A stretch of 64,000 nt of DNA, taken from contig CAZNWC010000001.1 in NCBI GenBank assembly GCA_964577055.1, positions 129 to 64,128 on the forward strand. Direction: 5' to 3'. The stretch is from an uncultured Chitinophaga sp. Lineage in GTDB: Bacteria > Bacteroidota > Bacteroidia > UBA7662. A program made the translations under genes and the position numbers. This document shows, one piece after another, positions 1-64,000 of this stretch (position 1 is its first letter; every line of letters starts with the position of its first letter). Below the pieces are notes generated by a model. It saw only the letters and a program-made list of their open reading frames with translations. It had not been told where the DNA came from and searched no databases.

Positions 1-2241
1 CTCGAGCAGCTCAAAAAGCTGGGCGCCTCGCTCGATTGGAACCGCACGGCCTTTACCATGGACCCCGGCTTGAGCGAAGCGGTGATCGACGTATTTATTG
101 ATCTGTATAAAAAAGGCTATATCTACCGTGGCATGCGCATGGTGAACTGGGACCCCCAGGGCCTCACCGCCGTAGCCGACGACGAGGTGATTTTCAAGGA
201 TGTGAACAGTAAAATGTACTACATCCGCTACCAGATTGTAGGCAGCGACGGTTATGTGACCATTGCCACGGTGCGTCCCGAGACCATCATGGCCGACAGT
301 GCCATTTGCATCCACCCCGACGACGAGCGTTTCCGCCACCTCCACGGCAAACAGGCCTATATTCCGTTGATCAACCGCGCCATTCCCATCATTTTGGATG
401 AGTATGTAGCCATGGACTTCGGTACGGGCTGTTTGAAGGTAACCCCGGCGCATGACCCGAATGACTACGAACTGGGCATCAAGCACAACCTGCCCGTGAT
501 CGATATTTTGAACGACAACGGCACCCTGAACGAAAAAGCCCAGATTTTGGTGGGCGAAGACCGCTTTATTGCCCGGAAAAAGATTGCCAAGCTGCTCGAA
601 GAAAGCGGCAATTTGGTGAAAGCCGAAGATTACAAAAGCAATGTAGGCCACAGCGAGCGCACCAATGCGGTGATTGAGCCGCGTTTGAGCATGCAGTGGT
701 TTGTGAAGATGGATGAAATCACAAAGCCCGCCTTGGAGTATGTGATGCAGGGCGACATCCGCCTCATTCCCGATAAGTTCATCAACACCTACCGCCACTG
801 GATGGAAAATGTGCGCGACTGGTGTATTTCGCGCCAGTTGTGGTGGGGCCACCGCATTCCGGCCTGGTACGCGCCCGACGGAAGCATTTACGTTGCCCGC
901 ACCGCCGAAGAAGCCGCTGCCCAAAGTGGAGGCAAGCACCAAGCCGCCGAGCTGAAGCAAGACGACGACGTACTCGACACCTGGTTCTCAAGCTGGTTGT
1001 GGCCGCTCACCGTTTTCGACCACGAAATCATCCGCAAATCGCCAGCCGAAGCCAATGCCGATTTGCGCTACTACTACCCTACTGCGGTACTGGTTACGGC
1101 CCCCGAAATCCTGTTTTTCTGGGTGGCCCGCATGATCATTTCCGGACATGAATACATGGGCGAAATTCCGTTCAAGGACGTTTACCTCACCGGCATTGTG
1201 CGCGATAAACAAGGCCGCAAAATGTCGAAATCGTTGGGAAATAGTCCCGACCCGCTCGACCTCATTGCCGAATACGGTGCCGACAGCGTGCGCATGGGCA
1301 TGTTGTTCAGCTCGCCTGCAGGCAACGATTTGTTATTCGACATCAGCCTCATTGAGCAGGGCCGCAACTTTGCCAACAAAATCTGGAATGCCTTCCGCCT
1401 CATCAAGGGTTGGGAAGTGGTTGAAGGCGATGCTCAAAATCCGGCCATCGTTTGGTTCGGTGAGCGTTTGAAAGCCGGCATTGCCGAAATTGAAAAGGCC
1501 TACGACAGCTACCGGTTGTCGGAGATGATTCGCAGCTTGTACAAACTCATTTGGGACGACTTCTGCAGCTGGTACCTCGAAATGATTAAGCCGGCTTATG
1601 GCCAACCCATTGACAGGGCCACCTACGAAGCCACCATCGCCTATTTCGACCAATTGATGGGCTTGCTGCACCCGGTAATGCCCTTCATCACCGAAGAATT
1701 GTGGCACGAAATTGACCCCAACCGCAAGCAAGATGAATTCCTTTGCCTGGCCCAATATCCTCAAGCAGAAGCTATTAACGAAGTCTATCTGAATGAAAGC
1801 AGCAAGGTGCAGGAACTCATTTCAGAGATCCGTAACGTGCGCAACCAAAAGCAGGTTCCGGTAAAGAGTTTGGTGGAGTTGTACCTCACCAGCACCAATC
1901 CCATTTACCAGGAGTTCGAAGCCATTGTTTGCAAGCTGGCGGGTGTAGAAAAGGTGCATTATGTGAACGAAAAGCCCTCGGGTTTGGCCTCCTTCCTGGT
2001 GCGCACCGACGAGTGTTTCCTCGACCTCAAGCTTGAGATTGACGTAGAAGCCGAAAGAGAAAAGCTGCAGAAAGAGCTGGTGTACCAGCTAGGCTTTTTG
2101 AACTCGGTAATGAAGAAGCTGGGCAACGAAAAGTTTGTGGCTGGTGCCCCTGCTGCCGTACTCGAAAATGAGCGTAAGAAGCAGGCCGATGCAGAGAGCA
2201 AGATTGCGCAGTTGGAGGAAGCAATCCATCGACTGTCATGA
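1..2241 (+). CDS. valS: Valyl-tRNA synthetase, 5'-truncated by the window edge. The reading frame is open from nt 1 (LEQLKKLGASLDWNRTAFTMD...).
   Basis: Class I aaRS KMSKS motif (KMSKSLGN), editing-domain and anticodon-binding-like sequence, C-terminal coiled coil. In frame from position 1. Confidence 0.9.
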   Translation, partial: LEQLKKLGASLDWNRTAFTMDPGLSEAVIDVFIDLYKKGYIYRGMRMVNWDPQGLTAVADDEVIFKDVNSKMYYIRYQIVGSDGYVTIATVRPETIMADSAICIHPDDERFRHLHGKQAYIPLINRAIPIILDEYVAMDFGTGCLKVTPAHDPNDYELGIKHNLPVIDILNDNGTLNEKAQILVGEDRFIARKKIAKLLEESGNLVKAEDYKSNVGHSERTNAVIEPRLSMQWFVKMDEITKPALEYVMQGDIRLIPDKFINTYRHWMENVRDWCISRQLWWGHRIPAWYAPDGSIYVARTAEEAAAQSGGKHQAAELKQDDDVLDTWFSSWLWPLTVFDHEIIRKSPAEANADLRYYYPTAVLVTAPEILFFWVARMIISGHEYMGEIPFKDVYLTGIVRDKQGRKMSKSLGNSPDPLDLIAEYGADSVRMGMLFSSPAGNDLLFDISLIEQGRNFANKIWNAFRLIKGWEVVEGDAQNPAIVWFGERLKAGIAEIEKAYDSYRLSEMIRSLYKLIWDDFCSWYLEMIKPAYGQPIDRATYEATIAYFDQLMGLLHPVMPFITEELWHEIDPNRKQDEFLCLAQYPQAEAINEVYLNESSKVQELISEIRNVRNQKQVPVKSLVELYLTSTNPIYQEFEAIVCKLAGVEKVHYVNEKPSGLASFLVRTDECFLDLKLEIDVEAEREKLQKELVYQLGFLNSVMKKLGNEKFVAGAPAAVLENERKKQADAESKIAQLEEAIHRLS

Positions 2242-2381
2242 TCCAACCTTCTTATCCATAGTGCTTATGCAAAAAGACTGTGCTTTCCTTTCTTTTAGAA
2301 AGTCAGCAAAGCGGAGCCTACTTAACGCTTGGCATTGATAATTCACATATTGGTGTTTATTGCGATAATTTAAGCAAATGC

Positions 2382-3233
2382 TTATTGCGGTTTAAATCTA
2401 TACCTTATGCCAAAATCAATGTAGAATTGGCTAAAATGTTCAACTTTGCCCTGAAAAAGTTGACCGTAATTAACCAAGCCCCTACCCATTTGAAAATTGG
2501 TATTAAATGCCCATTTTGGAGAAAACTGCCATTCATAAGTGACCGGAAGTAACAGGGTGATGTACAGTCCTCTTCTGCTTGTAAGAGTCTGGGTGTTTAC
2601 TGTACTATTCAATTCAGAAGAGGCAGCATCGTATTGAAAATCAAATCGCTTAACAACGATTTGACGGTAAAGCAATTCTGTACCGATACGGCCTGCAAAT
2701 CCAAAATAAAAACCATGCTTGTTGTTAGAAGAGTTTAATCGAAATTGGTATTTTGCAACCATTTCTACCAGGTCAAGCACTTCTTCAAAGATCATAATAG
2801 CAGATTGAATGGCGGTATCAGAGCTCAGTTGTGAGAAATTTGGCAGTACCTGTCTGTAATCAGCACGTCTCCCTGGATGTACCTGATAACTTAAACCCAA
2901 GTCAAATCTGGTTTGAAATGGCTTGTGTTGATGTTCCGCTTTATCCCAACCAAGCGATAAACCAAATTGCCGAAATGGCAATTGCTCACTTTGCGTAATT
3001 TGCCTATTTGGATGATTTGTATACCGACCTAAATAATTACCCTCAACAGATTCAAAAGGCCCTGTGCGCAGTTTTCGATAAATACTAGCATGCAAATTAA
3101 GCGGTTCGTTATAATAAAAACCACCTAAACCAGGATTGAAATGAAACTGCAATTGATCAGGCTTCCAACTACCTTGTGAAAATGCACTAACAGATAAAAT
3201 TAACAGTACAAGCAGATTGGTTATTTTTTTCAT
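2382..3233 (-). CDS. Hypothetical secreted, beta-rich, outer-membrane-like protein. Islet cargo.
   Basis: N-terminal signal peptide (MKKITNLLVLLILSVSAFSQ). Alternating hydrophobic pattern with an aromatic-rich C-terminus (..IRYRFKPQ). Lies in low-GC DNA between duplicated valS 3' ends. Confidence 0.5.
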   Translation of the reverse strand: MKKITNLLVLLILSVSAFSQGSWKPDQLQFHFNPGLGGFYYNEPLNLHASIYRKLRTGPFESVEGNYLGRYTNHPNRQITQSEQLPFRQFGLSLGWDKAEHQHKPFQTRFDLGLSYQVHPGRRADYRQVLPNFSQLSSDTAIQSAIMIFEEVLDLVEMVAKYQFRLNSSNNKHGFYFGFAGRIGTELLYRQIVVKRFDFQYDAASSELNSTVNTQTLTSRRGLYITLLLPVTYEWQFSPKWAFNTNFQMGRGLVNYGQLFQGKVEHFSQFYIDFGIRYRFKPQ

Positions 3234-3284
3234 GATCTATTTTTGTTTATGTCTATTCAAAATGCGAGGAGCAACCAATCAAAG

Positions 3285-4841
3285 TCAGGGAATGATTTCC
3301 AAATCGACTTCAATACCAGAATGCACATTAACATAGTGCTTATCAGCCAAAGAACTTATGAAAGGATTAAATTGCCGTGTGTGATACGTAATTGGACCAT
3401 AAGACAGGATATTTGCAGGTAATGTTAATGGCGTCCAAGTCCAGACATCCGTAGCAAAAGTTTGAAAATGGGGGCCTTGAAAAATAGCATCTTGATGAAT
3501 ACCTATGTATGCAAAAGGGATATTCTTTGATTTTTGAATTGTGTTTCTATTCCTTGCTGTTTTAATCTTCAGCTGTAATTGAAATCTCGAACTGTTAGTA
3601 GGGTCAAAATCAACATCCTTACTGTCATTAAATGTCGGATATGGTTCTATTCCCCAAGGACTCAGTTTAATTTGACCGTCGTCATCAGTAAAATCATAAA
3701 CCATTGCATTTTTTGGAACAATGCCTTTCGTTCTTCCATGAAAATTATATTCATAAATGATTAATTGTAAAAAATTATAATCTAAACAGTTCTTCATCCA
3801 TTTATCGTATATGATTTGATAATCCAATTCTACATCAACCCAGTCTCCATTCTTAACTTTTTTTCTCGATACTTTATCAGCCAATATCCCACCTTCTACA
3901 ATGTGACCTAACCAAGGATCACTATCATTGCGATTCCTTCCAAAAACCTCATAAACATCATTTCCAAAAGATGCTATTGAATATCTAACTTCTGACTTTC
4001 CTTCTGTCCATCTCTCTTTGTGTTCTTTTAACTTTATTCTTGAGATTTTAATTGAAGAGTATTCTGGGTTGCACCCGGTTGGGAAAAATGAAGGTTCCCT
4101 GAAACCTGAAGCGTTTTCATTAGTATTAAGACCTTCATTTAATGAAATTACCCAAACTGAGTTTGATTCTAGCATTTCAGGATCAACCATAACTTGAATA
4201 AATTCTGTCCCATTAAAAATAAAGCCTTCATAGGATTCATCTTCAAATAACTCTTCCGCATCGAAATACGGGCACCATACCACAATGGGAATTGTATTTT
4301 CATGGTTGTTCAAAAACTCTTCATCAGACCAATACTCCGCATCTGGGCTATACACTTGACTATTGAGTGAATAAATACCTCCCTCATCATCGGCAAAAAA
4401 AAATGAACTTAAAAAATTCGGATTAATTGCTTCTGGTGAAGCCGAAATTAACTCTGAATTCAAATTCCCATAATTTCTTGAGGTATATTCACTTGATATT
4501 TGCGGTATTAGAGCATTAAAATCTCCATCAAATTCTAATGCGATTAGTTCCCTTGTCAATCTCACAAAATTTTGGTTAGAATATGCCAGATAAGCGACAC
4601 CCATCGCAGTTGCTCTTAAATTGTCATTGATTTCAGTCTCAGACAAAAATACTCCTGAGGATGAGGATGAGGATGAGGATGAGGATGAGGATGAGGATGA
4701 GGATAAAGCTTGATTTCGATGCCTTTCATTCCCTTCAATCTGATTAAATGAATCTTTTTTACAACTCGTTTGAAATGTAGACAAACAAATAACGAGTAAA
4801 ATTACAACGAGTAAAATTACACGGTTAAACGCATTTTTCAT
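3285..4841 (-). CDS. Hypothetical lipoprotein with a poly-Ser linker. Islet cargo.
   Basis: Signal peptide ending ..LSTFQTSC (lipobox-like Cys). A 16-18 residue Ser run encoded by a perfect (GAGGAT)8 repeat at 4657-4704. No recognisable domain. Low GC. Confidence 0.55.
   Translation of the reverse strand: MKNAFNRVILLVVILLVICLSTFQTSCKKDSFNQIEGNERHRNQALSSSSSSSSSSSSSSSSGVFLSETEINDNLRATAMGVAYLAYSNQNFVRLTRELIALEFDGDFNALIPQISSEYTSRNYGNLNSELISASPEAINPNFLSSFFFADDEGGIYSLNSQVYSPDAEYWSDEEFLNNHENTIPIVVWCPYFDAEELFEDESYEGFIFNGTEFIQVMVDPEMLESNSVWVISLNEGLNTNENASGFREPSFFPTGCNPEYSSIKISRIKLKEHKERWTEGKSEVRYSIASFGNDVYEVFGRNRNDSDPWLGHIVEGGILADKVSRKKVKNGDWVDVELDYQIIYDKWMKNCLDYNFLQLIIYEYNFHGRTKGIVPKNAMVYDFTDDDGQIKLSPWGIEPYPTFNDSKDVDFDPTNSSRFQLQLKIKTARNRNTIQKSKNIPFAYIGIHQDAIFQGPHFQTFATDVWTWTPLTLPANILSYGPITYHTRQFNPFISSLADKHYVNVHSGIEVDLEIIP
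4657..4704. repeat. Perfect hexanucleotide tandem repeat (GAGGAT)x8 inside the lipoprotein CDS, encoding poly-Ser.
   Basis: Read directly from the sequence. It is in-frame (6 nt), so slippage would change linker length without a frameshift. Confidence 0.9.
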
Positions 4842-5055
4842 GGTAATGTCTATGTTTGAGATATTTTCTCTATAACTTTAACATTACTAATGTAATTATT
4901 TTATCTTGTAAAAAAAAAAAAATGTTCCTACAACTCTTTGTTTGTAAGCCGAAGGTTTGGCTCTGCGACCTTCTTGAAAAACCGACAGCATCGTCGGTAC
5001 TGGACAAGCTGCGTAAGTAGCGTAGTTAAAAGGCTACGTACATCGTAGCCAGTCG

Positions 5056-5235
5056 AAGCTGCAGAAAGAGTTGGTGTACCAGCAAGGTTTTTTGAACTCG
5101 GTGATGAAGAAGCTGGGCAACGAAAAGTTTGTGGCTGGTGCCCCTGCTGCCGTACTCGAAAATGAGCGTAAGAAGCAGGCCGATGCAGAGAGCAAGATCA
5201 ATCAACTAACAGAAGCAATAAACCGTCTGAACTAA
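5056..5235 (+). pseudogene. Orphan duplicate of the valS 3' end. It encodes ..[59 protein letters not shown]. There is an in-frame stop just upstream at 5023-5025 and no start codon.
   Basis: About 150 nt are near-identical to 2062-2211, including ~100 nt of perfect identity, followed by a diverged tail. This is the displaced original 3' end (attR-side remnant). Confidence 0.8.
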
Positions 5236-5296
5236 GCCTTCAGGCGGTTTTTCGCTGAGCTGCCACCGCCTTAGCCACATTCTCACGAATGTACTT

Positions 5297-5755
5297 TTAT
5301 ATCCTTTCGTATTCCCATTGATCTCTTACGATGCGATCGTGATACCTGGCTTGCAACGCGAATTTAGGATGATGCAACCTCGCAGCTTTGGTAACCCCCA
5401 CTTTAAAACCACGAACCACCGAGGCCAAATTCATCGATTGCGGGCCAAAGTGATTTTGGGCATGTTCATCTGAATTGTTGAGCTTCTTGGTAAAAATCAA
5501 AAGGCCGTGCACATGATCGGGCATCACTATAAATTCATCAATCACTACATCAGGGAAATGCTGCGGAATGGCTTGCCAGCAATCGAGCGCCGCTTGTCCG
5601 GCGGGAGATAAAACCATCTGCTCCCCAACAATCTCACCGAAAACACGAATCCGATTTTGGGTAACAATGGTGATGAAATAGGCAGAAGCATTGGCATAAT
5701 CCCAAAATCCTGCCCTGATCTTTTTCCGTTGAGGAAGAATGGTGACCTTTCGCAT
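5297..5755 (-). mobile_element. IS200/IS605-family Y1 (HUH) transposase, REP-associated tyrosine transposase (RayT)-like.
   Basis: 152 aa. HUH motif (..MPDHVHGLL..). Overall similarity to the Transposase_17 (PF01797)/RayT family. Single copy, adjacent to palindromic repeats. Confidence 0.75.
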
Positions 5756-5840
5756 ATCCTGTGATTAATAAGAACATGAAAATACAAAATCTACCTGAAT
5801 ATAGATTTAAAGGCCGCACGATTATGAATCTCCTTATGGC

Positions 5841-6046
5841 TAGGCAGGCGAAGCCTGCCTTGTACGGCCACAATATTTTGTGGCCGTTAAGCCGGCAAAT
5901 CTTGCCGGCTTTACTTGCCGCAAGATTCTGCGGCAGATTTAGCTGCAAGATTTAGCCGCAAGATTCTGCAACAGATTTAGCTGTAAGATTTTGCAGCTTG
6001 AATTTCGGCCACAAAATTTTGTGGCCCGACTAGCCGCCAGCGGCTA
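5841..6046. repeat. Cluster of REP-like palindromes and tandem repeats upstream of the RayT-like gene.
   Basis: Hairpins: aggcaggc-gaa-gcctgcct (5841-5859); ggccacaa-tatt-ttgtggcc (5865-5884) and a near-identical copy ggccacaa-aatt-ttgtggcc (6006-6025); gccggcaa-atc-ttgccggc (5890-5908); ctagccgc-c-a-gcggctag (6029-6046). A ~28-nt tandem unit gcaagattctgcNNcagatttagct runs x2.5 over 5916-5998. Confidence 0.8.
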
Positions 6047-7168
6047 GCTCACCAGCTCGCGAGCAAATACTTCCCAGCTGAACTCCTGCTTTTTTACAGC
6101 CACCTTGGCCGACATTTCTGCAAAACGATTGTTTTGTACAAAATCAAGCATGCAATCGGCAATTTGTGTGGGTACCCGCTCGCATACATAACCCGATTGG
6201 CGGTCATCGACCAATTCGCTGAGCCCACCCACATTGGTTACCAACATGGGTGTATCGAACTGAAAACCTACTTGGGTAACCCCACTTTGGGTAGCGTGGT
6301 GGTAGGTTTGGGTAACCAGCGAGGCTGCTGAGAAATAGTATTTCACTTGGTCGTCGGCGATGAAGCGGGTATGCATCTCTACCCTTTCGGCCAAGTTGTG
6401 CTCGCGGATGAGGCGGTAATATCGGTCGGGATTTTCGTAAAACTCACCCGCCACAATGAGCTTCACTTTGTGCTTCTTCAAGCGTACATCGGCGAAGGAT
6501 TGGAGCAGCAAATCAAGCCCTTTGTACTGCCTGATAAAGCCAAAAAACAGGAAGTATGTATAATCAGGCGACAAGCCCAACGCTTTTAATGCTTCTTCTC
6601 GCGCTACTTTCTCTCCATAATTGTCGTAGAGCGGGTGTTTGAGTAGTTTTTGGCCACCTTTGAAGCCAAACTGTTGCAAATCGTCGCGCACCGATGCCGA
6701 TAAGGTATGTACATCTTCCATCTGCCGTAAAAAGTAAGCGGTTAGTGGTCGCGACAAAGGAAAGGGCTCGTGCGGTATAATGTTGTCGGCAATGGCCACA
6801 CGGCGTGCTTTGCTGCCGAAAAACCGGCTCCAGCGCGCTACAAAGCCCAGGCAAGGCGCCATAAAGGGCATCCAGTAACGGAAAATGAGTACTTCTGCCC
6901 CACTCTTGGCAATGTAACGGGCAGTTTTTAACCAACTGAATGGATTGATGGAGTTGATTAATACCTTTATTTTCAGATCAGCTGGGGCTGCCTCTTCAGA
7001 TAATTGAGTCTTGCCAGGAAACAAAAACGCAGGATATTGGAGGCTAAAGGTAATGATCTCTACCTTGTAGCCGAGTTCCATGTAAGCACGCGCCAACCTT
7101 TCGTTAAAGGTCGACATGCCACCTCCGCGCAGTGGCCAAGCCGGGCCTACAATGATAATTTTACGCAA
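6044..7168 (-). CDS. Glycosyltransferase, family 1 (GT4-like).
   Basis: GT-B fold with a Glycos_transf_1-like C-terminal half (..EFSWEVFAREL). 374 aa. 8-nt overlap with the upstream GT2 gene. Confidence 0.8.
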   Translation of the reverse strand: MRKIIIVGPAWPLRGGGMSTFNERLARAYMELGYKVEIITFSLQYPAFLFPGKTQLSEEAAPADLKIKVLINSINPFSWLKTARYIAKSGAEVLIFRYWMPFMAPCLGFVARWSRFFGSKARRVAIADNIIPHEPFPLSRPLTAYFLRQMEDVHTLSASVRDDLQQFGFKGGQKLLKHPLYDNYGEKVAREEALKALGLSPDYTYFLFFGFIRQYKGLDLLLQSFADVRLKKHKVKLIVAGEFYENPDRYYRLIREHNLAERVEMHTRFIADDQVKYYFSAASLVTQTYHHATQSGVTQVGFQFDTPMLVTNVGGLSELVDDRQSGYVCERVPTQIADCMLDFVQNNRFAEMSAKVAVKKQEFSWEVFARELVS

Positions 7169-8144
7169 TGCCAGTGGTTTGACGAATCAAATAGCGGTTT
7201 CGGTCGGCCGAGCTGCGCGATACCAACTCTGCGAGAAAACCAGTCAGAAACAACTGTACCCCGATGATCACCAGCACCAACGCCAAGAAAAACAATGGCT
7301 GTGCGGTGATGTCACGATGCGGCAATCCTTGGGCTATTTTTGACAGCTTTTCGTAAATCACCACCAGGGTAATCACCCCACCAGTAAAAAACGACAAAGT
7401 GCCAATCAAACCGAAAAAGTGCATCGGCTTTTTGCCAAAGCGACCTACGAAATAGATCGACATCAAGTCAAGAAAGCCATTGATAAAGCGTTCCAAGCCA
7501 AATTTGGTGTGTCCGTATTTGCGCGCCCGGTGCTCCACTACCTGCTCTTCGATGCGCTTGAAGCCCGCCCATTTGGCAATCACCGGAATGTAGCGGTGCA
7601 TTTCGCCGTACACTTCAATGCTTTTTACCACTTCACGGCGGTACACCTTCAATCCACAATTAAAATCATGCAGGTTGTTGATGCCCGAAACTTTGCGAGT
7701 AGCCCAATTGAATAATTTGGTGGGAATGGTTTTGCTGAGGGGATCGTATCTTTTGCGCTTCCAGCCACTGATCAAATCGAGGCCTTCGTCGAACAAGCGC
7801 CGGTACATGGCAGGCAGTTCATCCGGACTGTCTTGCAAATCGGCATCCATGGTAAACACCGCCTTGCCTCGGGCAGCTTCGAAGCCTACATTGAGCGCAG
7901 CAGATTTTCCATAGTTCCGTTGAAAACGAATGCCCTTGACAGCGGGAAAACGCGTCGACAGTTGTTCGATCACTTGCCAGGAGTTGTCAGTGCTGCCATC
8001 ATCGATAAAAATCACCTCATAGCTAAAGCCTTCCTGCTCCATCACCCGCACCAACCATTCAGTAAGTTCGGGCAATGATTCTTCTTCGTTCAATTGTGGT
8101 ATGACTACCGAGATGTCAAGCTCCTGCATCCGTATTTTCTTCAA
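7161..8144 (-). CDS. Family 2 glycosyltransferase, polyprenol-phosphate sugar transferase type (DPM1/ArnC-like), with two C-terminal TM helices.
   Basis: VVIPQLNEEESL..IFIDDGSTDNS (GT2 DXD context). C-terminal hydrophobic helices. Confidence 0.85.
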   Translation of the reverse strand: MKKIRMQELDISVVIPQLNEEESLPELTEWLVRVMEQEGFSYEVIFIDDGSTDNSWQVIEQLSTRFPAVKGIRFQRNYGKSAALNVGFEAARGKAVFTMDADLQDSPDELPAMYRRLFDEGLDLISGWKRKRYDPLSKTIPTKLFNWATRKVSGINNLHDFNCGLKVYRREVVKSIEVYGEMHRYIPVIAKWAGFKRIEEQVVEHRARKYGHTKFGLERFINGFLDLMSIYFVGRFGKKPMHFFGLIGTLSFFTGGVITLVVIYEKLSKIAQGLPHRDITAQPLFFLALVLVIIGVQLFLTGFLAELVSRSSADRNRYLIRQTTGIA

Positions 8145-8676
8145 AAAGGTCAGGGGTGCGTTTTACAAAAGCGCCAACGATAAGGGCAACCACCGCACTA
8201 AAAATGCTGCTGATCAGCAATGCCGTAACCAATGATCTAAAGTCTTGTTTAAAGTCACGGGCTTCCATGCCTTCCAGCGCTTTCTCAATATCAGCATCGG
8301 ATGCACCAAACTTCTCCATCATGGAAGCCGTATTTTCGATGGTCAGCTCCTTGATAGTATCTGCCAATCCTGGGTCAATAACGTTGTACAGCACGGCATT
8401 GAAGGCCACCCCTACGATACTTGAAATTACGCCTATGCCTATACCTGTTACCACAGCTTCACCGTAAGGAAGCGCGTTGTTGTTCAGTTTGCGTTGCTCG
8501 CGGGTTCCCAATACCATGAAAACAACAACCAACACAAGAGAGATGGCTGAATTCCAAAAAGAAATGAGCAAGCTCACATCTACGATGTACAGCAAAAGGA
8601 GGTAAACTACGTTAACACCGCCCAAAAATAAGCCCCATTTAACAAGGGGCTTTTCAAAAAAGCCTTGTGATTCCAT
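8116..8676 (-). CDS. DUF4199-family membrane protein. The start is assigned to the MESQGFFEKP Met.
   Basis: Four TM helices and sequence typical of Bacteroidota DUF4199 (MESQGFFEKPLVKWGLFLGG..). Confidence 0.7.
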   Translation of the reverse strand: MESQGFFEKPLVKWGLFLGGVNVVYLLLLYIVDVSLLISFWNSAISLVLVVVFMVLGTREQRKLNNNALPYGEAVVTGIGIGVISSIVGVAFNAVLYNVIDPGLADTIKELTIENTASMMEKFGASDADIEKALEGMEARDFKQDFRSLVTALLISSIFSAVVALIVGAFVKRTPDLFEENTDAGA

Positions 8677-8683
8677 ATGTGTT

Positions 8684-9202
8684 TTAATTTCGATAATAAA
8701 TAGACACCATAAAGCCAATCAACAAACTCCACATCAATCGAAAGAAAAAGGTGGTGAGTGCGATATACGACTTACTGGCATTCAAGATACTTTCTTTTAT
8801 CTTTTCAAACTGACCAGCCGCATAATTTTTTTCAATGGTGGCCCTTCCTTGTTCCAGGGTTCGTAACTGATCGTCGATGTGTAATTGCCAAAGTGGATCA
8901 CTCAAATGAATCCAAACCCACAAAGCCAAGGAATAAAAAAGTGCACTTACCAGTCCTACAGCCAACGAAACCATAAAGCCATGGGTAACTGTCAAATTCC
9001 CTTGGTTGTAAATGTATTTATAGTTCCGCATGGCCAACACCATTACCACCACGGTAATTACCCCAATCAGTAAGCGAAACTGCCCCATGGGGTCATAGTG
9101 AAAATTGAAAAGCAGTAATGCAGCCATCAACGAAAATGACGCTGCATACATGCCATAGCGCAATCCCACTGTAAGCATGGCATACTTCAACAATTCTCTC
9201 AT
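8684..9202 (-). CDS. DUF4199-family membrane protein, tandem paralogue.
   Basis: Same topology and length class as the neighbouring gene. Tandem duplication. Confidence 0.6.
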   Translation of the reverse strand: MRELLKYAMLTVGLRYGMYAASFSLMAALLLFNFHYDPMGQFRLLIGVITVVVMVLAMRNYKYIYNQGNLTVTHGFMVSLAVGLVSALFYSLALWVWIHLSDPLWQLHIDDQLRTLEQGRATIEKNYAAGQFEKIKESILNASKSYIALTTFFFRLMWSLLIGFMVSIYYRN

Positions 9203-9243
9203 AGTGATTTATTTACCTTCCAAGGATGTATTGGCTATTTATT

Positions 9244-10038
9244 TTACGCCTGTGCCAGTAGAAAATTTGCAGAAATGCTGCCTTTTCCTTTGTAGAAAAG
9301 CAACATGGCCATTACCACTGGTAGATTACGGTTCACCTCTCCGCCAGCACACAGGGTAGCAAAAAGATTGATTTGGGCTTTTTCCGGGCTCTTGAAAAAA
9401 CAAAACAATGGGGTAAACACCTCGGGAATGGCCGTTTCAGGGGCTACCTTTTCTGCTGCCTGCACCATTTCTTCAAAGGTAAGTTCCAAATAATCGCGGT
9501 TAGCAATCACTTCTTCATATACTTCTAAGTCATCCTGAAAATCCATTTCTTCATCGGAAATAAACTGTTCCAAGAAGTCATCGAGATTGGCTTTGATATC
9601 GGAGTCAACAACTTCTTGCAAGTACATGAGCAAGGTGAGCATTTCGGTACCCCGTTCTGCTAACTTGTCCTCTAAGCGCTGCCATTCAGGCGAATCCATC
9701 CAATCGGTATTGCCGGCTTCCTCTTGTCGGCTCAACCAAGCCACATACAGCAGATCAAATAAGTACTCACGGTACATGGCCAGTGGAGGCGACTGCGCCC
9801 AAGCATCGAGGGCTTTCACTGCAGGCTCAAGTGCCTGCGGATTCGACATGATTTGGAGCCAATTTTCGAGGTAGCCATTGTATACCTCCCGCGTGTCCGA
9901 TGTTGCAGCCAAAAGCTTCTCCATTTGCTGTTGGGCCTCTTCAGGCTTGAGGCCCTTCCATCCAGCCTTTTGTGCTATTTCAGCCAAAAAGATACCGCTA
10001 AATAAGCCAACGGATGCGTCAATCAATCTATTATACAT
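9244..10038 (-). CDS. Hypothetical acidic, mostly helical protein.
   Basis: 264-aa ORF with no recognisable motif. 8-nt overlap with pyrC. Confidence 0.4.
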   Translation of the reverse strand: MYNRLIDASVGLFSGIFLAEIAQKAGWKGLKPEEAQQQMEKLLAATSDTREVYNGYLENWLQIMSNPQALEPAVKALDAWAQSPPLAMYREYLFDLLYVAWLSRQEEAGNTDWMDSPEWQRLEDKLAERGTEMLTLLMYLQEVVDSDIKANLDDFLEQFISDEEMDFQDDLEVYEEVIANRDYLELTFEEMVQAAEKVAPETAIPEVFTPLFCFFKSPEKAQINLFATLCAGGEVNRNLPVVMAMLLFYKGKGSISANFLLAQA

Positions 10039-11306
10039 GGGGAAGATACATTTGATGTTGGTTCATGACCAGTCGGATAGGACCGTAAAGCGACTTCCCG
10101 AGCATGGCATTGTTCACGCCTTTTGTTGCAAGATGCCTTGCTTGTACGGTATATGTTTCAGCTACATCGCACACAACCAGGTTGGCAACTGAACCGGCTG
10201 CAAACGGAGGATTCGGCAAACCCAACCACTTTGACGCAGCACTGCTCATGGCCAGTATCGCCTGTTCGAGTGCAGATGCTTGTTCGTGAAAAGCAGTTGC
10301 CACCACCGATAAGGCGGTCTCAAATGTTGCCATGCCAAATGCTGCCTGATCGAATTCCAAAAACTTATGTTCAGCATCCTCGGGCTGGTGGTCGCTGCAA
10401 ATGATATCAATCGTGCCATCCGCAATACCTGCTAAAAGTGCCTGTCGGTGTACTTCATCGCGCAAAGGCGGCCATACTTTATGGCAAGTATCAAATGCGG
10501 GCAAAACTTCATCGGTAAGTAGCAAATGATGCGCAGCAACGCCACAACTCACCGCTAAGCCTTGTTTTTTAGCATTTCGAATGCGTTCTACGCTCCCCAC
10601 CGTGCTGATTTTGCTGAAGTGCAGGCGACCTCCGCCATAAGCAAGCAACTCTAAGTCGCGGGCAATCGCCATTTCTTCAGCCATCGCAGGCATACCCTTT
10701 AGTCCCAAACGGGTGCTGATCAAGCCTTCGTGGACCAAAGCGCCTTTTCCCAAGTAATTATCTACAGGCAATACCATGACGGGTGCACCGGTATGTCGTG
10801 CGTATTGGAGGGCTAACAGCATGGTCCGGCTGTTTTCAATGCTGTTTTCAGCATTCGAAAAAGCCACAGCACCAGCCTCATGCATATCAACCATTTCGGC
10901 AATGTGTTTGCCCTGCAAATCTTCTGTAAGTGCTCCGGCAGCCAAGAGCTCCACGTGCGCAGGAGATTTACTCAACAAAGCTTGAATTTCTCCTTTGGTT
11001 TGCATCACCGGCTTGGTATCTGGCTGAACCAGCACACGGGTAAATCCACCTCTAAATGCAGCTTCAACACCTGTTTTCAGCGTTTCTTTGTATTCAAAAC
11101 CTGGTTCCCGCATAAATGCGTACACATCTGTCAAGCCAGGCATCAACCACAAATCTTTGCCTGTTATTTGCTCGGCCTCCGCATTGTGTAGCGAGGCACC
11201 TATTTCGGCTATCACGCCATCTTTGATCAACACATCGCAACGTTGGCCGTGGTAAGGCACATCCGGATGAACAACTTTGGCATTTTTAACGAGCAACAAC
11301 ATCATC
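10031..11306 (-). CDS. pyrC: Dihydroorotase (amidohydrolase superfamily). The start is assigned to MMLLLVKNAKVV.
   Basis: Cyclic amidohydrolase motifs and SDHQP (compare the SDHAP signature). Confidence 0.8.
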
Positions 11307-13326
11307 GTTTGATTTGGAGGATAAGCGTTTCGGAGAGCAAAAATACCAAAACGAACAGCAATAACCACTTCCAAAATCCAGCTTGTTCAGTATTGACAGT
11401 AAGCTTTCCAGCCAAAGTGGCTTCTTTGATTTGTAAAGGATTCCAGCCTTTTGCCAATCCTACGTTTTCTAATTCGGCGGTTGACCAATATTGAAGTCGC
11501 GATTCGGCTGCATCGGCATTGAATGCCAGCTGCAAGGTTCCCCCTTCTAGCTTGTCGGATACCAATTGGTAATGCCCTGGCGACAGGTTGGTTGTGCGTG
11601 CATTCAACAACACCCTTCCCCCCATTCTTCTGATTTCAGGAATAAAGCTTTCTTGTTCTTTTTCCAAGGCAATCGTTCCATTTACAGGAACATCTGCAGC
11701 ACGCAAGGCAATGGCATCGGCTTGGTTCAAGCGATAACTGCTGCGCACCAATTCACCTCCCAATTGACTTGCGCGGTGAAAGGTAGGGACCAACAAAGCA
11801 TGTTGCACAAAATCAGTCCATGCAGGCGAAAGCGCACTCATCAAAAGGGTGATACTACCTGATCCGTAATCACGCCGTATCAACCATGGATCGTCGTTTT
11901 GCAATTGCATTAACACCCTGTCTTCGGGTTGCAAGCTATATTTTACGTATTTGGTTGCCGTAGGTAAAGCCAATTGCTCCGGAATACTGCTAAAGGTTTC
12001 CTGGAAAAGCCGGTCTTCGAATGCCAATTTGCGAACAGCAAATTGACCTTGTTCCAAGGCTGTAGGACTCGCCACTCCCAATGCCTGCAGCACCGCCTGA
12101 ATATCTTGGATTTGATCGGCAGGCGCAGGTAAATAAATCAAAGTCCCACCCGCCTCTACCTGCTTCAGCAAGGTTTCTACCAAGCCAGTTGATCCTGCAT
12201 CGCCTCCTTCTAACACAAATGCGGCGTATTTCGACAAAGCATTGTAATCGAGGCCCAATCGAGCCAGTCGCTGAAATTGAACGAAATCGTCATTGCTGAA
12301 CAAGGCCTGCAAATAAGGTGACGGTTTATCAGGACTGATGTACAGCAGTGATAAGCTGTCTTTTACCGTTAGTTGCAAATACCATGTATCGTCGATTGGA
12401 AAAACACGGTCATTCAATTGCAAACGTGCACGTAAACGCCCGCTGGATTCAGGCGTAAAATCTATGGTATCGGTCAATGCCCCATTGGCAGGCAAATCCA
12501 TTGTGGCCAAGCCTTTTTGAACTCCCCCTATTTCCAATTGCACCCGAACACCCAAAGCATCGGCGCCTCCGCCATTCACGACTTTGAATACGAGACGGGC
12601 CTTTTGGCCTTTGCGCAGCAGGGGCTGGTCGAGCCAAGCAGAATCAACATAAAGGTTAGATACAGTTGCTGCTTCTAATTGCAACAATTGAAGCGACAAT
12701 TCCTCGGGCAACTTTAATGCTGCGAGATCAAAGGCTGATTTTTGGAAATCGCTGATCCAATACAACTTTGCATTGGTCAAACCGCTCGACATGGCCAAAT
12801 CTATTTGCCGCTGCAAGAGTGTTGCAGCTGGTTGGCTAAAATGAACTGGCTGCAATTCGTCCAAAGCCTGTAAAAAGGCATCTCGGCTCATCCATCTTGT
12901 CGATAAAGGCGCTAACTCCTGCGTGAGGAGTTGAAATCGTTCATCAGGTTGGGCGGCCAACGCAATGGCTCGTGCTGCCTCGCGTGCCTGTTCAAGCAGC
13001 ATGCCTGCATTGCCTTGCAGCGACATGCTGGGACTATTGTCTACAAAAATGGCGTGGTGCCCACTCGCTGCCTTGCTCGATTGTGCAGTACCAAACTGTG
13101 GTTGCGCAAAAGCCATGACCAAGCAAAATACAGCCAAAAGTCGGCTGACCAGCAAAAGTCGTTCGCGCAACAATCGCCTGCGCTTGTTTTCCTCTTTGAT
13201 TTCGTGCAACAACGCTACATTGCTAAAAAACACCCTTTTGGTGTATTTAAAACTGAAAAGATGAACAATAACTGGCACTCCCAAGGCCAGTAAACCCCAC
13301 AATGCAGCTGGATTGGCAAAATTCAT
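11302..13326 (-). CDS. Membrane protein with an N-terminal double-transmembrane domain (TIGR02226-like; Bat-operon-associated BatA-like family).
   Basis: N-terminus MNFANPAALWGLLALGVPVIVHLFS.. matches the two_anch N-terminal signature. 674 aa. Confidence 0.55.
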   Translation of the reverse strand: MNFANPAALWGLLALGVPVIVHLFSFKYTKRVFFSNVALLHEIKEENKRRRLLRERLLLVSRLLAVFCLVMAFAQPQFGTAQSSKAASGHHAIFVDNSPSMSLQGNAGMLLEQAREAARAIALAAQPDERFQLLTQELAPLSTRWMSRDAFLQALDELQPVHFSQPAATLLQRQIDLAMSSGLTNAKLYWISDFQKSAFDLAALKLPEELSLQLLQLEAATVSNLYVDSAWLDQPLLRKGQKARLVFKVVNGGGADALGVRVQLEIGGVQKGLATMDLPANGALTDTIDFTPESSGRLRARLQLNDRVFPIDDTWYLQLTVKDSLSLLYISPDKPSPYLQALFSNDDFVQFQRLARLGLDYNALSKYAAFVLEGGDAGSTGLVETLLKQVEAGGTLIYLPAPADQIQDIQAVLQALGVASPTALEQGQFAVRKLAFEDRLFQETFSSIPEQLALPTATKYVKYSLQPEDRVLMQLQNDDPWLIRRDYGSGSITLLMSALSPAWTDFVQHALLVPTFHRASQLGGELVRSSYRLNQADAIALRAADVPVNGTIALEKEQESFIPEIRRMGGRVLLNARTTNLSPGHYQLVSDKLEGGTLQLAFNADAAESRLQYWSTAELENVGLAKGWNPLQIKEATLAGKLTVNTEQAGFWKWLLLFVLVFLLSETLILQIKR

Positions 13327-13432
13327 TTGCTCAAAAATACGAGTATTGAACCAAGCAATGCTGCATAATTTTACAGGAGGGGAAGCAAGAAAAAGGTTAA
13401 AAAAGTAAATTGGACTTCTAAACCTGTTTGTT

Positions 13433-13915
13433 ATGCGTAAAATCGATGAATTATTACTGGCCTATGGCGAAAGTCACCGCCATCCCACCAACAAGGCCGT
13501 GCACTGGCTTTGTGTACCAGCCATCATGTTTAGCTTGTTGGGCTTGCTGTGGAATTTGCCTGCCACTCCCTTGCAATTGCTACCCGGACTGGAACAAGAG
13601 CCCTTGGCCAATTGGTCGGTTGTATTGTTGATCCTCGCCTCATTGTATTACATAAGGCTCTCGATTCCACTTTTCCTGGGCATGTTGGTGATTAGCGCCG
13701 GACTCATTTACGGCAATTTGCGCCTTAGTGCGTTGGGAAGCTCGATGCATATTTGGGCATCACTAGGCATTTTTGCCGTTGCTTGGATTGGACAGTTCAT
13801 CGGTCACCACATCGAAGGTAAAAAACCCTCCTTCATCAAGGACGTTCAGTTTTTACTGATCGGCCCTGCATGGCTGATGCATTTTTTGTACAAAAAAATG
13901 GGAATCCCCTATTGA
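13433..13915 (+). CDS. DUF962 / Mpo1-like membrane protein.
   Basis: MRKIDELLLAYGESHRHPTNKAVHWLCVP.. Conserved His residues and four TM helices, typical of DUF962. Confidence 0.7.
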   Translation: MRKIDELLLAYGESHRHPTNKAVHWLCVPAIMFSLLGLLWNLPATPLQLLPGLEQEPLANWSVVLLILASLYYIRLSIPLFLGMLVISAGLIYGNLRLSALGSSMHIWASLGIFAVAWIGQFIGHHIEGKKPSFIKDVQFLLIGPAWLMHFLYKKMGIPY

Positions 13916-15747
13916 AACCAATCCTGCATATAGTGTGGTTGGGCTACCTGTTGCTAACAGCGTGTAGTGAGTCTCCAACTGATTTCCCGAAAGACGTTCA
14001 TTCTGCGAGTGAACACGCTTTGGCGCGTGCAGAACACCTTGTTTGGCGGGCACGAGTAAATTTTGAGCAACGCAGATTGGAGGCCACTGCGAGTTGGCTG
14101 ATTCAAAAATCGACCAATGCCAAATACATTGTTTTCGATACCTATGACCTTAACATTCTCAAGGTCACCCTCGACAATGGAGAAGCTGCAGTATGGACGC
14201 TCAGCGACAGCACCGCATACCTGGGTCGCGCCTTGCGTATTGCCATTGCACCTGAAACGGAATGGGTGCATATAGAGTACCGGAGCAATCCTGGCGCCAA
14301 AGGACTGCAATGGTTGGAGGCACATCAAACCCACACGAAGTTGCACCCCTTTTTGTTTTCCCAAGGCCAAGCCATCCTTACGCGTACCTGGCTACCATGT
14401 CAAGACAGTCCTGGTTTGCGTTTCAGCTTTGAGGCAGAGGTACTGGTGCCCAAAGGCTTAATGGCCGTCATGAGTGCCGAAAACCCCCGTGTACTTGCCA
14501 AAAACGGCCGATATCGTTTCAAAAACAGCAAGCCAATTCCTGCCTACCTCTTTTCTATTGCTGTCGGAAATTTCGACTACAAAGCATACGACCAACGAAG
14601 TGGCATATATGCCGAAGCAGGAACCCTCGGCGACGCATGGCAAGAGTTTGCGAACCTTCCCGCCATGATGTTGGCAGCAGAAAAACTGTTTGGTCCATAC
14701 CCTTGGTCACGTTTTGATGTTTTGGTATTGCCTCCCAGCTTCCCCTTTGGCGGCATGGAAAACCCCATGATCATGTTCGCCACCCCCAGCATTATTGCCG
14801 GCGACAGAAGTTTAACAAACCTCATTGCCCATGAATTGTCACATTCGTGGTCGGGAAATTTGGTCACGCATGCAAGCTGGAATGACTTTTGGATCAACGA
14901 GGGATTTACAACCTACATTGAACGGCGGATCATTGAAGAAATTGAGGGCACCAGCTACGCAGAAATGCTCACTGCCTTGGGAGACTTGACCCTCGAACAA
15001 ACGCTGAAGCAACTCGGGCCAGATAATGCACTGAGCAAACTCAAACTTGATTTAGAAGGCCAAAATCCCGATTTGGCATTGAGCAACATTCCCTTTTATA
15101 AAGGCGTGGCTTTGCTGCTGCATATCGAAAAAGAAGTAGGACGCAGCAGAATGGATGCTTACGTCAAAAAAACAATATCGAATCATGCCTACCGCAGCAT
15201 GGATTCAGAAATGTTTCTTGCCTATTTAGAAAAACACTTATTGACCGCAGCGCAAATGGAACGGCTTGAAATCGAGCAGTGGATTTTTGATGCAGGCATT
15301 CCAAAATCTTATCAAAAAAGACATTCCATTAGGTTTGCCAATGTTGAAACCGCTGTATTGCTTTGGGAACAAGGCGAGGTGGCCGAAAACCTGCCAACGG
15401 CTGCATGGTCGGTATACGAATGGTTGTACTTTCTAAAAACCATTGGTCACAAACGCATCACCCCGTCAAGAATGGCTGAATTGGATGCTACATTCAATTT
15501 TGGTGCATCCCGCAATGCAGAACTACTAACCGAATGGCTGCAATGCGTAATTAAAAACAAATATACCCCTGGTTACGACCGAATACCCCTCTTTTTGGCA
15601 GAAACAGGCAGAAGAAAACTGTTGGTTCCGGTTTATGAAGCCTTATTTAATAATGCCTCTTTGCGCAATCAGGGCATTCAATGGTTTGAGGTTTATAAAT
15701 CTCAATATCACCCTTTGGCGATCCAAAGTATCGAAGCCCTCAAGTAA
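13870..15747 (+). CDS. M1-family zinc aminopeptidase (leukotriene A4 hydrolase-like), probably a lipoprotein. The true start may be a non-ATG codon near 13912.
   Basis: HELSHSW (HEXXH) plus NEGFTTY. LTA4H-type C-terminal domain. Lipobox-like LLLTACS. Confidence 0.85.
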   Translation: MADAFFVQKNGNPLLKPILHIVWLGYLLLTACSESPTDFPKDVHSASEHALARAEHLVWRARVNFEQRRLEATASWLIQKSTNAKYIVFDTYDLNILKVTLDNGEAAVWTLSDSTAYLGRALRIAIAPETEWVHIEYRSNPGAKGLQWLEAHQTHTKLHPFLFSQGQAILTRTWLPCQDSPGLRFSFEAEVLVPKGLMAVMSAENPRVLAKNGRYRFKNSKPIPAYLFSIAVGNFDYKAYDQRSGIYAEAGTLGDAWQEFANLPAMMLAAEKLFGPYPWSRFDVLVLPPSFPFGGMENPMIMFATPSIIAGDRSLTNLIAHELSHSWSGNLVTHASWNDFWINEGFTTYIERRIIEEIEGTSYAEMLTALGDLTLEQTLKQLGPDNALSKLKLDLEGQNPDLALSNIPFYKGVALLLHIEKEVGRSRMDAYVKKTISNHAYRSMDSEMFLAYLEKHLLTAAQMERLEIEQWIFDAGIPKSYQKRHSIRFANVETAVLLWEQGEVAENLPTAAWSVYEWLYFLKTIGHKRITPSRMAELDATFNFGASRNAELLTEWLQCVIKNKYTPGYDRIPLFLAETGRRKLLVPVYEALFNNASLRNQGIQWFEVYKSQYHPLAIQSIEALK

Positions 15748-15770
15748 TTTTCTTTCTTATGAAAAGAAAA

Positions 15771-15792
15771 AGGTGCCTCCCGGCACCTTTTA
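15771..15792 (+). terminator. Rho-independent terminator after the M1 peptidase gene.
   Basis: aggtgcc-tccc-ggcacct followed by TTTT. Confidence 0.6.
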
Positions 15793-15921
15793 CTGTCTGA
15801 AAACTAAACTAAACCTATGAAAACTAATCCACAACAGAGCGGACCAGCTTTGAAACAAAGTTATGGAGAAATTCCAAAAGAGAAATTAAAAATTCCCAAA
15901 TGAAGAATTTTCAAAAATCAA

Positions 15922-16953
15922 TTACTCTGCCAAAATCCAAGAATGTGGATTTATTTCTGCTCGAGCTTTCGACAAGAACTCCGCTTCGCCCATCGCACTT
16001 TTGGCATCAAACACCATTACGCGCATTAATTGGCTTTTTTCTGCCTTTTCAACCTTGCACATCCAACCCTTTGCAAGCAGTTTGTTTTTTAAATTTTCTG
16101 CATTTTCTACCGAAGCAAATGCCCCTACTACCACCTGCACACCATGCACTTTTACGTCGTTATTGACATTTGGCTTCCCCACAACAACCGATTCCATTGT
16201 TTTTGGTGCAGCAGCTTGCACTGGCTCCTGCTCCTCGGCAACTGCTGTAGTCGGCGTGGAAACTGTCAAGAGTTCAGGAGTCGTTTGAGTAAACGCAATT
16301 GAACTATCGACGTCTGCTGACTGACTATCAGGAATGATAGCAGCATCGCTGCTGTCTTCAAATGTAAATTCCTCTCGATCCCTTAAACTATCGAATGGAT
16401 TTAGCTCGGCAACCTGCCGAATATTCAACTTGCCATTTTCGCTGAGAAACGATATTGCCAACACATTGACCAACAGTACCGTCAGCAATACTGCCGCCGC
16501 TTGCAACCACCACATCCGCGATTTTTTAGGCAAAATCGACCCAATTTGTTTGTTTTTTTTGTCAGATTGCGGCATTAACTTTTTTACATTCGTCGCGGCG
16601 AGACCATAGTCGGCCTTCCAGCCTTGCGCATTTACCTTGCCAGGCAAGAGCTCGAGCACCCCTTCCTGTCGGTAGCACATGCCTAAACCAGGTATTTCAA
16701 ATGAAGTCCCGCCGGCAATAGCCGTTTGCAAAAAGTCTTTGAATGCGTCCTCCAAACCAATATGCGCTTCATGACTCAATTCGCTGACGCCATTGTGCAA
16801 GACCCAAACATGCCGTGGCGGCTGAATCACTGTGCCATGCTGTTGAATCCGGGCCGAGCGGTACGTCAGTACAAGATGCCCTACCTCTCCCAATTGAATG
16901 GGACTTAGCTGCTTGTTGACACTTTCCGCTATGTGACTAATGGTTTCTTGCAT
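15922..16953 (-). CDS. SPOR domain-containing protein (HU-like N-terminal region, TM segment, C-terminal SPOR).
   Basis: The C-terminal ..VQVVVGAFASVENAENLKNKLLAKGW.. matches the SPOR fold signature. Central hydrophobic TM segment. Confidence 0.65.
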   Translation of the reverse strand: MQETISHIAESVNKQLSPIQLGEVGHLVLTYRSARIQQHGTVIQPPRHVWVLHNGVSELSHEAHIGLEDAFKDFLQTAIAGGTSFEIPGLGMCYRQEGVLELLPGKVNAQGWKADYGLAATNVKKLMPQSDKKNKQIGSILPKKSRMWWLQAAAVLLTVLLVNVLAISFLSENGKLNIRQVAELNPFDSLRDREEFTFEDSSDAAIIPDSQSADVDSSIAFTQTTPELLTVSTPTTAVAEEQEPVQAAAPKTMESVVVGKPNVNNDVKVHGVQVVVGAFASVENAENLKNKLLAKGWMCKVEKAEKSQLMRVMVFDAKSAMGEAEFLSKARAEINPHSWILAE

Positions 16954-16968
16954 GGGGCGACGAAAATA

Positions 16969-18618
16969 TTAAAATTTGAGCACTATCCCACCCAAAATAT
17001 TAAATCCGTAGGTTGGATAATTGTACCATCTAAAATAGCGCGCCGAAGTAACGTTGTTCAAATTCAAAAACACATTGAACTGATCATTGTACTGATATGA
17101 AGCTCCTAGATTTAGATCAAACACCCCATTCAGCCGCTCTGCTGTGCCTTGTTGACTGAGGTACGCTACCCCATTGTACACCACCGCTTCTGTGGTGAAT
17201 CTTAGTTTCGATTGCAGGGCATAACTCCCTCCTGCACGCATGGCAAAAGTGGGTTGCATAAAAGGCTCTGCCAAATTGGAGAGACCATAACTCCGCCAAT
17301 CCAAATTGGCATGCAAGGTATACTTATCACCGAATTTGCGATTGATTTCTGCCCTCAAGCTCGTTAAATTCGCCGCACTGTCATACACAGGCATCAATCT
17401 GCTAAAATCCGACGTATCGTTTAGAAAGAACATGGCCTGCCCCATGCGCTGGAAATTGAGCATTACATTGTAGGAGGTCAATTCGTCAATGCTTCCTTTC
17501 AAGCCCGCGTACATTTGGAACCGATTATTAAGATTCCGAATATCGGGACGAAGTCCAACGAAAGGATTGATGCGAATCATGTCTTGATAGCTGTTCCGTT
17601 CGGTATTGCCTGTGATACCACCATATGCTACCATATAAACATCGTTCAACAAATACGAGAAGTCCACATGTGGATATATCCTGAATTGTGATACACCACC
17701 TTGTGCTTCCATCGCCAGGTTTAGTCCGGCATTCACCGCAAACTTTAGTCCTTGCAACTGGTACCTCGGTTGAAAATAAACCAGCGTACGGTTTTGATTA
17801 AAGCCGGCAACATCGGCAAAATTGGTAAAGTCAATTGCGAAATCAAAAGTCAATCGGTTGGCATCATTGCGGATGAGCAATTCACCCTCTAAGCGCAAAT
17901 TGTTTTCGCGCTGTTCGAAACGATCGCTTAAACTGTAAAAACTAAAGTTTGCGCCGTATCCAACCTGATCGGCTTCAACCTCATGGCTTTTTAAGCCCAG
18001 ATTGCCCGAAATCCGATTAAAAACTTGCCGAATCGAATCTCTTGGTATTTCAACAGGTCTATTAGCACCATAAAAATGCCGCACTTGTCTATCGTAATCA
18101 AATGCCGAATACAAATACACCTTATTGAGATAGCGCTTGCCATGAACGCCCAATTGATTGTCGCTCATGGCGGCATGTTGAAACAAGGCTGTATCGATGG
18201 TCAAGTCACCAGATGACGAAAAATGCCGTGCTTTGATACCGTATTCAAACTTGGGATCGCGCTTGCTCATGTAGCGAATATCGGCGAGCGGGGTATTGTA
18301 ATTGCCACCTCCCAATCTGATATATCCACCCCCTAAATTGCTGGCCGGCTCGGGCAGGGCACGCAAAGGAGTAAGTGGAGCAAGCACCACTGAAGTTGGC
18401 GCCATCCGGTTAATTCCTGTGTAAATCAGCACTTTTTTATCGCTTTGCACAGTAGGAAGCTGAGGAACCGGATGAACTTTGAGCGCATCCGCCAAAACTG
18501 CTTCATAGGCGCGCACAACATTAATAGGATCGGTTGTAAAGCCTTCCCGCTGCGCCATGGCGTGCATGCTCATCGACAGCAGGCACCCGGTAAATCCAAC
18601 AACAATTCGCTTTTTCAT
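16969..18618 (-). CDS. Outer-membrane beta-barrel protein of unknown function.
   Basis: Signal peptide, beta-strand periodicity and a C-terminal ..GGIVLKF. The start overlaps the TPR gene stop by 4 nt (ATGA). Confidence 0.6.
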   Translation of the reverse strand: MKKRIVVGFTGCLLSMSMHAMAQREGFTTDPINVVRAYEAVLADALKVHPVPQLPTVQSDKKVLIYTGINRMAPTSVVLAPLTPLRALPEPASNLGGGYIRLGGGNYNTPLADIRYMSKRDPKFEYGIKARHFSSSGDLTIDTALFQHAAMSDNQLGVHGKRYLNKVYLYSAFDYDRQVRHFYGANRPVEIPRDSIRQVFNRISGNLGLKSHEVEADQVGYGANFSFYSLSDRFEQRENNLRLEGELLIRNDANRLTFDFAIDFTNFADVAGFNQNRTLVYFQPRYQLQGLKFAVNAGLNLAMEAQGGVSQFRIYPHVDFSYLLNDVYMVAYGGITGNTERNSYQDMIRINPFVGLRPDIRNLNNRFQMYAGLKGSIDELTSYNVMLNFQRMGQAMFFLNDTSDFSRLMPVYDSAANLTSLRAEINRKFGDKYTLHANLDWRSYGLSNLAEPFMQPTFAMRAGGSYALQSKLRFTTEAVVYNGVAYLSQQGTAERLNGVFDLNLGASYQYNDQFNVFLNLNNVTSARYFRWYNYPTYGFNILGGIVLKF

Positions 18619-21600
18619 TGATCACCTCCTTCGGGTTGTGGGTCATTTGTATTGGGCGCGTCACCTTCCCCTCCTTCGGGATTCATCGCACCGGGAGCTG
18701 TACTTCGGCCTTTTACTTGTCGGGCTTTTAATTCATCCAACCGTCGTTGCGCCTGCAAGGTGATGGCATCGGCAGCTCTGTTGTCGACAATGCTCTGCAA
18801 AGTTGCAATGGCCTGGAAATCTTCTTCCAAGGCAACATAGGTCTCAGCCAGCAGCAAAAAAGCTTTGCCAATCCAAGTATCGTAATAGGGTATTTTGTCA
18901 ACCAATTCGAAAATCGTCTGCTGCGCCAAGGCGTAGTCAGCACGCTTGTATTGTATTTCGGCCAAATAATATTTGGCAGCTGCGCCGTACTCGCCTTTGT
19001 TTTGCTCGTAGATGGCAGTGAAAGCCAAAAGTGCTTCCGATAATTGGCCGTCTTGCAGTTGAAGCTGCGCCAAAACCAGATCCGCTTCTAACTTGGCCTG
19101 CTCATCAGCATGTTCAAACTGTTTGATTTTCTCGGCATATGCCTTGGCCAAGGCCTTCTCCGACTGACCAAAATAAGCACGCATCAAGCCTTGAATGGCG
19201 TCCAAATAATTCCAACGCGAGTCGCTGTTTTGCTCGAGCAAACCAAAATACTTAACCGCCTGTGCAGTATCGCGCTTGGTTGAATAAAGTTTAGCCAAAC
19301 GGGCATATACCCGCTCAGAATACAGGCTGCGCGGCTGATCAGCCACAAATACCAAATCCTGCAGCATCAAGGTTGTATCGCCTTTGCGGCCGTAACAATC
19401 GGCCCGGAGAAACCTTGCGCTCACCACAAAATAGCCGTCGGGAAACCGATTGATGTATCTGGTTAACGAGGCAATGCCGTTATCACAGTCATTTTGGTTG
19501 TAAGCCAATTCCGCTGCCTGAAAAGTAATGGAATCTTCTTCAGAAAGGGTTACCGTGGCAGATGGCACAGTGGCCGCAAACGCCAGGTATTCATCTACTT
19601 TGTTCAGTTGGATGCATACATTTTTTACCCCAACCAAGGCATCACGAGCCTCTTGGGTCTTGGGATACTGGGCGATCACTGCCTTGTAAGCGTCTAAGGC
19701 TGCCTGATATTGTTCTTGGTTGTAATATACAAGTCCCTTCACCAAAATGGCTTTTTTGAGCAACAAGCTGTTCGGGCGTTTTTCTGATAAAGTCTCGATT
19801 TGTTTGAGTGCTTGTTGGTAATTGTCATCCAGAAAATAGGTGTTTGCCAATTCTAAAATGGCATTGTCGAGGTAGAGCGATCCTGGAAAACGCTTTTGAA
19901 ATTGCAGCAGCGCACTCACTTTTTTGTCCTTTTGCTTGAGCAATCCGAACAGAATGGCTTCTTGATAATTGGCGTAATCAGCACCTGTCAAATTTTTGGC
20001 CATCACTGCTTGGTAATGACGCAAAGCTTCTGTGTAGGTGCTGATGGCAAAATAGGCATCAGCCAACCGCAGCAACATATCGCCGTATGCGCTTTGGGCA
20101 AAAGCTTGGTTTTGCACCTTGGCAGGCTGCTTTTGCAAATCTTTTAGCCCAGCCTCAAATTGGGTAATGGCAAGCACATACTCCTGCCGTTTAAAATAGG
20201 CATACCCCAAACCATAATGGGCAGCAAACAAGGTATTTTCCGCTTCGAACCCATCCGTCACCGGATACGCTTGAATGAAGCGCTGATAATCGGCAATGGC
20301 ACCAGCCAAATCGCCCAAACGATACAAGGCCTCTGCTTTCCAATAAAGTGCTTTGGCCGTGATGTTTTTATCAATGCTTTGTGACAGCGATTTGTCGAAG
20401 TTCTTTACAGCTTCTTGGTAAACACCTTGGTTGAATACTTCTACGCCTCTGTAATAGGCCACTTTTTGGTACGACCGGTTGATGGTGAGGTTGCGTGCGG
20501 CAATGGCTTCAATTACCTCCACTGCTTCTTTGAAGTTTTTGGTCGACAACAACAGATTGCCCAGCAATTCTTTGGCTTCATCTCCAAACTTTGATGTTGG
20601 ATAATTGGCCAAAAAATCTTTCAGCCAAGTCAACGATTGAGGGTGAATATTGAGCTCGTAACCAAGCTTCGCATGATTAAAAGCAGCCATCTCTTGAATG
20701 TCTACATCCACATTTAAGCGTGATGCAGCATAAAAGCTACTCAGGGCCTGCTCTTTTAGACCCAATCGCAAATAACTGTCGCCCAACATGAAGGTAGCAC
20801 TCTGCCCCACACTATCGGTTCGAGAAGCCGCTTTGCTCAGGTATTTTACAGCTTCCTTGTAATCGCGCCCGACGTATGCGGCATAACCTAACTGATAATA
20901 ATCTTCACTGACCAGCTGTCCTCCTTGCTCCTGGTATCGCTTTAAATAGGGAATGGCTTTTACAAATTCCCCCTTTTTAAAATAGGCTTGGGCAATGAGA
21001 TAGTTGATGGCAGCAAGCTGCTTTACTTCTTTGTTCGCCGAAAGTGGCAAAGCATATGCTAAGAGCGCATCATAACGTCCGAGCTCAAATTGCAATTTCG
21101 TAATGTAATAAGGAATGATGCGTGCGTAATTCGCAGATTCACGTAACTTGTCGAAATAGGCCAATGCTGCCTCTCCTTCACCTTCTTGGTAGGCAATAAC
21201 CCCTAAATAATAGTTTGCGGGGTAGTGATATTCATTTTTTAAGCCACTGATTTGCTCAAAAGCTTGTTTGGCTTCTTTGAACATGTCGCGTGTAAAGTAG
21301 CTGTATCCGAGGTAGTACCGGGCCTTGGCACTTTGATCGAGTGCGAGTAAACTCGCATCCAGACTGCTTAGCACTGGAATTACCTCCTTGTACTTTTTGG
21401 AAATGAAATAGAATTGCCCTAAAAAGAACTTTACTTCATTTACTTCCAAAGCATCAGGATATTCCTCAATAAAGGCCAATAATTGGTGGTCAGCATCTTT
21501 CTGTCGCAATTGTGCTGTGCTGAGGGCCCGATAGTATTTCGCCCTGCGGTAAACATCCTGGTCTTCTTTCAGTTCTGATGGCGGAAATATGGCAGCCATC

Positions 21601-21767
21601 AAGCGCTCCGACTGTCGCTTTACTGCCACATAGCGGCTGTTTTGGTACAACGATTCTATCATGCGCATCTGCTCTTGATTTGCATCATAGATTTGGGTTC
21701 GTTGTGCTTTCACCAGAATGGAAAAACACAGCAGCAACACCAAAGCACCTATCCATTTTTTTTGCAT
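18615..21767 (-). CDS. Large tetratricopeptide-repeat protein (~1050 aa), secreted or lipoprotein. The start is assigned to MQKKWIGALVLLLC.
   Basis: More than 15 TPR-like repeats (..YYLGYSYF.., ..AEALYRLGDLAGAIADYQRFIQAYP..). Low-complexity C-terminal tail. Confidence 0.75.
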   Translation of the reverse strand: MQKKWIGALVLLLCFSILVKAQRTQIYDANQEQMRMIESLYQNSRYVAVKRQSERLMAAIFPPSELKEDQDVYRRAKYYRALSTAQLRQKDADHQLLAFIEEYPDALEVNEVKFFLGQFYFISKKYKEVIPVLSSLDASLLALDQSAKARYYLGYSYFTRDMFKEAKQAFEQISGLKNEYHYPANYYLGVIAYQEGEGEAALAYFDKLRESANYARIIPYYITKLQFELGRYDALLAYALPLSANKEVKQLAAINYLIAQAYFKKGEFVKAIPYLKRYQEQGGQLVSEDYYQLGYAAYVGRDYKEAVKYLSKAASRTDSVGQSATFMLGDSYLRLGLKEQALSSFYAASRLNVDVDIQEMAAFNHAKLGYELNIHPQSLTWLKDFLANYPTSKFGDEAKELLGNLLLSTKNFKEAVEVIEAIAARNLTINRSYQKVAYYRGVEVFNQGVYQEAVKNFDKSLSQSIDKNITAKALYWKAEALYRLGDLAGAIADYQRFIQAYPVTDGFEAENTLFAAHYGLGYAYFKRQEYVLAITQFEAGLKDLQKQPAKVQNQAFAQSAYGDMLLRLADAYFAISTYTEALRHYQAVMAKNLTGADYANYQEAILFGLLKQKDKKVSALLQFQKRFPGSLYLDNAILELANTYFLDDNYQQALKQIETLSEKRPNSLLLKKAILVKGLVYYNQEQYQAALDAYKAVIAQYPKTQEARDALVGVKNVCIQLNKVDEYLAFAATVPSATVTLSEEDSITFQAAELAYNQNDCDNGIASLTRYINRFPDGYFVVSARFLRADCYGRKGDTTLMLQDLVFVADQPRSLYSERVYARLAKLYSTKRDTAQAVKYFGLLEQNSDSRWNYLDAIQGLMRAYFGQSEKALAKAYAEKIKQFEHADEQAKLEADLVLAQLQLQDGQLSEALLAFTAIYEQNKGEYGAAAKYYLAEIQYKRADYALAQQTIFELVDKIPYYDTWIGKAFLLLAETYVALEEDFQAIATLQSIVDNRAADAITLQAQRRLDELKARQVKGRSTAPGAMNPEGGEGDAPNTNDPQPEGGDQ

Positions 21768-21947
21768 GCTTACTTTGTTTGAATGGCCTAATAACGCGTT
21801 TGCTCTACATAGAGTACACCTAAACAAAACTACTTAAGGCATTTCCCCAAATGCAGTGTATGCCCTTAAATAGTTTTGAACAGTGTGGATAAAATCGGTC
21901 AAAACACTGTGTGACTGTCCAAAAAAATCCCGCCGAAGCGGGATTGT

Positions 21948-24254
21948 TTAAAAACTGAGGGTAACCCCCAAACTGGGCAAAATGGGCAATTGATTCACCC
22001 GATTAAATCTCACCCGATCGAAATAGAAAATATTCTCTCGATTGTATGCATTGCTCAAGCTGAAATTAAAATCCAACTCAGAGCGATCGCTAATGGCCCA
22101 AACGTGGCGCAATGAAACATCCAAACGATGGTATGTAGGCAGCCTGCCTTGGTTAAAGTCAGCATATACAATGCCCAATCCACCATTTTGACTTAAATAA
22201 TCAGCATTGATGCCGTTAAGCGAAAGATTCGGGTAAAAACCTTGCGTTTGCGTAAATGGGAATCCCGATCCAAAATTCCAACGCCCACTTAACTCCCAAT
22301 TCAGATTTTCACCGAAGGTGTAGGTCGAAACCAAATTGATATTGTGTCGGCGGTCGAAACTAGGATTGTAAGTGCGAATGCCATCAAATCTGTCGACATA
22401 AGTCCATGAATATGTGGCCCAGAAGTAAAAACGCTTGCGGTCATACTTCAAACGGAAATCAAAACCATACGCCTGCCCACGTTCCACGATATAGTCCTTT
22501 TTGAGAAAATCAGGCTTGTCGTTAAACTCGGTTATATCAGCATAAATCTTGTCTCGGTTGATATTGGTGAGTTGGTTAAAATCTTTGATGTAGGCTTCTG
22601 CATTGAATTCGAAAAACCTTCCAAAGTCAATTTCAGCACCTGCAATGGCGTGGCGGGCTTTTTGCAATTTGCTGGTTACAGGCGCTCCATCGAAGGTGCG
22701 TGGCAAATTGTCGGGGCCCGACAAAAATCCATAAAACAAATTCACAATGTCGCGATCAGACTGTGCCGAAATCAAGTTTTGCGAGTACAATCCACCGGCA
22801 AACTTCAATCGGAGACGTTTGGTAAGGTTGTACTTCGCACCCAAACGAGGTTCTAAACTCACCTCCCCCAAAGAAGAGTAAGAATGCAAACGAAATCCGG
22901 GTTCAAATACCAACTTATCTGTCAGGTATTTGTACTTCACATAACCTGCAAGTTCTGTGGTGCTGGCATCTTGGCTCAAAATCAATCCGCCGGGATTGGT
23001 AAACCTAAAATTGGTACTGAAACCAATCACATCTACCCCATAAACCACTTCATTTTCACCCAAAAACTGGGTGATGTTTACGTTTCCATTGAATCCAGTG
23101 ATACCACTCTCCCTGGGGGCACCATCGGCTTCCACCTGTGTGGCTTGATAATCGGAATACGCCACGGTACCGCTGATGAGCGAGGTAGAACCTTCAGGAA
23201 TCAATACGAAATTTGCACCTGTTCCGAATGAATTCCAGCTGATATCCGCTACCTGTCTAAAATTAACCCGGTCATTAAAATTAAAACCAAACAGACTGAG
23301 CTTGCTTCCGTTTTTGGCCTTGAAAGTGGTTTTTGCGTAAATATCATTGAAGCTAAAAGGCAGTCCATTGCTGTCGGCATAACTATACAACAGCTTTGAA
23401 GTACGGTCGAGATAAGAGGTCTTACCGGCAATCACAAAAGTCGGGGCCAATCGATCCGGATTTTTGGGTTTTGCCAAAGGCCCTTCGAGCACCAAGCGGC
23501 TCATAAATGGACTTGCACCAACCTTACCGGTTAACCTTTTCTGATTACCATCCCGTGTTGTTACATCCATCACCGCCGAAATACGTCCGCCGTGATTGGC
23601 GTTGTAGCCCCCGGTATATACGTCGGCGTTTTTGATGATATCGGTTTCAAAGACCGAAAACAGGCCAATGGAGTGGAAAGGATTGTAAATAATCATGCCG
23701 TCGAGCAGCACCTTGTTCTGCACCGGTGAACCACCTCTGATGTACAATTGACCACCTTGGTCGCCTGTGAAAACCACACCAGGCAATACCTGAAGGTACT
23801 GGGCAATGTCGGCATCACCCCCAACACTTACAATTTGGGTGATTTGTTTGGGTGTAACGGTTTCAACCGATACTTTCACCGAAGTCAATTGTTCTTGCTT
23901 TTCGGCACTTACTTCAATGGCATTCAGCTGAATGCTCGATTTGTTCAGGAAAAGCTTATGGTTCACTATACCACCTGAACGGAGCACGACTTGAACCGCT
24001 GCCGTATCGTAGCCGAGGTAGGTACTCATCAATGTATATGTACCCGCTGGTACACGTGTGATCGAAAAAAAACCATTCACATCGGTACTTGCTCCAAATG
24101 TGGTTCCCTTTAAAAATACGTTTGTGAACAAAATTGGCTCACCACTCGACTTATCATAAACAAACCCACGAATGGTACCGCTTGCATCTTGTGCTTTTGC
24201 TCCCAGGACTCCGAAAAAAATCAAAAAAGCGAAGCCTGCTAAAAAATCCTTCAT
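21948..24254 (-). CDS. TonB-dependent receptor with an N-terminal carboxypeptidase-regulatory-like domain.
   Basis: CarbPepD_reg motif (TIRGFVYDKSSGEPILFTNVFL..TDVNGFFSI), plug and barrel. C-terminal ..LGVTLSF. Confidence 0.85.
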   Translation of the reverse strand: MKDFLAGFAFLIFFGVLGAKAQDASGTIRGFVYDKSSGEPILFTNVFLKGTTFGASTDVNGFFSITRVPAGTYTLMSTYLGYDTAAVQVVLRSGGIVNHKLFLNKSSIQLNAIEVSAEKQEQLTSVKVSVETVTPKQITQIVSVGGDADIAQYLQVLPGVVFTGDQGGQLYIRGGSPVQNKVLLDGMIIYNPFHSIGLFSVFETDIIKNADVYTGGYNANHGGRISAVMDVTTRDGNQKRLTGKVGASPFMSRLVLEGPLAKPKNPDRLAPTFVIAGKTSYLDRTSKLLYSYADSNGLPFSFNDIYAKTTFKAKNGSKLSLFGFNFNDRVNFRQVADISWNSFGTGANFVLIPEGSTSLISGTVAYSDYQATQVEADGAPRESGITGFNGNVNITQFLGENEVVYGVDVIGFSTNFRFTNPGGLILSQDASTTELAGYVKYKYLTDKLVFEPGFRLHSYSSLGEVSLEPRLGAKYNLTKRLRLKFAGGLYSQNLISAQSDRDIVNLFYGFLSGPDNLPRTFDGAPVTSKLQKARHAIAGAEIDFGRFFEFNAEAYIKDFNQLTNINRDKIYADITEFNDKPDFLKKDYIVERGQAYGFDFRLKYDRKRFYFWATYSWTYVDRFDGIRTYNPSFDRRHNINLVSTYTFGENLNWELSGRWNFGSGFPFTQTQGFYPNLSLNGINADYLSQNGGLGIVYADFNQGRLPTYHRLDVSLRHVWAISDRSELDFNFSLSNAYNRENIFYFDRVRFNRVNQLPILPSLGVTLSF

Positions 24255-24366
24255 GTAAACAAATTGGAATGCCGAATTTAGCCTTTCAGCGGCCAAATGC
24301 CAACTACAAATTTTAACAAGCTGTTAAAATGCGTTAAACGTCAGTTTAATGACAAACGGTTGACAA

Positions 24367-24978
24367 TTACAAAATGCTAAGGTCGCCTTTGCCAGCTCTG
24401 ATTACTTCTATCTCATCGCTGCTGCAATCCAAAACCGTTGATGGTTCGTTTTCTCCGTAACCACCATCCACCAGCATGTCTATTTCATCACCATAACGTC
24501 CCCAAATTAAATCGGGATCAGTGGTGTACTCTACCACATCATCTAAATCGAGCACTGAGGATGAAACAATTGGATTGCCGAGGGCTTGTACAATCGCCCG
24601 GGCAATGGCATTATCGGGCACACGGATGCCAATGGTTTTGCGTTTGCTGTGAAAAATTTTGGGCACTTGCCCATTGGCCTTCAAGATGAAAGTATACGGA
24701 CCAGGTAAAGCGCGCTTCATCATCTTAAAAACCTGATTCGGCAACTGCATGGTATAGTCCGACAAATTGCTCAAATCGTGGCATATGATGGCGTATTGAC
24801 CTTGTTCGAGCTTTTTGAGTCGGTTGATTTTGTCGATGGCCTTGTTGTTGTACATGTCGGCGCCGAAGGCATAAATGGTATCCGTTGGATAAATAATCAC
24901 CCCGCCTGCCTTCAGACAGTCAACCACTTGCTGCAGTTGCTTGTCGTTCACATTTTCTTCGTACAATCGAACCCGCAT
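24367..24978 (-). CDS. tsaC: L-threonylcarbamoyladenylate synthase (YrdC/Sua5 family).
   Basis: ..VIIYPTDTIYAFGAD.. YrdC signature. ~200 aa. Confidence 0.85.
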   Translation of the reverse strand: MRVRLYEENVNDKQLQQVVDCLKAGGVIIYPTDTIYAFGADMYNNKAIDKINRLKKLEQGQYAIICHDLSNLSDYTMQLPNQVFKMMKRALPGPYTFILKANGQVPKIFHSKRKTIGIRVPDNAIARAIVQALGNPIVSSSVLDLDDVVEYTTDPDLIWGRYGDEIDMLVDGGYGENEPSTVLDCSSDEIEVIRAGKGDLSIL

Positions 24979-25038
24979 GGTGTAAAAATACGAAAAGCAG
25001 GGCGTTAACCCTGCTTTTCCTTCTATCTGCATTATTGG

Positions 25039-26229
25039 TTATTTCAAAACCGATTCTACCAAACCAGCGGCTTCTTCTAAACCTACAGCACCCATGATTT
25101 TGAGTCCCGAAGCATCCAGAATTTCTTTGGCTTCTTTGGCATTGGTACCTTGCAGGCGTACAATGATGGGCACTTTGATATCGCCAATCTGCTTGTAAGC
25201 CTCTACGATACCGTTGGCTACGCGGTCACAACGTACAATGCCACCGAAGATGTTCACCAAAATGGCCTTCACATTCGGATCTTTCAAGATAATGTTAAAA
25301 GCGTTGGCAACACGTTCGGCATTGGCGGTACCACCCACATCTAGGAAGTTGGCAGGCTCGCCACCTGATAATTTGATGATGTCCATGGTTGCCATGGCCA
25401 AACCAGCACCGTTTACCATGCAACCCACGTTTCCGTCGAGTTTTACATAGTTCAAGTTGTATTCACCTGCTTCTACTTCGGTAGGGTCTTCTTCTAATAC
25501 ATCGCGCATGGCGGCGATATCAGCATGACGATACAGAGCATTCTCGTCGAGGCCCACTTTGGCATCAACAGCGATGATCTTATCATCAGAAGTCTTCAAA
25601 ACGGGATTGATTTCAAACAAACTGGCGTCGATGCCTTCGTAAGCTTTCACCAAAGAAGTCACAAACTTCACCATTTCCTTGAATGCGTTGCCGCTTAAGC
25701 CCAGGTTGAAGGCGATTTTACGTGCCTGGAATCCTTGGAGACCAACACGTGGGTCAATTTCTTCTTTGAAAATGAGGTGAGGTGTCTTTTCAGCCACTTC
25801 TTCAATGTCCATTCCCCCTTCGGTAGAATAAACAACGATGTTGCGACCCCTGGCGCGGTCGAGCAATACCGATATATAAAATTCTTTGGTCTCACTCGCA
25901 CCAGGATAGTAAACATCCTGTGCAATCAAAACCTTGTGTACTTTTTTGCCTTCAGCACCTGTTTGAGGTGTTACCAGTTGCATGCCGATGATGTTGTTTG
26001 CCTTTTCACGCACATCGTCGAGCGATTTGGCCAATTTAACGCCACCACCTTTACCGCGGCCACCAGCATGGATCTGAGCTTTTACCACCCACCAGCCTGT
26101 GCCGGTTTGTTCTTGCAGCTTCTTCGCAGCTTCTACAGCTTCATCTGCTGTATGTGCCACAATGCCTTCCTGGATGCTCACACCATATCGCTTGAGCAGC
26201 TCTTTTCCCTGGTATTCGTGAATGTTCAT
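25039..26229 (-). CDS. sucC: Succinyl-CoA synthetase beta subunit (ADP-forming).
   Basis: [17 protein letters not shown].. ATP-grasp plus CoA-ligase domain. Confidence 0.9.
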
Positions 26230-26348
26230 GCAATTTATTTTAGCTGGCCAAAAATAGGGCGAATTAGCGTGAAAGCCAAGTGCAAAAAAGGCCTGAAAAC
26301 AAAAAGAGCCGATCGTTCTAGACCGGCTCTTTTTCATATACGGAAGAT

Positions 26349-27668
26349 TTATCCTCCGAAATCATCGAAGCTTACATGCTCTTCTGGAATACCCCAGTCG
26401 TCGCACATTTTTACCACGGCTGCGTTCATCATAGGAGGACCGCAGAAGTAAAACTCAATTTCTTCGGGATCACTGTGTTTCGACAAATAATTGTCGATGA
26501 ACGCCTGGTGTACAAATCCTAAGAAACCATCTCCTTCACGGTCTTCTACGCTGGTAGAAACTTTCCAGTTGTCCTCGGGCATAGGCTCCGACAATACAAC
26601 GTGGAAGCGGAAGTTCGGGAACTCCTTTTCAATGGCACGGAACTCATCGATGTAGAACAGCTCACGCTTCGAACGGCCACCATACCAGAAGCTCACCTTT
26701 CGGTTGGTTTTGAGGGTATGAAACAGGTGGAAGATGTGCGAGCGCAAAGGCGCCATACCTGCACCACCTCCGATGTATACCATTTCTTTGTCGGTTGGAC
26801 GGATGAAGAACTCACCGTACGGGCCAGAGATGGTTACTTTATCACCAGGTTTGCTCGAGAACACGAACGAAGAACATACGCCCGGATTTACCTGCATCCA
26901 ACGGTTGTTGGCGCGGTCCCATGGTGGGGTGGCAATACGGATGTTCAACATGATGATATTTCCTTCAGCCGGGTGGTTGGCCATTGAGTAGGCACGGAAG
27001 ATAGGCTCAGGATTCTTCATCTTGAGATCCCACAATTTGAACTTGTCCCAATCTTCTTTGAACTTGTCTTTGCCGGCAGGATCGCTCGGATGCGGCGCAA
27101 TGTCAAAGTCTTTGAAATCAACTTCGCAAGCAGGAACGTCTACCTGAATGTAACCACCCGATTCAAAATCGAGGTGTTCGCCATCGGGCAATTTCACCAC
27201 AAACTCTTTGATGAAGGTAGCTACGTTGTAGTTCGACACCACTTCACACTCCCACTTCTTGATACCAAAAATCTCTTCTGGGATGTGCACCTTCATGTCG
27301 TTTTTCACTTTCACCTGACAAGCCAGGCGCCAGTTTTCGCCTTGCTCCTTGCGCGAAAGGTGGCCTTTTTCGGTAGGCAGCACATCGCCACCACCTTCAA
27401 CAACCTGGCACTTACACATGGCGCAAGTACCGCCACCACCGCAAGCAGATGGAAGAAACAATTTCTGTTCGCTCAAGGTGCTCAGCAAAGTACTGCCGGG
27501 CTTGGTGATAATTGGGTTGGCTTCATCACCGTTTACAATGATTTTGATATCACCGCTTGGCACCAATTTCTTTTGGGCAAACATGAGGATGAACACCAGT
27601 GAAAGAATAACCAGCAAAAACGCACCTACGCTGAGGGCGATGATGGTTGTTGTGCTAAGAATCAACAT
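26349..27668 (-). CDS. nqrF: Na+-translocating NADH:quinone oxidoreductase subunit F.
   Basis: N-terminal TM helix, 2Fe-2S Cys cluster ([12 protein letters not shown]), FAD and NADH binding domains. Confidence 0.9.
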
Positions 27669-27680
27669 ATACCTGAGCGA

Positions 27681-28307
27681 TTAAAGATTGATACCAAGGA
27701 AGCTCATGAACGCTATGCCCATCAAGCCGGTGATGATAAAGGTGATGCCCAATCCACGCAAGGGTTTAGGTACATCGCTGTAACGGATTTTCATGCGGAT
27801 GGCGGCAATGGCAACGATGGCGATCAACCAACCTACTCCTGATCCCAATCCGAATACCGAAGCTTCAGCCAAGGTGTAGTCGCGCTCTTGCATGAACAAG
27901 GAGCCACCCAAAATCGAGCAGTTTACCGCAATCAAGGGCAAGAAAATACCCAAAGAGCCGTAAAGCGCAGGCGAAACCTTTTCAATCACCATTTCTACCA
28001 ATTGCACCATCGAAGCGATGGTGGCAATGAACATGATGAAAGCCAAAAAGCTCAAATCAACTTCCGCAAATGATGGATGCAAACCTGCTAAAGCGCCTTC
28101 TTTCAAAACGCCATTGAGAAGCAACCAGTTGATGGGCACTGTAACACCCAATACAAAGATAACCGCTGCACCCAAGCCGATGGCTGTTTTCACATCCTTA
28201 GAAACGGCCAGGTACGAACACATGCCCAAGAAATAGGCAAAAATCATGTTGTCGATGAAAATCGAGCGAACGAAAATACTGATGAGGTCTGATGCTAATA
28301 ACAACAT
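27681..28307 (-). CDS. nqrE: Na+-NQR subunit E.
   Basis: ~200-aa polytopic protein in operon position. NqrE/RnfA-like. Confidence 0.85.
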
Positions 28308-28309
28308 GA

Positions 28310-28972
28310 TTAAGCTTCCTCCAATTTGGTATTAAGTGAACGTTGGATCCAAATGATGATGGCAATCACAAACAAGGCACCTGCAGGAATCAGCATCAAA
28401 CCATTGTTCACATAGCCCATTTCGTATACAGCATCAGGAATTACCTGAAAGCCCAAAAGTTTACCCGAACCAAACAACTCGCGGCAAAAAGCCACCGCGA
28501 TGATGATCCAAGCGTAGCCCACAGAATTTCCAAAACCATCTAAAATGGCAGGACCCGGTTTGTTGCCCATGGCAAAAGCCTCCAAGCGTCCCATTACAAT
28601 ACAGTTGGTGATGATCAAACCAACAAATACCGATAGCTGCTTGCTCACATCGTAAACAAATGCTTTTAGTATTTGGTCTACCAAAATCACAAGTACTGAA
28701 ATAACCGTGAGTTGTACAATGATCCTAATCCTCGATGGAATGGCATTTCGCATCAAAGAAATGATAAAGTTCGACAACACCACCACCGCCATTACCGAGA
28801 TGGCCATTACCATGGTTGGCTTCAACTGGGTAGTTACCGCCAGAGCCGAACAAATGCCCAATACTTGGATGGTAATTGGGTTATTGTCGCTCAGGGGATC
28901 GACCAATAGCTTACGGTCTTTTTTTGAAAGAAGCGGCTTGGCTTCTTTTACTTGCGTTTGTATGTCACTCAT
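28310..28972 (-). CDS. nqrD: Na+-NQR subunit D.
   Basis: NqrD/RnfE-like polytopic protein in operon position. Confidence 0.85.
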
Positions 28973-29673
28973 GACTGCGACTTTTTAAGGTAGGTCAAAT
29001 AAAACTGAATGTCCTCACGGAGCATGTTGGATACACCCGTTGAAGTAATGGTTCCACCAGAAATGGCGTCAACCTTGTGTGGATCGCCTGCTTCTTTGGG
29101 TTCTTTGGTCACTTGAACCGAAACAAACTCATCACCATTGAAAATCTGCTTGTTGGTGAATTGTCCTTCAAACTTGTCGGTGTTGATTTCGGCACCCAAA
29201 CCAGGCGTTTCACCTTTGTGATCGAAAACGGCCTGTTTCACAGTATTCCCGTCTTCGTCGAGTGCCAAATAACCCCAAATGGGTCCCCAGAGCCCCACGC
29301 CTGCCAATTGCAGAATGTAGGTCTTTTTACCGTTCTCTTCGTAGATGTACAAAGGGTACCTGAGTTTGTGGTTCGGGTCTTTCGACTTCACACGTTTGTC
29401 GTAAGCCAAATCAATGTCAAAAGCTTTTACGCCTTCCACTACATTGCCATTTTCGTCAATTACCACCGATTTGATGTACTCATCAAATTTCTTGTAATCA
29501 TCCGAACCGGTTTTACCCACCACGGAAAGAATGTTTTCTTGCTTCTCCTTTTTCAGGTTGGCATCTTGCATGGGTTTCAGCAAAGTTGCTGCACCAGCTA
29601 GCAGCACGGCAGCAACCACAGTGATGATCACCGCGAAAGTGATCACATAATTGTTCGAATTACGCACGAGCAA
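28969..29673 (-). CDS. nqrC: Na+-NQR subunit C (FMN-binding).
   Basis: N-terminal TM helix. The ISGGTITSTG flavinylation-site motif. Confidence 0.85.
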   Translation of the reverse strand: MLVRNSNNYVITFAVIITVVAAVLLAGAATLLKPMQDANLKKEKQENILSVVGKTGSDDYKKFDEYIKSVVIDENGNVVEGVKAFDIDLAYDKRVKSKDPNHKLRYPLYIYEENGKKTYILQLAGVGLWGPIWGYLALDEDGNTVKQAVFDHKGETPGLGAEINTDKFEGQFTNKQIFNGDEFVSVQVTKEPKEAGDPHKVDAISGGTITSTGVSNMLREDIQFYLTYLKKSQS

Positions 29674-30796
29674 GTCTCCTCTTGATATTTGATTGAACCA
29701 CGAAATAGTCGATGAGTGGCGCCATCACGTTACCAAATAAGATGGCCAACATGATGCCTTCGGGATAAGCCGGGTTGAATACGCGAATCATTACGGCCAT
29801 CATACCGATCAACAAACCGTACCACCACTTTCCTACTTCCGTTTGGGCAGCGGTTACAGGGTCGGTGGCCATGAATACAGCTCCGAACATCAAACCGCCC
29901 ATGATGAAGTGGTAATAAAAAGGCACTTGCATGAATTCATTAGCGCTGATAGCGTTAAAAATCAAGCCCATGATGCCTGCACCCAACATCACCGAAGTCA
30001 TGATTTTCCAGCTGCCAATCCCTGTGAGGATCAAAAAGGCTGCTCCTATCAGAATGGCAATCTTGCTGGTTTCACCAATCGACCCTGGGATAAAGCCCAT
30101 GATCATATCCGTTGCGCTGAAGCCCGGACTGCCAGCAATGCTGTTGGCAAGGGCCGTAGCACCTGAATAAGCATCTGCCTTTTCGGCAATCCATACGGTA
30201 TCGCCCGACATGAAGGTTGGATACGCAAAAAATAGAAATACGCGTGCAGTAAGTGCCACATTCAGGATGTTCATGCCTGTGCCGCCAAATACTTCCTTGG
30301 CAAAAACTACTGCAAATGCAGTGGCAACGGCTACCATCCACAAAGGAATGCTCGGTGGCATAATCAGCGGTATCAACATCCCTGATACCAGGAAGCCTTC
30401 GTTGATGGCGTGTCCTTTTTTAGAAGCAATGAAAAACTCAATACCCAAACCTACACCATACGAAACCACCACTACGGGCAATACTTTGAAGGCACCGTAG
30501 ATGAGCTTGTCCAAAAAGCCATCGCCATATCCCAAAAACTCACCATTGCTGATGAAATGCTGATGGCCTACGTTGTACATGCCAAACAACAGGGCAGGTA
30601 CCATGGCCAAAATCACAAAAAACATGGTGCGCTTGAGGTCAATACCGGCCTTGATATGCGTACCATCATGGGTTACATGATCGGGCGTGAATAAAAAGGT
30701 GGCAAAACCATCAAACACGGTGTGGAACTTCTCGTACTTCCCACCTTTGTTAAAAAGGGGACGGAGTTCGTAAACTTTGTCCTTTAGAAACTTCAT
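29660..30796 (-). CDS. nqrB: Na+-NQR subunit B.
   Basis: NqrB/RnfD family. ~380 aa polytopic. Operon position. Confidence 0.85.
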   Translation of the reverse strand: MKFLKDKVYELRPLFNKGGKYEKFHTVFDGFATFLFTPDHVTHDGTHIKAGIDLKRTMFFVILAMVPALLFGMYNVGHQHFISNGEFLGYGDGFLDKLIYGAFKVLPVVVVSYGVGLGIEFFIASKKGHAINEGFLVSGMLIPLIMPPSIPLWMVAVATAFAVVFAKEVFGGTGMNILNVALTARVFLFFAYPTFMSGDTVWIAEKADAYSGATALANSIAGSPGFSATDMIMGFIPGSIGETSKIAILIGAAFLILTGIGSWKIMTSVMLGAGIMGLIFNAISANEFMQVPFYYHFIMGGLMFGAVFMATDPVTAAQTEVGKWWYGLLIGMMAVMIRVFNPAYPEGIMLAILFGNVMAPLIDYFVVQSNIKRRLARA

Positions 30797-30810
30797 ATAC
30801 CGTTAATTGC

Positions 30811-32163
30811 TTATTGTTCTTCTTGATACATCAAATCCAAACCTTCGCGCACAATCTTTTGTACAGGAATTTTGGACGTACACACAAACTCACACAGGGC
30901 AAAATCTTCTTCAGCCACTTCATAAATGCCCAATTGCTCCATTTCTTCAATGTCTTTGTAGATAATCGACTTCAGCAAGAAAGTTGGCAAAATGTCCATC
31001 GGCAAAACCTGCTCGTACTGACCGGTCACCACAAAAGCACGTTCTTCACCATGGGTATTGGTATTTACTTTGTATGTGCGGTTTTTGAACCAACCGCTTA
31101 GGAACGACTTTGATATGTCTGGACGTGGATAGCTGGGCAACAACCAACCAAAAAACTCCATATCATCGCCTTCGGGAATGGCTGTGATTTGGTGGTCGTA
31201 AATGCCAAGGTATCCTTGTTCACCGATATTGCTTCCGGTAAGTACATTGCCACTGATGACACGCACTTTGCCCGATTTGAGATTGCCGCGCAACAGTGCT
31301 TCGGCTTGCACCCCAACGATACTTTCGAAATAGCGAGGCGTTTCAACCTCAGAGCCGGTGATTGCTACCCTTCTGCGTGCATCAAAACGACCTTTCAAGA
31401 ACAACCTACCTATGATGATAACGTCGGCAGGGTGAATGTGCCAAACACGGTCACCCTTTTTGATGGGATCGATGTGGTGAATCTGCACACCCACATTTCC
31501 GGCAGGGTGCGGTCCGCTCACTTTATTGATGATAACGTTTTTGGCTTGCAGCAGCACGTTTGACTTTGTTTCGCTGGCGTGCACATTCAGGTGAATGTTA
31601 ACACCGGTAAGTTTTTTCAGCGCGTCGATGCCGGCCTGGAAAGTATCTGCTTCATTTTCCACCAAAAAGTCAATGCTTGGTGCCAATGGAGCAGAATCGA
31701 AGCCCGAAATAAACACCGACTTAGGCATTTCAGTAGGATTTGCCAATACATTGTACGGACGCTGACGCAAGAAAGCCCATGCGCCAGAGGCAAGCAACTT
31801 GGCTTTGATTTCGTCGGCCGTTAACTGGTCGGGACGTGCCGCGCCAAAGTCGATATAGCTAGTATTGGCATCTGCCAGGATCACAATCTCCTGCAAAACG
31901 CGTTTTTCACCACGTCGTACTTCCACTACTTCACCGCTTACAGGTGAGGTAATTTGAAGTTCGGGATGGTCTTTGTCGAACATCAGTGGTGATCCGGCCT
32001 TGACTTCGGTTCCGGGTTCGACCACTACTTTAAACCGTTTGTGACGGAATTCCTGAGGCTTGATTGCGACCGTTTTCGAAAGGGGAGCTTTGCCCGCCAA
32101 CGGTTGTGCTGCGCCTACCAGTTTGATGTCGTAGCCCTTTTTGAGCTTGATGGATTTTGACAT
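30811..32163 (-). CDS. nqrA: Na+-NQR subunit A.
   Basis: MSKSIKLKKGYDIKL.. typical NqrA N-terminus. ~450 aa. Confidence 0.85.
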   Translation of the reverse strand: MSKSIKLKKGYDIKLVGAAQPLAGKAPLSKTVAIKPQEFRHKRFKVVVEPGTEVKAGSPLMFDKDHPELQITSPVSGEVVEVRRGEKRVLQEIVILADANTSYIDFGAARPDQLTADEIKAKLLASGAWAFLRQRPYNVLANPTEMPKSVFISGFDSAPLAPSIDFLVENEADTFQAGIDALKKLTGVNIHLNVHASETKSNVLLQAKNVIINKVSGPHPAGNVGVQIHHIDPIKKGDRVWHIHPADVIIIGRLFLKGRFDARRRVAITGSEVETPRYFESIVGVQAEALLRGNLKSGKVRVISGNVLTGSNIGEQGYLGIYDHQITAIPEGDDMEFFGWLLPSYPRPDISKSFLSGWFKNRTYKVNTNTHGEERAFVVTGQYEQVLPMDILPTFLLKSIIYKDIEEMEQLGIYEVAEEDFALCEFVCTSKIPVQKIVREGLDLMYQEEQ

Positions 32164-32330
32164 ACTGCTTCCTAGCAAATTTTAAAACGCCGTTTTTTAT
32201 CGTGAAAACAAAGAAAATCAGCTTTGATTTTCGAACAGCAAAAATAGAAAAATGTTTGACTTTGTGACGTGAAATCAACAGAAAATGGAGGTTTCGTTCC
32301 CATCCGAAAATCGCCTTAATTTGCACCCAG

Positions 32331-34249
<1,919 letters not shown>

Positions 34250-34253
<4 letters not shown>

Positions 34254-35536
34254 AAAAAGCACTTTGCGTCGTTTTTTGTCTGTTTTCTGCCTTCGTGCAG
34301 GCACAAGATTTTACCAACATCAGGTACGAAGACCATGTTTACAAACAAAACATCAAAACCGTACAGCTTTTGGTGGAAGGAAAACCATTCAGCAATCCAA
34401 TCATCAACCTGGGCAATGGCGGCGAAGGATTGCTGCTCAACTTCGATGACTTGAATGGCGGATTTGAAAATTATACCTACACCATTATCCATTGCAACGC
34501 CGATTGGACGCCCACAAATCTTTTTCAGAACCAATACCTGAGTGGCTTTTTCGAAGACCAAATCAGCGATAACCGCCAATCATTTAACACCCTCACCAAG
34601 TACACCCATTACCGACTGCAGATTCCGAATCAAAATATACAGCTGAAGCTGTCGGGAAATTATGTGGTACATGTGTACAAAGACTTCAACAAAGAAGAGC
34701 CGGTACTCACCCGCCGATTCTTCGTGCTGCAGCCAACCATGGGTGTTGTGCCCATGCTCCGCCGCCCGAGTCGACCTGATGCCATTCAAACCGCGCATGA
34801 AATTGATTTCGATATCAATACGGGAAGCCAAACCATTTTTAATCCCTTTGAAGAAATACGTGTGGTCATCCGTCAGAACCAGCGGTGGGACAATCAAGTG
34901 GCTGGTTTGCTCCCGCTCTTTGTGCGCAACAATGTGCTCAGCTACGATTATGCCGACCGTAACATCATAGCTGCAGGCAATGAGTTCAGGAAGGTTGACT
35001 TGCGGAACATTCGTTTCAGAGGTGAACGCGTTGGCAAGCTCGAAATCGAGGGCAATCATATATTTGCTTGGGTAAAAGGCGATGATAGCCGTTCGCATTT
35101 GCGTTATCTATCTTACGAAGACCTGAACGGCCGTTACCTCATTCAAGGCAATGAAGGCAGAAACTCCAGTACCGATGCCGACTACATTGAAACCACTTTT
35201 ACCTTGTTTCACCAAGGCCCTTTGGCAGGTGGTAGTGTGCATATTTTGGGACAGCTCACCGATTGGCAAATCAACGAAACCACCAAAATGACATATGATT
35301 ACGACATTGGTGGCTACCAAATCACCCTCTTGCTCAAACAAGGCTTCTATGATTACACCTATGTATTTTTGCGAGATGGCGCTCAGTTGCCTGACTACAC
35401 CTGGTTTGAAGGGAGCTATGAAGAAACCGAAAATGATTATGAGATTTTTGTATATCACCGCCCTCCTACCAGCATGCAGTTTGATCGATTGGTAGCCTAT
35501 ACAAAGTTCAACTCGATGAATCAAACGGGCAGATAA
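34250..35536 (+). CDS. Secreted protein of unknown function. Possibly DUF5103 or T9SS plug-protein-like.
   Basis: Signal peptide MKKALCVVFCLFSAFVQAQ. ~430-aa beta-rich protein conserved in Bacteroidota. The domain assignment is from memory only. Confidence 0.4.
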
Positions 35537-35581
35537 ACGAAAGGCGGCCCAAAAGCCGCCCCGTTCAAAATTGCCAATTGC

Positions 35582-36925
35582 TTACAGCAGTTCGTTGGCA
35601 AGATTGGCCAGTTCTGACCGCTCACCTTTTTCGAGCGTAATGTGTGCAAAAAGACTTTGACCTTTCAAGCGTTCAATCAGGTACGTCAACCCATTCGATT
35701 GTGCATCGAGGTAGGGCGTATCAATTTGGTTGATGTCGCCCGTAAAAATGATTTTGGTGCCTTCACCTGCCCTGGTGATGATGGTTTTTACCTCGTGTGG
35801 CGTGAGGTTTTGTGCCTCATCTACGATGAAGCAAATGTTTGAAAAACTTCGTCCCCTGATATAAGCCAATGGGGTAATGGTCAATTTTTCTTGTTGCACC
35901 AACTCATTGATTTTTTGGTAGTCTTTGTCGCTTTCATTGAACTGATGCTGGATAAACTTTAAATTATCCCAAAGCGGCTCCATGTATGGATTGAGTTTCG
36001 ATTTAATGTCTCCGGGCAAATACCCAATATCTTTGTTGCTGAGGGGAACGATGGGTCTTGCCAGGTACAATTGTTTGTAAAAGCGGCGCTGCTCCAACGC
36101 ACCTGCCAAGGCCAACAGGGTTTTGCCTGTGCCTGCAATGCCTTGCAAAGTCACCAAACGCACTTGTTCCGACATGACTGCGTGCAATGCAAAGGCCTGT
36201 TCGGCATTCCTTGGCTTGATGCCATAGGCAAGTCGTTTTTCTACCTTTTCCATCCTGCCATCGAATGCGTTATAGAAGGCCATTACAGAGTCTTTGCCAT
36301 TGCGCAAAATAAAATATTGGTTGGGCACGGGATCTACCAATCCAACATCTTCGGGCATGCAATAACCATCTTGGTAAAAGCGATCGATGATTTCGGATGT
36401 GATGCCTGTGATGACTTTTTTACCCGTATAGATGTCATCGAGGTTTTTCACCTTGCCAAAACGATAGTCTTCTGCAGCCAAATCGAGCGCCTTGGCTTTT
36501 AACCTCAGGTTCACGTCCTTGGTGACGAGAATAACCTTTTTATCGGGATAATTTTCTTTGAGATAAAGCGCACTGTTCAGGATGCGGTGATCGGCTTTGC
36601 GTTCGCCAAAGATTTTTTGTGCATCGAGACTTGCGTTTTCGTGCATTTCAACGTGGAACCTCCCTCCTTCGATATTTCCCAATGAAATCCAGTCTTGCAA
36701 ACTATGGTCTGCAGAAATTTTGTCAAGAAAACGAATAAACTCGCGTGCTTCAAAATTGAGGCTGTCGTTCCCTTTTTTGAACTGGTCGAGCTCTTCTAAA
36801 ACGGTGATGGGAATGGCCACATCATGTTCATGGAAGTTATTGATGGCGTTGTGATCGTGCAAGATAACTGAGGTGTCGAGCACGAAAATTTTACTTTCTT
36901 TTTTGGAATTAGTGCGTTTGGCCAT
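35582..36925 (-). CDS. PhoH2-type protein: N-terminal PIN domain fused to a PhoH-like ATPase.
   Basis: PIN (VLDTSVILHD..) and Walker A GIAGTGKT. Confidence 0.85.
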   Translation of the reverse strand: MAKRTNSKKESKIFVLDTSVILHDHNAINNFHEHDVAIPITVLEELDQFKKGNDSLNFEAREFIRFLDKISADHSLQDWISLGNIEGGRFHVEMHENASLDAQKIFGERKADHRILNSALYLKENYPDKKVILVTKDVNLRLKAKALDLAAEDYRFGKVKNLDDIYTGKKVITGITSEIIDRFYQDGYCMPEDVGLVDPVPNQYFILRNGKDSVMAFYNAFDGRMEKVEKRLAYGIKPRNAEQAFALHAVMSEQVRLVTLQGIAGTGKTLLALAGALEQRRFYKQLYLARPIVPLSNKDIGYLPGDIKSKLNPYMEPLWDNLKFIQHQFNESDKDYQKINELVQQEKLTITPLAYIRGRSFSNICFIVDEAQNLTPHEVKTIITRAGEGTKIIFTGDINQIDTPYLDAQSNGLTYLIERLKGQSLFAHITLEKGERSELANLANELL

Positions 36926-37015
36926 GAGCGAAATCGGATATGTTGGCTCAAGTTGCCCAAAATTGAGTGCAATTGCAAAACCCTTTTTTGCACGGCATTG
37001 TGCATAACTTTTGGG

Positions 37016-39088
37016 TCAGGATTCCTGTGTCTGCCCTGGATATTCGATGCGCACGTGGTAAATGCTGTTCAGCATTTTCTTAAAAAGCTTTTTGATCTTT
37101 GAAATATCGCGTAAAGTAATATCCGCATTGATGTACTGATTGTACTGTAACTGTTTGGCAACAATGCCATCCACCAAATCTGAGATATTTTGGGCATTCG
37201 GGTGTTTGATACTGCGCGATGCTGCCTCCACCGAATCGGCCATCATCAATACCGCCGTTTCTTTGCTAAAGGGTTTAGGACCCGGATATCGGAACTTCCC
37301 TTCGTCTACTTCCAATTCGGGGAAACTGCGTATCTGCGACTGGTAAAAATATTCTACGCGCTGATCACCATGGTGGGTTCTGATAAAATCGACTACAATT
37401 TCAGGCAATCTGTGCTTTTTGGCCAATTCTACCCCATCGAGCACATGGCCGATGATGATTTGCGCACTCTCTTCGAAAGGCAGGTCGTCGTGCGGATTAG
37501 CGGAAGCATGTTGATTTTCTATGAAATAAACGGGATTCGTTAGTTTGCCAATGTCGTGATAAAGCGCTCCCACCCGCACCAGCAAAGCATTTCCCCCTAT
37601 TTCAAAGATGGCTGCCTCAGCCAAATTGGCTACCTGCAAGGTATGTTGAAAGGTGCCTGGGGCTTCGTACGACAAACGTCGCAACAAGGGATTATTGGTA
37701 TCACCCAGCTCCATGAGCGTAACGTCGCTTACAAAGCCGAAAATCCTCTCATAACCAAAAAGCAGTGGAGATGCAATGAGTGTAAGGATGGCATTCACAG
37801 CAAAATAGCCGTAATAGAGTGGTATTAACTCCCTAAAATCACCTTTGTTGACCAAGGTATAGGCCGTGTAGCCCAAGGCATACACCAAAAATACGATGCC
37901 CGAACTGAGGTAAAATTGAGAACGGTTGCGGATGCTGATGAGGGTAAAAATGGCTGCCATTCCAGCTGCCAGTTGCAAAACCATAAATTCGGAGGCATAA
38001 CCCGAAAAAAAGGAGGTTAGTAAAGTAGCTACCAGTGTCACCATCATGGCCAACCATCCGTCAAAAAGTGCCCTGGTGAGGATGGGCAATACACAAAAGG
38101 GAATCAAATAAACCGATGGAATGGCTTTTTTGGTGGCCAAACTGAACAGTGCCACAACCAAAACGATATTCAGCAAAACCACAGCCAAACGCCTGGTGTC
38201 GTCGAAAAGGCCTTTGCGGAAAAAAAACAAATAGGCTACCAGCAAACCCATGATCATGGCCACCAGCAGGGCCTGCCCCAGCAGCGACCACCACCGCTGC
38301 CAGCCTTCGTAGCTTTGGGCCCCTATTTCTTTTTCGAGTGAATTGATCTTGCGGTAGGTATCTTCATACACCAAGCTGCCCTTGCTCACAATCATTTCAC
38401 CCTGTTGAACCAAACCAGTGGTTTCGCTTACTGCTTCAAGTAGTTTTACTTTGGCAGATGCAGTAGCCACGGCATCGTAAACGATGTTTGGTTGAAATTT
38501 ACGGGTACCAAATAGCCGTAACTGATCTGCCAATACAGGGTCGAGCGTCATTTGTGCAATTTGTGCGTACCAAGCCTCCATGAGCCTTTCTGCACCCACA
38601 AAAAGATCTGAATGAACTGTGATCGGTTTTGTGCTTCGGCTGTTCGAGATGAAAATACTACCGTCTTGTTGCCTTGGCCCTTCCTGAATGACTCCTTTGG
38701 TGTAAAATGTAGCTAGCAGGTCCTGCAGCGGTTGCAGCTCCCCTAAGCTCAGTTTATCGGAAAATTCTTGCTGTAATACTTGTTGTATTTCCTGCAATTG
38801 ATTTTCACGCACCTCATAATAAGGTTTGTGATTTTTCAGTACCTTTTTGCGTTCTGCCTCCAGTTGGATTTCTCCTTTGAGGACTTCAAAATCAAAAGGA
38901 GCTATCAGGTCTTTGTAGGTCCATGGCTTGTTGAGTGCGTATTCGTAGCGAAAGGCTATTTTATGCGGCAACAAAGCTGTTAATACCACCACTGTAAGCA
39001 CAAGTAGGCTCCAACGCGCCATTTGGGAACCATGCAGCGTAAAAAACGCTTGCAAATCGAAGATCCATTTGTGTTTAGCAGAAGGCAT
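37016..39088 (-). CDS. 7TM receptor with an intracellular HD hydrolase (7TMR-HDED / HDIG family).
   Basis: Extracellular N-terminal domain, 7 TM helices, and YHDIGK HD motif with downstream HHGD. Confidence 0.85.
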   Translation of the reverse strand: MPSAKHKWIFDLQAFFTLHGSQMARWSLLVLTVVVLTALLPHKIAFRYEYALNKPWTYKDLIAPFDFEVLKGEIQLEAERKKVLKNHKPYYEVRENQLQEIQQVLQQEFSDKLSLGELQPLQDLLATFYTKGVIQEGPRQQDGSIFISNSRSTKPITVHSDLFVGAERLMEAWYAQIAQMTLDPVLADQLRLFGTRKFQPNIVYDAVATASAKVKLLEAVSETTGLVQQGEMIVSKGSLVYEDTYRKINSLEKEIGAQSYEGWQRWWSLLGQALLVAMIMGLLVAYLFFFRKGLFDDTRRLAVVLLNIVLVVALFSLATKKAIPSVYLIPFCVLPILTRALFDGWLAMMVTLVATLLTSFFSGYASEFMVLQLAAGMAAIFTLISIRNRSQFYLSSGIVFLVYALGYTAYTLVNKGDFRELIPLYYGYFAVNAILTLIASPLLFGYERIFGFVSDVTLMELGDTNNPLLRRLSYEAPGTFQHTLQVANLAEAAIFEIGGNALLVRVGALYHDIGKLTNPVYFIENQHASANPHDDLPFEESAQIIIGHVLDGVELAKKHRLPEIVVDFIRTHHGDQRVEYFYQSQIRSFPELEVDEGKFRYPGPKPFSKETAVLMMADSVEAASRSIKHPNAQNISDLVDGIVAKQLQYNQYINADITLRDISKIKKLFKKMLNSIYHVRIEYPGQTQES

Positions 39089-39162
39089 AGCCGGATGCAG
39101 CAGGGTGAATAAAACGTAACTTTGGGCCGCAAGTTAAACTGAATTGCTTAAAAATCCGTGAT

Positions 39163-40341
39163 ATGAAAGAAGTGTATATTGTGGCAGCAGCCAGAACGCC
39201 TATCGGAAGCTTTAATGGTGCACTCGCCAATGTATCGGCACCCCAATTGGGCGCTATTGCCATCAAAAAAGCCATGGAACAAGTGCATCTTGACCCTGCA
39301 CGGGTAGATGAAGTGTACATGGGCAATGTGATCAGCGCCAATGTGGGGCAAGCGCCAGCAACCCAAGCAGCTATTTATGCAGGCATTGCCAACACTACCC
39401 CTTTTACCACGGTGAATAAAGTTTGTGCCAGCGGTATGAAAGCCATCATGTTAGGTGCACAAAGCATTCAGCTTGGTCAATATGAAGTGGTTGTTGCCGG
39501 CGGCATGGAAAGCATGAGCAACGTTCCCTACTATCTCGACAAATACAGAAACGGCGGCCGTTTGGGCCACGGACAAGTGATTGATGGCATTTTGCGTGAT
39601 GGTTTGACCGACGTTTACAACAACTACCATATGGGGAATGCTGCTGAGTTATGTGCCAGCGAACACCAAATCAGTCGTGAAGCGCAGGATGCTTACGCCA
39701 TTAATTCCTACAAACGTGCCGCTGCAGCTTGGGAAGCAGGCAAATTCGATCGTGAAATTGCACCTGTTGAAATCCAGGTAAAAGGCAAAGATGCCGTGTT
39801 GGTACGCGAAGATGAGGATTTTCGCAAGGTAAGTTTCGACAAAATCCCCGGCTTGCGACCTGTATTCGATAAAAATGGCACGGTAACCGCCGCAAATGCC
39901 TCTAACCTCAACGATGGTGCATCGGCAGTTGTGCTGATGAGCAAAGAAAAGGCAGAAGCACTGGGCATCAAGCCGATTGCCCGCATTTTGGGATATGCCG
40001 ACGCCCAACAAGCCCCCGAATGGTTTACCACAGCTCCTGCTAAAGCCATACCACTGGCCATGGCGCGCGCTGGTGTAAAGGCGGAAGAGGTAGATTTTTA
40101 CGAGATCAACGAAGCCTTCTCGGTGGTTTGTTTGGCCAACAATCAATTGCTTGGACTAAACCCAGAGCGGGTAAATGTGTATGGTGGTGGTGTGTCGATA
40201 GGCCACCCTATTGGCAGTTCAGGTTCACGGATTGTGGCTACCTTGTGTAGTGTTTTGCACCAGGAGGGTGGCCGCATCGGTGTTGCAGGTATCTGCAATG
40301 GAGGTGGAGGTGCAAGTGCGATGGTAATCGAAAAAATGTAA
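39163..40341 (+). CDS. Acetyl-CoA C-acetyltransferase (thiolase II).
   Basis: MKEVYIVAAARTPIGSF.., active-site Cys in VNKVCASG, C-terminal GGGG thiolase motif. Confidence 0.9.
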   Translation: MKEVYIVAAARTPIGSFNGALANVSAPQLGAIAIKKAMEQVHLDPARVDEVYMGNVISANVGQAPATQAAIYAGIANTTPFTTVNKVCASGMKAIMLGAQSIQLGQYEVVVAGGMESMSNVPYYLDKYRNGGRLGHGQVIDGILRDGLTDVYNNYHMGNAAELCASEHQISREAQDAYAINSYKRAAAAWEAGKFDREIAPVEIQVKGKDAVLVREDEDFRKVSFDKIPGLRPVFDKNGTVTAANASNLNDGASAVVLMSKEKAEALGIKPIARILGYADAQQAPEWFTTAPAKAIPLAMARAGVKAEEVDFYEINEAFSVVCLANNQLLGLNPERVNVYGGGVSIGHPIGSSGSRIVATLCSVLHQEGGRIGVAGICNGGGGASAMVIEKM

Positions 40342-40359
40342 TGTCATTTTTTTAGCGCT

Positions 40360-40381
40360 GGGGGCTTCGGCCCCCTTTTTT
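40360..40381 (+). terminator. Rho-independent terminator after the thiolase gene.
   Basis: gggggc-ttcg-gccccc followed by a T6 run. Confidence 0.7.
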
Positions 40382-40577
40382 ATTGTAGGAAATTCTTAGC
40401 TTAGAAGGCTCATAACATTCGAACTTGACAACTAAGCTAAACAATCGACAAATCAATATTTGGAGCGCTCTGGTTGGGGGGAATTTTACTTTTTTACCAC
40501 TGGTTTTGTTTTTTGGCAACAAACGGAATTATCCAAAAGCCAATAACAGCAACAGTTAGAATCGGAAGCGAAAGCCC

Positions 40578-42037
40578 TTGCAGGCCGATTGGAAAGTTTG
40601 TTGGCGCGTCCATATTGGCTGGGCAAACCAATGGTGGATTTTATTGATCGGTGTAAAAGCAAGTGTAGGCGCGGCTTTGGCGGTGCGCAACTTGTTGGGG
40701 CATCCACTCATGCCGCAGAAACAAGTGGACAAGCAAATCTACGCACACCAAGAACTCAACACCGTTTATAACGAAACCATCGCACGGATCAGTGATGGTT
40801 TTGCATCTATTGACCAGGCTGGTATTGTGCAAATCTGCAACAAGCAAATGGCCAAGCTGTTCGGCCAAGAAGCGGATGAACTTGTAAATAAATCGCTTTT
40901 CACAAGCATTGAGGGCTTTGACAAAAGTCCTTTGGGCATGGCGATTATGGCTTCCATTAAAAATGGCAAGGGCCAAGCCCTGCCTGTGCAGCGCAAAGGT
41001 GACTTGAAATGGTTTGATGTTTCATTGTATCCAGGCTCACATGGACTGTCACTGTTTGCAAAAGACATCACCAAAGAAGAAGAAGTACTCCGCTTGTTGG
41101 AGTTGACAAACCAAGTAGCTCGTATTGGCGGATGGGAATACTTACCAAATGAAAATCGTTTGCATTTGAGTAGGACTGCAAGCGACCTTTTGCAATTGGC
41201 CGATAACCAATTGTCGCTGGATGCACTCGAGACCTATTTTGGCGAGCGTGCAAACGAAATCATTACGGGCTTACAAGAACTTCAAAAGACAAAAGGTCAC
41301 TTCGATATTGAGTTGCCCATCATCAAACAAAAAAACAAACCCTTTTGGGTGAAAATTATTGCCGAGAGCACACAGGACAACAGAAGCGGCACCCGTATTT
41401 TGGGCACTTTACAAGACATTCAAAGCCGTATGTTGTTTCAAGAAAAAATGGCAGATACGGCGCAGCAGTACAGGAATTTGTTTGATTTGACACCTGTGCC
41501 CATGTGGACTTTTGACGCCAGAACTTTCAAGGTAATTGCAGCAAATTCTGCCGCCGCCAAAGAATACGGATATGAACAATCGGAGTTGATTGCCCGCCCT
41601 ATCTCTCAAATGTTTTCGCCAGGGGTATTTTCGCAATTTTTAAAGCAGCTGGCAACCCAAAGTAGCAAAGCACTTATTTCGGAGCACCGTCGCAAGAATG
41701 GTCAATTGATGTATGGGAGATGTATTTCACGGAAATTGAACATGAAAAAAACAAAGCTTATGTGTTGCTTGCACGTGATATCACCGAGCGTTTGAACAAT
41801 ATGCGGGCGATTGAATCGCAAAACCAACGCCTCAGAGAAATTGCCTGGATGCAATCGCACAAAGTGAGGGCCCCTTTGGCCCGTATCTTGGCCATTGCGC
41901 AACTGGTTGAGCCAGAGTATTTCGACCCTAACCACGACAAACATCTCATCGATGAAATTTGCAAGTCGGCACACGAACTTGACCAAATTCTCATGGAGAT
42001 TGTGCAGCGTACCGAAAACAACGGAAAAGAGAAATAA
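40578..42037 (+). pseudogene. PAS-domain sensor histidine kinase (TM + PAS x2-3 + HisKA), disrupted by a frameshift near 41705-41730. The two ORFs are 40578-41795 and 41720-42037.
   Basis: The downstream frame continues the PAS end (..QEWSIDVWEMYFTEIEHEKNKAYVLLARDITER) and then an HisKA H-box (SHKVRAPLARIL). The upstream frame ends in nonsense (..LMYGRCISRKL..). Confidence 0.6.
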
Positions 42038-42287
42038 GCCTAGCAGGTATTTCATACCAAAAGCAGCATTTACTTCCATAGCGAAAGAGGCTGCGCCTTG
42101 TGCAGGAATTATTTCAATGTGAGCGTATAGGCGCCCAAGTGCTACAAAAATGGCGGATCTTCAGCACGCGCCAATCTTTATACCCCCACCAGCATAACCG
42201 CATCGCGCTGGGCTCGGCCAGATACAATGGAGGACGCGCTGCCATGCAGTTCTTCATCCCATGCTGCAACAGCAGTTCATTTGCTGC

Positions 42288-43202
42288 TCATTTGCCTTTT
42301 CGTTCAATCACCATGAGGACATACTTCTTATCGGCGGCAAATTGTTTCGGCTCTCCAATGGCCATGAGTTTATTTGATTTGTTCAGTATAAGCGGCCACA
42401 AATCTGCGAAGGCAAAATGAACTCCAGGTGCTTTTACATTCAGCTTTTCAATGCCATACTCCACTATCGGAATCAAAATTTGTGTGCCCCAATGATGCAC
42501 ATAAGCAATGGTTGGCAAGATGTTGGGCGTAATGTCGGTTTGTACCTGCAATTCAAAACCATGCTCTTCTAATTGACGCACAAAAGCATCCCAATAATGA
42601 CCACTTTTTTCGGCTGCAGCACCTGATCGAAAATAATCGCAAGCAATCCATCTGCCATCCTTTGCCAACAATTGGTCAATGATTGGCAAAGCTCTTTTAA
42701 GATCGAGATATTGCAGCGATTCGGAAGTAATGATGGTACCAAAAGCGCCTGCCTTTCCAGCCACCTCAATGTCCTCGAATTTACACTCAAGCAATTCATT
42801 TGGGTAATTGGCGCGGATATGGCGGGCTTGATTGGTATCGGGTGTAAGCCCCATGGCGTTGACACCACGGCGGTTCAACACTCCCAACAGCCCCCCCATG
42901 CCACATCCAACATCCAAAATCGGCAGGTCGGTACGAACCACCAAGTCGGCCAACAAATTGGCGTAGCGCTCCTGCGCTTCGTAAATCATGTTTAAACTAA
43001 TGTCCTGTGGCTTCACTTCCGGGTTATCGAAATAACCATAATGCAAATGATCTCCGGGCAACAAGCGATGGTACAATTTCAATTGAGCATCGTCGTATAC
43101 CCGAGCCCGCCTTTTGCGGTTCCGCTGTAAATAATAAATACGTACCCAATTCAATGGATTGATCAATCGCAAGGCCAAGGCCCTGAATGGTCTGTTTGAC
43201 AT
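42288..43202 (-). CDS. Class I SAM-dependent methyltransferase.
   Basis: Motif I VLDVGCGMGG. Rossmann-fold MTase layout. Confidence 0.75.
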   Translation of the reverse strand: MSNRPFRALALRLINPLNWVRIYYLQRNRKRRARVYDDAQLKLYHRLLPGDHLHYGYFDNPEVKPQDISLNMIYEAQERYANLLADLVVRTDLPILDVGCGMGGLLGVLNRRGVNAMGLTPDTNQARHIRANYPNELLECKFEDIEVAGKAGAFGTIITSESLQYLDLKRALPIIDQLLAKDGRWIACDYFRSGAAAEKSGHYWDAFVRQLEEHGFELQVQTDITPNILPTIAYVHHWGTQILIPIVEYGIEKLNVKAPGVHFAFADLWPLILNKSNKLMAIGEPKQFAADKKYVLMVIERKGK

Positions 43203-43557
43203 ACAACAAGCTTAAAGCCGAAGGTTTAGGTAAAACACGGTACAAGGGCTCGTATTTTCTGGCGACAAACTAACGAAAAATAAGTGCTATTGGCTACTAC
43301 TACCCACCATCAAAATTTTTAGCCGTCACACCGCTATTTCGGTGTTCATGCCTGCTTTTGTCCATATGGTGCCTCCTGTTGTACGAGAGATTGCCACAAC
43401 AGGCATTTGCCCAACCAACGATTTGAATAACCACCTTGCGTACCACCTACAAGCTTGCATGGTACACACCAAAAAGATTGATGAATAGAAAAAAGATGTA
43501 ATTATCCTTTTGGGATGAGATAAAATCTTTGCCAAAAATTTTACCGAATTTGGCAGC

Positions 43558-45075
43558 ATGAAACGTATCCTTCTATTGCTCAACGGCCTCTTTTGGTTGG
43601 GACTTAGTCATGCCCAGGTCGATTTGAAAAAGTTAGACGCTTATCTTGAACAAGCGCGCAAAGACTGGAAAACCCCAGGCATGGCCATCGGCATTGTGAA
43701 AGACGGCAAGCTGGTATTTGCCAAAGGTTATGGCGAAAAAGAAGTGGGCAAGGGCGAAAAACCCGATGCGAACACCCTTTTTGCCATTGCATCAAACTCC
43801 AAAGCTTTTACATCCGCTGCTATTGCCCTGTTGGTACAAGAAGGCAAGTTGAAATGGGACACCAAGGTGAAGGACGTCCTCCCTTACTTTGAAGTATACG
43901 ACCCTCTTATCAGTCAGATGGTGACCATACGTGACCTCCTCAGCCACCGTGTGGGCTTAGGCACTTTCAGCGGCGATGTGATGTGGTACCGTTCGGAGCT
44001 TACGGCCGAAGAAATGGTAAAACGCGCCCAATACATCGAAAAAGCCTTTGAATTCCGCGCTGGTTACGGCTATTCCAACGTGATGTACATCACTGCCGGC
44101 GAGGTGATTCGGGTGGTGAGCGGCAAAAGCTGGGGCGAGTTCATCCACGAGCGTTTTTTACAGCCGCTCGGCATGAACCGCAGCGTATACACCTTAACCG
44201 ATATGCGCGCCAAAGGCAATTACGCCACCCCACACAATTACAGCGAAGGCCAAAACCTTCCCATCCCCTGGGTGAGTTGGGAAACCGTGGCTGCCACGGG
44301 CGGCTTGCTCAGCTCGGTGAACGACCTCAGCCAATGGCTCATTTTTAACATGAATCACGGTATTGTGGGCAAGGACACGCTTTTTACCCGCGCATCGCGT
44401 AACCTCATGTGGACCCCGCACAACAATTCGGTGCCCGACCATTTGAATCCCAAAAAAGTCACCAGCTTTTCGGGTTATGGCTTGGGTTGGCAGCTCAGCG
44501 ATTACAAAGGTCACTTCCGCGTGCACCATACCGGCGGCTACGACGGCATGATTTCGGCCATTCAAATGTTCCCCGACCAGAAATTGGGCATCATCCTGCT
44601 CACAAACGGCTTGCGGGCGCCCCTTTCGGCCATTCCCAATTACATCGCCGATGCTTTTTTGACCGGTAAAAACGAGCGCGACTGGTCGAAAGAACAGCTC
44701 GCCTTTACCGAACGCCGCGAAAAAGCCGATACCCGCGTGGCCGACCGCCGTGCGGCACGTGTGCTCAACACCCAGCCGGCGCTGAAAAAAGAAGCCATGG
44801 TAGGTGCCTATGTTTGTCCGTTTTACGGCAAAATCACCATAAGCCCAGCCGGCGAAAACCTGGAAATCAACTTTGAGCATACACCATCTTACAAAGCTAC
44901 CCTCCGCCACTGGCACCACGATGTATGGGAAATGGTGTGGAACGAACCACAAGCCTGGTTCAGCCATGCCACCGTGCAGTTTGTATTCGACAACAACCTC
45001 AAGGTGCAACGCCTGCAATTCGATGTGCCGAACGACGATATTTTCTTTGACGAGCTCAATCCCAAGAAACAATAA
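43558..45075 (+). CDS. Serine hydrolase of the class C beta-lactamase / PBP4*-like family.
   Basis: Signal peptide, S-x-x-K motif (ASNSKAF), ~500 aa. Confidence 0.8.
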   Translation: MKRILLLLNGLFWLGLSHAQVDLKKLDAYLEQARKDWKTPGMAIGIVKDGKLVFAKGYGEKEVGKGEKPDANTLFAIASNSKAFTSAAIALLVQEGKLKWDTKVKDVLPYFEVYDPLISQMVTIRDLLSHRVGLGTFSGDVMWYRSELTAEEMVKRAQYIEKAFEFRAGYGYSNVMYITAGEVIRVVSGKSWGEFIHERFLQPLGMNRSVYTLTDMRAKGNYATPHNYSEGQNLPIPWVSWETVAATGGLLSSVNDLSQWLIFNMNHGIVGKDTLFTRASRNLMWTPHNNSVPDHLNPKKVTSFSGYGLGWQLSDYKGHFRVHHTGGYDGMISAIQMFPDQKLGIILLTNGLRAPLSAIPNYIADAFLTGKNERDWSKEQLAFTERREKADTRVADRRAARVLNTQPALKKEAMVGAYVCPFYGKITISPAGENLEINFEHTPSYKATLRHWHHDVWEMVWNEPQAWFSHATVQFVFDNNLKVQRLQFDVPNDDIFFDELNPKKQ

Positions 45076-45123
45076 GCCGCACCAAGCAGCCTAGGCTGTA
45101 ATTTAGCAAACCAAATTATCCTC

Positions 45124-46635
45124 ATGCCCAAAATCAAAAAACTGCTGGTTGCCAACCGCGGTGAAATTGCCCTCCGGGTGATGCGCACTGCCCGCGAAAT
45201 GGGCATCAGCACCGTTGCCGTTTATTCAGAAGCCGACCGGCTGAGTCCCCATGTGCTGTTTGCCGACGAGGCCTACCTCATTGGTCCGCCCCCCAGCAGC
45301 CAAAGTTACCTGCGTGGCGACTACCTCATTGAGTTGTGCAAGCGCTATGGCGTTGATGCCATCCACCCGGGCTATGGCTTTTTGAGCGAAAATGCCGGCT
45401 TTGCCCGGGCGGTGGAGCAGGCTGGACTCATTTTGGTGGGACCATCGGCCCTTAGCATGGACCTGATGGGCAATAAACTTTCGGCCAAGCATGCCGTGCA
45501 AGACTTCAATATTCCTATGGTTCCTGGTACGCCGGGCGCCATCAGCGATGTGCAGGAAGCGGCTAAAATTGCCCGTGAAATCGGCTTTCCGGTGCTGCTC
45601 AAAGCGGCTGCCGGTGGCGGTGGCAAGGGCATGCGCGTGGTGAATGCTTTCGAAGAGTTTGAAGAACAATTGCGCCTGGCACAAAGCGAGGCCCGCTCGG
45701 CTTTTGGCGACGATGCCGTTTTTATAGAAAAATACATTGGCTCGCCCCGCCACATCGAAATACAGATCATGGGCGACCAGCATGGCAATGTGGTTTATCT
45801 GTTCGAACGAGAATGCAGCATTCAGCGCCGCCACCAAAAGTTGGTGGAAGAAGCGCCATCGAGCTGCCTTACTCCTGAAATCCGCCAGGCAATGGGCGAA
45901 GCGGCCGTGCGCGTGGCCAAGGCCTGTGGCTATTATGGTGCTGGTACGGTGGAGTTTTTGGTGGATGAACAGCTGAACTTCTACTTCCTCGAGATGAACA
46001 CCCGCCTGCAGGTGGAGCACCCGGTAACCGAACTCATCACCGGCTTGGACTTGGTGCGCTTGCAGATTTTGGTGGCCGAGGGTGAAAAATTACCCTTCAA
46101 ACAGGAAGATTTGCGCATCCACGGTCATGCCATCGAATTGCGGGTGTGTGCCGAAGATCCGCGCAACAACTTCCTGCCCGACATTGGCAAATTGGAGCGA
46201 TATATCCGTCCCCAAGGCACAGGCGTGCGGGTGGATGACGGCTACGAGCAAGGCATGGACATCCCCATCCACTATGACCCCATGATTGCCAAGTTGGTGG
46301 TGCATGCCGAAACCCGTGAGTTGGCCATGGACCGCATGTTGCGCGCTATTGCCGAGTACGACATCCGCGGTTTTGCCACTACCCTGCCATTTGGTGCCTT
46401 TGTGATGCAGCACGAGGCTTTCCGTACCGGACATTTTGATACCAAGTTCATTGAAAAATACTTCAAACCCGAAATGCTCGACAGCCAACACGACGAACTG
46501 GCCGAAGTAGCCGCTTTGGCCACGGTGTTGTTCGCGAACATGGCTCCCAAAAAAGCTGGAGCGACGGCCGTTTCAACCGGTGGCAGCACCGATACCGGTG
46601 GCATGAATGCCTGGCGGATGCGGCGCGGGTTTTAG
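45124..46635 (+). CDS. accC: Biotin carboxylase (acetyl-CoA carboxylase subunit).
   Basis: ATP-grasp biotin carboxylase motifs (MPKIKKLLVANRGEIALRV.., ..EMNTRLQVEHPVTE..). Confidence 0.85.
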   Translation: MPKIKKLLVANRGEIALRVMRTAREMGISTVAVYSEADRLSPHVLFADEAYLIGPPPSSQSYLRGDYLIELCKRYGVDAIHPGYGFLSENAGFARAVEQAGLILVGPSALSMDLMGNKLSAKHAVQDFNIPMVPGTPGAISDVQEAAKIAREIGFPVLLKAAAGGGGKGMRVVNAFEEFEEQLRLAQSEARSAFGDDAVFIEKYIGSPRHIEIQIMGDQHGNVVYLFERECSIQRRHQKLVEEAPSSCLTPEIRQAMGEAAVRVAKACGYYGAGTVEFLVDEQLNFYFLEMNTRLQVEHPVTELITGLDLVRLQILVAEGEKLPFKQEDLRIHGHAIELRVCAEDPRNNFLPDIGKLERYIRPQGTGVRVDDGYEQGMDIPIHYDPMIAKLVVHAETRELAMDRMLRAIAEYDIRGFATTLPFGAFVMQHEAFRTGHFDTKFIEKYFKPEMLDSQHDELAEVAALATVLFANMAPKKAGATAVSTGGSTDTGGMNAWRMRRGF

Positions 46636-46889
46636 GACTGAACCAAGGCTTCACCAACCAAAAACGCTGGCTTTTTAACCGCAGAGGCGCAGAGGTTTTA
46701 TAGCTGACCAAAGGCTGATGCCGTATTTGCAGCATTTTAAGCTCGAAAAGGCTTTTTGGAGGTGCAGGCACCAGCTGTACGCAAACCGCGAGGAAGCGGA
46801 GCCAGTTGCTGCCATTGCTGCACACTGTCAGCTGAGGACGCAGAGATAAGCCTACGGCTCTTGTTGTACCGATATTGAATAAAAGATAA

Positions 46890-49055
46890 TTGAAAAGAAC
46901 GATGAAAAAGACTTTCCTTACCCTGTTTTTCGGCCTCAGCAGCCTGGTGGCGCTGGCCGGTCCCCCCGACGAGGGCATGTTCCCCATGAGTGAGCTCAAG
47001 CGCTTGAACCTGCAGGCCAAAGGCATGCAACTCACGCCTGAGCAATTGTTCAGCACCGAAGGTGTTAGCCTGGTGCAGGCCTTGGTGCGGGTGGGTGGCT
47101 GTACTGGATCGTTTGTATCACCCGAGGGCCTCATCATCACCAACCACCACTGTGCTTTTGGCGCTGTTGCAGCGGCCAGTTCGGTAGAGAACGACTACAT
47201 CAGCAAAGGCTTTTTGGCCAAGACGCGTGAGTTGGAGATTCCTGCGGCCGGACTCACCGTGCGCATCACCACCAGCTACGAAGATGTTTCGGCCGAGGTG
47301 TTGGCAACGGTGAAAGACATCCAGGAGCCGGCAGCCCGCTTGGCAGGCATTCGGCAGGCCATGCGCAGCATCGAAGCCAGGGCCAAAAAAGCACAACCCA
47401 ACCTGGCCCACGAGGTTTCGGAAATGTTCACCGGCCGGTCATATGTACTTTTCCACTACCAAACCATTCAAGACATCCGCATGGTGTATGTGCCGCCGCG
47501 CAACATCGGTGAATTTGGTGGTGAAAGCGACAACTGGGTATGGCCCCGCCACAACGGCGACTTCGCTTTTGTGCGTGCCTATGTGGCACCGGATGGCAGT
47601 GGTGCCGCTTACAGCAAAGACAATGTGCCCTTTAAGCCCGCCAACCACCTCAAGGTAAATCCCAATGGCGTGCAGGAAGACGATTTTGTGTTCATCATGG
47701 GCTATCCCGGTCGTACTTTTCGTCACTACCCGGCCGCTTACCTCGAGTACCAGCGCGATTACCTGCTGCCTTACACCAGCCAAACCTTCGATTGGTTAAT
47801 CGATTACATGAAAAATTTAGGCAAGGCCGACCAAGCCAAGGAAATTGCCCTCGCCTCGCGTGCCAAAGGACTGGCCAACGTGACCAAAAACTACAAGGGC
47901 AAAATACAAGGCATGCGCCGCATCAGTTTGGTGGAGCAAAAACGCACCGAAGAAAAAGCCATGATGAACTGGGTTGCTGCAAACGGTGAAAGGCATCAGC
48001 GTTTTGGCAAGGTGTTGCCCACCCTCGACAGTTTGTACGGCGAAATGAAAGCCGATGCCACCCAAAACCTCTGGTTGAATTACCTGCTGCGCAACTCAGC
48101 AGCCATGCGCATTGGGGTGCTCACTGCCGATGCCCGATTGGCCATAGAAATGGCGCCTGCCGACAAAAAAGACTCGGTGCAAACCGAAATCCTCAAGCGC
48201 CTGCGAACCGGCATTGAGCGTGCTTATGGCGATTACGATGCCAGCTTAGACCACGACTTCATGGCCAAGATGCTGCTACAAGCCAACGGCTGGCCTGCCG
48301 ACAAACAATTGGCCAGCCTCAAAAAAATCGTGGGTAAAAAAGCCGCCGAAGTACAAATCGATCGCTTTTTGAACCAGCTTTTCAGCAAAACGTTGCTTTT
48401 CGACCAAAAAGCCTTGTTGGCTGCTTTTGATAAAAATCCCGCCAAATTCCTCAAGCAAAAAGGCGATTTCTGGCTGTTGAGCACCGAGCTGCAGCAGTTG
48501 CAGTCGCACTTGAGCCTGCGCGACCAAAAAATCAACGGGGCACTTTCGCAGTGGTTACCCGAATTTTTAGAGATGAAGCTTGCCATGCAGCCTGGTGATT
48601 TTGTGCCCGATGCCAACAGCACCCTGCGCCTCACCTTTGGCAATGTGCGAGGCTATGAGCCCGAAGATGGGGTGTATCAAGCGCCTTTCACCACGGTAGG
48701 CGGACTGGTTGCCAAAGGCGAAAAAAGCGGTGATTACGAAATCAACCAAGAGCTGGTAGCTGCTTACGAAGCAAGCAACATCGAAAAATACATGAAACCC
48801 AGCCTCAAGGATGTGCCCGTGGGACTGCTCTACAACATGGACACCACTGGCGGCAATTCGGGTTCACCCGTGATGAATGCCAAAGGCGAACTCATTGGGG
48901 TGAATTTCGACCGGGCCTATACCGCTACCATCAACGATTTTGCCTGGAACGAGGCCTACAGCCGGTCGATTGGTGTCGACATCCGTTTTGTATTGTTTGT
49001 GGTAGACAAGGTAGCCAAAGCCGATTTTCTGTTGAAGGAAATGAAGGTGCAGTAA
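46890..49055 (+). CDS. S46-family dipeptidyl-peptidase (DPP7/DPP11-like).
   Basis: Signal peptide, GGCTGSFVSPEGLIITNHHC S46 signature. ~720 aa. Confidence 0.85.
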   Translation: MKRTMKKTFLTLFFGLSSLVALAGPPDEGMFPMSELKRLNLQAKGMQLTPEQLFSTEGVSLVQALVRVGGCTGSFVSPEGLIITNHHCAFGAVAAASSVENDYISKGFLAKTRELEIPAAGLTVRITTSYEDVSAEVLATVKDIQEPAARLAGIRQAMRSIEARAKKAQPNLAHEVSEMFTGRSYVLFHYQTIQDIRMVYVPPRNIGEFGGESDNWVWPRHNGDFAFVRAYVAPDGSGAAYSKDNVPFKPANHLKVNPNGVQEDDFVFIMGYPGRTFRHYPAAYLEYQRDYLLPYTSQTFDWLIDYMKNLGKADQAKEIALASRAKGLANVTKNYKGKIQGMRRISLVEQKRTEEKAMMNWVAANGERHQRFGKVLPTLDSLYGEMKADATQNLWLNYLLRNSAAMRIGVLTADARLAIEMAPADKKDSVQTEILKRLRTGIERAYGDYDASLDHDFMAKMLLQANGWPADKQLASLKKIVGKKAAEVQIDRFLNQLFSKTLLFDQKALLAAFDKNPAKFLKQKGDFWLLSTELQQLQSHLSLRDQKINGALSQWLPEFLEMKLAMQPGDFVPDANSTLRLTFGNVRGYEPEDGVYQAPFTTVGGLVAKGEKSGDYEINQELVAAYEASNIEKYMKPSLKDVPVGLLYNMDTTGGNSGSPVMNAKGELIGVNFDRAYTATINDFAWNEAYSRSIGVDIRFVLFVVDKVAKADFLLKEMKVQ

Positions 49056-49104
49056 GAAGCAGCATTGATGCAAAAAGCCCATGCAAGTTGCTTGCATGGG
49101 CTTT

Positions 49105-49133
49105 TTTTGTGGTTGGGGTCGGTAGCTGTCGCT
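49105..49133. terminator. Bidirectional terminator hairpin between the S46 peptidase and plsC.
   Basis: cccatgcaag-ttg-cttgcatggg flanked by A and T runs. Confidence 0.6.
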
Positions 49134-49197
49134 CCGATGGAGCTAGACGGATGCCGCTATAGACGAACCGGAATCAATTCGAATCCCGAATAGCAAA

Positions 49198-49935
49198 TTA
49201 CGAATTCATATGCGCCGCAATGGCCGCCTCCACCCTCCTCGTCACCTCTTCCCCATCCAAACCTGTGCAAGGAATGGGCTCAAGCATGGTCCAACGCAGG
49301 GGCACGCCGAAAGGAATGGGCCAAAACTTGTATTTCACCAGTTTCCATGAATTTTCGATGGCAATGGGGACCACAACTGCATCGGGCAGGTGTTGCAAAA
49401 TGGTTTTGATCCCTCCCGCTTGAAAAACCTTGAGTTGTCCATCGCGTGAGCGGGTGCCTTCTGGAAAAATGCAAATCGATTCTCCCGTAAGCACGCAACG
49501 CTTCGCCAAATCGGCAATGGCTTCACGTGCTTGTGCTGGATCTTTGCGGTCAATACCCACTGCTCCCCCACAATGGTAATTGTATGAAATGCCAGGAACA
49601 CCCCTGCTGAGTTCTTTTTTTGCGATAAAAACAGGCGCAAAATCCCGCAAAAACCAAATCATCGCCGGAATATCGTTCATGCTTTGGTGGTTGGCTGCAA
49701 AAATGTAGGACGCTCCACCTGGCAATTCGCCTTTACGCAGTTCAAAATGAATGCTTCCGCCCACCCAATGGATGCAGCGCATGAGGCCCCAATTCATCAG
49801 ATACACTACCTGTTGCTGCGCTTTGTATCCCAAAAGATTAAAAGCCAGCCATTGAATTGGCGTGAAAACCACCAAGGTCAAACCGAAAAAAAGCAGATAC
49901 AAGGGGGTGAAAATGTAACCCAACAATTTATTCAT
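49198..49935 (-). CDS. plsC: 1-acyl-sn-glycerol-3-phosphate acyltransferase.
   Basis: HxxxxD acyltransferase motif (NHQSMNDI). FPEGTRS motif. Confidence 0.8.
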   Translation of the reverse strand: MNKLLGYIFTPLYLLFFGLTLVVFTPIQWLAFNLLGYKAQQQVVYLMNWGLMRCIHWVGGSIHFELRKGELPGGASYIFAANHQSMNDIPAMIWFLRDFAPVFIAKKELSRGVPGISYNYHCGGAVGIDRKDPAQAREAIADLAKRCVLTGESICIFPEGTRSRDGQLKVFQAGGIKTILQHLPDAVVVPIAIENSWKLVKYKFWPIPFGVPLRWTMLEPIPCTGLDGEEVTRRVEAAIAAHMNS

Positions 49936-50097
49936 GGCGTAAAAATAGCCGTTGAATCTATTGATTGGTGTTGATGCTCCGCAAGTACCCCTGGTATAGC
50001 CACTATGGGTCGCACTTCGCGCCCCCGACAGGCAATGTCATTAAATTAAGCCCGCACCGGCCCATATTCAACCTTTACTAACAGCATTTCGATGGTA

Positions 50098-50302
50098 CGA
50101 CCCCCTCGGGGTCGATTTGATCTCATTTGCATGATGTTTCTATAAACATGGCACCCCCTCGGGGTGCTTTGATTTTGCAAATACACAGGTCACAGCCTGA
50201 AGAAAAAAACAAACAAATCACTGCAACTTCATTGACCCCTATGGGGTCATACATTTATAGAAAACCACGCACCAACCATTGAATACGACCCTGAAGGGGT
50301 CG
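50098..50302. repeat. Cluster of four short GC-rich hairpins with a GACCCC/GGGGTC stem.
   Basis: cgacccc-ctc-ggggtcg (50098-50114), gcacccc-ctc-ggggtgc (50151-50167), tgacccc-tat-ggggtca (50233-50249), cgaccc-tgaag-gggtcg (50286-50302). AT-rich spacers of 36, 65 and 36 nt. Confidence 0.8.
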
Positions 50303-50568
50303 CACCACACGAATCATTGATTTGACCGCCATTTGGTTTTACATTACCCTGAACTTAATGAAGTTGCCCAACAGGATGCTAAAATAGGGGGTAGTGCATC
50401 TTTGCTACCCAGCTTTGGCACACACGGGGCCGCTTTGCGCTCGATTTCATGAGCAGGTGCGCTGCTAACTATTTATCCAGATTCGGCCCTAGAGCACCGC
50501 TTTTGCAATCGTCTACGTTAGCAGCCGCACTGCTGCCCCTCTTGAACTTTGAACCTTGAACCTTGAAC

Positions 50569-51780
50569 TTACGGTTGGGCGTACCCCGGCCCCAAATACG
50601 CAAAAGCTGGCATCAACTCGCCCTCACGGCAGATGGTAGCACGTGTGATCATGGTATGATCGTCGGCGGTGAGCAGCAAATGCATCACATGCTTCATCAG
50701 GTTATAACTGAACTCCCGCGAAGCATCGAGCGGAATTTCGCAAGGCAGGTTATCTACCGCCATCACGTCGATGGAGCCCGGTGCAAAGGGCAAGGTTTCT
50801 TTTTCGGTGAGCGGATCGTAGCCGTATACCGGATCGGCTATTGTACTGGCACGCAAGGTGCTAGGAATGCTGCCATCGATGTCGCAGGTTACATCGGCGA
50901 TGGTTTTGATGCGAAAATCGGGCGCACGCATATCGGCCTTTGTGAAAAAGACAGGCGCTTTCGGATCCCAATAAATGGTATTGATAAACAAATCGGCCAC
51001 CCGGGTGTAAGGTGCAAAAGTGCTTTCATATTCGTTGGGATAGGCATGAAAATGGGTGCCGTCCCAAGCGCGACCATCGCGGTGGCAGTACATGTCTTTG
51101 GAGCGCAAATCGGTATACACCGGTTCGCCAAAAGCTTCTGTTAAAAACTCCTCCTTCTCCACCCTGCGAATGCCTGCCATGTTGAGCATTTCGATGGCAC
51201 CTGCACCCACCCGTCCCGTACCAGCCACCACAATCTTCATGGCGGGCAGTTCTATACCGGTGTAACTCGCCCGCATTTCGGCATAATCGCGGAAGCTGTG
51301 TGCAGGTTTGAGCTGGAAGCTGCCCGTGCGTTTGCCGTAGGTGAGCAACCCGTTGTGTGTACCCACCACGCCTGCAAAATGCCCGAAAGCCACCGCACGT
51401 TTGCCATTTTCGAAGGTAATGAGCTCGTAGTCGATCATGCGGATGCGGCGGCGTAGCATCTCTTGCAGCAATTTGCGGTTGTAAGGTTGCCGCTTGATGG
51501 TGTGTGAGAAAAAAAGATAGGTTTTATCGGGCAACAAAAGGGCCGTGGGTACCTCTTTCACCCCCATCAAAATGTCGCAATGGCTCACATCTTCTGCAAT
51601 GATGCATCCTGCCCGTTGGTAATCCGATTCAGGGAAACAACGGATGGCCGAGGGCTGGACGTAAATTTCCAAAAAACCATACTGTTGCAGCAATTCCTGA
51701 CAATGTTCGGGGATGAGTGGCACGCGGTGATCGGGCGGAACTTTGCCTTCGCGGAGGATGCCCAGGCGGATGTTTTGCAT
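50569..51780 (-). CDS. Alanine dehydrogenase/PNT-family NAD(P)-dependent dehydrogenase (saccharopine-dehydrogenase/AlaDH-like).
   Basis: AlaDh_PNT N- and C-terminal domains. Glycine-rich NAD loop VAGTGRVGAGA. Confidence 0.65.
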   Translation of the reverse strand: MQNIRLGILREGKVPPDHRVPLIPEHCQELLQQYGFLEIYVQPSAIRCFPESDYQRAGCIIAEDVSHCDILMGVKEVPTALLLPDKTYLFFSHTIKRQPYNRKLLQEMLRRRIRMIDYELITFENGKRAVAFGHFAGVVGTHNGLLTYGKRTGSFQLKPAHSFRDYAEMRASYTGIELPAMKIVVAGTGRVGAGAIEMLNMAGIRRVEKEEFLTEAFGEPVYTDLRSKDMYCHRDGRAWDGTHFHAYPNEYESTFAPYTRVADLFINTIYWDPKAPVFFTKADMRAPDFRIKTIADVTCDIDGSIPSTLRASTIADPVYGYDPLTEKETLPFAPGSIDVMAVDNLPCEIPLDASREFSYNLMKHVMHLLLTADDHTMITRATICREGELMPAFAYLGPGYAQP

Positions 51781-51828
51781 GCCGCGAAGATAGGGAAATT
51801 AGACGACTGCTTACGGACGACAGGAAGG

Positions 51829-52008
51829 GAAACGCGACGAGGAACGCTACGAACGCAATGGGGGATTTGGGATTTGGGATTTGGGATTCCTCTGGCGGAC
51901 AAGAAAACGCGACGACGAACGCTATGAGCGCAGCGTAAACCCATTTTGAATCTTGAATTATCATGGTTGAGCGCAGCGAAAACCCCTTTTGAACTTTGAA
52001 CTTTGAAC
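51829..52008. repeat. Intergenic tandem and direct repeats between the tmRNA terminator and the dehydrogenase start.
   Basis: ~26-nt direct repeat acgcgacgaGgaacgctaCgaAcgca / acgcgacgaCgaacgctaTgaGcgca. (GGGATTT)x4 at 51861-51888. gagcgcagcgNaaaccc x2. (TTGAACTT)x2.5 at 51989-52008. Confidence 0.85.
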
Positions 52009-52034
52009 TAAAAACCCCGCTTTCGCGGGGTTTT
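52009..52034 (-). terminator. tmRNA terminator (symmetric hairpin, potentially bidirectional).
   Basis: aaaa-ccccgc-tttc-gcgggg-tttt, directly 3' of the tmRNA end. Confidence 0.7.
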
Positions 52035-52035
52035 G

Positions 52036-52402
52036 TGGAGCTGCAGGGAGTCGAACCCTGGTCCAGACAAGCGGATCTGAAGCTTTCTACATGCTTAGCC
52101 TACCGTTGGTTGTCGGGAAACTGCAGGTCGGCGGCTTACCAACAATTTCCGTAGTTGCTGTTTGTTTCAACTTTGGCCCGCAACAAGCCGCTGTCTATTT
52201 TCTTATCGGTTATGCCTCCATATGCACCAACTAAGAAACCCATCGGTACGGAGACAACTCAAGCGTAATTCCTAGAATTACGCAGCGAGTGCGTAGTTGT
52301 TTTCGCCAGTTATGGCTCGAGCGTTCCGATTTACGAGGTCACGCACAAAACTCGGCATGCTTACCTGAGTCTCCATTCAAGCTGTCGATTCCGGTCAGCC
52401 CC
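52036..52402 (-). ncRNA. ssrA: tmRNA (SsrA), tag peptide GENNYALAA.
   Basis: 5' GGGGCUG and 3' CAGCUCCA form a tRNA-Ala-like acceptor stem with a G3:U pair. The T-arm is GGTTCGACTCCC. The internal reading frame is GGC GAA AAC AAC TAC GCA CTC GCT GCG TAA. Confidence 0.9.
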
Positions 52403-52469
52403 ATTTTATTGGGAATGCAAAGATAAGCATTTGAAGCAGATAATGGTTCCCGGCACCAAGATCAGCCTT

Positions 52470-52500
52470 GTTCAAAGTTCAAGGTTCAAAGTTCAATTTG
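52470..52500. repeat. Inverted copy of the (TTGAACYT)3 repeat, upstream of tmRNA.
   Basis: ttgttcaaagttcaaggttcaaagttcaa is the reverse complement of ttgaactttgaaccttgaactttgaacaa. The same motif occurs at 50531-50560 and 51989-52008. Confidence 0.85.
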
Positions 52501-52935
52501 GAGCACGGCGAAATACCGAAAAGCAGGGGTTCAACATTCGATAGGTGTAACTTTAGACAAAATCAAAGCTGCCCTATCGGGGCCTAAACTGGGTAGCTCC
52601 ACCAAGCTTCCTACCTCGATGCCTGAAACCAAGTCCTGGTTTATGGATGAAGAAAAGACCGCCTCCACCCTTGCACCTTGCTCCCAGATCGCCTCGTCGC
52701 TCATCCCTCCGCCTCCCTCCCTGCCCCGTGCCCTATGCTCCTTGCCCTTTAGGGTAGAAAACTTTCTCGTTTTCAGCATTTTATTTCAAATATTGCAGGC
52801 TTTCATGGCCTTGTGAAAAGGCTCTCTTAATTTGGTGCCATGTCTCATATCTAGACAAAAGTTTAATACATAGATAATGATTGCTTGTTTTTGTGTTGCT
52901 TTTGTTCGGGGAGATTTGTGCTAAAATTTTTAAAC

Positions 52936-55900
52936 ATGCTGCGAACTTTATCTGCCATTTACTTAATCGTGCTAAGCCTTTCTAGCGTTGGTCAAAGTAC
53001 AATTACTTGGAATTTTACTGGTGCAACTTCTGGGGCACCTTCAAGCTCAGCGATTTCCAATTTGACAATCTCAAACATGTCGATTGGAAACTCATTAGGA
53101 ACGGTAAGTACGCCAATAAGTAGTACGAGTGCAAGTAGCGGATATACAGGTTCTTCAGGCACAAACAACATAGGCAACGCCGCACGAACTGGTGCGATTA
53201 GCACTGGTGCTAGTGGTAGTGCTTATGTGGAATTTACACTCACTCCTGCAACTGGATATACAGTGGAGCTGACAAACTTGAGTTTTGGAGTACGTTCAAC
53301 TAGTACAGCACCTCAAGCATGGAGCTTAAGGAGTTCTGATGATACTTATTCTACAGAAATCGCTGGAGGTACAAATTCAGCCAATAATTCATGGTCATTG
53401 CAAACGAGTAGCACTTTTTCTAAAACTAGCTCCGCTGGGACAGTTTTAACATTCAGAATTTATGGCTACAATGGTACTGGAAGTCCAAGTAATAATACAA
53501 TCAACTGGAGATTGGATGACATTAACCTAACCGTAAATGTCACTAGTACAGTTAATCCTTCTATTTCTGTGACTCCCGCATCTACCAACTTCGGCAACAG
53601 CGCCATTAGCACCCCAACAGCCTCTACTACCTACAGCATTTCAGGCACCAACCTCACAGGCGCTCCAGGCAACATCACCATCACGCCTCCGAGCAGTGAC
53701 TTCGAAGTAAGTACAGACAATTCGGCATTTAGTGGATCTATCAATATCGCTTACAGCGCAGCTACACTTAACTCAACCAACTTCTATGTGCGGTTTAACC
53801 CACAAAGTGGCGGTGCGAAAAGTGGCAATTTAGGCTTTAGCGGTGGGGGCGTGACTTCTCCTCCTACCATCAGCGTGAGTGGCACGGGTGTTACCAATTT
53901 TTACACCAAATCAGCTACTTCAACAGACTTGCAAAACACTACCAGTTGGACCACGGATGCAGCGGGCGGTGCGGGTACCGAACCCACAGATTTTACTTCG
54001 AATGCGCAGATCTTCAACATTGCCAACAATTCCACCACCACCATTTCGGGCAACTGGACCGTTTCGGGCACCGGTTCTAAAATTGTGGTGAGCAGCGGCG
54101 ATTTCACCATTCCTTCCGGCAACACCGTTACGGGAACAATCGATGTGAGCGGTGGTGCTGAATTAACCATTGAAAATACCACCCAGCCTACCTTGGGAAC
54201 CTTGGCGGCTACTAGCACTATACAATACAACAACGTAGCGCTCACTTTACCGTCAAGCACTACCTATGGCAACCTAACCCTCAGTGGCACAGGCACCAAA
54301 ACCTTCGCAGGTAATACCACCACCGTGGCTGGCAACTTGGTTATCGACAATACAACCATCGACGCACCTGGAGGCTCGCCCTTTGCAACCATTTTATTGG
54401 CAGGAAATTTAACCTATCAAGGCACGGTAACCAATCCAATCGATGCAAACAGCATTACCCTACAAACCAATGGTACTGCTGCTGGCACCCAAACCATCAC
54501 CGCCAATGGCAACACAGTTCGCTACTTCCGCATTCAAACCACTACTGCTAACACCCTCTTGATGAGTACCACTGGCGGCAGTTCGCACATTCTCGCAGGA
54601 AATGCCTCCAGCGGTGGCATCACTTTGCTCGATGGCTCCGTATTGAATCTGAACGGCAATGACCTTTCCTTTTTTGCCACAGGTGGCGCTAGTTTAATCC
54701 TCAATACTACTGGCAGTATCAGTGGAGGCGCACAATCTGACCTTACTTTTGCCCGCGGCGGCACTTCCTCCTTGGGCACGTTACGCATGACCAGCGGGGC
54801 TAACACGGTACGCAGCCTGACAGTCAACCACAGTGGTAGCAGCAATACCACCCTCACCTTGGGAAATGCCATCAACGTAACCGAAACTGTTACTTTAACT
54901 GCTGGCATCTTGGCGTCAGGTGGTCATTTGACCCTCAAATCAACCGCAGCAGGCGCAACCGCCCGCATCGAAGGCGGCACCAACGCCAGCATCACCGGCA
55001 ACGTTACTGTAGAACGTTTCCTGCCGTGGCAATCGGCCAACAACAACGGTTTCCGTTTTGTGGGTCACCCTTTGCGCAGCAACCCGGTAATCAATACGGT
55101 TACCAATTTGCCAACTGCCAACAATACCCTCATTGGTTACAACGAAGCCCAAAACGCCTATGCCGGTATCACCAACCGTGCGGGCAATTGGCCACAAGCA
55201 ACCGCCTATGGCGTTTGGACCGATGCAGCCAATACCCTCAGCTTTACGGGCGAACTGCAATTGGATGAGGTAGGTCCCATCAGCCTCAGCAACAGCAGCC
55301 AGCGCTGGCATTATTTGGCCAACCCCTTTCCGTCGGTACTCGATTGGAATGCAGTAAGCCGTACAGACATGGCCAATGCCGTTTACATTTGGGAGAAGGA
55401 CAATGCTGCTGAAGGCAGCGGTGCCTGGGGGTCATTCATCGATGGTGTATCTTCGAACAATGGCGGTCGTTATTTGGCGCCAGGTCAGGGCTTCATGGTA
55501 CGCACCAATGCAAGCGGTAGCCCTTCCATCACTTTCCCTGCTGCTGCACGTAGTACCGCCAGCAATCCTTCCTATTACCGCCAGCAAAATGTGATTGGTG
55601 ACGTATTCAGGGTACGAATTCAAAAGCCAGCCAATCAAACAGGCATGGAAACCGTCATTCGTTTCCGCAACCAAGCCACTTCCGGATTTGATGCTGCATA
55701 CGATGCCGAATTTTTAACTGACTGGACGCCAGCATCACCCGATTTATATACCACTGATGCTCAAGGCAACAAATACAGTATCCAAGCATTGCCTGAACTG
55801 GGTAACCAAATAGTTTCAGTGCCTGTTTCGCTCGAAGCCTTTGGAGCCGGCGCCTTTACTTTCAGTTTCGACGCATCGGGAATGACCACCCCTGCAGACA

Positions 55901-56262
55901 TACGTCTGCAAGATCTGCGTGATGGCAGCTATGCCCAAGTTTTACCCGGACAATCCATCACCATCACGTCTTCAAATCAAGACATTGCCGGTCGATTTGT
56001 GCTGCACTTCAATGCATCTTTAAGTACATCAACGCCTTCAATAGAAGCCAGCAGCTTGAGTTTGTACACGTACGAAGGAGTGCTCTACATCAACGGCGCC
56101 GCCAGCGGCGAGTTGCGCATCACCGACCTCACAGGTCGTACCGTGTACCACCAAACCCAACAAAACTTTGGAGAAGCCATTCGCCCTGGACTAGCCAAAG
56201 GTGCCTATCTGGTGCAAGTCAATACTTCCGAAGGCAGCAAATTTGTCAAAGTTATTTTCTAA
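52936..56262 (+). CDS. Large secreted Thr/Ser/Gly/Asn-rich repeat protein (~1108 aa) with a type IX secretion C-terminal sorting domain. Putative adhesin or cell-surface protein.
   Basis: Signal peptide MLRTLSAIYLIVLSLSSVGQ. Long beta-strand-repeat-like T/S/G/N-rich body. C-terminal ~80-aa T9SS CTD ending ..GAYLVQVNTSEGSKFVKVIF. Confidence 0.75.
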   Translation: MLRTLSAIYLIVLSLSSVGQSTITWNFTGATSGAPSSSAISNLTISNMSIGNSLGTVSTPISSTSASSGYTGSSGTNNIGNAARTGAISTGASGSAYVEFTLTPATGYTVELTNLSFGVRSTSTAPQAWSLRSSDDTYSTEIAGGTNSANNSWSLQTSSTFSKTSSAGTVLTFRIYGYNGTGSPSNNTINWRLDDINLTVNVTSTVNPSISVTPASTNFGNSAISTPTASTTYSISGTNLTGAPGNITITPPSSDFEVSTDNSAFSGSINIAYSAATLNSTNFYVRFNPQSGGAKSGNLGFSGGGVTSPPTISVSGTGVTNFYTKSATSTDLQNTTSWTTDAAGGAGTEPTDFTSNAQIFNIANNSTTTISGNWTVSGTGSKIVVSSGDFTIPSGNTVTGTIDVSGGAELTIENTTQPTLGTLAATSTIQYNNVALTLPSSTTYGNLTLSGTGTKTFAGNTTTVAGNLVIDNTTIDAPGGSPFATILLAGNLTYQGTVTNPIDANSITLQTNGTAAGTQTITANGNTVRYFRIQTTTANTLLMSTTGGSSHILAGNASSGGITLLDGSVLNLNGNDLSFFATGGASLILNTTGSISGGAQSDLTFARGGTSSLGTLRMTSGANTVRSLTVNHSGSSNTTLTLGNAINVTETVTLTAGILASGGHLTLKSTAAGATARIEGGTNASITGNVTVERFLPWQSANNNGFRFVGHPLRSNPVINTVTNLPTANNTLIGYNEAQNAYAGITNRAGNWPQATAYGVWTDAANTLSFTGELQLDEVGPISLSNSSQRWHYLANPFPSVLDWNAVSRTDMANAVYIWEKDNAAEGSGAWGSFIDGVSSNNGGRYLAPGQGFMVRTNASGSPSITFPAAARSTASNPSYYRQQNVIGDVFRVRIQKPANQTGMETVIRFRNQATSGFDAAYDAEFLTDWTPASPDLYTTDAQGNKYSIQALPELGNQIVSVPVSLEAFGAGAFTFSFDASGMTTPADIRLQDLRDGSYAQVLPGQSITITSSNQDIAGRFVLHFNASLSTSTPSIEASSLSLYTYEGVLYINGAASGELRITDLTGRTVYHQTQQNFGEAIRPGLAKGAYLVQVNTSEGSKFVKVIF

Positions 56263-56281
56263 GCAATCAAAGAAACCACAT

Positions 56282-56485
56282 ATGAGCAAGTTCATTAACA
56301 TCTGTTTGGCTACCGCAGCATTGGTTGTTTTTAGCCAGTTGGCCTTTGCCCAGCCACCCCCTCCTGCCAATCCAGCCGCCGTGCCCATCGACGGAGGTTT
56401 GAGTATCCTTTTAGCAGCTGGTGCCGGTTTGGGTGCCAAAAAAGCTTGGGACCTCCGCAAGCAACAAGCTGAAAAAAACGATTGA
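56282..56485 (+). CDS. Small secreted protein (67 aa) with a C-terminal sorting-signal-like segment.
   Basis: Signal peptide MSKFINICLATAALVVFSQLAFA. Pro-rich spacer QPPPPANPAA. VPIDGG, hydrophobic helix LSILLAAGAGLGA, then basic KKAWDLRKQQ. Confidence 0.5.
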   Translation: MSKFINICLATAALVVFSQLAFAQPPPPANPAAVPIDGGLSILLAAGAGLGAKKAWDLRKQQAEKND

Positions 56486-56504
56486 TTTCAGTGCGTTTTA
56501 ACTA

Positions 56505-56532
56505 TAAAGCCTCCTTCGGGAGGCTTTTTTAT
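56505..56532 (+). terminator. Rho-independent terminator.
   Basis: aaagcctcc-ttcg-ggaggcttttttat. Confidence 0.7.
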
Positions 56533-56670
56533 GGGCTGTAAACTTTGGGCGCTGGCCTGTTCCAAAGCCTGACCGAAGGGCGACGGCATTGTTTCCCGCA
56601 GAAAACGCAGATTAACGCAGAGCTAAGATGCTACGCCCGTTTGCAAAAGCTTCAAAAAACCCCAGCGCCA

Positions 56671-56843
56671 ACAGCGCGAAGCGCAACCACAGGCCATTAG
56701 GCCACCCACAGCACGAAGTGCATTCACAGGCCGTCAGACCACCCACAGCGCGAAGCGCAACCACAGGCCGTTAGGCCGCCCACAGCACGCAGTGCATCAA
56801 CAGCACGCAGTGCGCCCACAGCACACAGTGCGCCCACAGGTCA
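56671..56843. repeat. Degenerate tandem repeats in a convergent intergenic region.
   Basis: A ~36-nt unit acagcgcgaagcgcaaccacaggccRttaggccRccc occurs x2 with a 75-nt period. A ~17-nt sub-repeat cacagcRcRMagtgcRYY occurs x5-6. Confidence 0.8.
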
Positions 56844-59642
56844 TCAACCCTTCCGAAAGTGCCGGATATTGTAAGTGAAGGTCATCATCCAAAACTGCTG
56901 CAACACGGTGGTCTGCACGTCTTCTACATAAGTTTCGGTCACGTTACGGGCAATGCTGTTGTTTTGGTTCAGCAAGTCAAAAACCGACAATTTGAGCTCT
57001 GCCCGGCGATCCTTGCCAAAACGATAACCCATACCAGCATTCCACAAAGTAAATGACTGATTAAAGCCATCTTCCAAACCTGCAAAGGCATTGTACAATA
57101 CATCGCTGCTGAAAACCAAGGCGGGAATGGGCAACCAATTGATGCGGAAATTCGCATTGTGGATGTAATAATCGTTGTTGAGCTGCGGCTGAATGCTGTT
57201 GAATACCGTATTGTAGTTCAGAGCATATCCGAGAGTAAAGTCCAACTCCTTGCTGATGTTCGATCCGATGGTCAAACCGGTGTTGATGTTGTGGGTCAGC
57301 GCTTCGTTGGCCACTCCGTTGATCAGGCTGGGACTGTTGTTGATGGTGTAGCCTGCATTCAAGTTGATATTGCTTTTTAGCACTTTGAGCGGGAAGCCAT
57401 ATGAAGCAAAAGTCCGGAAATTATATGCCCCATGCACATTCACGGGCTGAATGAGTTGCGCGCCCCGTACCAACGCAATGCCGCCGGGCAAAATCGTATC
57501 TACACGTGCAATAAAAGTGCTGTTTGCAATTTGATTGTTCACCAAGTTCAAACTGGCAAACACGAAAAAAGAAGTTCCCTTTTTCGCATTTGCGTCCCTG
57601 AACCTGCCACCCAAACGATGCGTATACGATTGGCCCAAATTCGGATTCCCGGCACGCAACTGCAACGTATTGCTGTTGTCAACCACGTTTTGCAATTGGC
57701 TCAAAGTTGGCAATTCGATGCTGCTGCGGTAAAACAAACGCATATTGGCCGTTTTACTAAAATTGTAACGAAACATGGCCGTGGGCAACCAATTGTAAAA
57801 GTCGCGAGACGCCTCTAGATCACGCGGAAACAACTGTTGGCTGAACAGGTTCGATACCTGGTAGTTGGTGCCCAGCATCCACTCATATTTTTCGGTGTGG
57901 TAGCGGAAGCGCGCACCCCACGTATTTGAGCGAATGTTGTTGTCGAATTCATTGGAAATGGCGCTGTCGACCAGGTTATAGGCCCCGGTAACCGGATCAA
58001 AATTATTGGCCCTTTGCTCCGAAACCCCAAAGGTAAACTGGGGTGCATAGCTGATTTCAAGCATCGACCGTTCGGTCAACGCTTCGGTAAATACCAGATC
58101 GGCACGGAAACGCTGGTTAAAATTGCGGCTGCTGATCTCCTGATCCACCAACAAGGTGTCGGCTAAGGCGGGTCCATCGAGGTTAAGGGCATATAAATTG
58201 CGTAAGCCATTTGTTCGGCCGGCATCCCCGTTCACATTCACCGAAATGGTGCGCCCCTTTTTGTCAAAGCGGTGACGAAACTGCAGGTCTCCATTGAGGT
58301 TCCAACCATCTGCCACATTTTGCTGCTGATTTTCGGTACTGTTAATAGGTAAGGCCAATCGGTTGGTGATACCGGCAAAAGTATTCTCTTGATTCCGGTT
58401 TTGCCAGCTGATGCGTGGTGTAAAAATGAGACTGTTACTGCTGTCAATGTTGTATTCCAAGCGCATATTGAGCCGATGGTTTACGCCCAAATTGGTCGAA
58501 AGACTGCTTTCGTTGTACAGCTGACCGATGCCATCGTTTAAAAAAAACTGACGGCTCACAAGGCTCTGCTGTTCGTTGTCGCTTCGGTTAAAAAAGTAAC
58601 TGGCACTCATCTTGCCTTTGGCGCCCCAATTGTCGCTGTAATTCACACCAAAAGCTTGGGTAGCACTGATGCCTCCTTGTTGACCGGTCAGAAAGTTGGC
58701 TGCATCACTGCTACCACCCACGCCACCCGGACGACCTCCTCCCGGACGGCCACCACCTGGCCGAGCAGCTGCCGGGCTGAGCCCACTCAAATCCTGGCTG
58801 CTAAAATTCTGCTGGTTGATGTTGTTGGCCATGCCCAACAGGGTGATGCGTTTTTTACCCGCAAAAAAGTTCACCGTTCCACCCGTCATGTAGCGGTTGT
58901 CGGTGCCGTAACCCGCGTAAACTTTGCCAAAACGGCTGTTATCGAGTCCGGTTTTGGTAATGATATTGAGCGTTTTTTCGGTATTGCCATCGTTGAAACC
59001 CGTGAATTGTGCCTGATCGCTCAGCCGGTCGATGAGTTGGATTCTATCTACCACCTCGGCTGGTAAATTCCGCAGGGCCATGGTGGCATCGTCGCCAAAA
59101 AACTCCTGTCCGTCTAACAACACCCGGCGCACTTGTTCGCCTTGTGCTTGAACCTGACCATTTTCAACGGTGATACCCGGCATTTTCCGCACCAGCTGCT
59201 CGGCATCGGCATCGGGATTCACTTTAAAGGCATCGGCCCGAATTTCGGTGGTATCGCCGCGCTGTTCTACGCGCTGCTCCACGCCTTCAATGCGTACTTC
59301 GCCCAAGGTTTTTACATCTTCTTTGAGGCTGTAAGGTGGCAGTTGCAGCAGGTTTTGTTCACGGGGAACACGAATTCGCTCTACCCGGGTTTCATACCCC
59401 ACAAAACTCATTCTCAACACATAAGGCCCTGGACGGTCAAGTTTGAGTTCAAATTGTCCTTGTACATTGGTGATGGTTCCGGTTACTTTACTGCTATCGA
59501 AGCCCGAAACGGCCACCACGTTTACGCCCGGAAGCGGACCTGCACCACCGGCATCGCGTACGCTGCCTTTGATTAGGTACTGGGCCACAACAACCTCACT
59601 TAAAAACAACAAGAAAATAAAGATGGCAAAACTTCGACGCAT
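56844..59642 (-). CDS. Outer-membrane beta-barrel protein with a CarbPepD_reg-like N-terminus (TonB-dependent-receptor-like family).
   Basis: Signal peptide. YLIKGSVRDAGGAGPLPGVNVVAV.. Gly/Pro-rich insert (RPGGGRPGGGRPGG). Barrel periodicity. 932 aa. Confidence 0.7.
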   Translation of the reverse strand: MRRSFAIFIFLLFLSEVVVAQYLIKGSVRDAGGAGPLPGVNVVAVSGFDSSKVTGTITNVQGQFELKLDRPGPYVLRMSFVGYETRVERIRVPREQNLLQLPPYSLKEDVKTLGEVRIEGVEQRVEQRGDTTEIRADAFKVNPDADAEQLVRKMPGITVENGQVQAQGEQVRRVLLDGQEFFGDDATMALRNLPAEVVDRIQLIDRLSDQAQFTGFNDGNTEKTLNIITKTGLDNSRFGKVYAGYGTDNRYMTGGTVNFFAGKKRITLLGMANNINQQNFSSQDLSGLSPAAARPGGGRPGGGRPGGVGGSSDAANFLTGQQGGISATQAFGVNYSDNWGAKGKMSASYFFNRSDNEQQSLVSRQFFLNDGIGQLYNESSLSTNLGVNHRLNMRLEYNIDSSNSLIFTPRISWQNRNQENTFAGITNRLALPINSTENQQQNVADGWNLNGDLQFRHRFDKKGRTISVNVNGDAGRTNGLRNLYALNLDGPALADTLLVDQEISSRNFNQRFRADLVFTEALTERSMLEISYAPQFTFGVSEQRANNFDPVTGAYNLVDSAISNEFDNNIRSNTWGARFRYHTEKYEWMLGTNYQVSNLFSQQLFPRDLEASRDFYNWLPTAMFRYNFSKTANMRLFYRSSIELPTLSQLQNVVDNSNTLQLRAGNPNLGQSYTHRLGGRFRDANAKKGTSFFVFASLNLVNNQIANSTFIARVDTILPGGIALVRGAQLIQPVNVHGAYNFRTFASYGFPLKVLKSNINLNAGYTINNSPSLINGVANEALTHNINTGLTIGSNISKELDFTLGYALNYNTVFNSIQPQLNNDYYIHNANFRINWLPIPALVFSSDVLYNAFAGLEDGFNQSFTLWNAGMGYRFGKDRRAELKLSVFDLLNQNNSIARNVTETYVEDVQTTVLQQFWMMTFTYNIRHFRKG

Positions 59643-59781
59643 AAGAAATACTTCAACCCGGGTACGACCTACAAAATGAAATAAAGTTTAAACTTCAAAG
59701 ATAGCTTTTTGAAATTGCTATTATTGGCCGATGATGGGTAAGATCAAAATGAGGAAGATGGGTATCTGAAAGATAAACACC

Positions 59782-60447
59782 TCAAAAAGGACGTACGACC
59801 GTTAGTTGGAGACTGTCCCATAAATCCAATCCTGGAATGCCAATCAGCCCGAAACGCATGCCATATTCCCAGTTTTGGTTGGGTACATAACTAAAACCGA
59901 TTCCGATACGAGGAAGAGGCAGCGCTAAAAATCTGGTATCGGTTGCTTGATGTGGAGAAGAAGAAACAAATGGATTTATTGGGTAAACGGTTGCAAAATG
60001 TCCCTCTTCAATGCGATGTTGTAAAAAAAGAAATTGAATACCCGATTCGAGCTCGAATCGAAGCTTTTTTTGACCTAATTGCCAACGTCCTAATACCGGT
60101 ACTGAAAGCAGAAAACCCTTTACATTGTATTGGTACAAATAAAAGACATCCGCATCTTGACGGGTGTGCCGTTGGTTGTTGGCAACGAAACGGTAATACT
60201 CCAATCCGGCTTCGAGCGCGAAACGTTTGTACTTCCTACCCAAACGCACACCAATCGCCGGTTGGTACATGCCAACAATTTCACGGAAAGTAAATGGTTC
60301 AGGATAAATCCGTTCAGTGGGTTCGGCAAAAGGAACTACACCAAGCTGCACGCCTATGAAAAAATCCTTACCAACCGTTTCCTGCTGTGATTTACCAGTA
60401 TCAGGAAACAACAAAAAAAACAAAATACAAAGTCCAGGTAAGCGCAT
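59782..60447 (-). CDS. Small outer-membrane beta-barrel (OmpW/OmpA-barrel-like) protein.
   Basis: Signal peptide. Alternating pattern. C-terminal ..LQLTVVRPF. Confidence 0.5.
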   Translation of the reverse strand: MRLPGLCILFFLLFPDTGKSQQETVGKDFFIGVQLGVVPFAEPTERIYPEPFTFREIVGMYQPAIGVRLGRKYKRFALEAGLEYYRFVANNQRHTRQDADVFYLYQYNVKGFLLSVPVLGRWQLGQKKLRFELESGIQFLFLQHRIEEGHFATVYPINPFVSSSPHQATDTRFLALPLPRIGIGFSYVPNQNWEYGMRFGLIGIPGLDLWDSLQLTVVRPF

Positions 60448-60872
60448 GCAACGTGAAATTTTAACGGCGAAGGAATACGTCGTCCGTAAACCCTGAAAAA
60501 AGGAAAAATCGGCTTGACCTTGGTTAAAATGACTCCGATTCTATGCTAAAATATCGAAAATATTAAACGAACAAAAAATATTCTGTTCACCGTTAGATAA
60601 CCAACCCCATTAGGGTAACGTAATCACCATCTGTTAATGCTTTGGATATGCCATTAGAAAAACCAGGGAGTACGTAGCAGTGTGTCACCTATACATCATC
60701 GTTTGTTGGTGGCTTTGAAGTGTACGTCTACTACAACCCATATACCCGAAAGCTAAAGTGCAAAGCTAAAATCAGCATGCTAAAATGCTCGATTTTCGCA
60801 CATTTTAGCAAACCATTAGGCAGCCCGCATCGTTTCTTTACCGAACTTTGCACCGCAAATAACCTACGGGTA

Positions 60873-61304
60873 ATGAAAAAAACACATCTCCTCCTCATCC
60901 TGCTCATTGCAGTGGCCATTGGGGCCATCATCAGCACAGTGGGCGACAGCAGTTCGTACGAAAATTTTGGTGTAGCTGCCTCCAATCCCGAACGTGAGTA
61001 CCATGTAGTGGGTACGCTTGCACGGGTGGATGAAATGGAATACAATCCCGAACAAGACGCCAATTTGTTCAAGTTTTACCTGCAAGACAATGCTGGCGAA
61101 GTACACCAGGTGGTTTTTTACGGTACCAAACCACAAGATTTTGAGCGCTCAGAGCAGGTGGTGATTGTGGGACAAATGACCGGCGAGCATTTTACCGCCC
61201 AAAAAATACTGACCAAGTGTCCTTCGAAATACACCGAAGACGAAATCAACATCGAAGAGTACGAAGAGCATACTGCCACAGGAACAGCCCCCGCAACCAG
61301 CTGA
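60873..61304 (+). CDS. ccmE: Cytochrome c maturation haem chaperone CcmE, CxxxY variant.
   Basis: N-terminal TM anchor plus an OB-fold alignable to E. coli CcmE. The haem-binding region reads ..AQKILTKCPSKYTEDE, where E. coli has ..AKEVLAKHDENYTPPE. Confidence 0.75.
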   Translation: MKKTHLLLILLIAVAIGAIISTVGDSSSYENFGVAASNPEREYHVVGTLARVDEMEYNPEQDANLFKFYLQDNAGEVHQVVFYGTKPQDFERSEQVVIVGQMTGEHFTAQKILTKCPSKYTEDEINIEEYEEHTATGTAPATS

Positions 61305-61305
61305 T

Positions 61306-63738
61306 ATGGAATATATAGGAGAAAATCTCTGGGCAGGCTGGCTGGGCCATGCTGCCGTCATCTTGTCGTTCTGCGCCTCTTTGCTCGCGTTGATCAGTTA
61401 TACATTCGGGACCTTTAAAAAAGGTGATGATGCAGCTGGCTGGCGCAAAATGGGCAGATGGGCATTTTGGGCCCATGGCGTTGGCGTTTTGAGCATTGTA
61501 GTGGTGCTGTTTTACATCATCTACAATCATTTGTACGAATACCACTACGCCTGGAGCCATGCCTCGCGTGCCTTGCCGGTAAAATACATCATCTCGGCTT
61601 TTTGGGAAGGACAAGAAGGCAGCTTTTTGCTGTGGACCTTCTGGCATTTTGTGATTGGCTTGGTGCTGATGTATTCCACCCGTTATTGGGAGTCGCCCGT
61701 GATGGCGGTGCTAAGTTTGGCCCAAGTGGCGCTTAGTTCCATGCTTTTGGGCATTTATGTGCTGGGCTACAAGGTAGGCAGCAGTCCATTTATTCTCCTG
61801 CGCGAAGCCATGCAGGCACCCATTTTTGCCAATCCCAACTATCTCGAATTCATCACCGATGGCAATGGCCTCAATCCACTCCTGCAAAATCCCTGGATGG
61901 TGATTCACCCTCCGGTGCTGTTTTTGGGATTCGCCAGTGTGATTGTGCCCTTTGCCTTTGCCATTGCAGGCCTCATCAAGGGTGAGTACAAAAATTGGAT
62001 CACCCCTGCCCTGCCTTGGGGATTGTTTGCCGTGATGATATTGGGAACGGGCATCGTGATGGGTGCCGCCTGGGCCTATGAATCGCTCAACTTTGGGGGC
62101 TATTGGGCTTGGGACCCGGTTGAAAATGCTTCGCTCATCCCTTGGTTGACCCTGATAGGCGCCATTCACGTGATGCATGCTTATAAAAAGACCGGCAATT
62201 CACTGCCTACCACCTTCATTTTGGTGATTGTAAGCTTCATCCTGATCCTTTACGCCACTTTCCTCACCCGCTCAGGCATTTTAGGTGAAAGTTCGGTGCA
62301 TTCATTTACTGATTTGGGCATGTCGGGCCAACTGCTCGTATTCCTATTTGCCTTCATCTTATTGGGTGTAGGTTTGCTGGTGTACCGTTGGAAAAAGCTC
62401 CCCCGTTCCGAAAAGGACGAAAACACCTACTCACGCGAGTTTTGGTTGTTCATGGGCACGCTTATCCTCAGTCTCAGTGCCTTCCAAGTATTGGTAAGCA
62501 CATCCATACCGGTAATCAACAAAATATTGGGCACCAATCTCGCTCCGCCAGCTGATCCCATTGCACACTACAATCGTTGGCAGTTGCCCATGGCAGTGTT
62601 GATCATGGCACTGACCACCTTGGGCCAATACCTCAAATACAAAAAAAGCGATAGCCGTGCCTTCTACAGGGCATTGATAATGCCCACCGTCGTGGCGGGT
62701 GTATTGACCATCGCCAGCATGATTCCGTTGAAAATTTATGCCTGGCCCCTGGTGATGTTGCTGTTTGCCAGCTGGTTTTCACTCACTGGCAACTTTGATA
62801 TACTTCGCAAACAGTTCAAAAAGCTTTCTACTGCGGGCGCAGCTGTAGCCCACATCGGTTTTGCTTTGATGATGGTGGGCGTATTAATTTCTTCGGCCAA
62901 CAAACAAGTAGTATCGCTCAACCAAAGCGGTTTGAGTTTTGGTGAAAACTTCGATGCCAAACAAAATGCCGAAAACGTATTGCTTTGGAAGAACGAACCT
63001 ACAGTAATGAACGATTACCGGGTTACCTATCTCGGCGACTCTATTGCTGAACCCAATCACTACTACAAGGTATTTTACGAGCGCTTGGATGCAAAAGGCA
63101 ATCCCAGCTACAGCTTCACGCTGTACCCCAACGCCCAAATCAACCCCAAAATGGGGCTCATTGCCAATCCCGATACCAAACATTACCTCTTGCATGACCT
63201 GTACACCCACGTTACACAGGTAATCGACAAAGAAGCGTACAAGGACCGACCGAAGTGGCAGGAAGCCAAAAAAATCACCTTAAAAGGAAAAGGCGATACC
63301 CTGATGTTGGCCGAAAATCTGGTGATATTAGAAGGCATGCGCCTTGATTTGAATCCAGAAATGGCCGAGAAGGTGAAAGGTGCCGAAGTGGCTGTGGCTG
63401 CAAAATTGCGCGTAAAATCTATCCGCGGTGAACATGTCCTTGAACCGGTGTATGCCATCCAAAATGGAGCTGAATTCCGCTACGATGCTTCCAACGAAGA
63501 GGCGGGATTAAAAATCAGTTTGCTCAAAATCGACCCCAAGGCCGAAACGGTTGAGTTTTCCATCGCAGAGGCCAATCCGGGTCCCAAAGAATACATCATC
63601 ATGAAGGCCATCAAATTCCCCTTCATCAATGTGTTGTGGTTGGGCACAGTGATTTTGGTTTTGGGATTCAGCATGGCCATTATGGACCGTTACCGCGAGG
63701 CCAAGCGGCTCGAAGCACGTGAAAACGTCGTTGCCTGA
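61306..63738 (+). CDS. ccmF: Cytochrome c-type biogenesis haem lyase CcmF-like protein.
   Basis: WWD motif GGYWAWDPVENASLIPWL. Conserved His residues and more than 13 TM helices, with a C-terminal periplasmic extension. 810 aa. Confidence 0.8.
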   Translation: MEYIGENLWAGWLGHAAVILSFCASLLALISYTFGTFKKGDDAAGWRKMGRWAFWAHGVGVLSIVVVLFYIIYNHLYEYHYAWSHASRALPVKYIISAFWEGQEGSFLLWTFWHFVIGLVLMYSTRYWESPVMAVLSLAQVALSSMLLGIYVLGYKVGSSPFILLREAMQAPIFANPNYLEFITDGNGLNPLLQNPWMVIHPPVLFLGFASVIVPFAFAIAGLIKGEYKNWITPALPWGLFAVMILGTGIVMGAAWAYESLNFGGYWAWDPVENASLIPWLTLIGAIHVMHAYKKTGNSLPTTFILVIVSFILILYATFLTRSGILGESSVHSFTDLGMSGQLLVFLFAFILLGVGLLVYRWKKLPRSEKDENTYSREFWLFMGTLILSLSAFQVLVSTSIPVINKILGTNLAPPADPIAHYNRWQLPMAVLIMALTTLGQYLKYKKSDSRAFYRALIMPTVVAGVLTIASMIPLKIYAWPLVMLLFASWFSLTGNFDILRKQFKKLSTAGAAVAHIGFALMMVGVLISSANKQVVSLNQSGLSFGENFDAKQNAENVLLWKNEPTVMNDYRVTYLGDSIAEPNHYYKVFYERLDAKGNPSYSFTLYPNAQINPKMGLIANPDTKHYLLHDLYTHVTQVIDKEAYKDRPKWQEAKKITLKGKGDTLMLAENLVILEGMRLDLNPEMAEKVKGAEVAVAAKLRVKSIRGEHVLEPVYAIQNGAEFRYDASNEEAGLKISLLKIDPKAETVEFSIAEANPGPKEYIIMKAIKFPFINVLWLGTVILVLGFSMAIMDRYREAKRLEARENVVA

Positions 63739-64000
63739 TATAGCCCTGTACGGCACAGGCAACCTTGCCTGGAAGCTTGGAGAAGCCTTGCACGCTGCCG
63801 GTTACCCTATTCACAGCGTGTGGGGCCGCAATCGGTCTGACCGGCAAGCCCTTGCACGCCGCTTACAAGCCCGCGCGCTTGAATCGGCATCGGAAGAGCA
63901 TCCAGCGGCCATCAAGTTCATCCTCTTGCCCGACCATGCCATTGCAGACTTGTCGCAGCAAATTCCAATTGCCGATGATGTTTTGTTGGTGCATTGTGCC
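63719..64000 (+). CDS. Rossmann-fold protein, DUF2520-like putative oxidoreductase. 3'-truncated by the window edge, with a putative GTG start.
   Basis: MKTSLPDIALYGTGNLAWKL.. dinucleotide-binding N-terminus. Overlaps the ccmF stop. Confidence 0.4.
   Translation, partial: MKTSLPDIALYGTGNLAWKLGEALHAAGYPIHSVWGRNRSDRQALARRLQARALESASEEHPAAIKFILLPDHAIADLSQQIPIADDVLLVHCA

Follow-up and report, generated by a model that had tools for sequence, protein, structure and literature searches.

A valS gene (valine--tRNA ligase) of an uncultured Bacteroidia clade is followed by an AT-rich islet and then by a second copy of its own 3′ end. The locus raises the question of whether a site-specific integrative element entered a protein-coding gene and brought along a replacement gene end, as the first-pass annotation had claimed, or whether the arrangement has another and older origin. 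We analyzed the locus in a 64-kb window (the whole stretch of DNA under analysis, 64,000 nucleotides) and in close relatives, which were gathered by protein search and contig look-ups. The features of the locus are listed in Table 1.

Table 1. Features of the valS locus, in window coordinates
Feature	Coordinates	Strand	Remarks
valS (valine--tRNA ligase)	58..2241	+	5′ end truncated by window edge, C-terminus intact
Repeat copy A	2062..2241	+	Working final 59 codons and stop of valS
283-aa exported protein, probable outer-membrane beta-barrel	2382..3233	-	Signal-like N-terminus
518-aa lipoprotein-like protein	3285..4841	-	Signal peptide, Cys27, 16-Ser run, two folded domains
(GGATGA)n repeat	4656..4703		Encodes poly-Ser linker, length strain-variable
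A13 homopolymer	4910..4922		Presumed promoter region of 518/283 operon, length strain-variable
Terminator-like hairpin and TTTT	5032..5050	-	Consensus match only; abuts left edge of orphan
Repeat copy B (orphan valS 3′ end)	5056..5235	+	Apparently displaced pseudogene fragment, stop TAA
RAYT-like (IS200/Y1-type, REP-associated) gene	5297..5755	-	Weak family matches; outside the islet
REP-like palindrome cluster	5859..6033		Adjoins RAYT-like gene
GT4 glycosyltransferase	6044..7168	-	PF00534, PF13692; apparently ancestral convergent neighbour of valS

The identification of valS is based on matches to NF004349 (883 bits), PF00133, PF08264, and PF10458, and the encoded protein is 96% identical to the full-length 871-aa protein P0001. 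The match to the C-terminal arm domain PF10458 extends over 1-65/66, and the C-terminus equals those of the 871-aa relatives in length, indicating that the target gene is reconstituted by copy A. The last 180 nt of valS (2062-2241), which encode the coiled-coil tRNA-binding arm, match 5056-5235 with the frame kept and the stop codons at the same offset. The two copies differ at four positions in the first 143 nt (2077, 2090, 2094, and 2109) and at 18 positions in the last 37 nt, and the longest identical stretch spans 95 nt (2110-2204 = 5104-5198). The direct repeat with two different in-frame endings is thus present as first described, the perfect run being slightly shorter than the claimed ~100 nt. 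Copy A ends in IAQLEEAIHRLS and a TGA stop; orphan copy B, which is preceded by an in-frame stop at 5023-5025, has a different C-terminus and matches PF10458 (E = 8.5e−11). The tail type of copy A and its TGA stop recur in the islet-bearing relatives L081, L088, L097, and L082, so that all islet-adjacent valS tails stop with TGA and every other tail stops with TAA. Tail A of L082 encodes approximately the same peptide as the empty-site tail of L083, and tail A may have arrived from outside, an origin that the data do not favour over a local duplication of the target. Further orphan valS ends were sought in L081, L082, L083, and window positions 5756-6043; the scores did not exceed those of shuffled sequence, and a tandem accretion with a third tail is therefore unsupported.

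The DNA between the copies consists of two minus-strand ORFs and spacers of 140, 51, and 214 nt (~400 nt in total). Its GC content is 0.37-0.38 at 2242-3233 and 0.35 at 3285-4841, versus 0.53 in valS and 0.49 in the downstream genes, and the lowest-GC 1-kb windows of the entire 64 kb fall inside the islet. The reported AT-rich interior (0.35-0.38 against flanks of ~0.50) is therefore real, and low GC was also measured in the carriers L081 and L082. An Rfam search of positions 1-9000 returned no match. Both ORFs have signal-like N-terminal sequences, in line with the original description of the cargo as two exported proteins of unknown function, a lipoprotein and a barrel; the barrel half of that description is only probable. 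The AlphaFold2 (AF2) model of the 283-aa protein is all-beta past residue 88, at low confidence (pLDDT 42.6), and the C-terminal FGIRYRF appears to resemble the beta-signal of barrel proteins. Searches of Pfam, NCBIfam, and PDB with this protein gave no match, and the sole family hint comes from its homologue in L099 (OMP_b-brl, E = 0.022). We suggest from the model, poor as it is, that the 283-aa protein is probably an outer-membrane beta-barrel.

The 518-aa protein reads LSTFQTSC27KKD at its presumptive lipidation region, and in the four family members that were read the cysteine lies near residue 17-21. An exact look-up of this ORF came back empty because the source record annotates a shorter, 439-aa product. 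Its gene leads the presumed two-gene operon and is frequently missing among lineages, and the 283-aa gene is present in every islet-bearing lineage seen. Judged from their sequences, the two genes would be an operon that encodes a small outer-membrane barrel together with an exported lipoprotein. The same gene pair, strongly diverged, occurs in L099 and L100. Two simple repeats at the operon vary among strains: the serine run counts 16 residues in the window versus 8 in L097 and L098, and the A-tract counts 13 nt in the window, 27 in L097, and at least 22 in L098, long homopolymers being error-prone in short-read assemblies. These repeats hint at variable surface expression, or phase variation, of the operon. 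A defence or toxin role of the cargo, raised at first as a possibility, is unsupported, since neither PADLOC nor PHROGs returned a meaningful match for the islet proteins.

Comparison of gene order across relatives indicates what was inserted into what. In L091, L092, and L094, valS is directly convergent on the GT4 gene; on this comparison, the direct arrangement is the ancestral state and the islet is an insertion relative to it. In L083, the order is valS, RAYT-like gene, and GT4, without the islet. Window positions 5056-5784 align to L083 12437-13161 (73% identity), which makes the orphan and the RAYT-like gene collinear with the real valS end of L083 and supports the interpretation of copy B as the displaced original gene end. 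The islet occupies the same site in three other lineages (L081, L082, and L088-90), with different deletions. In L081 and L088, the lipoprotein gene and copy B are missing, little of the RAYT-like gene is left, and the barrel gene survives behind another promoter or gene; L082 has the islet and lacks both copy B and the RAYT-like gene. Pieces of the RAYT-like gene survive in L081 (window 5749-5826) and L088 (window 5364-5424), and their ancestor therefore had the full structure. The duplication itself was observed only in the window's own species. A neighbor-joining tree puts L083 beside the window group, and, as this tree carries no support values, it does not fix the order of gains and losses. 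A scan of genome contigs with the valS C-terminus was uninformative for synteny, all of the matches listed being at most 50% identical. No closely related empty site was found; L083 is just 73-79% identical, and therefore the original crossover is not reconstructible.

The synonymous divergence of the islet matches that of its host gene. To L081, dS is 0.58 for the 283-aa gene and 0.57 for valS, and, to L082, the corresponding values are 2.35 and 2.63. Because the islet and valS have diverged to the same extent, we conclude that the islet is old and inherited. The dN/dS ratios of the 283-aa gene (0.09-0.18) identify it, at the level of sequence comparison, as the retained and selected gene of the islet. 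The low GC of the islet has been maintained across dS > 2, an observation that counts against the explanation by an old scar. An ancestral, syntenic islet of uniform GC had been named in advance as evidence against a mobile origin; the islet is indeed shared at valS among relatives, but its GC is not uniform and the duplication was seen in one species only.

How can the islet be old if copies A and B look almost identical today? The first 143 nt of copy B differ from copy A at 4 positions, from L088 at 9, from L081 at 17, from L082 at 27, and from L083 at 34, and copy A itself has the same distance to L081 over that block (17). The last 37 nt of copy B differ from every other copy at 16-20 positions. 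We conclude that the near-identity of the two copies is the product of recent gene conversion, in which the first 143 nt of copy B were overwritten from the working copy. The direction from A to B follows from the block of copy A, which differs from L088 at just 7 of 143 positions. In L097, which represents another strain, copy A has a different 39-nt patch that makes the identical block short, and conversion thus varies by strain. The pattern across relatives contradicts a reading of the near-perfect block as a preserved attachment core.

The RAYT-like gene to the right of copy B was considered as the maker of the duplication and rejected. Its 152-aa product has an HUH-like HVH and a C-terminal Tyr motif (RYHDRIV), both read from the sequence, and matches NF047646 at E = 3e−8 with 33.6 bits, below the cutoff of 80; the L083 orthologue scores 22.7 bits against PF01797, for which the cutoff is 23. 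The gene is under strong purifying selection relative to L083 (dN/dS = 0.06, dS = 2.5). The adjoining REP-like motif occurs four times, versus 0.07 expected, and nowhere else in the 64-kb window. Y1/HUH transposases are not known to generate target duplications of such length, and the window shares the gene, as an older resident, with L083; for both reasons we rejected it as the agent. The RAYT-like gene is an older neighbour of the valS end and no part of the islet.

Taken together, the locus is probably, with real room for doubt, an old insertion scar of the e14/icd type that has been vertically inherited and slowly dismantled. We infer that the islet originated by a single crossover. In the ancestor within this clade, valS would have been followed by the RAYT-like gene and GT4. 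A DNA of ~3 kb, carrying the lipoprotein and barrel operon and a copy of a valS 3′ end, would have entered the terminal 180 nt of valS through one Campbell-type crossover, catalyzed either by an integrase acting in trans or by host homologous recombination. The product would have been the valS body with tail A, the islet, the displaced tail B, the RAYT-like gene, and GT4, with valS whole. The islet would then have diverged in step with valS while retaining its low GC, and the useless copy B would have drifted, as its AT-rich last 37 nt, half of them unlike A, show today; conversion from copy A would lately have overwritten its first 143 nt. The losses would have differed by lineage, taking the lipoprotein gene, the orphan copy, and the bulk of the RAYT-like gene from L081 and L088, and the orphan copy and the RAYT-like gene from L082. 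Through homologous recombination in genes on the flanks, lineages would also have exchanged islet-bearing and islet-free alleles.

The islet could also be what is left of an integrase-driven element of the e14/icd type, whose attP carried a valS 3′ end and whose integrase was later deleted with everything else; we regard this origin as unlikely, although it survives better than the other alternatives. The geometry is the same (direct repeats of the target end, a restored gene, and a displaced end on the far side), the interior is low in GC, the TGA stops of the islet-adjacent tails set them apart from the TAA of all others, and known elements do use protein-coding genes (PMC7192596; PMC13626634). 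Yet none of the five islet versions seen (window, L081, L082, L088, and L097) contains an integrase or an excisionase, whole or in part; the spacers leave only ~400 nt, and searches of the islet ORFs against Pfam, NCBIfam, PHROGs, and PADLOC matched no recombinase. The flanks on both sides are conserved syntenic core genes. The first-pass annotation had proposed looking for the same two-gene cassette next to integrases elsewhere. Searches for the cassette beside an integrase found none, a scan of viral contigs was empty, and JGI metagenome scans were empty for both the lipoprotein family and the exact islet/orphan junction. The cassette at valS is known from this clade only, and the counterpart pair in L099 has no valS within the 4.8 kb seen. 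Codivergence with the host gene and the recent conversion behind the identity block also argue against a remnant of this kind. Of the claimed site-specific integrative element, the repeats, the restored valS, and the displaced end hold. The versions and scans covered here show no integrase and no sign of mobility, and the islet is not recent; it is probably an inherited, decaying scar and no active mobile element.

A second alternative reverses the roles and makes the orphan the inserted piece: a segment with the valS tail, the RAYT-like gene, and part of GT4 from an L083-like relative would have entered an L082-like, islet-bearing genome by homology-facilitated illegitimate recombination, crossing over homologously in GT4 and joining illegitimately at 5055/5056, with the orphan as a passenger. 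This route requires no circular intermediate or integrase, and it draws on the islet of L082, which comes without orphan or RAYT-like gene, and on L083, which has the RAYT-like gene without the islet. Homologous exchange at the locus is documented by the mosaic of L082 and L091, a close pair of occupied and empty sites. An att crossover at the breakpoint of this pair (approximately at window position 2159) was considered and dismissed: the GT4 end is exchanged as well, which indicates allelic replacement by a double homologous crossover. The search for an empty site among relatives, suggested at the outset, thus yielded L083, without the islet but only 73% identical, and a pair that is not a clean att-bounded insertion. 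Against an inserted orphan, this route makes L083 an independent state by necessity, the tail of the orphan lies no nearer to L083 than to other copies (17/37 differences), the RAYT-like gene is as far from that of L083 as is the rest of the genome (dS = 2.5), and microhomology is not evident at 5055/5056. We consider it improbable, and more so than the integrase-driven remnant.

Very doubtful is an integrase-free cassette that hitchhikes on a gene end. In this scenario, ~3 kb of DNA would carry its own homology in the form of a copied 3′ end of an essential gene; recombination of A with B would release it as a circle, and host RecA would return it to the valS of a related cell by a single crossover, with valS intact every time. 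One-period contigs with overlapping ends (L097 and similar) are compatible with such a circle; contigs of this type start and end in the shared block, as expected from a chromosomal repeat and a circle alike. L083 could be a looped-out site, and the patchy occurrence across the clade is consistent with gains and losses. Finally, an assembly or binning artefact, to which one might appeal because short-read assemblies break at this repeat and the Logan contigs end within it, can be dismissed almost entirely, because independent Logan assemblies reproduce the junctions: both are separately recovered in SRR14454018 (one in L086, at 100% across 2156-4685, the other in L096, at 99.95% across 5150-7105), and contig L097 of SRR26372662, one of several alike (five more exist) and from a strain 3.5% diverged, extends from copy A across the islet into copy B (2113-5133, 96.5%).

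The old scar that we favour has implications for how such loci are read. A duplicated gene end with a low-GC interior mimics a fresh integrative element, and here it belongs to a structure that is as old as the clade and vertically inherited: the att-like identity at valS is made by ongoing gene conversion, and the low GC has outlasted saturating synonymous divergence. In valS, the locus documents a target gene that tolerates exchange of its C-terminal, coiled-coil arm. It also draws attention to a rare and uncharacterised pair of Bacteroidota genes in which a lipoprotein precedes a small probable barrel; purifying selection acts on the barrel gene, which has been repeatedly rescued upon rearrangement of the locus. 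The scar is ordinary in kind, and the current understanding of mobile elements is unchanged.

Among known systems, the right-hand neighbour recalls RAYT genes with REP clusters in its HVH, C-terminal Tyr motif, adjacent palindromes, and purifying selection. Unlike curated RAYTs, it has both scores below cutoff and repeats only beside the gene, and nothing ties it mechanistically to the 180-nt duplication. As in Campbell-type insertion-duplication by suicide plasmids or transformed circles, a homologous segment stands on both sides of the insert; such insertions leave a gene intact if the segment reaches the stop codon and need no dedicated recombinase. They are chiefly a laboratory technique, and a natural 3-kb circle with a valS end is hypothetical here. 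Islands at the 3′ ends of tRNA and tmRNA genes, including degraded ones that have lost the integrase, share with the locus the attL/attR logic, the restored target, the distinct interior composition, the decaying ends, and transfer between strains by homologous recombination in the flanks. The valS islet differs from them in its protein-coding target, in a repeat much longer than the typical att block of a tRNA gene, and in having no integrase remnant that would link it to any family.

The closest likeness is to e14 (and phage 21) in icd of Escherichia coli K-12, where the target is likewise a housekeeping protein-coding gene with direct repeats of its 3′ end. At integrative elements in protein-coding genes, repeat blocks reach ~250 bp, and the icd block is a long one (PMC7192596). 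The e14/icd/icdC locus has an element integrated at a protein-coding gene with the displaced end as a pseudogene (PMC13626634), and, according to Hill et al. (1989) as summarized there, recombination between the two copies can delete the insert and yield a chimeric gene. In both systems, the copy beside the insert completes the gene with a slightly different C-terminus, and the original end is the far-side orphan (icdC in E. coli). However, e14 spans ~15 kb, has its own integrase, and still excises, whereas the valS islet, at 2.8 kb, has two cargo genes, lacks a recombinase, is as old as its clade, and bears no sign of excision. Also unlike those of e14, the valS copies are kept alike by gene conversion, up to a sharp edge before the very diverged 37-nt tail.

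The 3′ end of valS is present twice in the window, as direct repeats of 180 nt each that share a reading frame and place their stop codons at equal offsets: copy A closes the working gene, and copy B is an orphan fragment on the far side of a low-GC islet. Base-by-base comparison confirmed the in-frame duplication with differing C-termini reported by the first-pass annotation. The first 143 nt of the copies differ only at 2077, 2090, 2094, and 2109, and 18 of the last 37 nt differ; the longest perfect run measures 95 nt (2110-2204), against the approximately 100 nt claimed. Intact valS ends in ..IAQLEEAIHRLS* with TGA, and the orphan ends in another peptide with TAA. Upstream of 2062 and 5056 the homology breaks off sharply, and the orphan frame is closed by an in-frame stop at 5023-5025. 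Working valS also carries a private Gln-to-Leu replacement (..VYQLGF..; window 2090 and 2109 versus 5084 and 5103). The orphan retains the Gln common to every relative (5084 region) and so keeps the ancestral state at that position.

Features of the valS-GT4 region and the tmRNA gene in window coordinates
Feature	Position	Strand	Remarks
valS	58-2241	plus	NF004349, 883 bits; PF00133, PF08264, PF10458; window begins inside gene
valS 3′ end, copy A	2062-2241		end of working gene (tail A)
283-aa ORF	2382-3233	minus	fills islet with 518-aa ORF
518-aa ORF	3285-4841	minus	fills islet with 283-aa ORF
valS 3′ end, copy B	5056-5235		orphan (tail B)
RAYT-like gene	5297-5755	minus	152 aa; right of orphan; NF047646, E 3e-8, below cutoff
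Palindromic REP-like repeat cluster	5859-6033		adjoins RAYT-like gene
GT4 glycosyltransferase gene	6044-7168		next after RAYT-like gene and repeats
tmRNA gene	52035-52402	minus	tag GENNYALAA

The DNA between the copies is, as first noted, AT-richer than its flanks (GC of 0.35-0.38 versus 0.53 in valS and 0.49 in the downstream genes), and no other part of the 64-kb window is as poor in GC. No recombinase was found in the islet or nearby. An assembly artefact, which the annotation had allowed for, is ruled out by Logan contigs from two runs that reproduce the structure. In SRR14454018, one contig (L086) matches the junction of tail A and islet at 100% and another (L096) the junction of tail B, RAYT-like gene, and GT4 at 99.95%; an SRR26372662 contig, with five similar ones, extends from copy A across the islet into copy B at 96.5% identity.

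We compared contigs of relatives retrieved by a valS protein search (96%, 85%, 83%, and 77-79% identity). In the wider family (L091, L092, and L094), valS converges directly on GT4 with 5-22 nt between them. Locus L083 (valS 85%) has the order valS, RAYT-like gene, GT4; L082 (valS 85%) has valS, the 283-aa gene, a frameshifted 518-aa gene, and GT4, without orphan or RAYT-like gene; L081 (valS 96%) has valS, a 282-aa gene, and GT4; and L088-90 (96.8% DNA identity) have valS, the 283-aa gene, a 61-nt internal RAYT remnant, and then unrelated genes. Window 5056-5784, holding the orphan and the RAYT-like gene, aligns as a single block with the L083 valS end and RAYT-like gene, including the sequence right after the stop codon. 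L081 has cleanly lost window 3266-5748 and retains 78 nt (window 5749-5826) from the start of the RAYT-like gene and its upstream region. It follows from this collinearity and this remnant that the window group's ancestor carried valS, tail A, the 283-aa and 518-aa genes, tail B, the RAYT-like gene, and GT4, a structure that is best preserved in the window. No further orphan valS ends were found in L081, L082, or L083 or to the right of the window's RAYT-like gene. A valS neighbor-joining tree, built without support values, pairs L091 with L082 and sets L083 next to the window group; the islet is accordingly scattered across the tree, a pattern that requires several losses or exchanges.

The RAYT-like gene (IS200/Y1-type, REP-associated) looks domesticated rather than mobile, because L083 carries it in the same position and purifying selection on it is strong (dN/dS 0.06). 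Its L083 orthologue scores 22.7 bits against PF01797 (cutoff, 23). The GCNGCAAGATTYTGC motif occurs four times in the adjoining repeat cluster and nowhere else in the 64 kb. Beyond GT4 lies a run of core genes that is collinear in all relatives. The window also holds a tmRNA gene; such genes are classic sites of island integration.

Synonymous divergence of the 283-aa gene matches that of valS, both against L081 (dS 0.58 and 0.57) and against L082 (2.35 and 2.63), and its dN/dS is low (0.18 and 0.09, respectively). The islet has therefore diverged in step with valS and encodes a protein under selection. The islets of L081 and L082 are just as poor in GC, so low GC is a stable property of the islet and no sign of recent arrival.

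Under drift alone since an old event, all of copy B would be expected to resemble its last 37 nt, which differ at 16-20 positions from every valS tail examined. Its first 143 nt show 4 differences from copy A, 9 from L088, 17 from L081 (copy A's own distance to L081), 27 from L082, and 34 from L083. The copy A block is native to the window lineage, since it differs from L088 at just 7 of 143 positions. The simplest reading of the near-identity is a recent gene conversion from copy A to copy B, which would have a sharp right edge at 2204/5198. In strain L097 (96.5% identical overall), the block common to both copies is only about 30 nt, so homogenization is strain dependent; the perfect block is thus no conserved attachment core. 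Copy A of L097 also carries a 39-nt patch with 13 differences (28-66, reverse complement; window 2140-2178), encoding ..ASAPEQVLANERK.. and resembling the allele of L083 and the outgroup, a likeness suggestive of a short recombined tract within an essential gene.

L082 (10001-16514) and L091 (8001-11778) share 93-98% identity along valS and over the first 240 nt of GT4, with a drop to only about 70% deeper in GT4. On this backbone three things set them apart: the islet; ~84 nt at the valS 3′ end, with the switch near window 2159; and the final ~12 GT4 codons. This pattern indicates double-crossover allelic replacement in the flanking genes. It does not fit an att-bounded insertion, as the GT4 end was exchanged too. 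Mosaic relatedness of this kind suggests that homologous exchange between lineages often ends at the valS-GT4 junction.

The two cargo families have very few members in a 5.8-billion-protein index. For the 518-aa family, a full HMMER scan gave 45 representatives. No Pfam domain was found in the shared region of the 10 members of the 518-aa family scanned; all four members read have lipoprotein-type N-termini. From its signal peptide, ..FGIRYRF.. end, and poorly confident all-beta model (pLDDT 42.6), we infer that the 283-aa protein is probably an outer-membrane barrel. The lipoprotein's closest outside homologue (P0148, 40% identity) is encoded 13 nt before a 287-aa protein that shares 24% identity with the 283-aa one (E 7e-19), at a locus likewise of low GC with no valS or RAYT-like gene nearby; the two genes thus form a conserved pair. 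Where the lipoprotein gene is lost, the barrel gene stays: in L081 (13607-13738) the upstream region and first 7 nt of the RAYT-like gene now lie directly upstream of it, and in L088 (4824-6852) a PorV-like 349-aa gene of like orientation precedes it. In the source record the lipoprotein gene evidently starts at an internal Met (439 aa, P0121), a reading that lacks the signal peptide, lipobox Cys, and poly-Ser linker; the N-terminal region shared with the homologues P0148 and P0150 supports the 518-aa reading. Repeat lengths vary among strains: the A-tract upstream of the operon (4910-4922) counts 13 A in the window, at least 22 in L098, and 27 in L097; the poly-Ser run (4656-4703) has 16 Ser versus 8 in L097 and L098; and a five-residue signal-peptide repeat (LLVVI, about 4790-4822) is present in the window but absent from L097. 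This variation hints at variable surface expression, and the three features could reflect either phase or antigenic variation or errors at homopolymers in short reads. We found no evidence for the proposed defence or toxin role.

We consider it probable that the islet is an insertion scar of a known kind, as old as the clade, in an unusual target, and that gene conversion keeps its orphan close in sequence to the working copy. The first proposal is thus supported in part. Insertion with a displaced gene end stands, and a dedicated element is unlikely: no islet version holds an integrase or its remnant, the cassette was never seen beside an integrase elsewhere, and the islet co-diverges with its host gene. 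In its favor, islet-adjacent valS tails all end in TGA and all other tails in TAA. Tail A need not be foreign, since the L082 tail A and the L083 empty-site tail are nearly identical peptides. An integrase-free cassette cycling by homologous recombination on a borrowed gene end seems very improbable. The scar could have been produced by an integrase supplied in trans, by homologous recombination of the host, or by one-sided homologous plus illegitimate import of a tail-B/RAYT fragment. Its arrangement is the one expected when circular DNA joins the chromosome by a single crossover: the segment common to both comes to flank the insert, and the gene is completed. The valS islet shares this geometry with e14, which sits at icd beside the icdC fragment (PMC13626634), and with integrative elements generally (PMC7192596).

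Follow-up and report, generated by a model that had tools for sequence, protein, structure and literature searches.

A PID-CTERM mini-protein encoded directly downstream of a RemA-like T9SS cargo gene in an uncultured Chitinophaga sp.

Directly downstream of a gene for a giant T9SS cargo protein of an uncultured Chitinophaga sp. lies an ORF for a protein of only 67 aa, which comprises little more than a signal peptide, a Pro-rich spacer and a tail resembling a protein sorting signal. The question raised by this locus is what purpose such a mini-protein might serve beside an adhesin. The stretch of DNA analysed, referred to here as the window, is 64,000 nt in length (contig CAZNWC010000001.1, positions 129 to 64,128). 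The initial annotation of the locus, made without database searches, suggested that the mini-protein (hereafter the mini) could be a membrane-anchored partner, a processing substrate or a decoy of the adjacent adhesin. Among these roles, that of a processing substrate partnering the adhesin was found to fit best.

The giant gene is located on the forward strand at 52936..56262 (ATG at 52936, TAA at 56260-56262) and encodes 1108 aa with the C-terminus ...GSKFVKVIF. An alternative start, the TTG at 52885, is situated upstream and would result in a product of 1125 aa, with the ATG being favoured because it yields a normal signal peptide, namely MLRTLSAIYLIVLSLSSVG with cleavage ahead of Q (52936..52992, forward strand; predicted by eye from the sequence). 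Gln at position +1 is typical for signal peptidase I substrates of Bacteroidota. A T9SS type A C-terminal sorting domain was identified at aa 1051-1107 of 1108 (56086..56259, forward strand) with TIGR04183, which scored 28.5 bits when run on the full-length protein and 36.9 bits with its last 110 aa alone (cut-off 23), while Pfam PF18962 gave 20.4, under its cut-off of 27. In the AlphaFold model of the giant (pLDDT 82), this domain was matched by Foldseek to the RemA domain of 8gl6_D (TM 0.73, rmsd 2.4 Å, probability 1.00) and to the NucA domain of 8glk_D (TM 0.70, probability 1.00), both being domains of T9SS substrates in complex with the SprA translocon, with rmsd values for the two of 2.4-2.6 Å and TM values of 0.70-0.73. 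As judged from the profile match and the modelled fold, the T9SS domain first recognized from the ending KFVKVIF is genuine. The only sign of T9SS machinery in the window was a weak match to a PorW/SprE-like TPR protein, which at 78.7 bits stayed below its cut-off of 250.

The C-terminal domain is preceded by a conserved module of approximately 410 aa (aa ~618-1029; 54787..56022, forward strand), defined with an HMM and all-beta in the AlphaFold model, for whose region no Pfam match was obtained in a Pfam scan of homologues of the giant. A profile spanning the 509 C-terminal aa, built from an alignment with the window sequence as its first row, matched the gliding and surface adhesins RemZ (8gl8_D, residues 463-1112; E 5.7e-45) and RemA (8gl6_D, residues 835-1435; E 1.5e-44) of Flavobacterium johnsoniae, both of which are T9SS type A cargo. 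No RemA or RemZ match was found by phmmer with the single giant sequence, and the relationship is therefore a remote one. The homology, evident at the profile level, extends over the C-terminal ~600 aa comprising the module and C-terminal domain, with common motifs GN(I/V)T..R, NL(I/V)GNP(F/Y)PS, Y(I/F)W, YIA(A/P)GQ(G/A)FF and DRF..(H/R)(F/Y). These matches, along with the ORF and TIGR04183, place the giant in the RemA/RemZ family. Its N-terminal passenger differs from those of RemA and RemZ and is mosaic. Pfam and NCBIfam scans identified no lectin family in this passenger, a lectin domain being a feature of RemA; the only other match was a weak one to choice-of-anchor D.

The 5' end of the giant gene had been described as AT-richer than the remainder and as hinting at mosaic recombination, and both points were upheld. 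GC3 was 0.28-0.32 over the first 600 nt (aa 1-200; 52936..53535, forward strand) against 0.43-0.63 further on (mostly about 0.5-0.6), with other genes of the window ranging from 0.47 to 0.69. The rise takes the form of a step near aa 200. The AT-richness lies at synonymous sites, the content of S+T+N being constant across aa 1-400 despite the change in GC3. Compared with the giant of a syntenic relative (locus L001), the C-terminal 489 aa were 55% identical and the N-terminal 320 aa 28% identical, with the middle unrelated. Furthermore, paralogues in JBAOIC01 share only ~2 kb, namely the 3'-terminal 1.75 kb of the adhesin gene together with the mini, up to the stop codon of the latter. The low-GC3 segment was probably acquired through recombination.

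The mini is encoded on the forward strand at 56282..56485 and has the sequence MSKFINICLATAALVVFSQLAFAQPPPPANPAAVPIDGGLSILLAAGAGLGAKKAWDLRKQQAEKND. It is separated from the giant by a spacer of exactly the 19 nt first reported (56263..56281), in which no terminator-like site was found, and its parts are likewise as they were then described. By inspection, its N-terminus carries a Sec signal peptide as in the PID-CTERM family, MSKFINICLATAALVVFSQLAFA with cleavage ahead of Q (56282..56350), made up of MSK, a hydrophobic core and LAFA; the A-x-A/Q cleavage site is conserved in the family alignment. The spacer QPPPPANPAA (56351..56380) is the only 'passenger', its counterparts in other subfamilies being ~7-25 residues in length and different in sequence (acidic, Gly/Pro-rich or CWPPPC). 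The sorting signal follows at 56381..56443 (HMM match to aa 34-54) with VPIDGG, the hydrophobic segment LSILLAAGAGLGA and KK, so that the C-terminus displays a tripartite layout of VPIDGG, LSILLAAGAGLGA and KK..RK. A predicted basic and polar cytoplasmic tail, AWDLRKQQAEKND (56444..56482), in which the KKAWDxRK part is semi-conserved, contributes 13 further polar residues at the end of the mini, like many family members. An intrinsic terminator is predicted on the forward strand at 56506..56532, beginning 20 nt past the mini stop codon, with a 9-bp stem (AAAGCCUCC/GGAGGCUUU), a UUCG loop and a U-run (fold energy -20.4 kcal/mol, z = -3.3). From this arrangement, the giant and mini probably form a two-gene unit that is co-transcribed and closed by the terminator.

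Comparison of the mini with curated models identified it as PID_CTERM (NF046080; Pfam equivalent PF28310) with 37.9 bits and an E-value of 1.1e-9 (curated cut-off 26), aa 34-54 aligning to model positions 1-21 of 25. Homologues of the mini numbered 131, all of 56-115 aa, and PF28310 was found on every homologue among the matches listed (120 of 131). Residues V34, P35, I36, D37, G38, G39, L40 and K54 were invariant in the family alignment. None of the residues P, D, G, G and L varies among 90 non-redundant copies, yet every synonymous codon of each is in use, and of the codon differences 42,728 were synonymous and 17,573 non-synonymous. Purifying selection acts on the family, whose strong conservation answers the earlier question of whether the small ORF persists in relatives. 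The mini is, on sequence criteria, a true PID-CTERM protein with a Sec signal peptide, a 10-residue Pro-rich spacer and an exosortase-type signal.

The likeness to sorting signals seen at first, which named both exosortase and rhombosortase types, held for the former and failed for the latter. A Gly-Gly pair does lie ahead of the hydrophobic segment, as in GlyGly-CTERM signals, but in an NCBIfam scan neither the GlyGly-CTERM nor the PEP-CTERM model was matched at E <= 1, compared with 1e-9 for PID_CTERM, and the enzyme adjoining minis in relatives is an exosortase and not a rhomboid. A GlyGly-CTERM identity was rejected on these grounds, and a chance ORF on those of conservation and codon pattern, the probability left to either being negligible. 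The mini does share with PEP-CTERM proteins of the XrtA/EpsH type a tripartite signal (a short motif starting with VP, a hydrophobic helix and a basic cluster) and a processing enzyme from the same superfamily (PF09721, TIGR04178), with polysaccharide genes often nearby. However, PEP-CTERM signals are carried by real passenger proteins, many per genome for one enzyme, whereas the 'passenger' of a mini is just 7-25 residues. All 100 PIDGG tails in 88 sequences (87 loci and the window) were situated on ORFs no longer than 194 aa from stop to stop, and a further 60 distinct minis from loci anchored on XrtX had the tail likewise confined to small ORFs. In the ~160 occurrences examined, the tail was thus on a mini-protein every time and never on a large protein.

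The window was found to contain no exosortase, either by tblastn with exosortase X (XrtX) proteins or by a six-frame HMM search (best E-value 0.25, with positive controls working), in agreement with the earlier remark that no sortase-like gene is present. An 'XrtF-like' exosortase, which the initial annotation had proposed should be sought, was instead encountered next to minis in other genomes. The gene following the mini in loci L061, L083, L086 and L051 had NF046081 (XrtX) as its top match, at 196, 170, 143 and 110 bits respectively, with XrtF the second-best model on XrtX proteins (up to 103 bits); the catalytic Cys and Arg of XrtX are invariant. XrtF of F. johnsoniae (Fjoh_1448/1449) is the nearest named exosortase family and also has a small membrane protein adjoining it, although XrtX scores as a family of its own and the search revealed no PID-type mini for XrtF, the F. 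johnsoniae genome lying outside its scope.

XrtX and its associated membrane protein directly adjoin minis in most XrtX loci. A mini was located at most 700 nt upstream of XrtX in 53 of 69 metagenomic XrtX loci, and in 58 of 70 the gene after XrtX encodes a protein of ~160 aa, the model for the XrtX-associated membrane protein being NF046082. The order giant, mini, XrtX, associated protein was found in Hymenobacter sediminicola CP060202 and in MAG JAXLTL01, while in Aurantibacillus CP121197 the mini, XrtX and associated protein occur without an adjoining giant. At least seven further XrtX loci showed the permuted order XrtX, giant, mini, and a RemA-like giant was present in 14 of the 31 XrtX loci of at least 8 kb. 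The locus therefore belongs with a system already curated (NF046080, NF046081, NF046082, PF28310), the window mini being over the cut-off and its relatives adjoining XrtX and the associated protein; unlike those relatives, it is a satellite whose surrounding 64 kb lack XrtX.

What was new at this locus is the adhesin partner. Minis directly follow genes for T9SS type A cargo with a RemA/RemZ-homologous module before the C-terminal domain. TIGR04183 was matched by 43 of 48 non-redundant C-termini upstream of minis, and the module HMM by 62 of the 73 large ORFs immediately preceding a mini, compared to 9 of 181 controls; these matches are nearly full length and in every case end ~80-107, ~128-192 or ~250-265 aa ahead of the C-terminus. 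Of the 95 ORFs in the loci that encode a T9SS C-terminal domain, 59 precede a mini, the background of such ORFs being ~5%, and the other 36 have no mini. Paralogous minis, another feature initially proposed for a search, are numerous, with at least seven loci in one genome. The syntenic locus L091 shows the succession giant-mini-giant-mini, and the shared ~2 kb of the JBAOIC01 paralogues shows that the adhesin 3' end and the mini duplicate jointly as one block. Neither PID-CTERM, XrtX nor the pairing of mini and adhesin was mentioned in the literature searched. Most of the nine module-positive controls were observed to be giants whose mini escaped the criteria used.

This adjacency could arise with the two proteins functioning independently, through co-regulation of envelope genes or through a small gene hitch-hiking on a duplicating cassette. 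Minis without a giant do exist (L013, L020, L022, L089), as do many T9SS cargo genes without a mini. Against this, the adjacency is kept over many genomic contexts in several orders of Bacteroidota, is bound to one adhesin module in the proportions given above and survives permutation of the gene order around XrtX, making independence very unlikely. The mini is evolutionarily locked to its upstream giant.

The function that we consider probable is that the mini is processed by XrtX to a peptide which is joined to the envelope and serves the surface attachment of the RemA-like adhesin. Following Sec export and removal of the signal peptide, the mini would lie in the inner membrane in an N-out/C-in orientation. 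XrtX, presumably encoded elsewhere in the genome, would cut it at the PID motif, with the helix and basic tail discarded, and may move the remaining ~14-residue peptide (Gln/pyroGlu-PPPPANPAAVPID) to an acceptor in the envelope, which could be a lipid or a precursor of a polysaccharide. This transfer step is modelled on rhombosortase and archaeosortase. The mini would be produced roughly 1:1 with the adhesin, and as there is one nearly identical mini per adhesin gene, the processed peptide is probably consumed as a stoichiometric co-factor. It would most likely aid the attachment or retention of the adhesin at the cell surface after T9SS export. No experimental data on tail cleavage were found for any PID-CTERM member in the literature searched.

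Elements of this scheme have been described in other systems. In F. johnsoniae, deletion of either xrtF or fjoh_1449 results in the phenotype of porU/porZ mutants, the substrates of XrtF being unknown (PMC10936215), and the C-terminal domain of RemA confers anchoring as well as release (PMC12618676). The GlyGly-CTERM signal of VesB of Vibrio cholerae is cut in the inner membrane by rhombosortase, which joins the new C-terminus to a glycerophosphoethanolamine-containing moiety ahead of T2SS export across the outer membrane and surface display (PMC6219818); the enzyme family differs from exosortases, and signal and secreted protein are a single polypeptide, whereas in the giant-mini pair the T9SS domain and the tail are on two products. 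T9SS type B cargo whose gene is immediately followed by that of a cognate SprF/PorP-like shuttle similarly has a small dedicated partner that sets its fate post-secretion (PMC12618676), although here the partner is a 60-110 aa exosortase-signal mini in place of an outer-membrane beta-barrel and the cargo domain is type A.

A sharper version of XrtX processing would be a relay of two sortases, in which the mini is a ribosomally made covalent surface anchor. XrtX would link the C-terminus of the mini peptide to a lipid or to a polysaccharide/LPS precursor, which would carry it to the cell surface, and PorU would then ligate the new C-terminus of the adhesin, its domain removed, to the free N-terminus of the peptide. 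In Porphyromonas gingivalis, PorU removes the C-terminal domain of type A cargo, which becomes amide-linked to an amine of the surface glycolipid A-LPS (PMC4560394, PMC7468200); the mini peptide QPPPPANPAAVPID would replace the amino-sugar linker of A-LPS, so that the candidate anchor would be made by the ribosome. In the natural linker the amine comes from an amino acid (PMC7468200), without A-LPS PorU can attach medium peptides or amino acids to cargo C-termini (PMC4560394), and xrtF mutants have the porU/porZ phenotype in common (PMC10936215). The one-to-one pairing and co-duplication suggest a consumed co-substrate, the spacer is freely variable in sequence but always short and linker-like, and genes for Wzc/Wzz-like proteins (13/70) and Bac_transf priming transferases (12/70) are often near XrtX. 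However, the predicted mature N-terminus of minis is usually Gln. Bacteroidota normally cyclise an N-terminal Gln to pyroglutamate, and the nucleophilic amine needed for the relay would therefore be lost. Furthermore, the spacer of the window mini has no Lys, and there is no known route for the peptide to the outer leaflet of the outer membrane. The relay is regarded as unlikely.

XrtX processing of the mini, in either form, may also be weighed against the mini remaining uncleaved as a stable single-pass inner-membrane micro-protein, the helix of which would pack on a partner that is regulated or assisted whenever the adhesin is made. Candidates for this partner include XrtX, the XrtX-associated protein and components of the T9SS or gliding motor. 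The helix GGLSxLLAAGxGxG, with its small-xxx-small motifs, and the tail KK(A)W/Y-D-x-RK are unusually well conserved, and the periplasmic part is very short. Set against these features, the mini passes the curated cut-off of a model for sorting signals, most XrtX loci place it beside an exosortase whose catalytic Cys and Arg are intact, and a regulator would need no near-identical copy for each adhesin gene, leaving this a minor possibility. The hydrophobic segment of the mini was also observed to be conserved almost residue by residue, a degree that is surprising for a disposable signal and also compatible with a stable transmembrane partner.

The giant gene of the window, encoding a large T9SS type A cargo protein, extends on the forward strand from an ATG at 52936 to a stop codon at 56260-56262, with the 1108-aa product ending in GSKFVKVIF. 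Its C-terminal domain matched TIGR04183 (T9SS type A sorting domain) above the cut-off and, in an AlphaFold model (pLDDT 82), superposed on the SprA-translocon substrate domains 8gl6_D and 8glk_D. The modelled protein contains an all-beta multi-domain region, with a close solved fold identified for the C-terminal domain alone. The mini gene (56282-56485, +; 67 aa) begins 19 nt after the giant and its product has the layout MSKFINICLATAALVVFSQLAFA|QPPPPANPAA-VPIDGG-LSILLAAGAGLGA-KK-AWDLRKQQAEKND. The ORF coordinates and sequences hence agree with the initial annotation, which had described a T9SS cargo protein followed by a mini-protein consisting of a signal peptide, a Pro-rich spacer and a VPIDGG tail. 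The two genes look like a single two-gene transcription unit, as no terminator-like site was found in the 19-nt gap and a strong UUCG-looped hairpin followed by a U-run (56506-56532; -20.4 kcal/mol, z = -3.3) is present only past the mini, starting 20 nt beyond its stop codon.

Residues 34-54 of the mini scored 37.9 bits against NCBIfam NF046080 (PID-CTERM protein-sorting domain; cut-off 26). Among 5.8 billion proteins searched, 131 relatives were identified; the 120 listed were all 56-115 aa in length and already annotated with Pfam PF28310 (PID_CTERM). Alignment of the family showed an A-x-A|Q signal-peptide end, a short spacer and a near-invariant VPIDGGL(S/G)xLLAAGAGLGxKK. When 90 non-redundant copies from genomic loci were compared, all synonymous codons were in use at the invariant Pro, Asp, Gly, Gly and Leu, and 42,728 synonymous codon differences were counted against 17,573 non-synonymous ones. 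Judged from this codon variety and synonymous excess, the mini gene is translated and strongly constrained by purifying selection, and the small ORF is conserved in relatives. Scanning one genome per GTDB species gave 162 mini relatives, with 79 loci kept from approximately 55 genomes, mostly Chitinophagales MAGs together with Segetibacter aerophilus NBRC 106135. Further VPxDGG-type tails, for which the initial annotation had proposed a search, were thereby found in number, including those of at least seven paralogous loci in MAG JBAOIC01; DDFK01/UBA1930 and S. aerophilus NBRC 106135 are likewise rich in minis.

The tail was found on mini-proteins only. Across 88 sequences (87 fetched loci and the window), all 100 PIDGG-type tails, counting second and third copies not selected by the search, lay on ORFs of at most 194 aa stop-to-stop, and the same was observed for 60 more distinct minis in loci fetched with the exosortase as bait. 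An origin by gene fission, with a giant formerly ending in PID-CTERM, was considered and rejected, as no large PID-CTERM protein was seen and a conserved signal peptide is present in every mini. Between signal peptide and motif, the spacer measures approximately 7-25 residues and its sequence depends on lineage, examples being QPPPPxNPAA (the window type), QPVFDDDVNDV (Chitinophagaceae), QNCNPN, and a Gly/Pro-rich form ending in CWPPPC. In the latter subfamily (L117, L124, L129, L134-L139, L142, L167, L169 and other fetched loci), C-W-P-P-P-C is conserved directly before (I/V)P(I/V)DGG, upstream of an exosortase match; from its sequence, it could form a small disulphide loop beside the presumed cleavage site.

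The initial annotation had likened the tail to an exosortase-type sorting signal while noting no sortase-like gene in the window. Both points held. No exosortase was identified in the 64-kb window by tblastn with proteins of exosortase X (XrtX, the sister family of XrtF), and in a six-frame HMM search, whose positive controls were recovered, no match was better than E 0.25. In addition to the curated PID-CTERM match, XrtX was found adjoining minis in other genomes. There, a protein of approximately 180 aa encoded directly after the mini matched Pfam Exosortase_EpsH, its best NCBIfam match being NF046081 'exosortase X' (196, 170, 143 and 110 bits) with XrtF next, and its catalytic Cys and Arg were invariant. 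The gene following XrtX weakly matched NF046082 (XrtX-associated membrane protein). Such loci comprise giant, 69-aa mini, XrtX and a 152-aa protein in Hymenobacter sediminicola (CP060202, approximately 595.5-602 kb); a 76-aa mini, XrtX and a 158-aa protein with an adjoining Wzc-like gene in Aurantibacillus circumpalustris (CP121197); and giant, 59-aa mini, XrtX and a 166-aa protein in MAG JAXLTL01. That the accessions NF046080, NF046081 and NF046082 are consecutive indicates that PID-CTERM and XrtX are already handled as one system by the NCBI curators.

In a metagenome scan, a PID-type mini was found within 700 nt upstream in 53 of the 69 exosortase loci with enough upstream sequence. At least seven of the remaining 16 have the permuted order XrtX, RemA-like giant, mini (L126-L128, L164, L165, L170 and L171); the mini itself was seen in L126 and L164, with L127 and L128 repeating L126 and the other three ending before its expected position. 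Another of the 16, L168, carries a RemA-like giant on the opposite strand. No analogous mini with another motif was identified upstream of any of the 16. A protein of approximately 160 aa directly follows XrtX in 58 of 70 loci, and Wzc/Wzz-like and Bac_transf genes neighbour it in 13 and 12 of the 70, respectively, an association with polysaccharide genes also known for PEP-CTERM/exosortase systems. Polysaccharide genes near XrtX (among them L089 7299-9674 (-), L090 11098-12132 (-) and L061 11336-12247) were of the Wzc/Wzz-like co-polymerase, Bac_transf priming transferase and PgfS/ArnC-like GT2 kinds. A mini subfamily lacking a giant, with minis containing …PNPPGPQIVPIDGGLSLLIAACAGVGAKK…, was also observed (L013 ~4711-5480, L020 ~5491-6305, L022 ~9992-10716), in which a fatty-acid hydroxylase gene precedes the mini and a divergent XrtX-like exosortase directly follows it.

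For genomes in which only giant-mini pairs were detected, no mini-bearing contig was matched among the 120 XrtX matches listed, and a 3.4-Mb contig syntenic with the window was absent among the matches listed in the metagenome scan with an XrtX alignment. The window region 6044-9202 (-) encodes a GT4 glycosyltransferase and an ArnC/PgfS-like polyprenyl-phosphate glycosyltransferase, preceded by ORFs of 172 and 200 aa that resemble in size and order the XrtX, associated protein and GT2 of L061. These two unannotated ORFs (8116-9202, -) were examined as a possible XrtX and associated protein and rejected, with no family match obtained and the XrtX HMM unmatched.

Clustering of the neighbours in mini-anchored loci identified giants as the only widely recurrent ones, with exosortases forming a four-member cluster. 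A large same-strand ORF ended within 400 nt upstream of 64 of the 74 non-redundant minis having more than 700 nt of upstream sequence, usually at a gap of 5-100 nt, and 43 of 48 distinct upstream ORFs matched TIGR04183 at their C-terminus. The loci contain 95 ORFs with a T9SS C-terminal domain; a mini comes next after 59 of them, and such ORFs account for approximately 5% of the other ORFs. By local blastp, residues 627-1108 of the window giant shared 55% identity with their counterpart in the syntenic locus L001 (a 489-aa C-terminal match, trusted over a first pairwise comparison that gave a weak N-terminal match alone); with more than 25 further giants associated with minis, the identity was 24-49%. 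An HMM of 411 positions was built for the module just before the C-terminal domain (residues 620-1030), over which no Pfam match was obtained in the window giant or its homologues. Of the 73 large ORFs located immediately upstream of a mini, 62 were matched by this HMM, near full length and always ending just before the C-terminal domain; it also matched nine of 181 control ORFs, most of these being giants whose mini the criteria had missed.

Among solved-structure entries, a profile of module and C-terminal domain matched two proteins of Flavobacterium johnsoniae, RemZ at residues 463-1112 (E 5.7e-45) and RemA at residues 835-1435 (E 1.5e-44), and numerous motifs were common to profile and matches. 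RemA is an adhesin that the T9SS delivers to the cell surface and that takes part in gliding; RemZ is a homologue of RemA (PMC10994853, PMC8444969). On account of these profile matches, the giants are classed as predicted adhesins of the RemA/RemZ family, remote relatives with variable passengers. A 1070-aa TPR protein with YbgF-like repeats (window 18615-21827, -) weakly matched PorW/SprE, a T9SS lipoprotein (78.7 bits; cut-off 250).

The mini's PID-CTERM family and the XrtX enzyme family are already curated. In the literature searched, no paper on PID-CTERM or exosortase X was found, nor a substrate or function for the XrtF/XrtX branch of Bacteroidota exosortases, nor any description of cargo-less XrtX substrates, of the gene-by-gene pairing of minis with module-defined RemA-family T9SS adhesins, or of the adhesin 3' end and mini as a duplicating cassette. 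The gene neighbourhoods compared here show that the predicted substrates of XrtX are essentially cargo-less mini-proteins, with a gene-for-gene genetic coupling to adhesins of the RemA/RemZ family. This pairing links two systems, and the adhesins share a conserved module for which no Pfam family is defined. Two questions meet at the locus, namely the substrates of XrtF/XrtX and how type A T9SS adhesins are held and released outside Porphyromonas (PMC12618676).

In the proposed mechanism, the mini would be exported by Sec, lose its signal peptide and be anchored N-out/C-in through its short helix and basic tail. XrtX, presumably encoded outside the window, would then cleave at the PID motif, and the resulting peptide of approximately 14 residues would be transferred to an acceptor, either a lipid or a polysaccharide. 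This transfer is proposed by analogy with the general model for exosortases (PMC7468200) and with rhombosortase, which attaches VesB to a moiety containing glycerophosphoethanolamine prior to export by the T2SS (PMC6219818). The peptide would probably be consumed, one per adhesin, because each adhesin gene has its own near-identical mini, which would be needless for a catalyst or regulator. The short, freely varying spacer looks like a linker. That the mini is an XrtX substrate functionally coupled to the adhesin is somewhat favoured, and most economically the peptide would serve to attach or retain the RemA-like adhesin at the cell surface. Published work is consistent with such a role in three respects: in F. 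johnsoniae, surface colonisation and the formation of biofilm and zorbs require xrtF and its neighbour, just as they require porU and porZ, the substrates of XrtF being unknown (PMC10936215); the RemA C-terminal domain provides both anchoring and release, with the anchor unknown (PMC12618676); and PorU is able to ligate peptides to cargo C-termini without A-LPS (PMC4560394).

It is further suggested, as a doubtful extension, that minis may be ribosomally made, single-use surface anchors for RemA-type adhesins. XrtX would couple the C-terminal end of the peptide to a carrier (lipid or polysaccharide), after which the adhesin would be secured to the peptide by the T9SS sortase PorU or through a non-covalent contact involving the conserved module. 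A specific covalent two-sortase relay is judged improbable. The main objections to the proposed mechanism and its extension are that XrtX was located in other genomes and not in the window; that conservation of the mini helix appears to exceed the need of a disposable signal; that the N-terminus of the mature mini is usually Gln, which is probably cyclised; that no route for the peptide from the inner membrane to the surface is known; and that some XrtX loci have module-less cargo or no giant at all. If minis do act as surface anchors, this would provide a first function for exosortase X and its sister XrtF, and would explain how type A T9SS adhesins are retained on the surface in Bacteroidota without the A-LPS linker of Porphyromonas.

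The seven or more JBAOIC01 loci (L012, L015, L021, L037, L039, L049 and L069) were found to have in common a DNA block of approximately 2 kb with 72-96% identity. This block extends from approximately 1.75 kb upstream of the mini to the mini stop codon, thereby covering the 3' end of the giant and the mini. Several of these giants are broken by frameshifts, which may be nanopore assembly errors. Repeated units were also identified in L091, which shares synteny with the window, including the downstream genes for the outer-membrane protein, CcmE and CcmF, and has the order giant-mini-giant-mini, and in L007 (giant-mini-mini-giant-mini). In the window giant, GC3 was 0.28-0.32 in the first 600 nt and 0.43-0.63 beyond, with equal S+T+N content over residues 1-400; identity to L001 was only 28% over the N-terminal 320 residues, and the relatives of the middle region are different ones. 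The GC3 step, the low identity to L001 and the different relatives of the middle region support the AT-rich 5' end and mosaic N-terminus proposed initially. Taken across loci, these comparisons show adhesin genes that appear to evolve by swapping passenger domains ahead of a constant cassette formed by the module, the C-terminal domain and the mini.

Other features were observed around the pair. A tmRNA gene (52033-52402, -; Rfam RF00023, 147 bits; tag peptide GENNYALAA) lies approximately 530 nt upstream of the giant gene, and was set aside as an island integration site as its 3' end faces away from the giant. A 152-aa ORF (5297-5755, -) resembles REP-associated tyrosine transposases (weak NF047646 match, 33 bits; cut-off 80). 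Tandem repeats of 37-nt period (3.6 copies) and 18-nt period, which may be REP-like, occupy 56671-56839 between the mini terminator and the convergent gene for a 932-aa outer-membrane protein (56844-59642, -).
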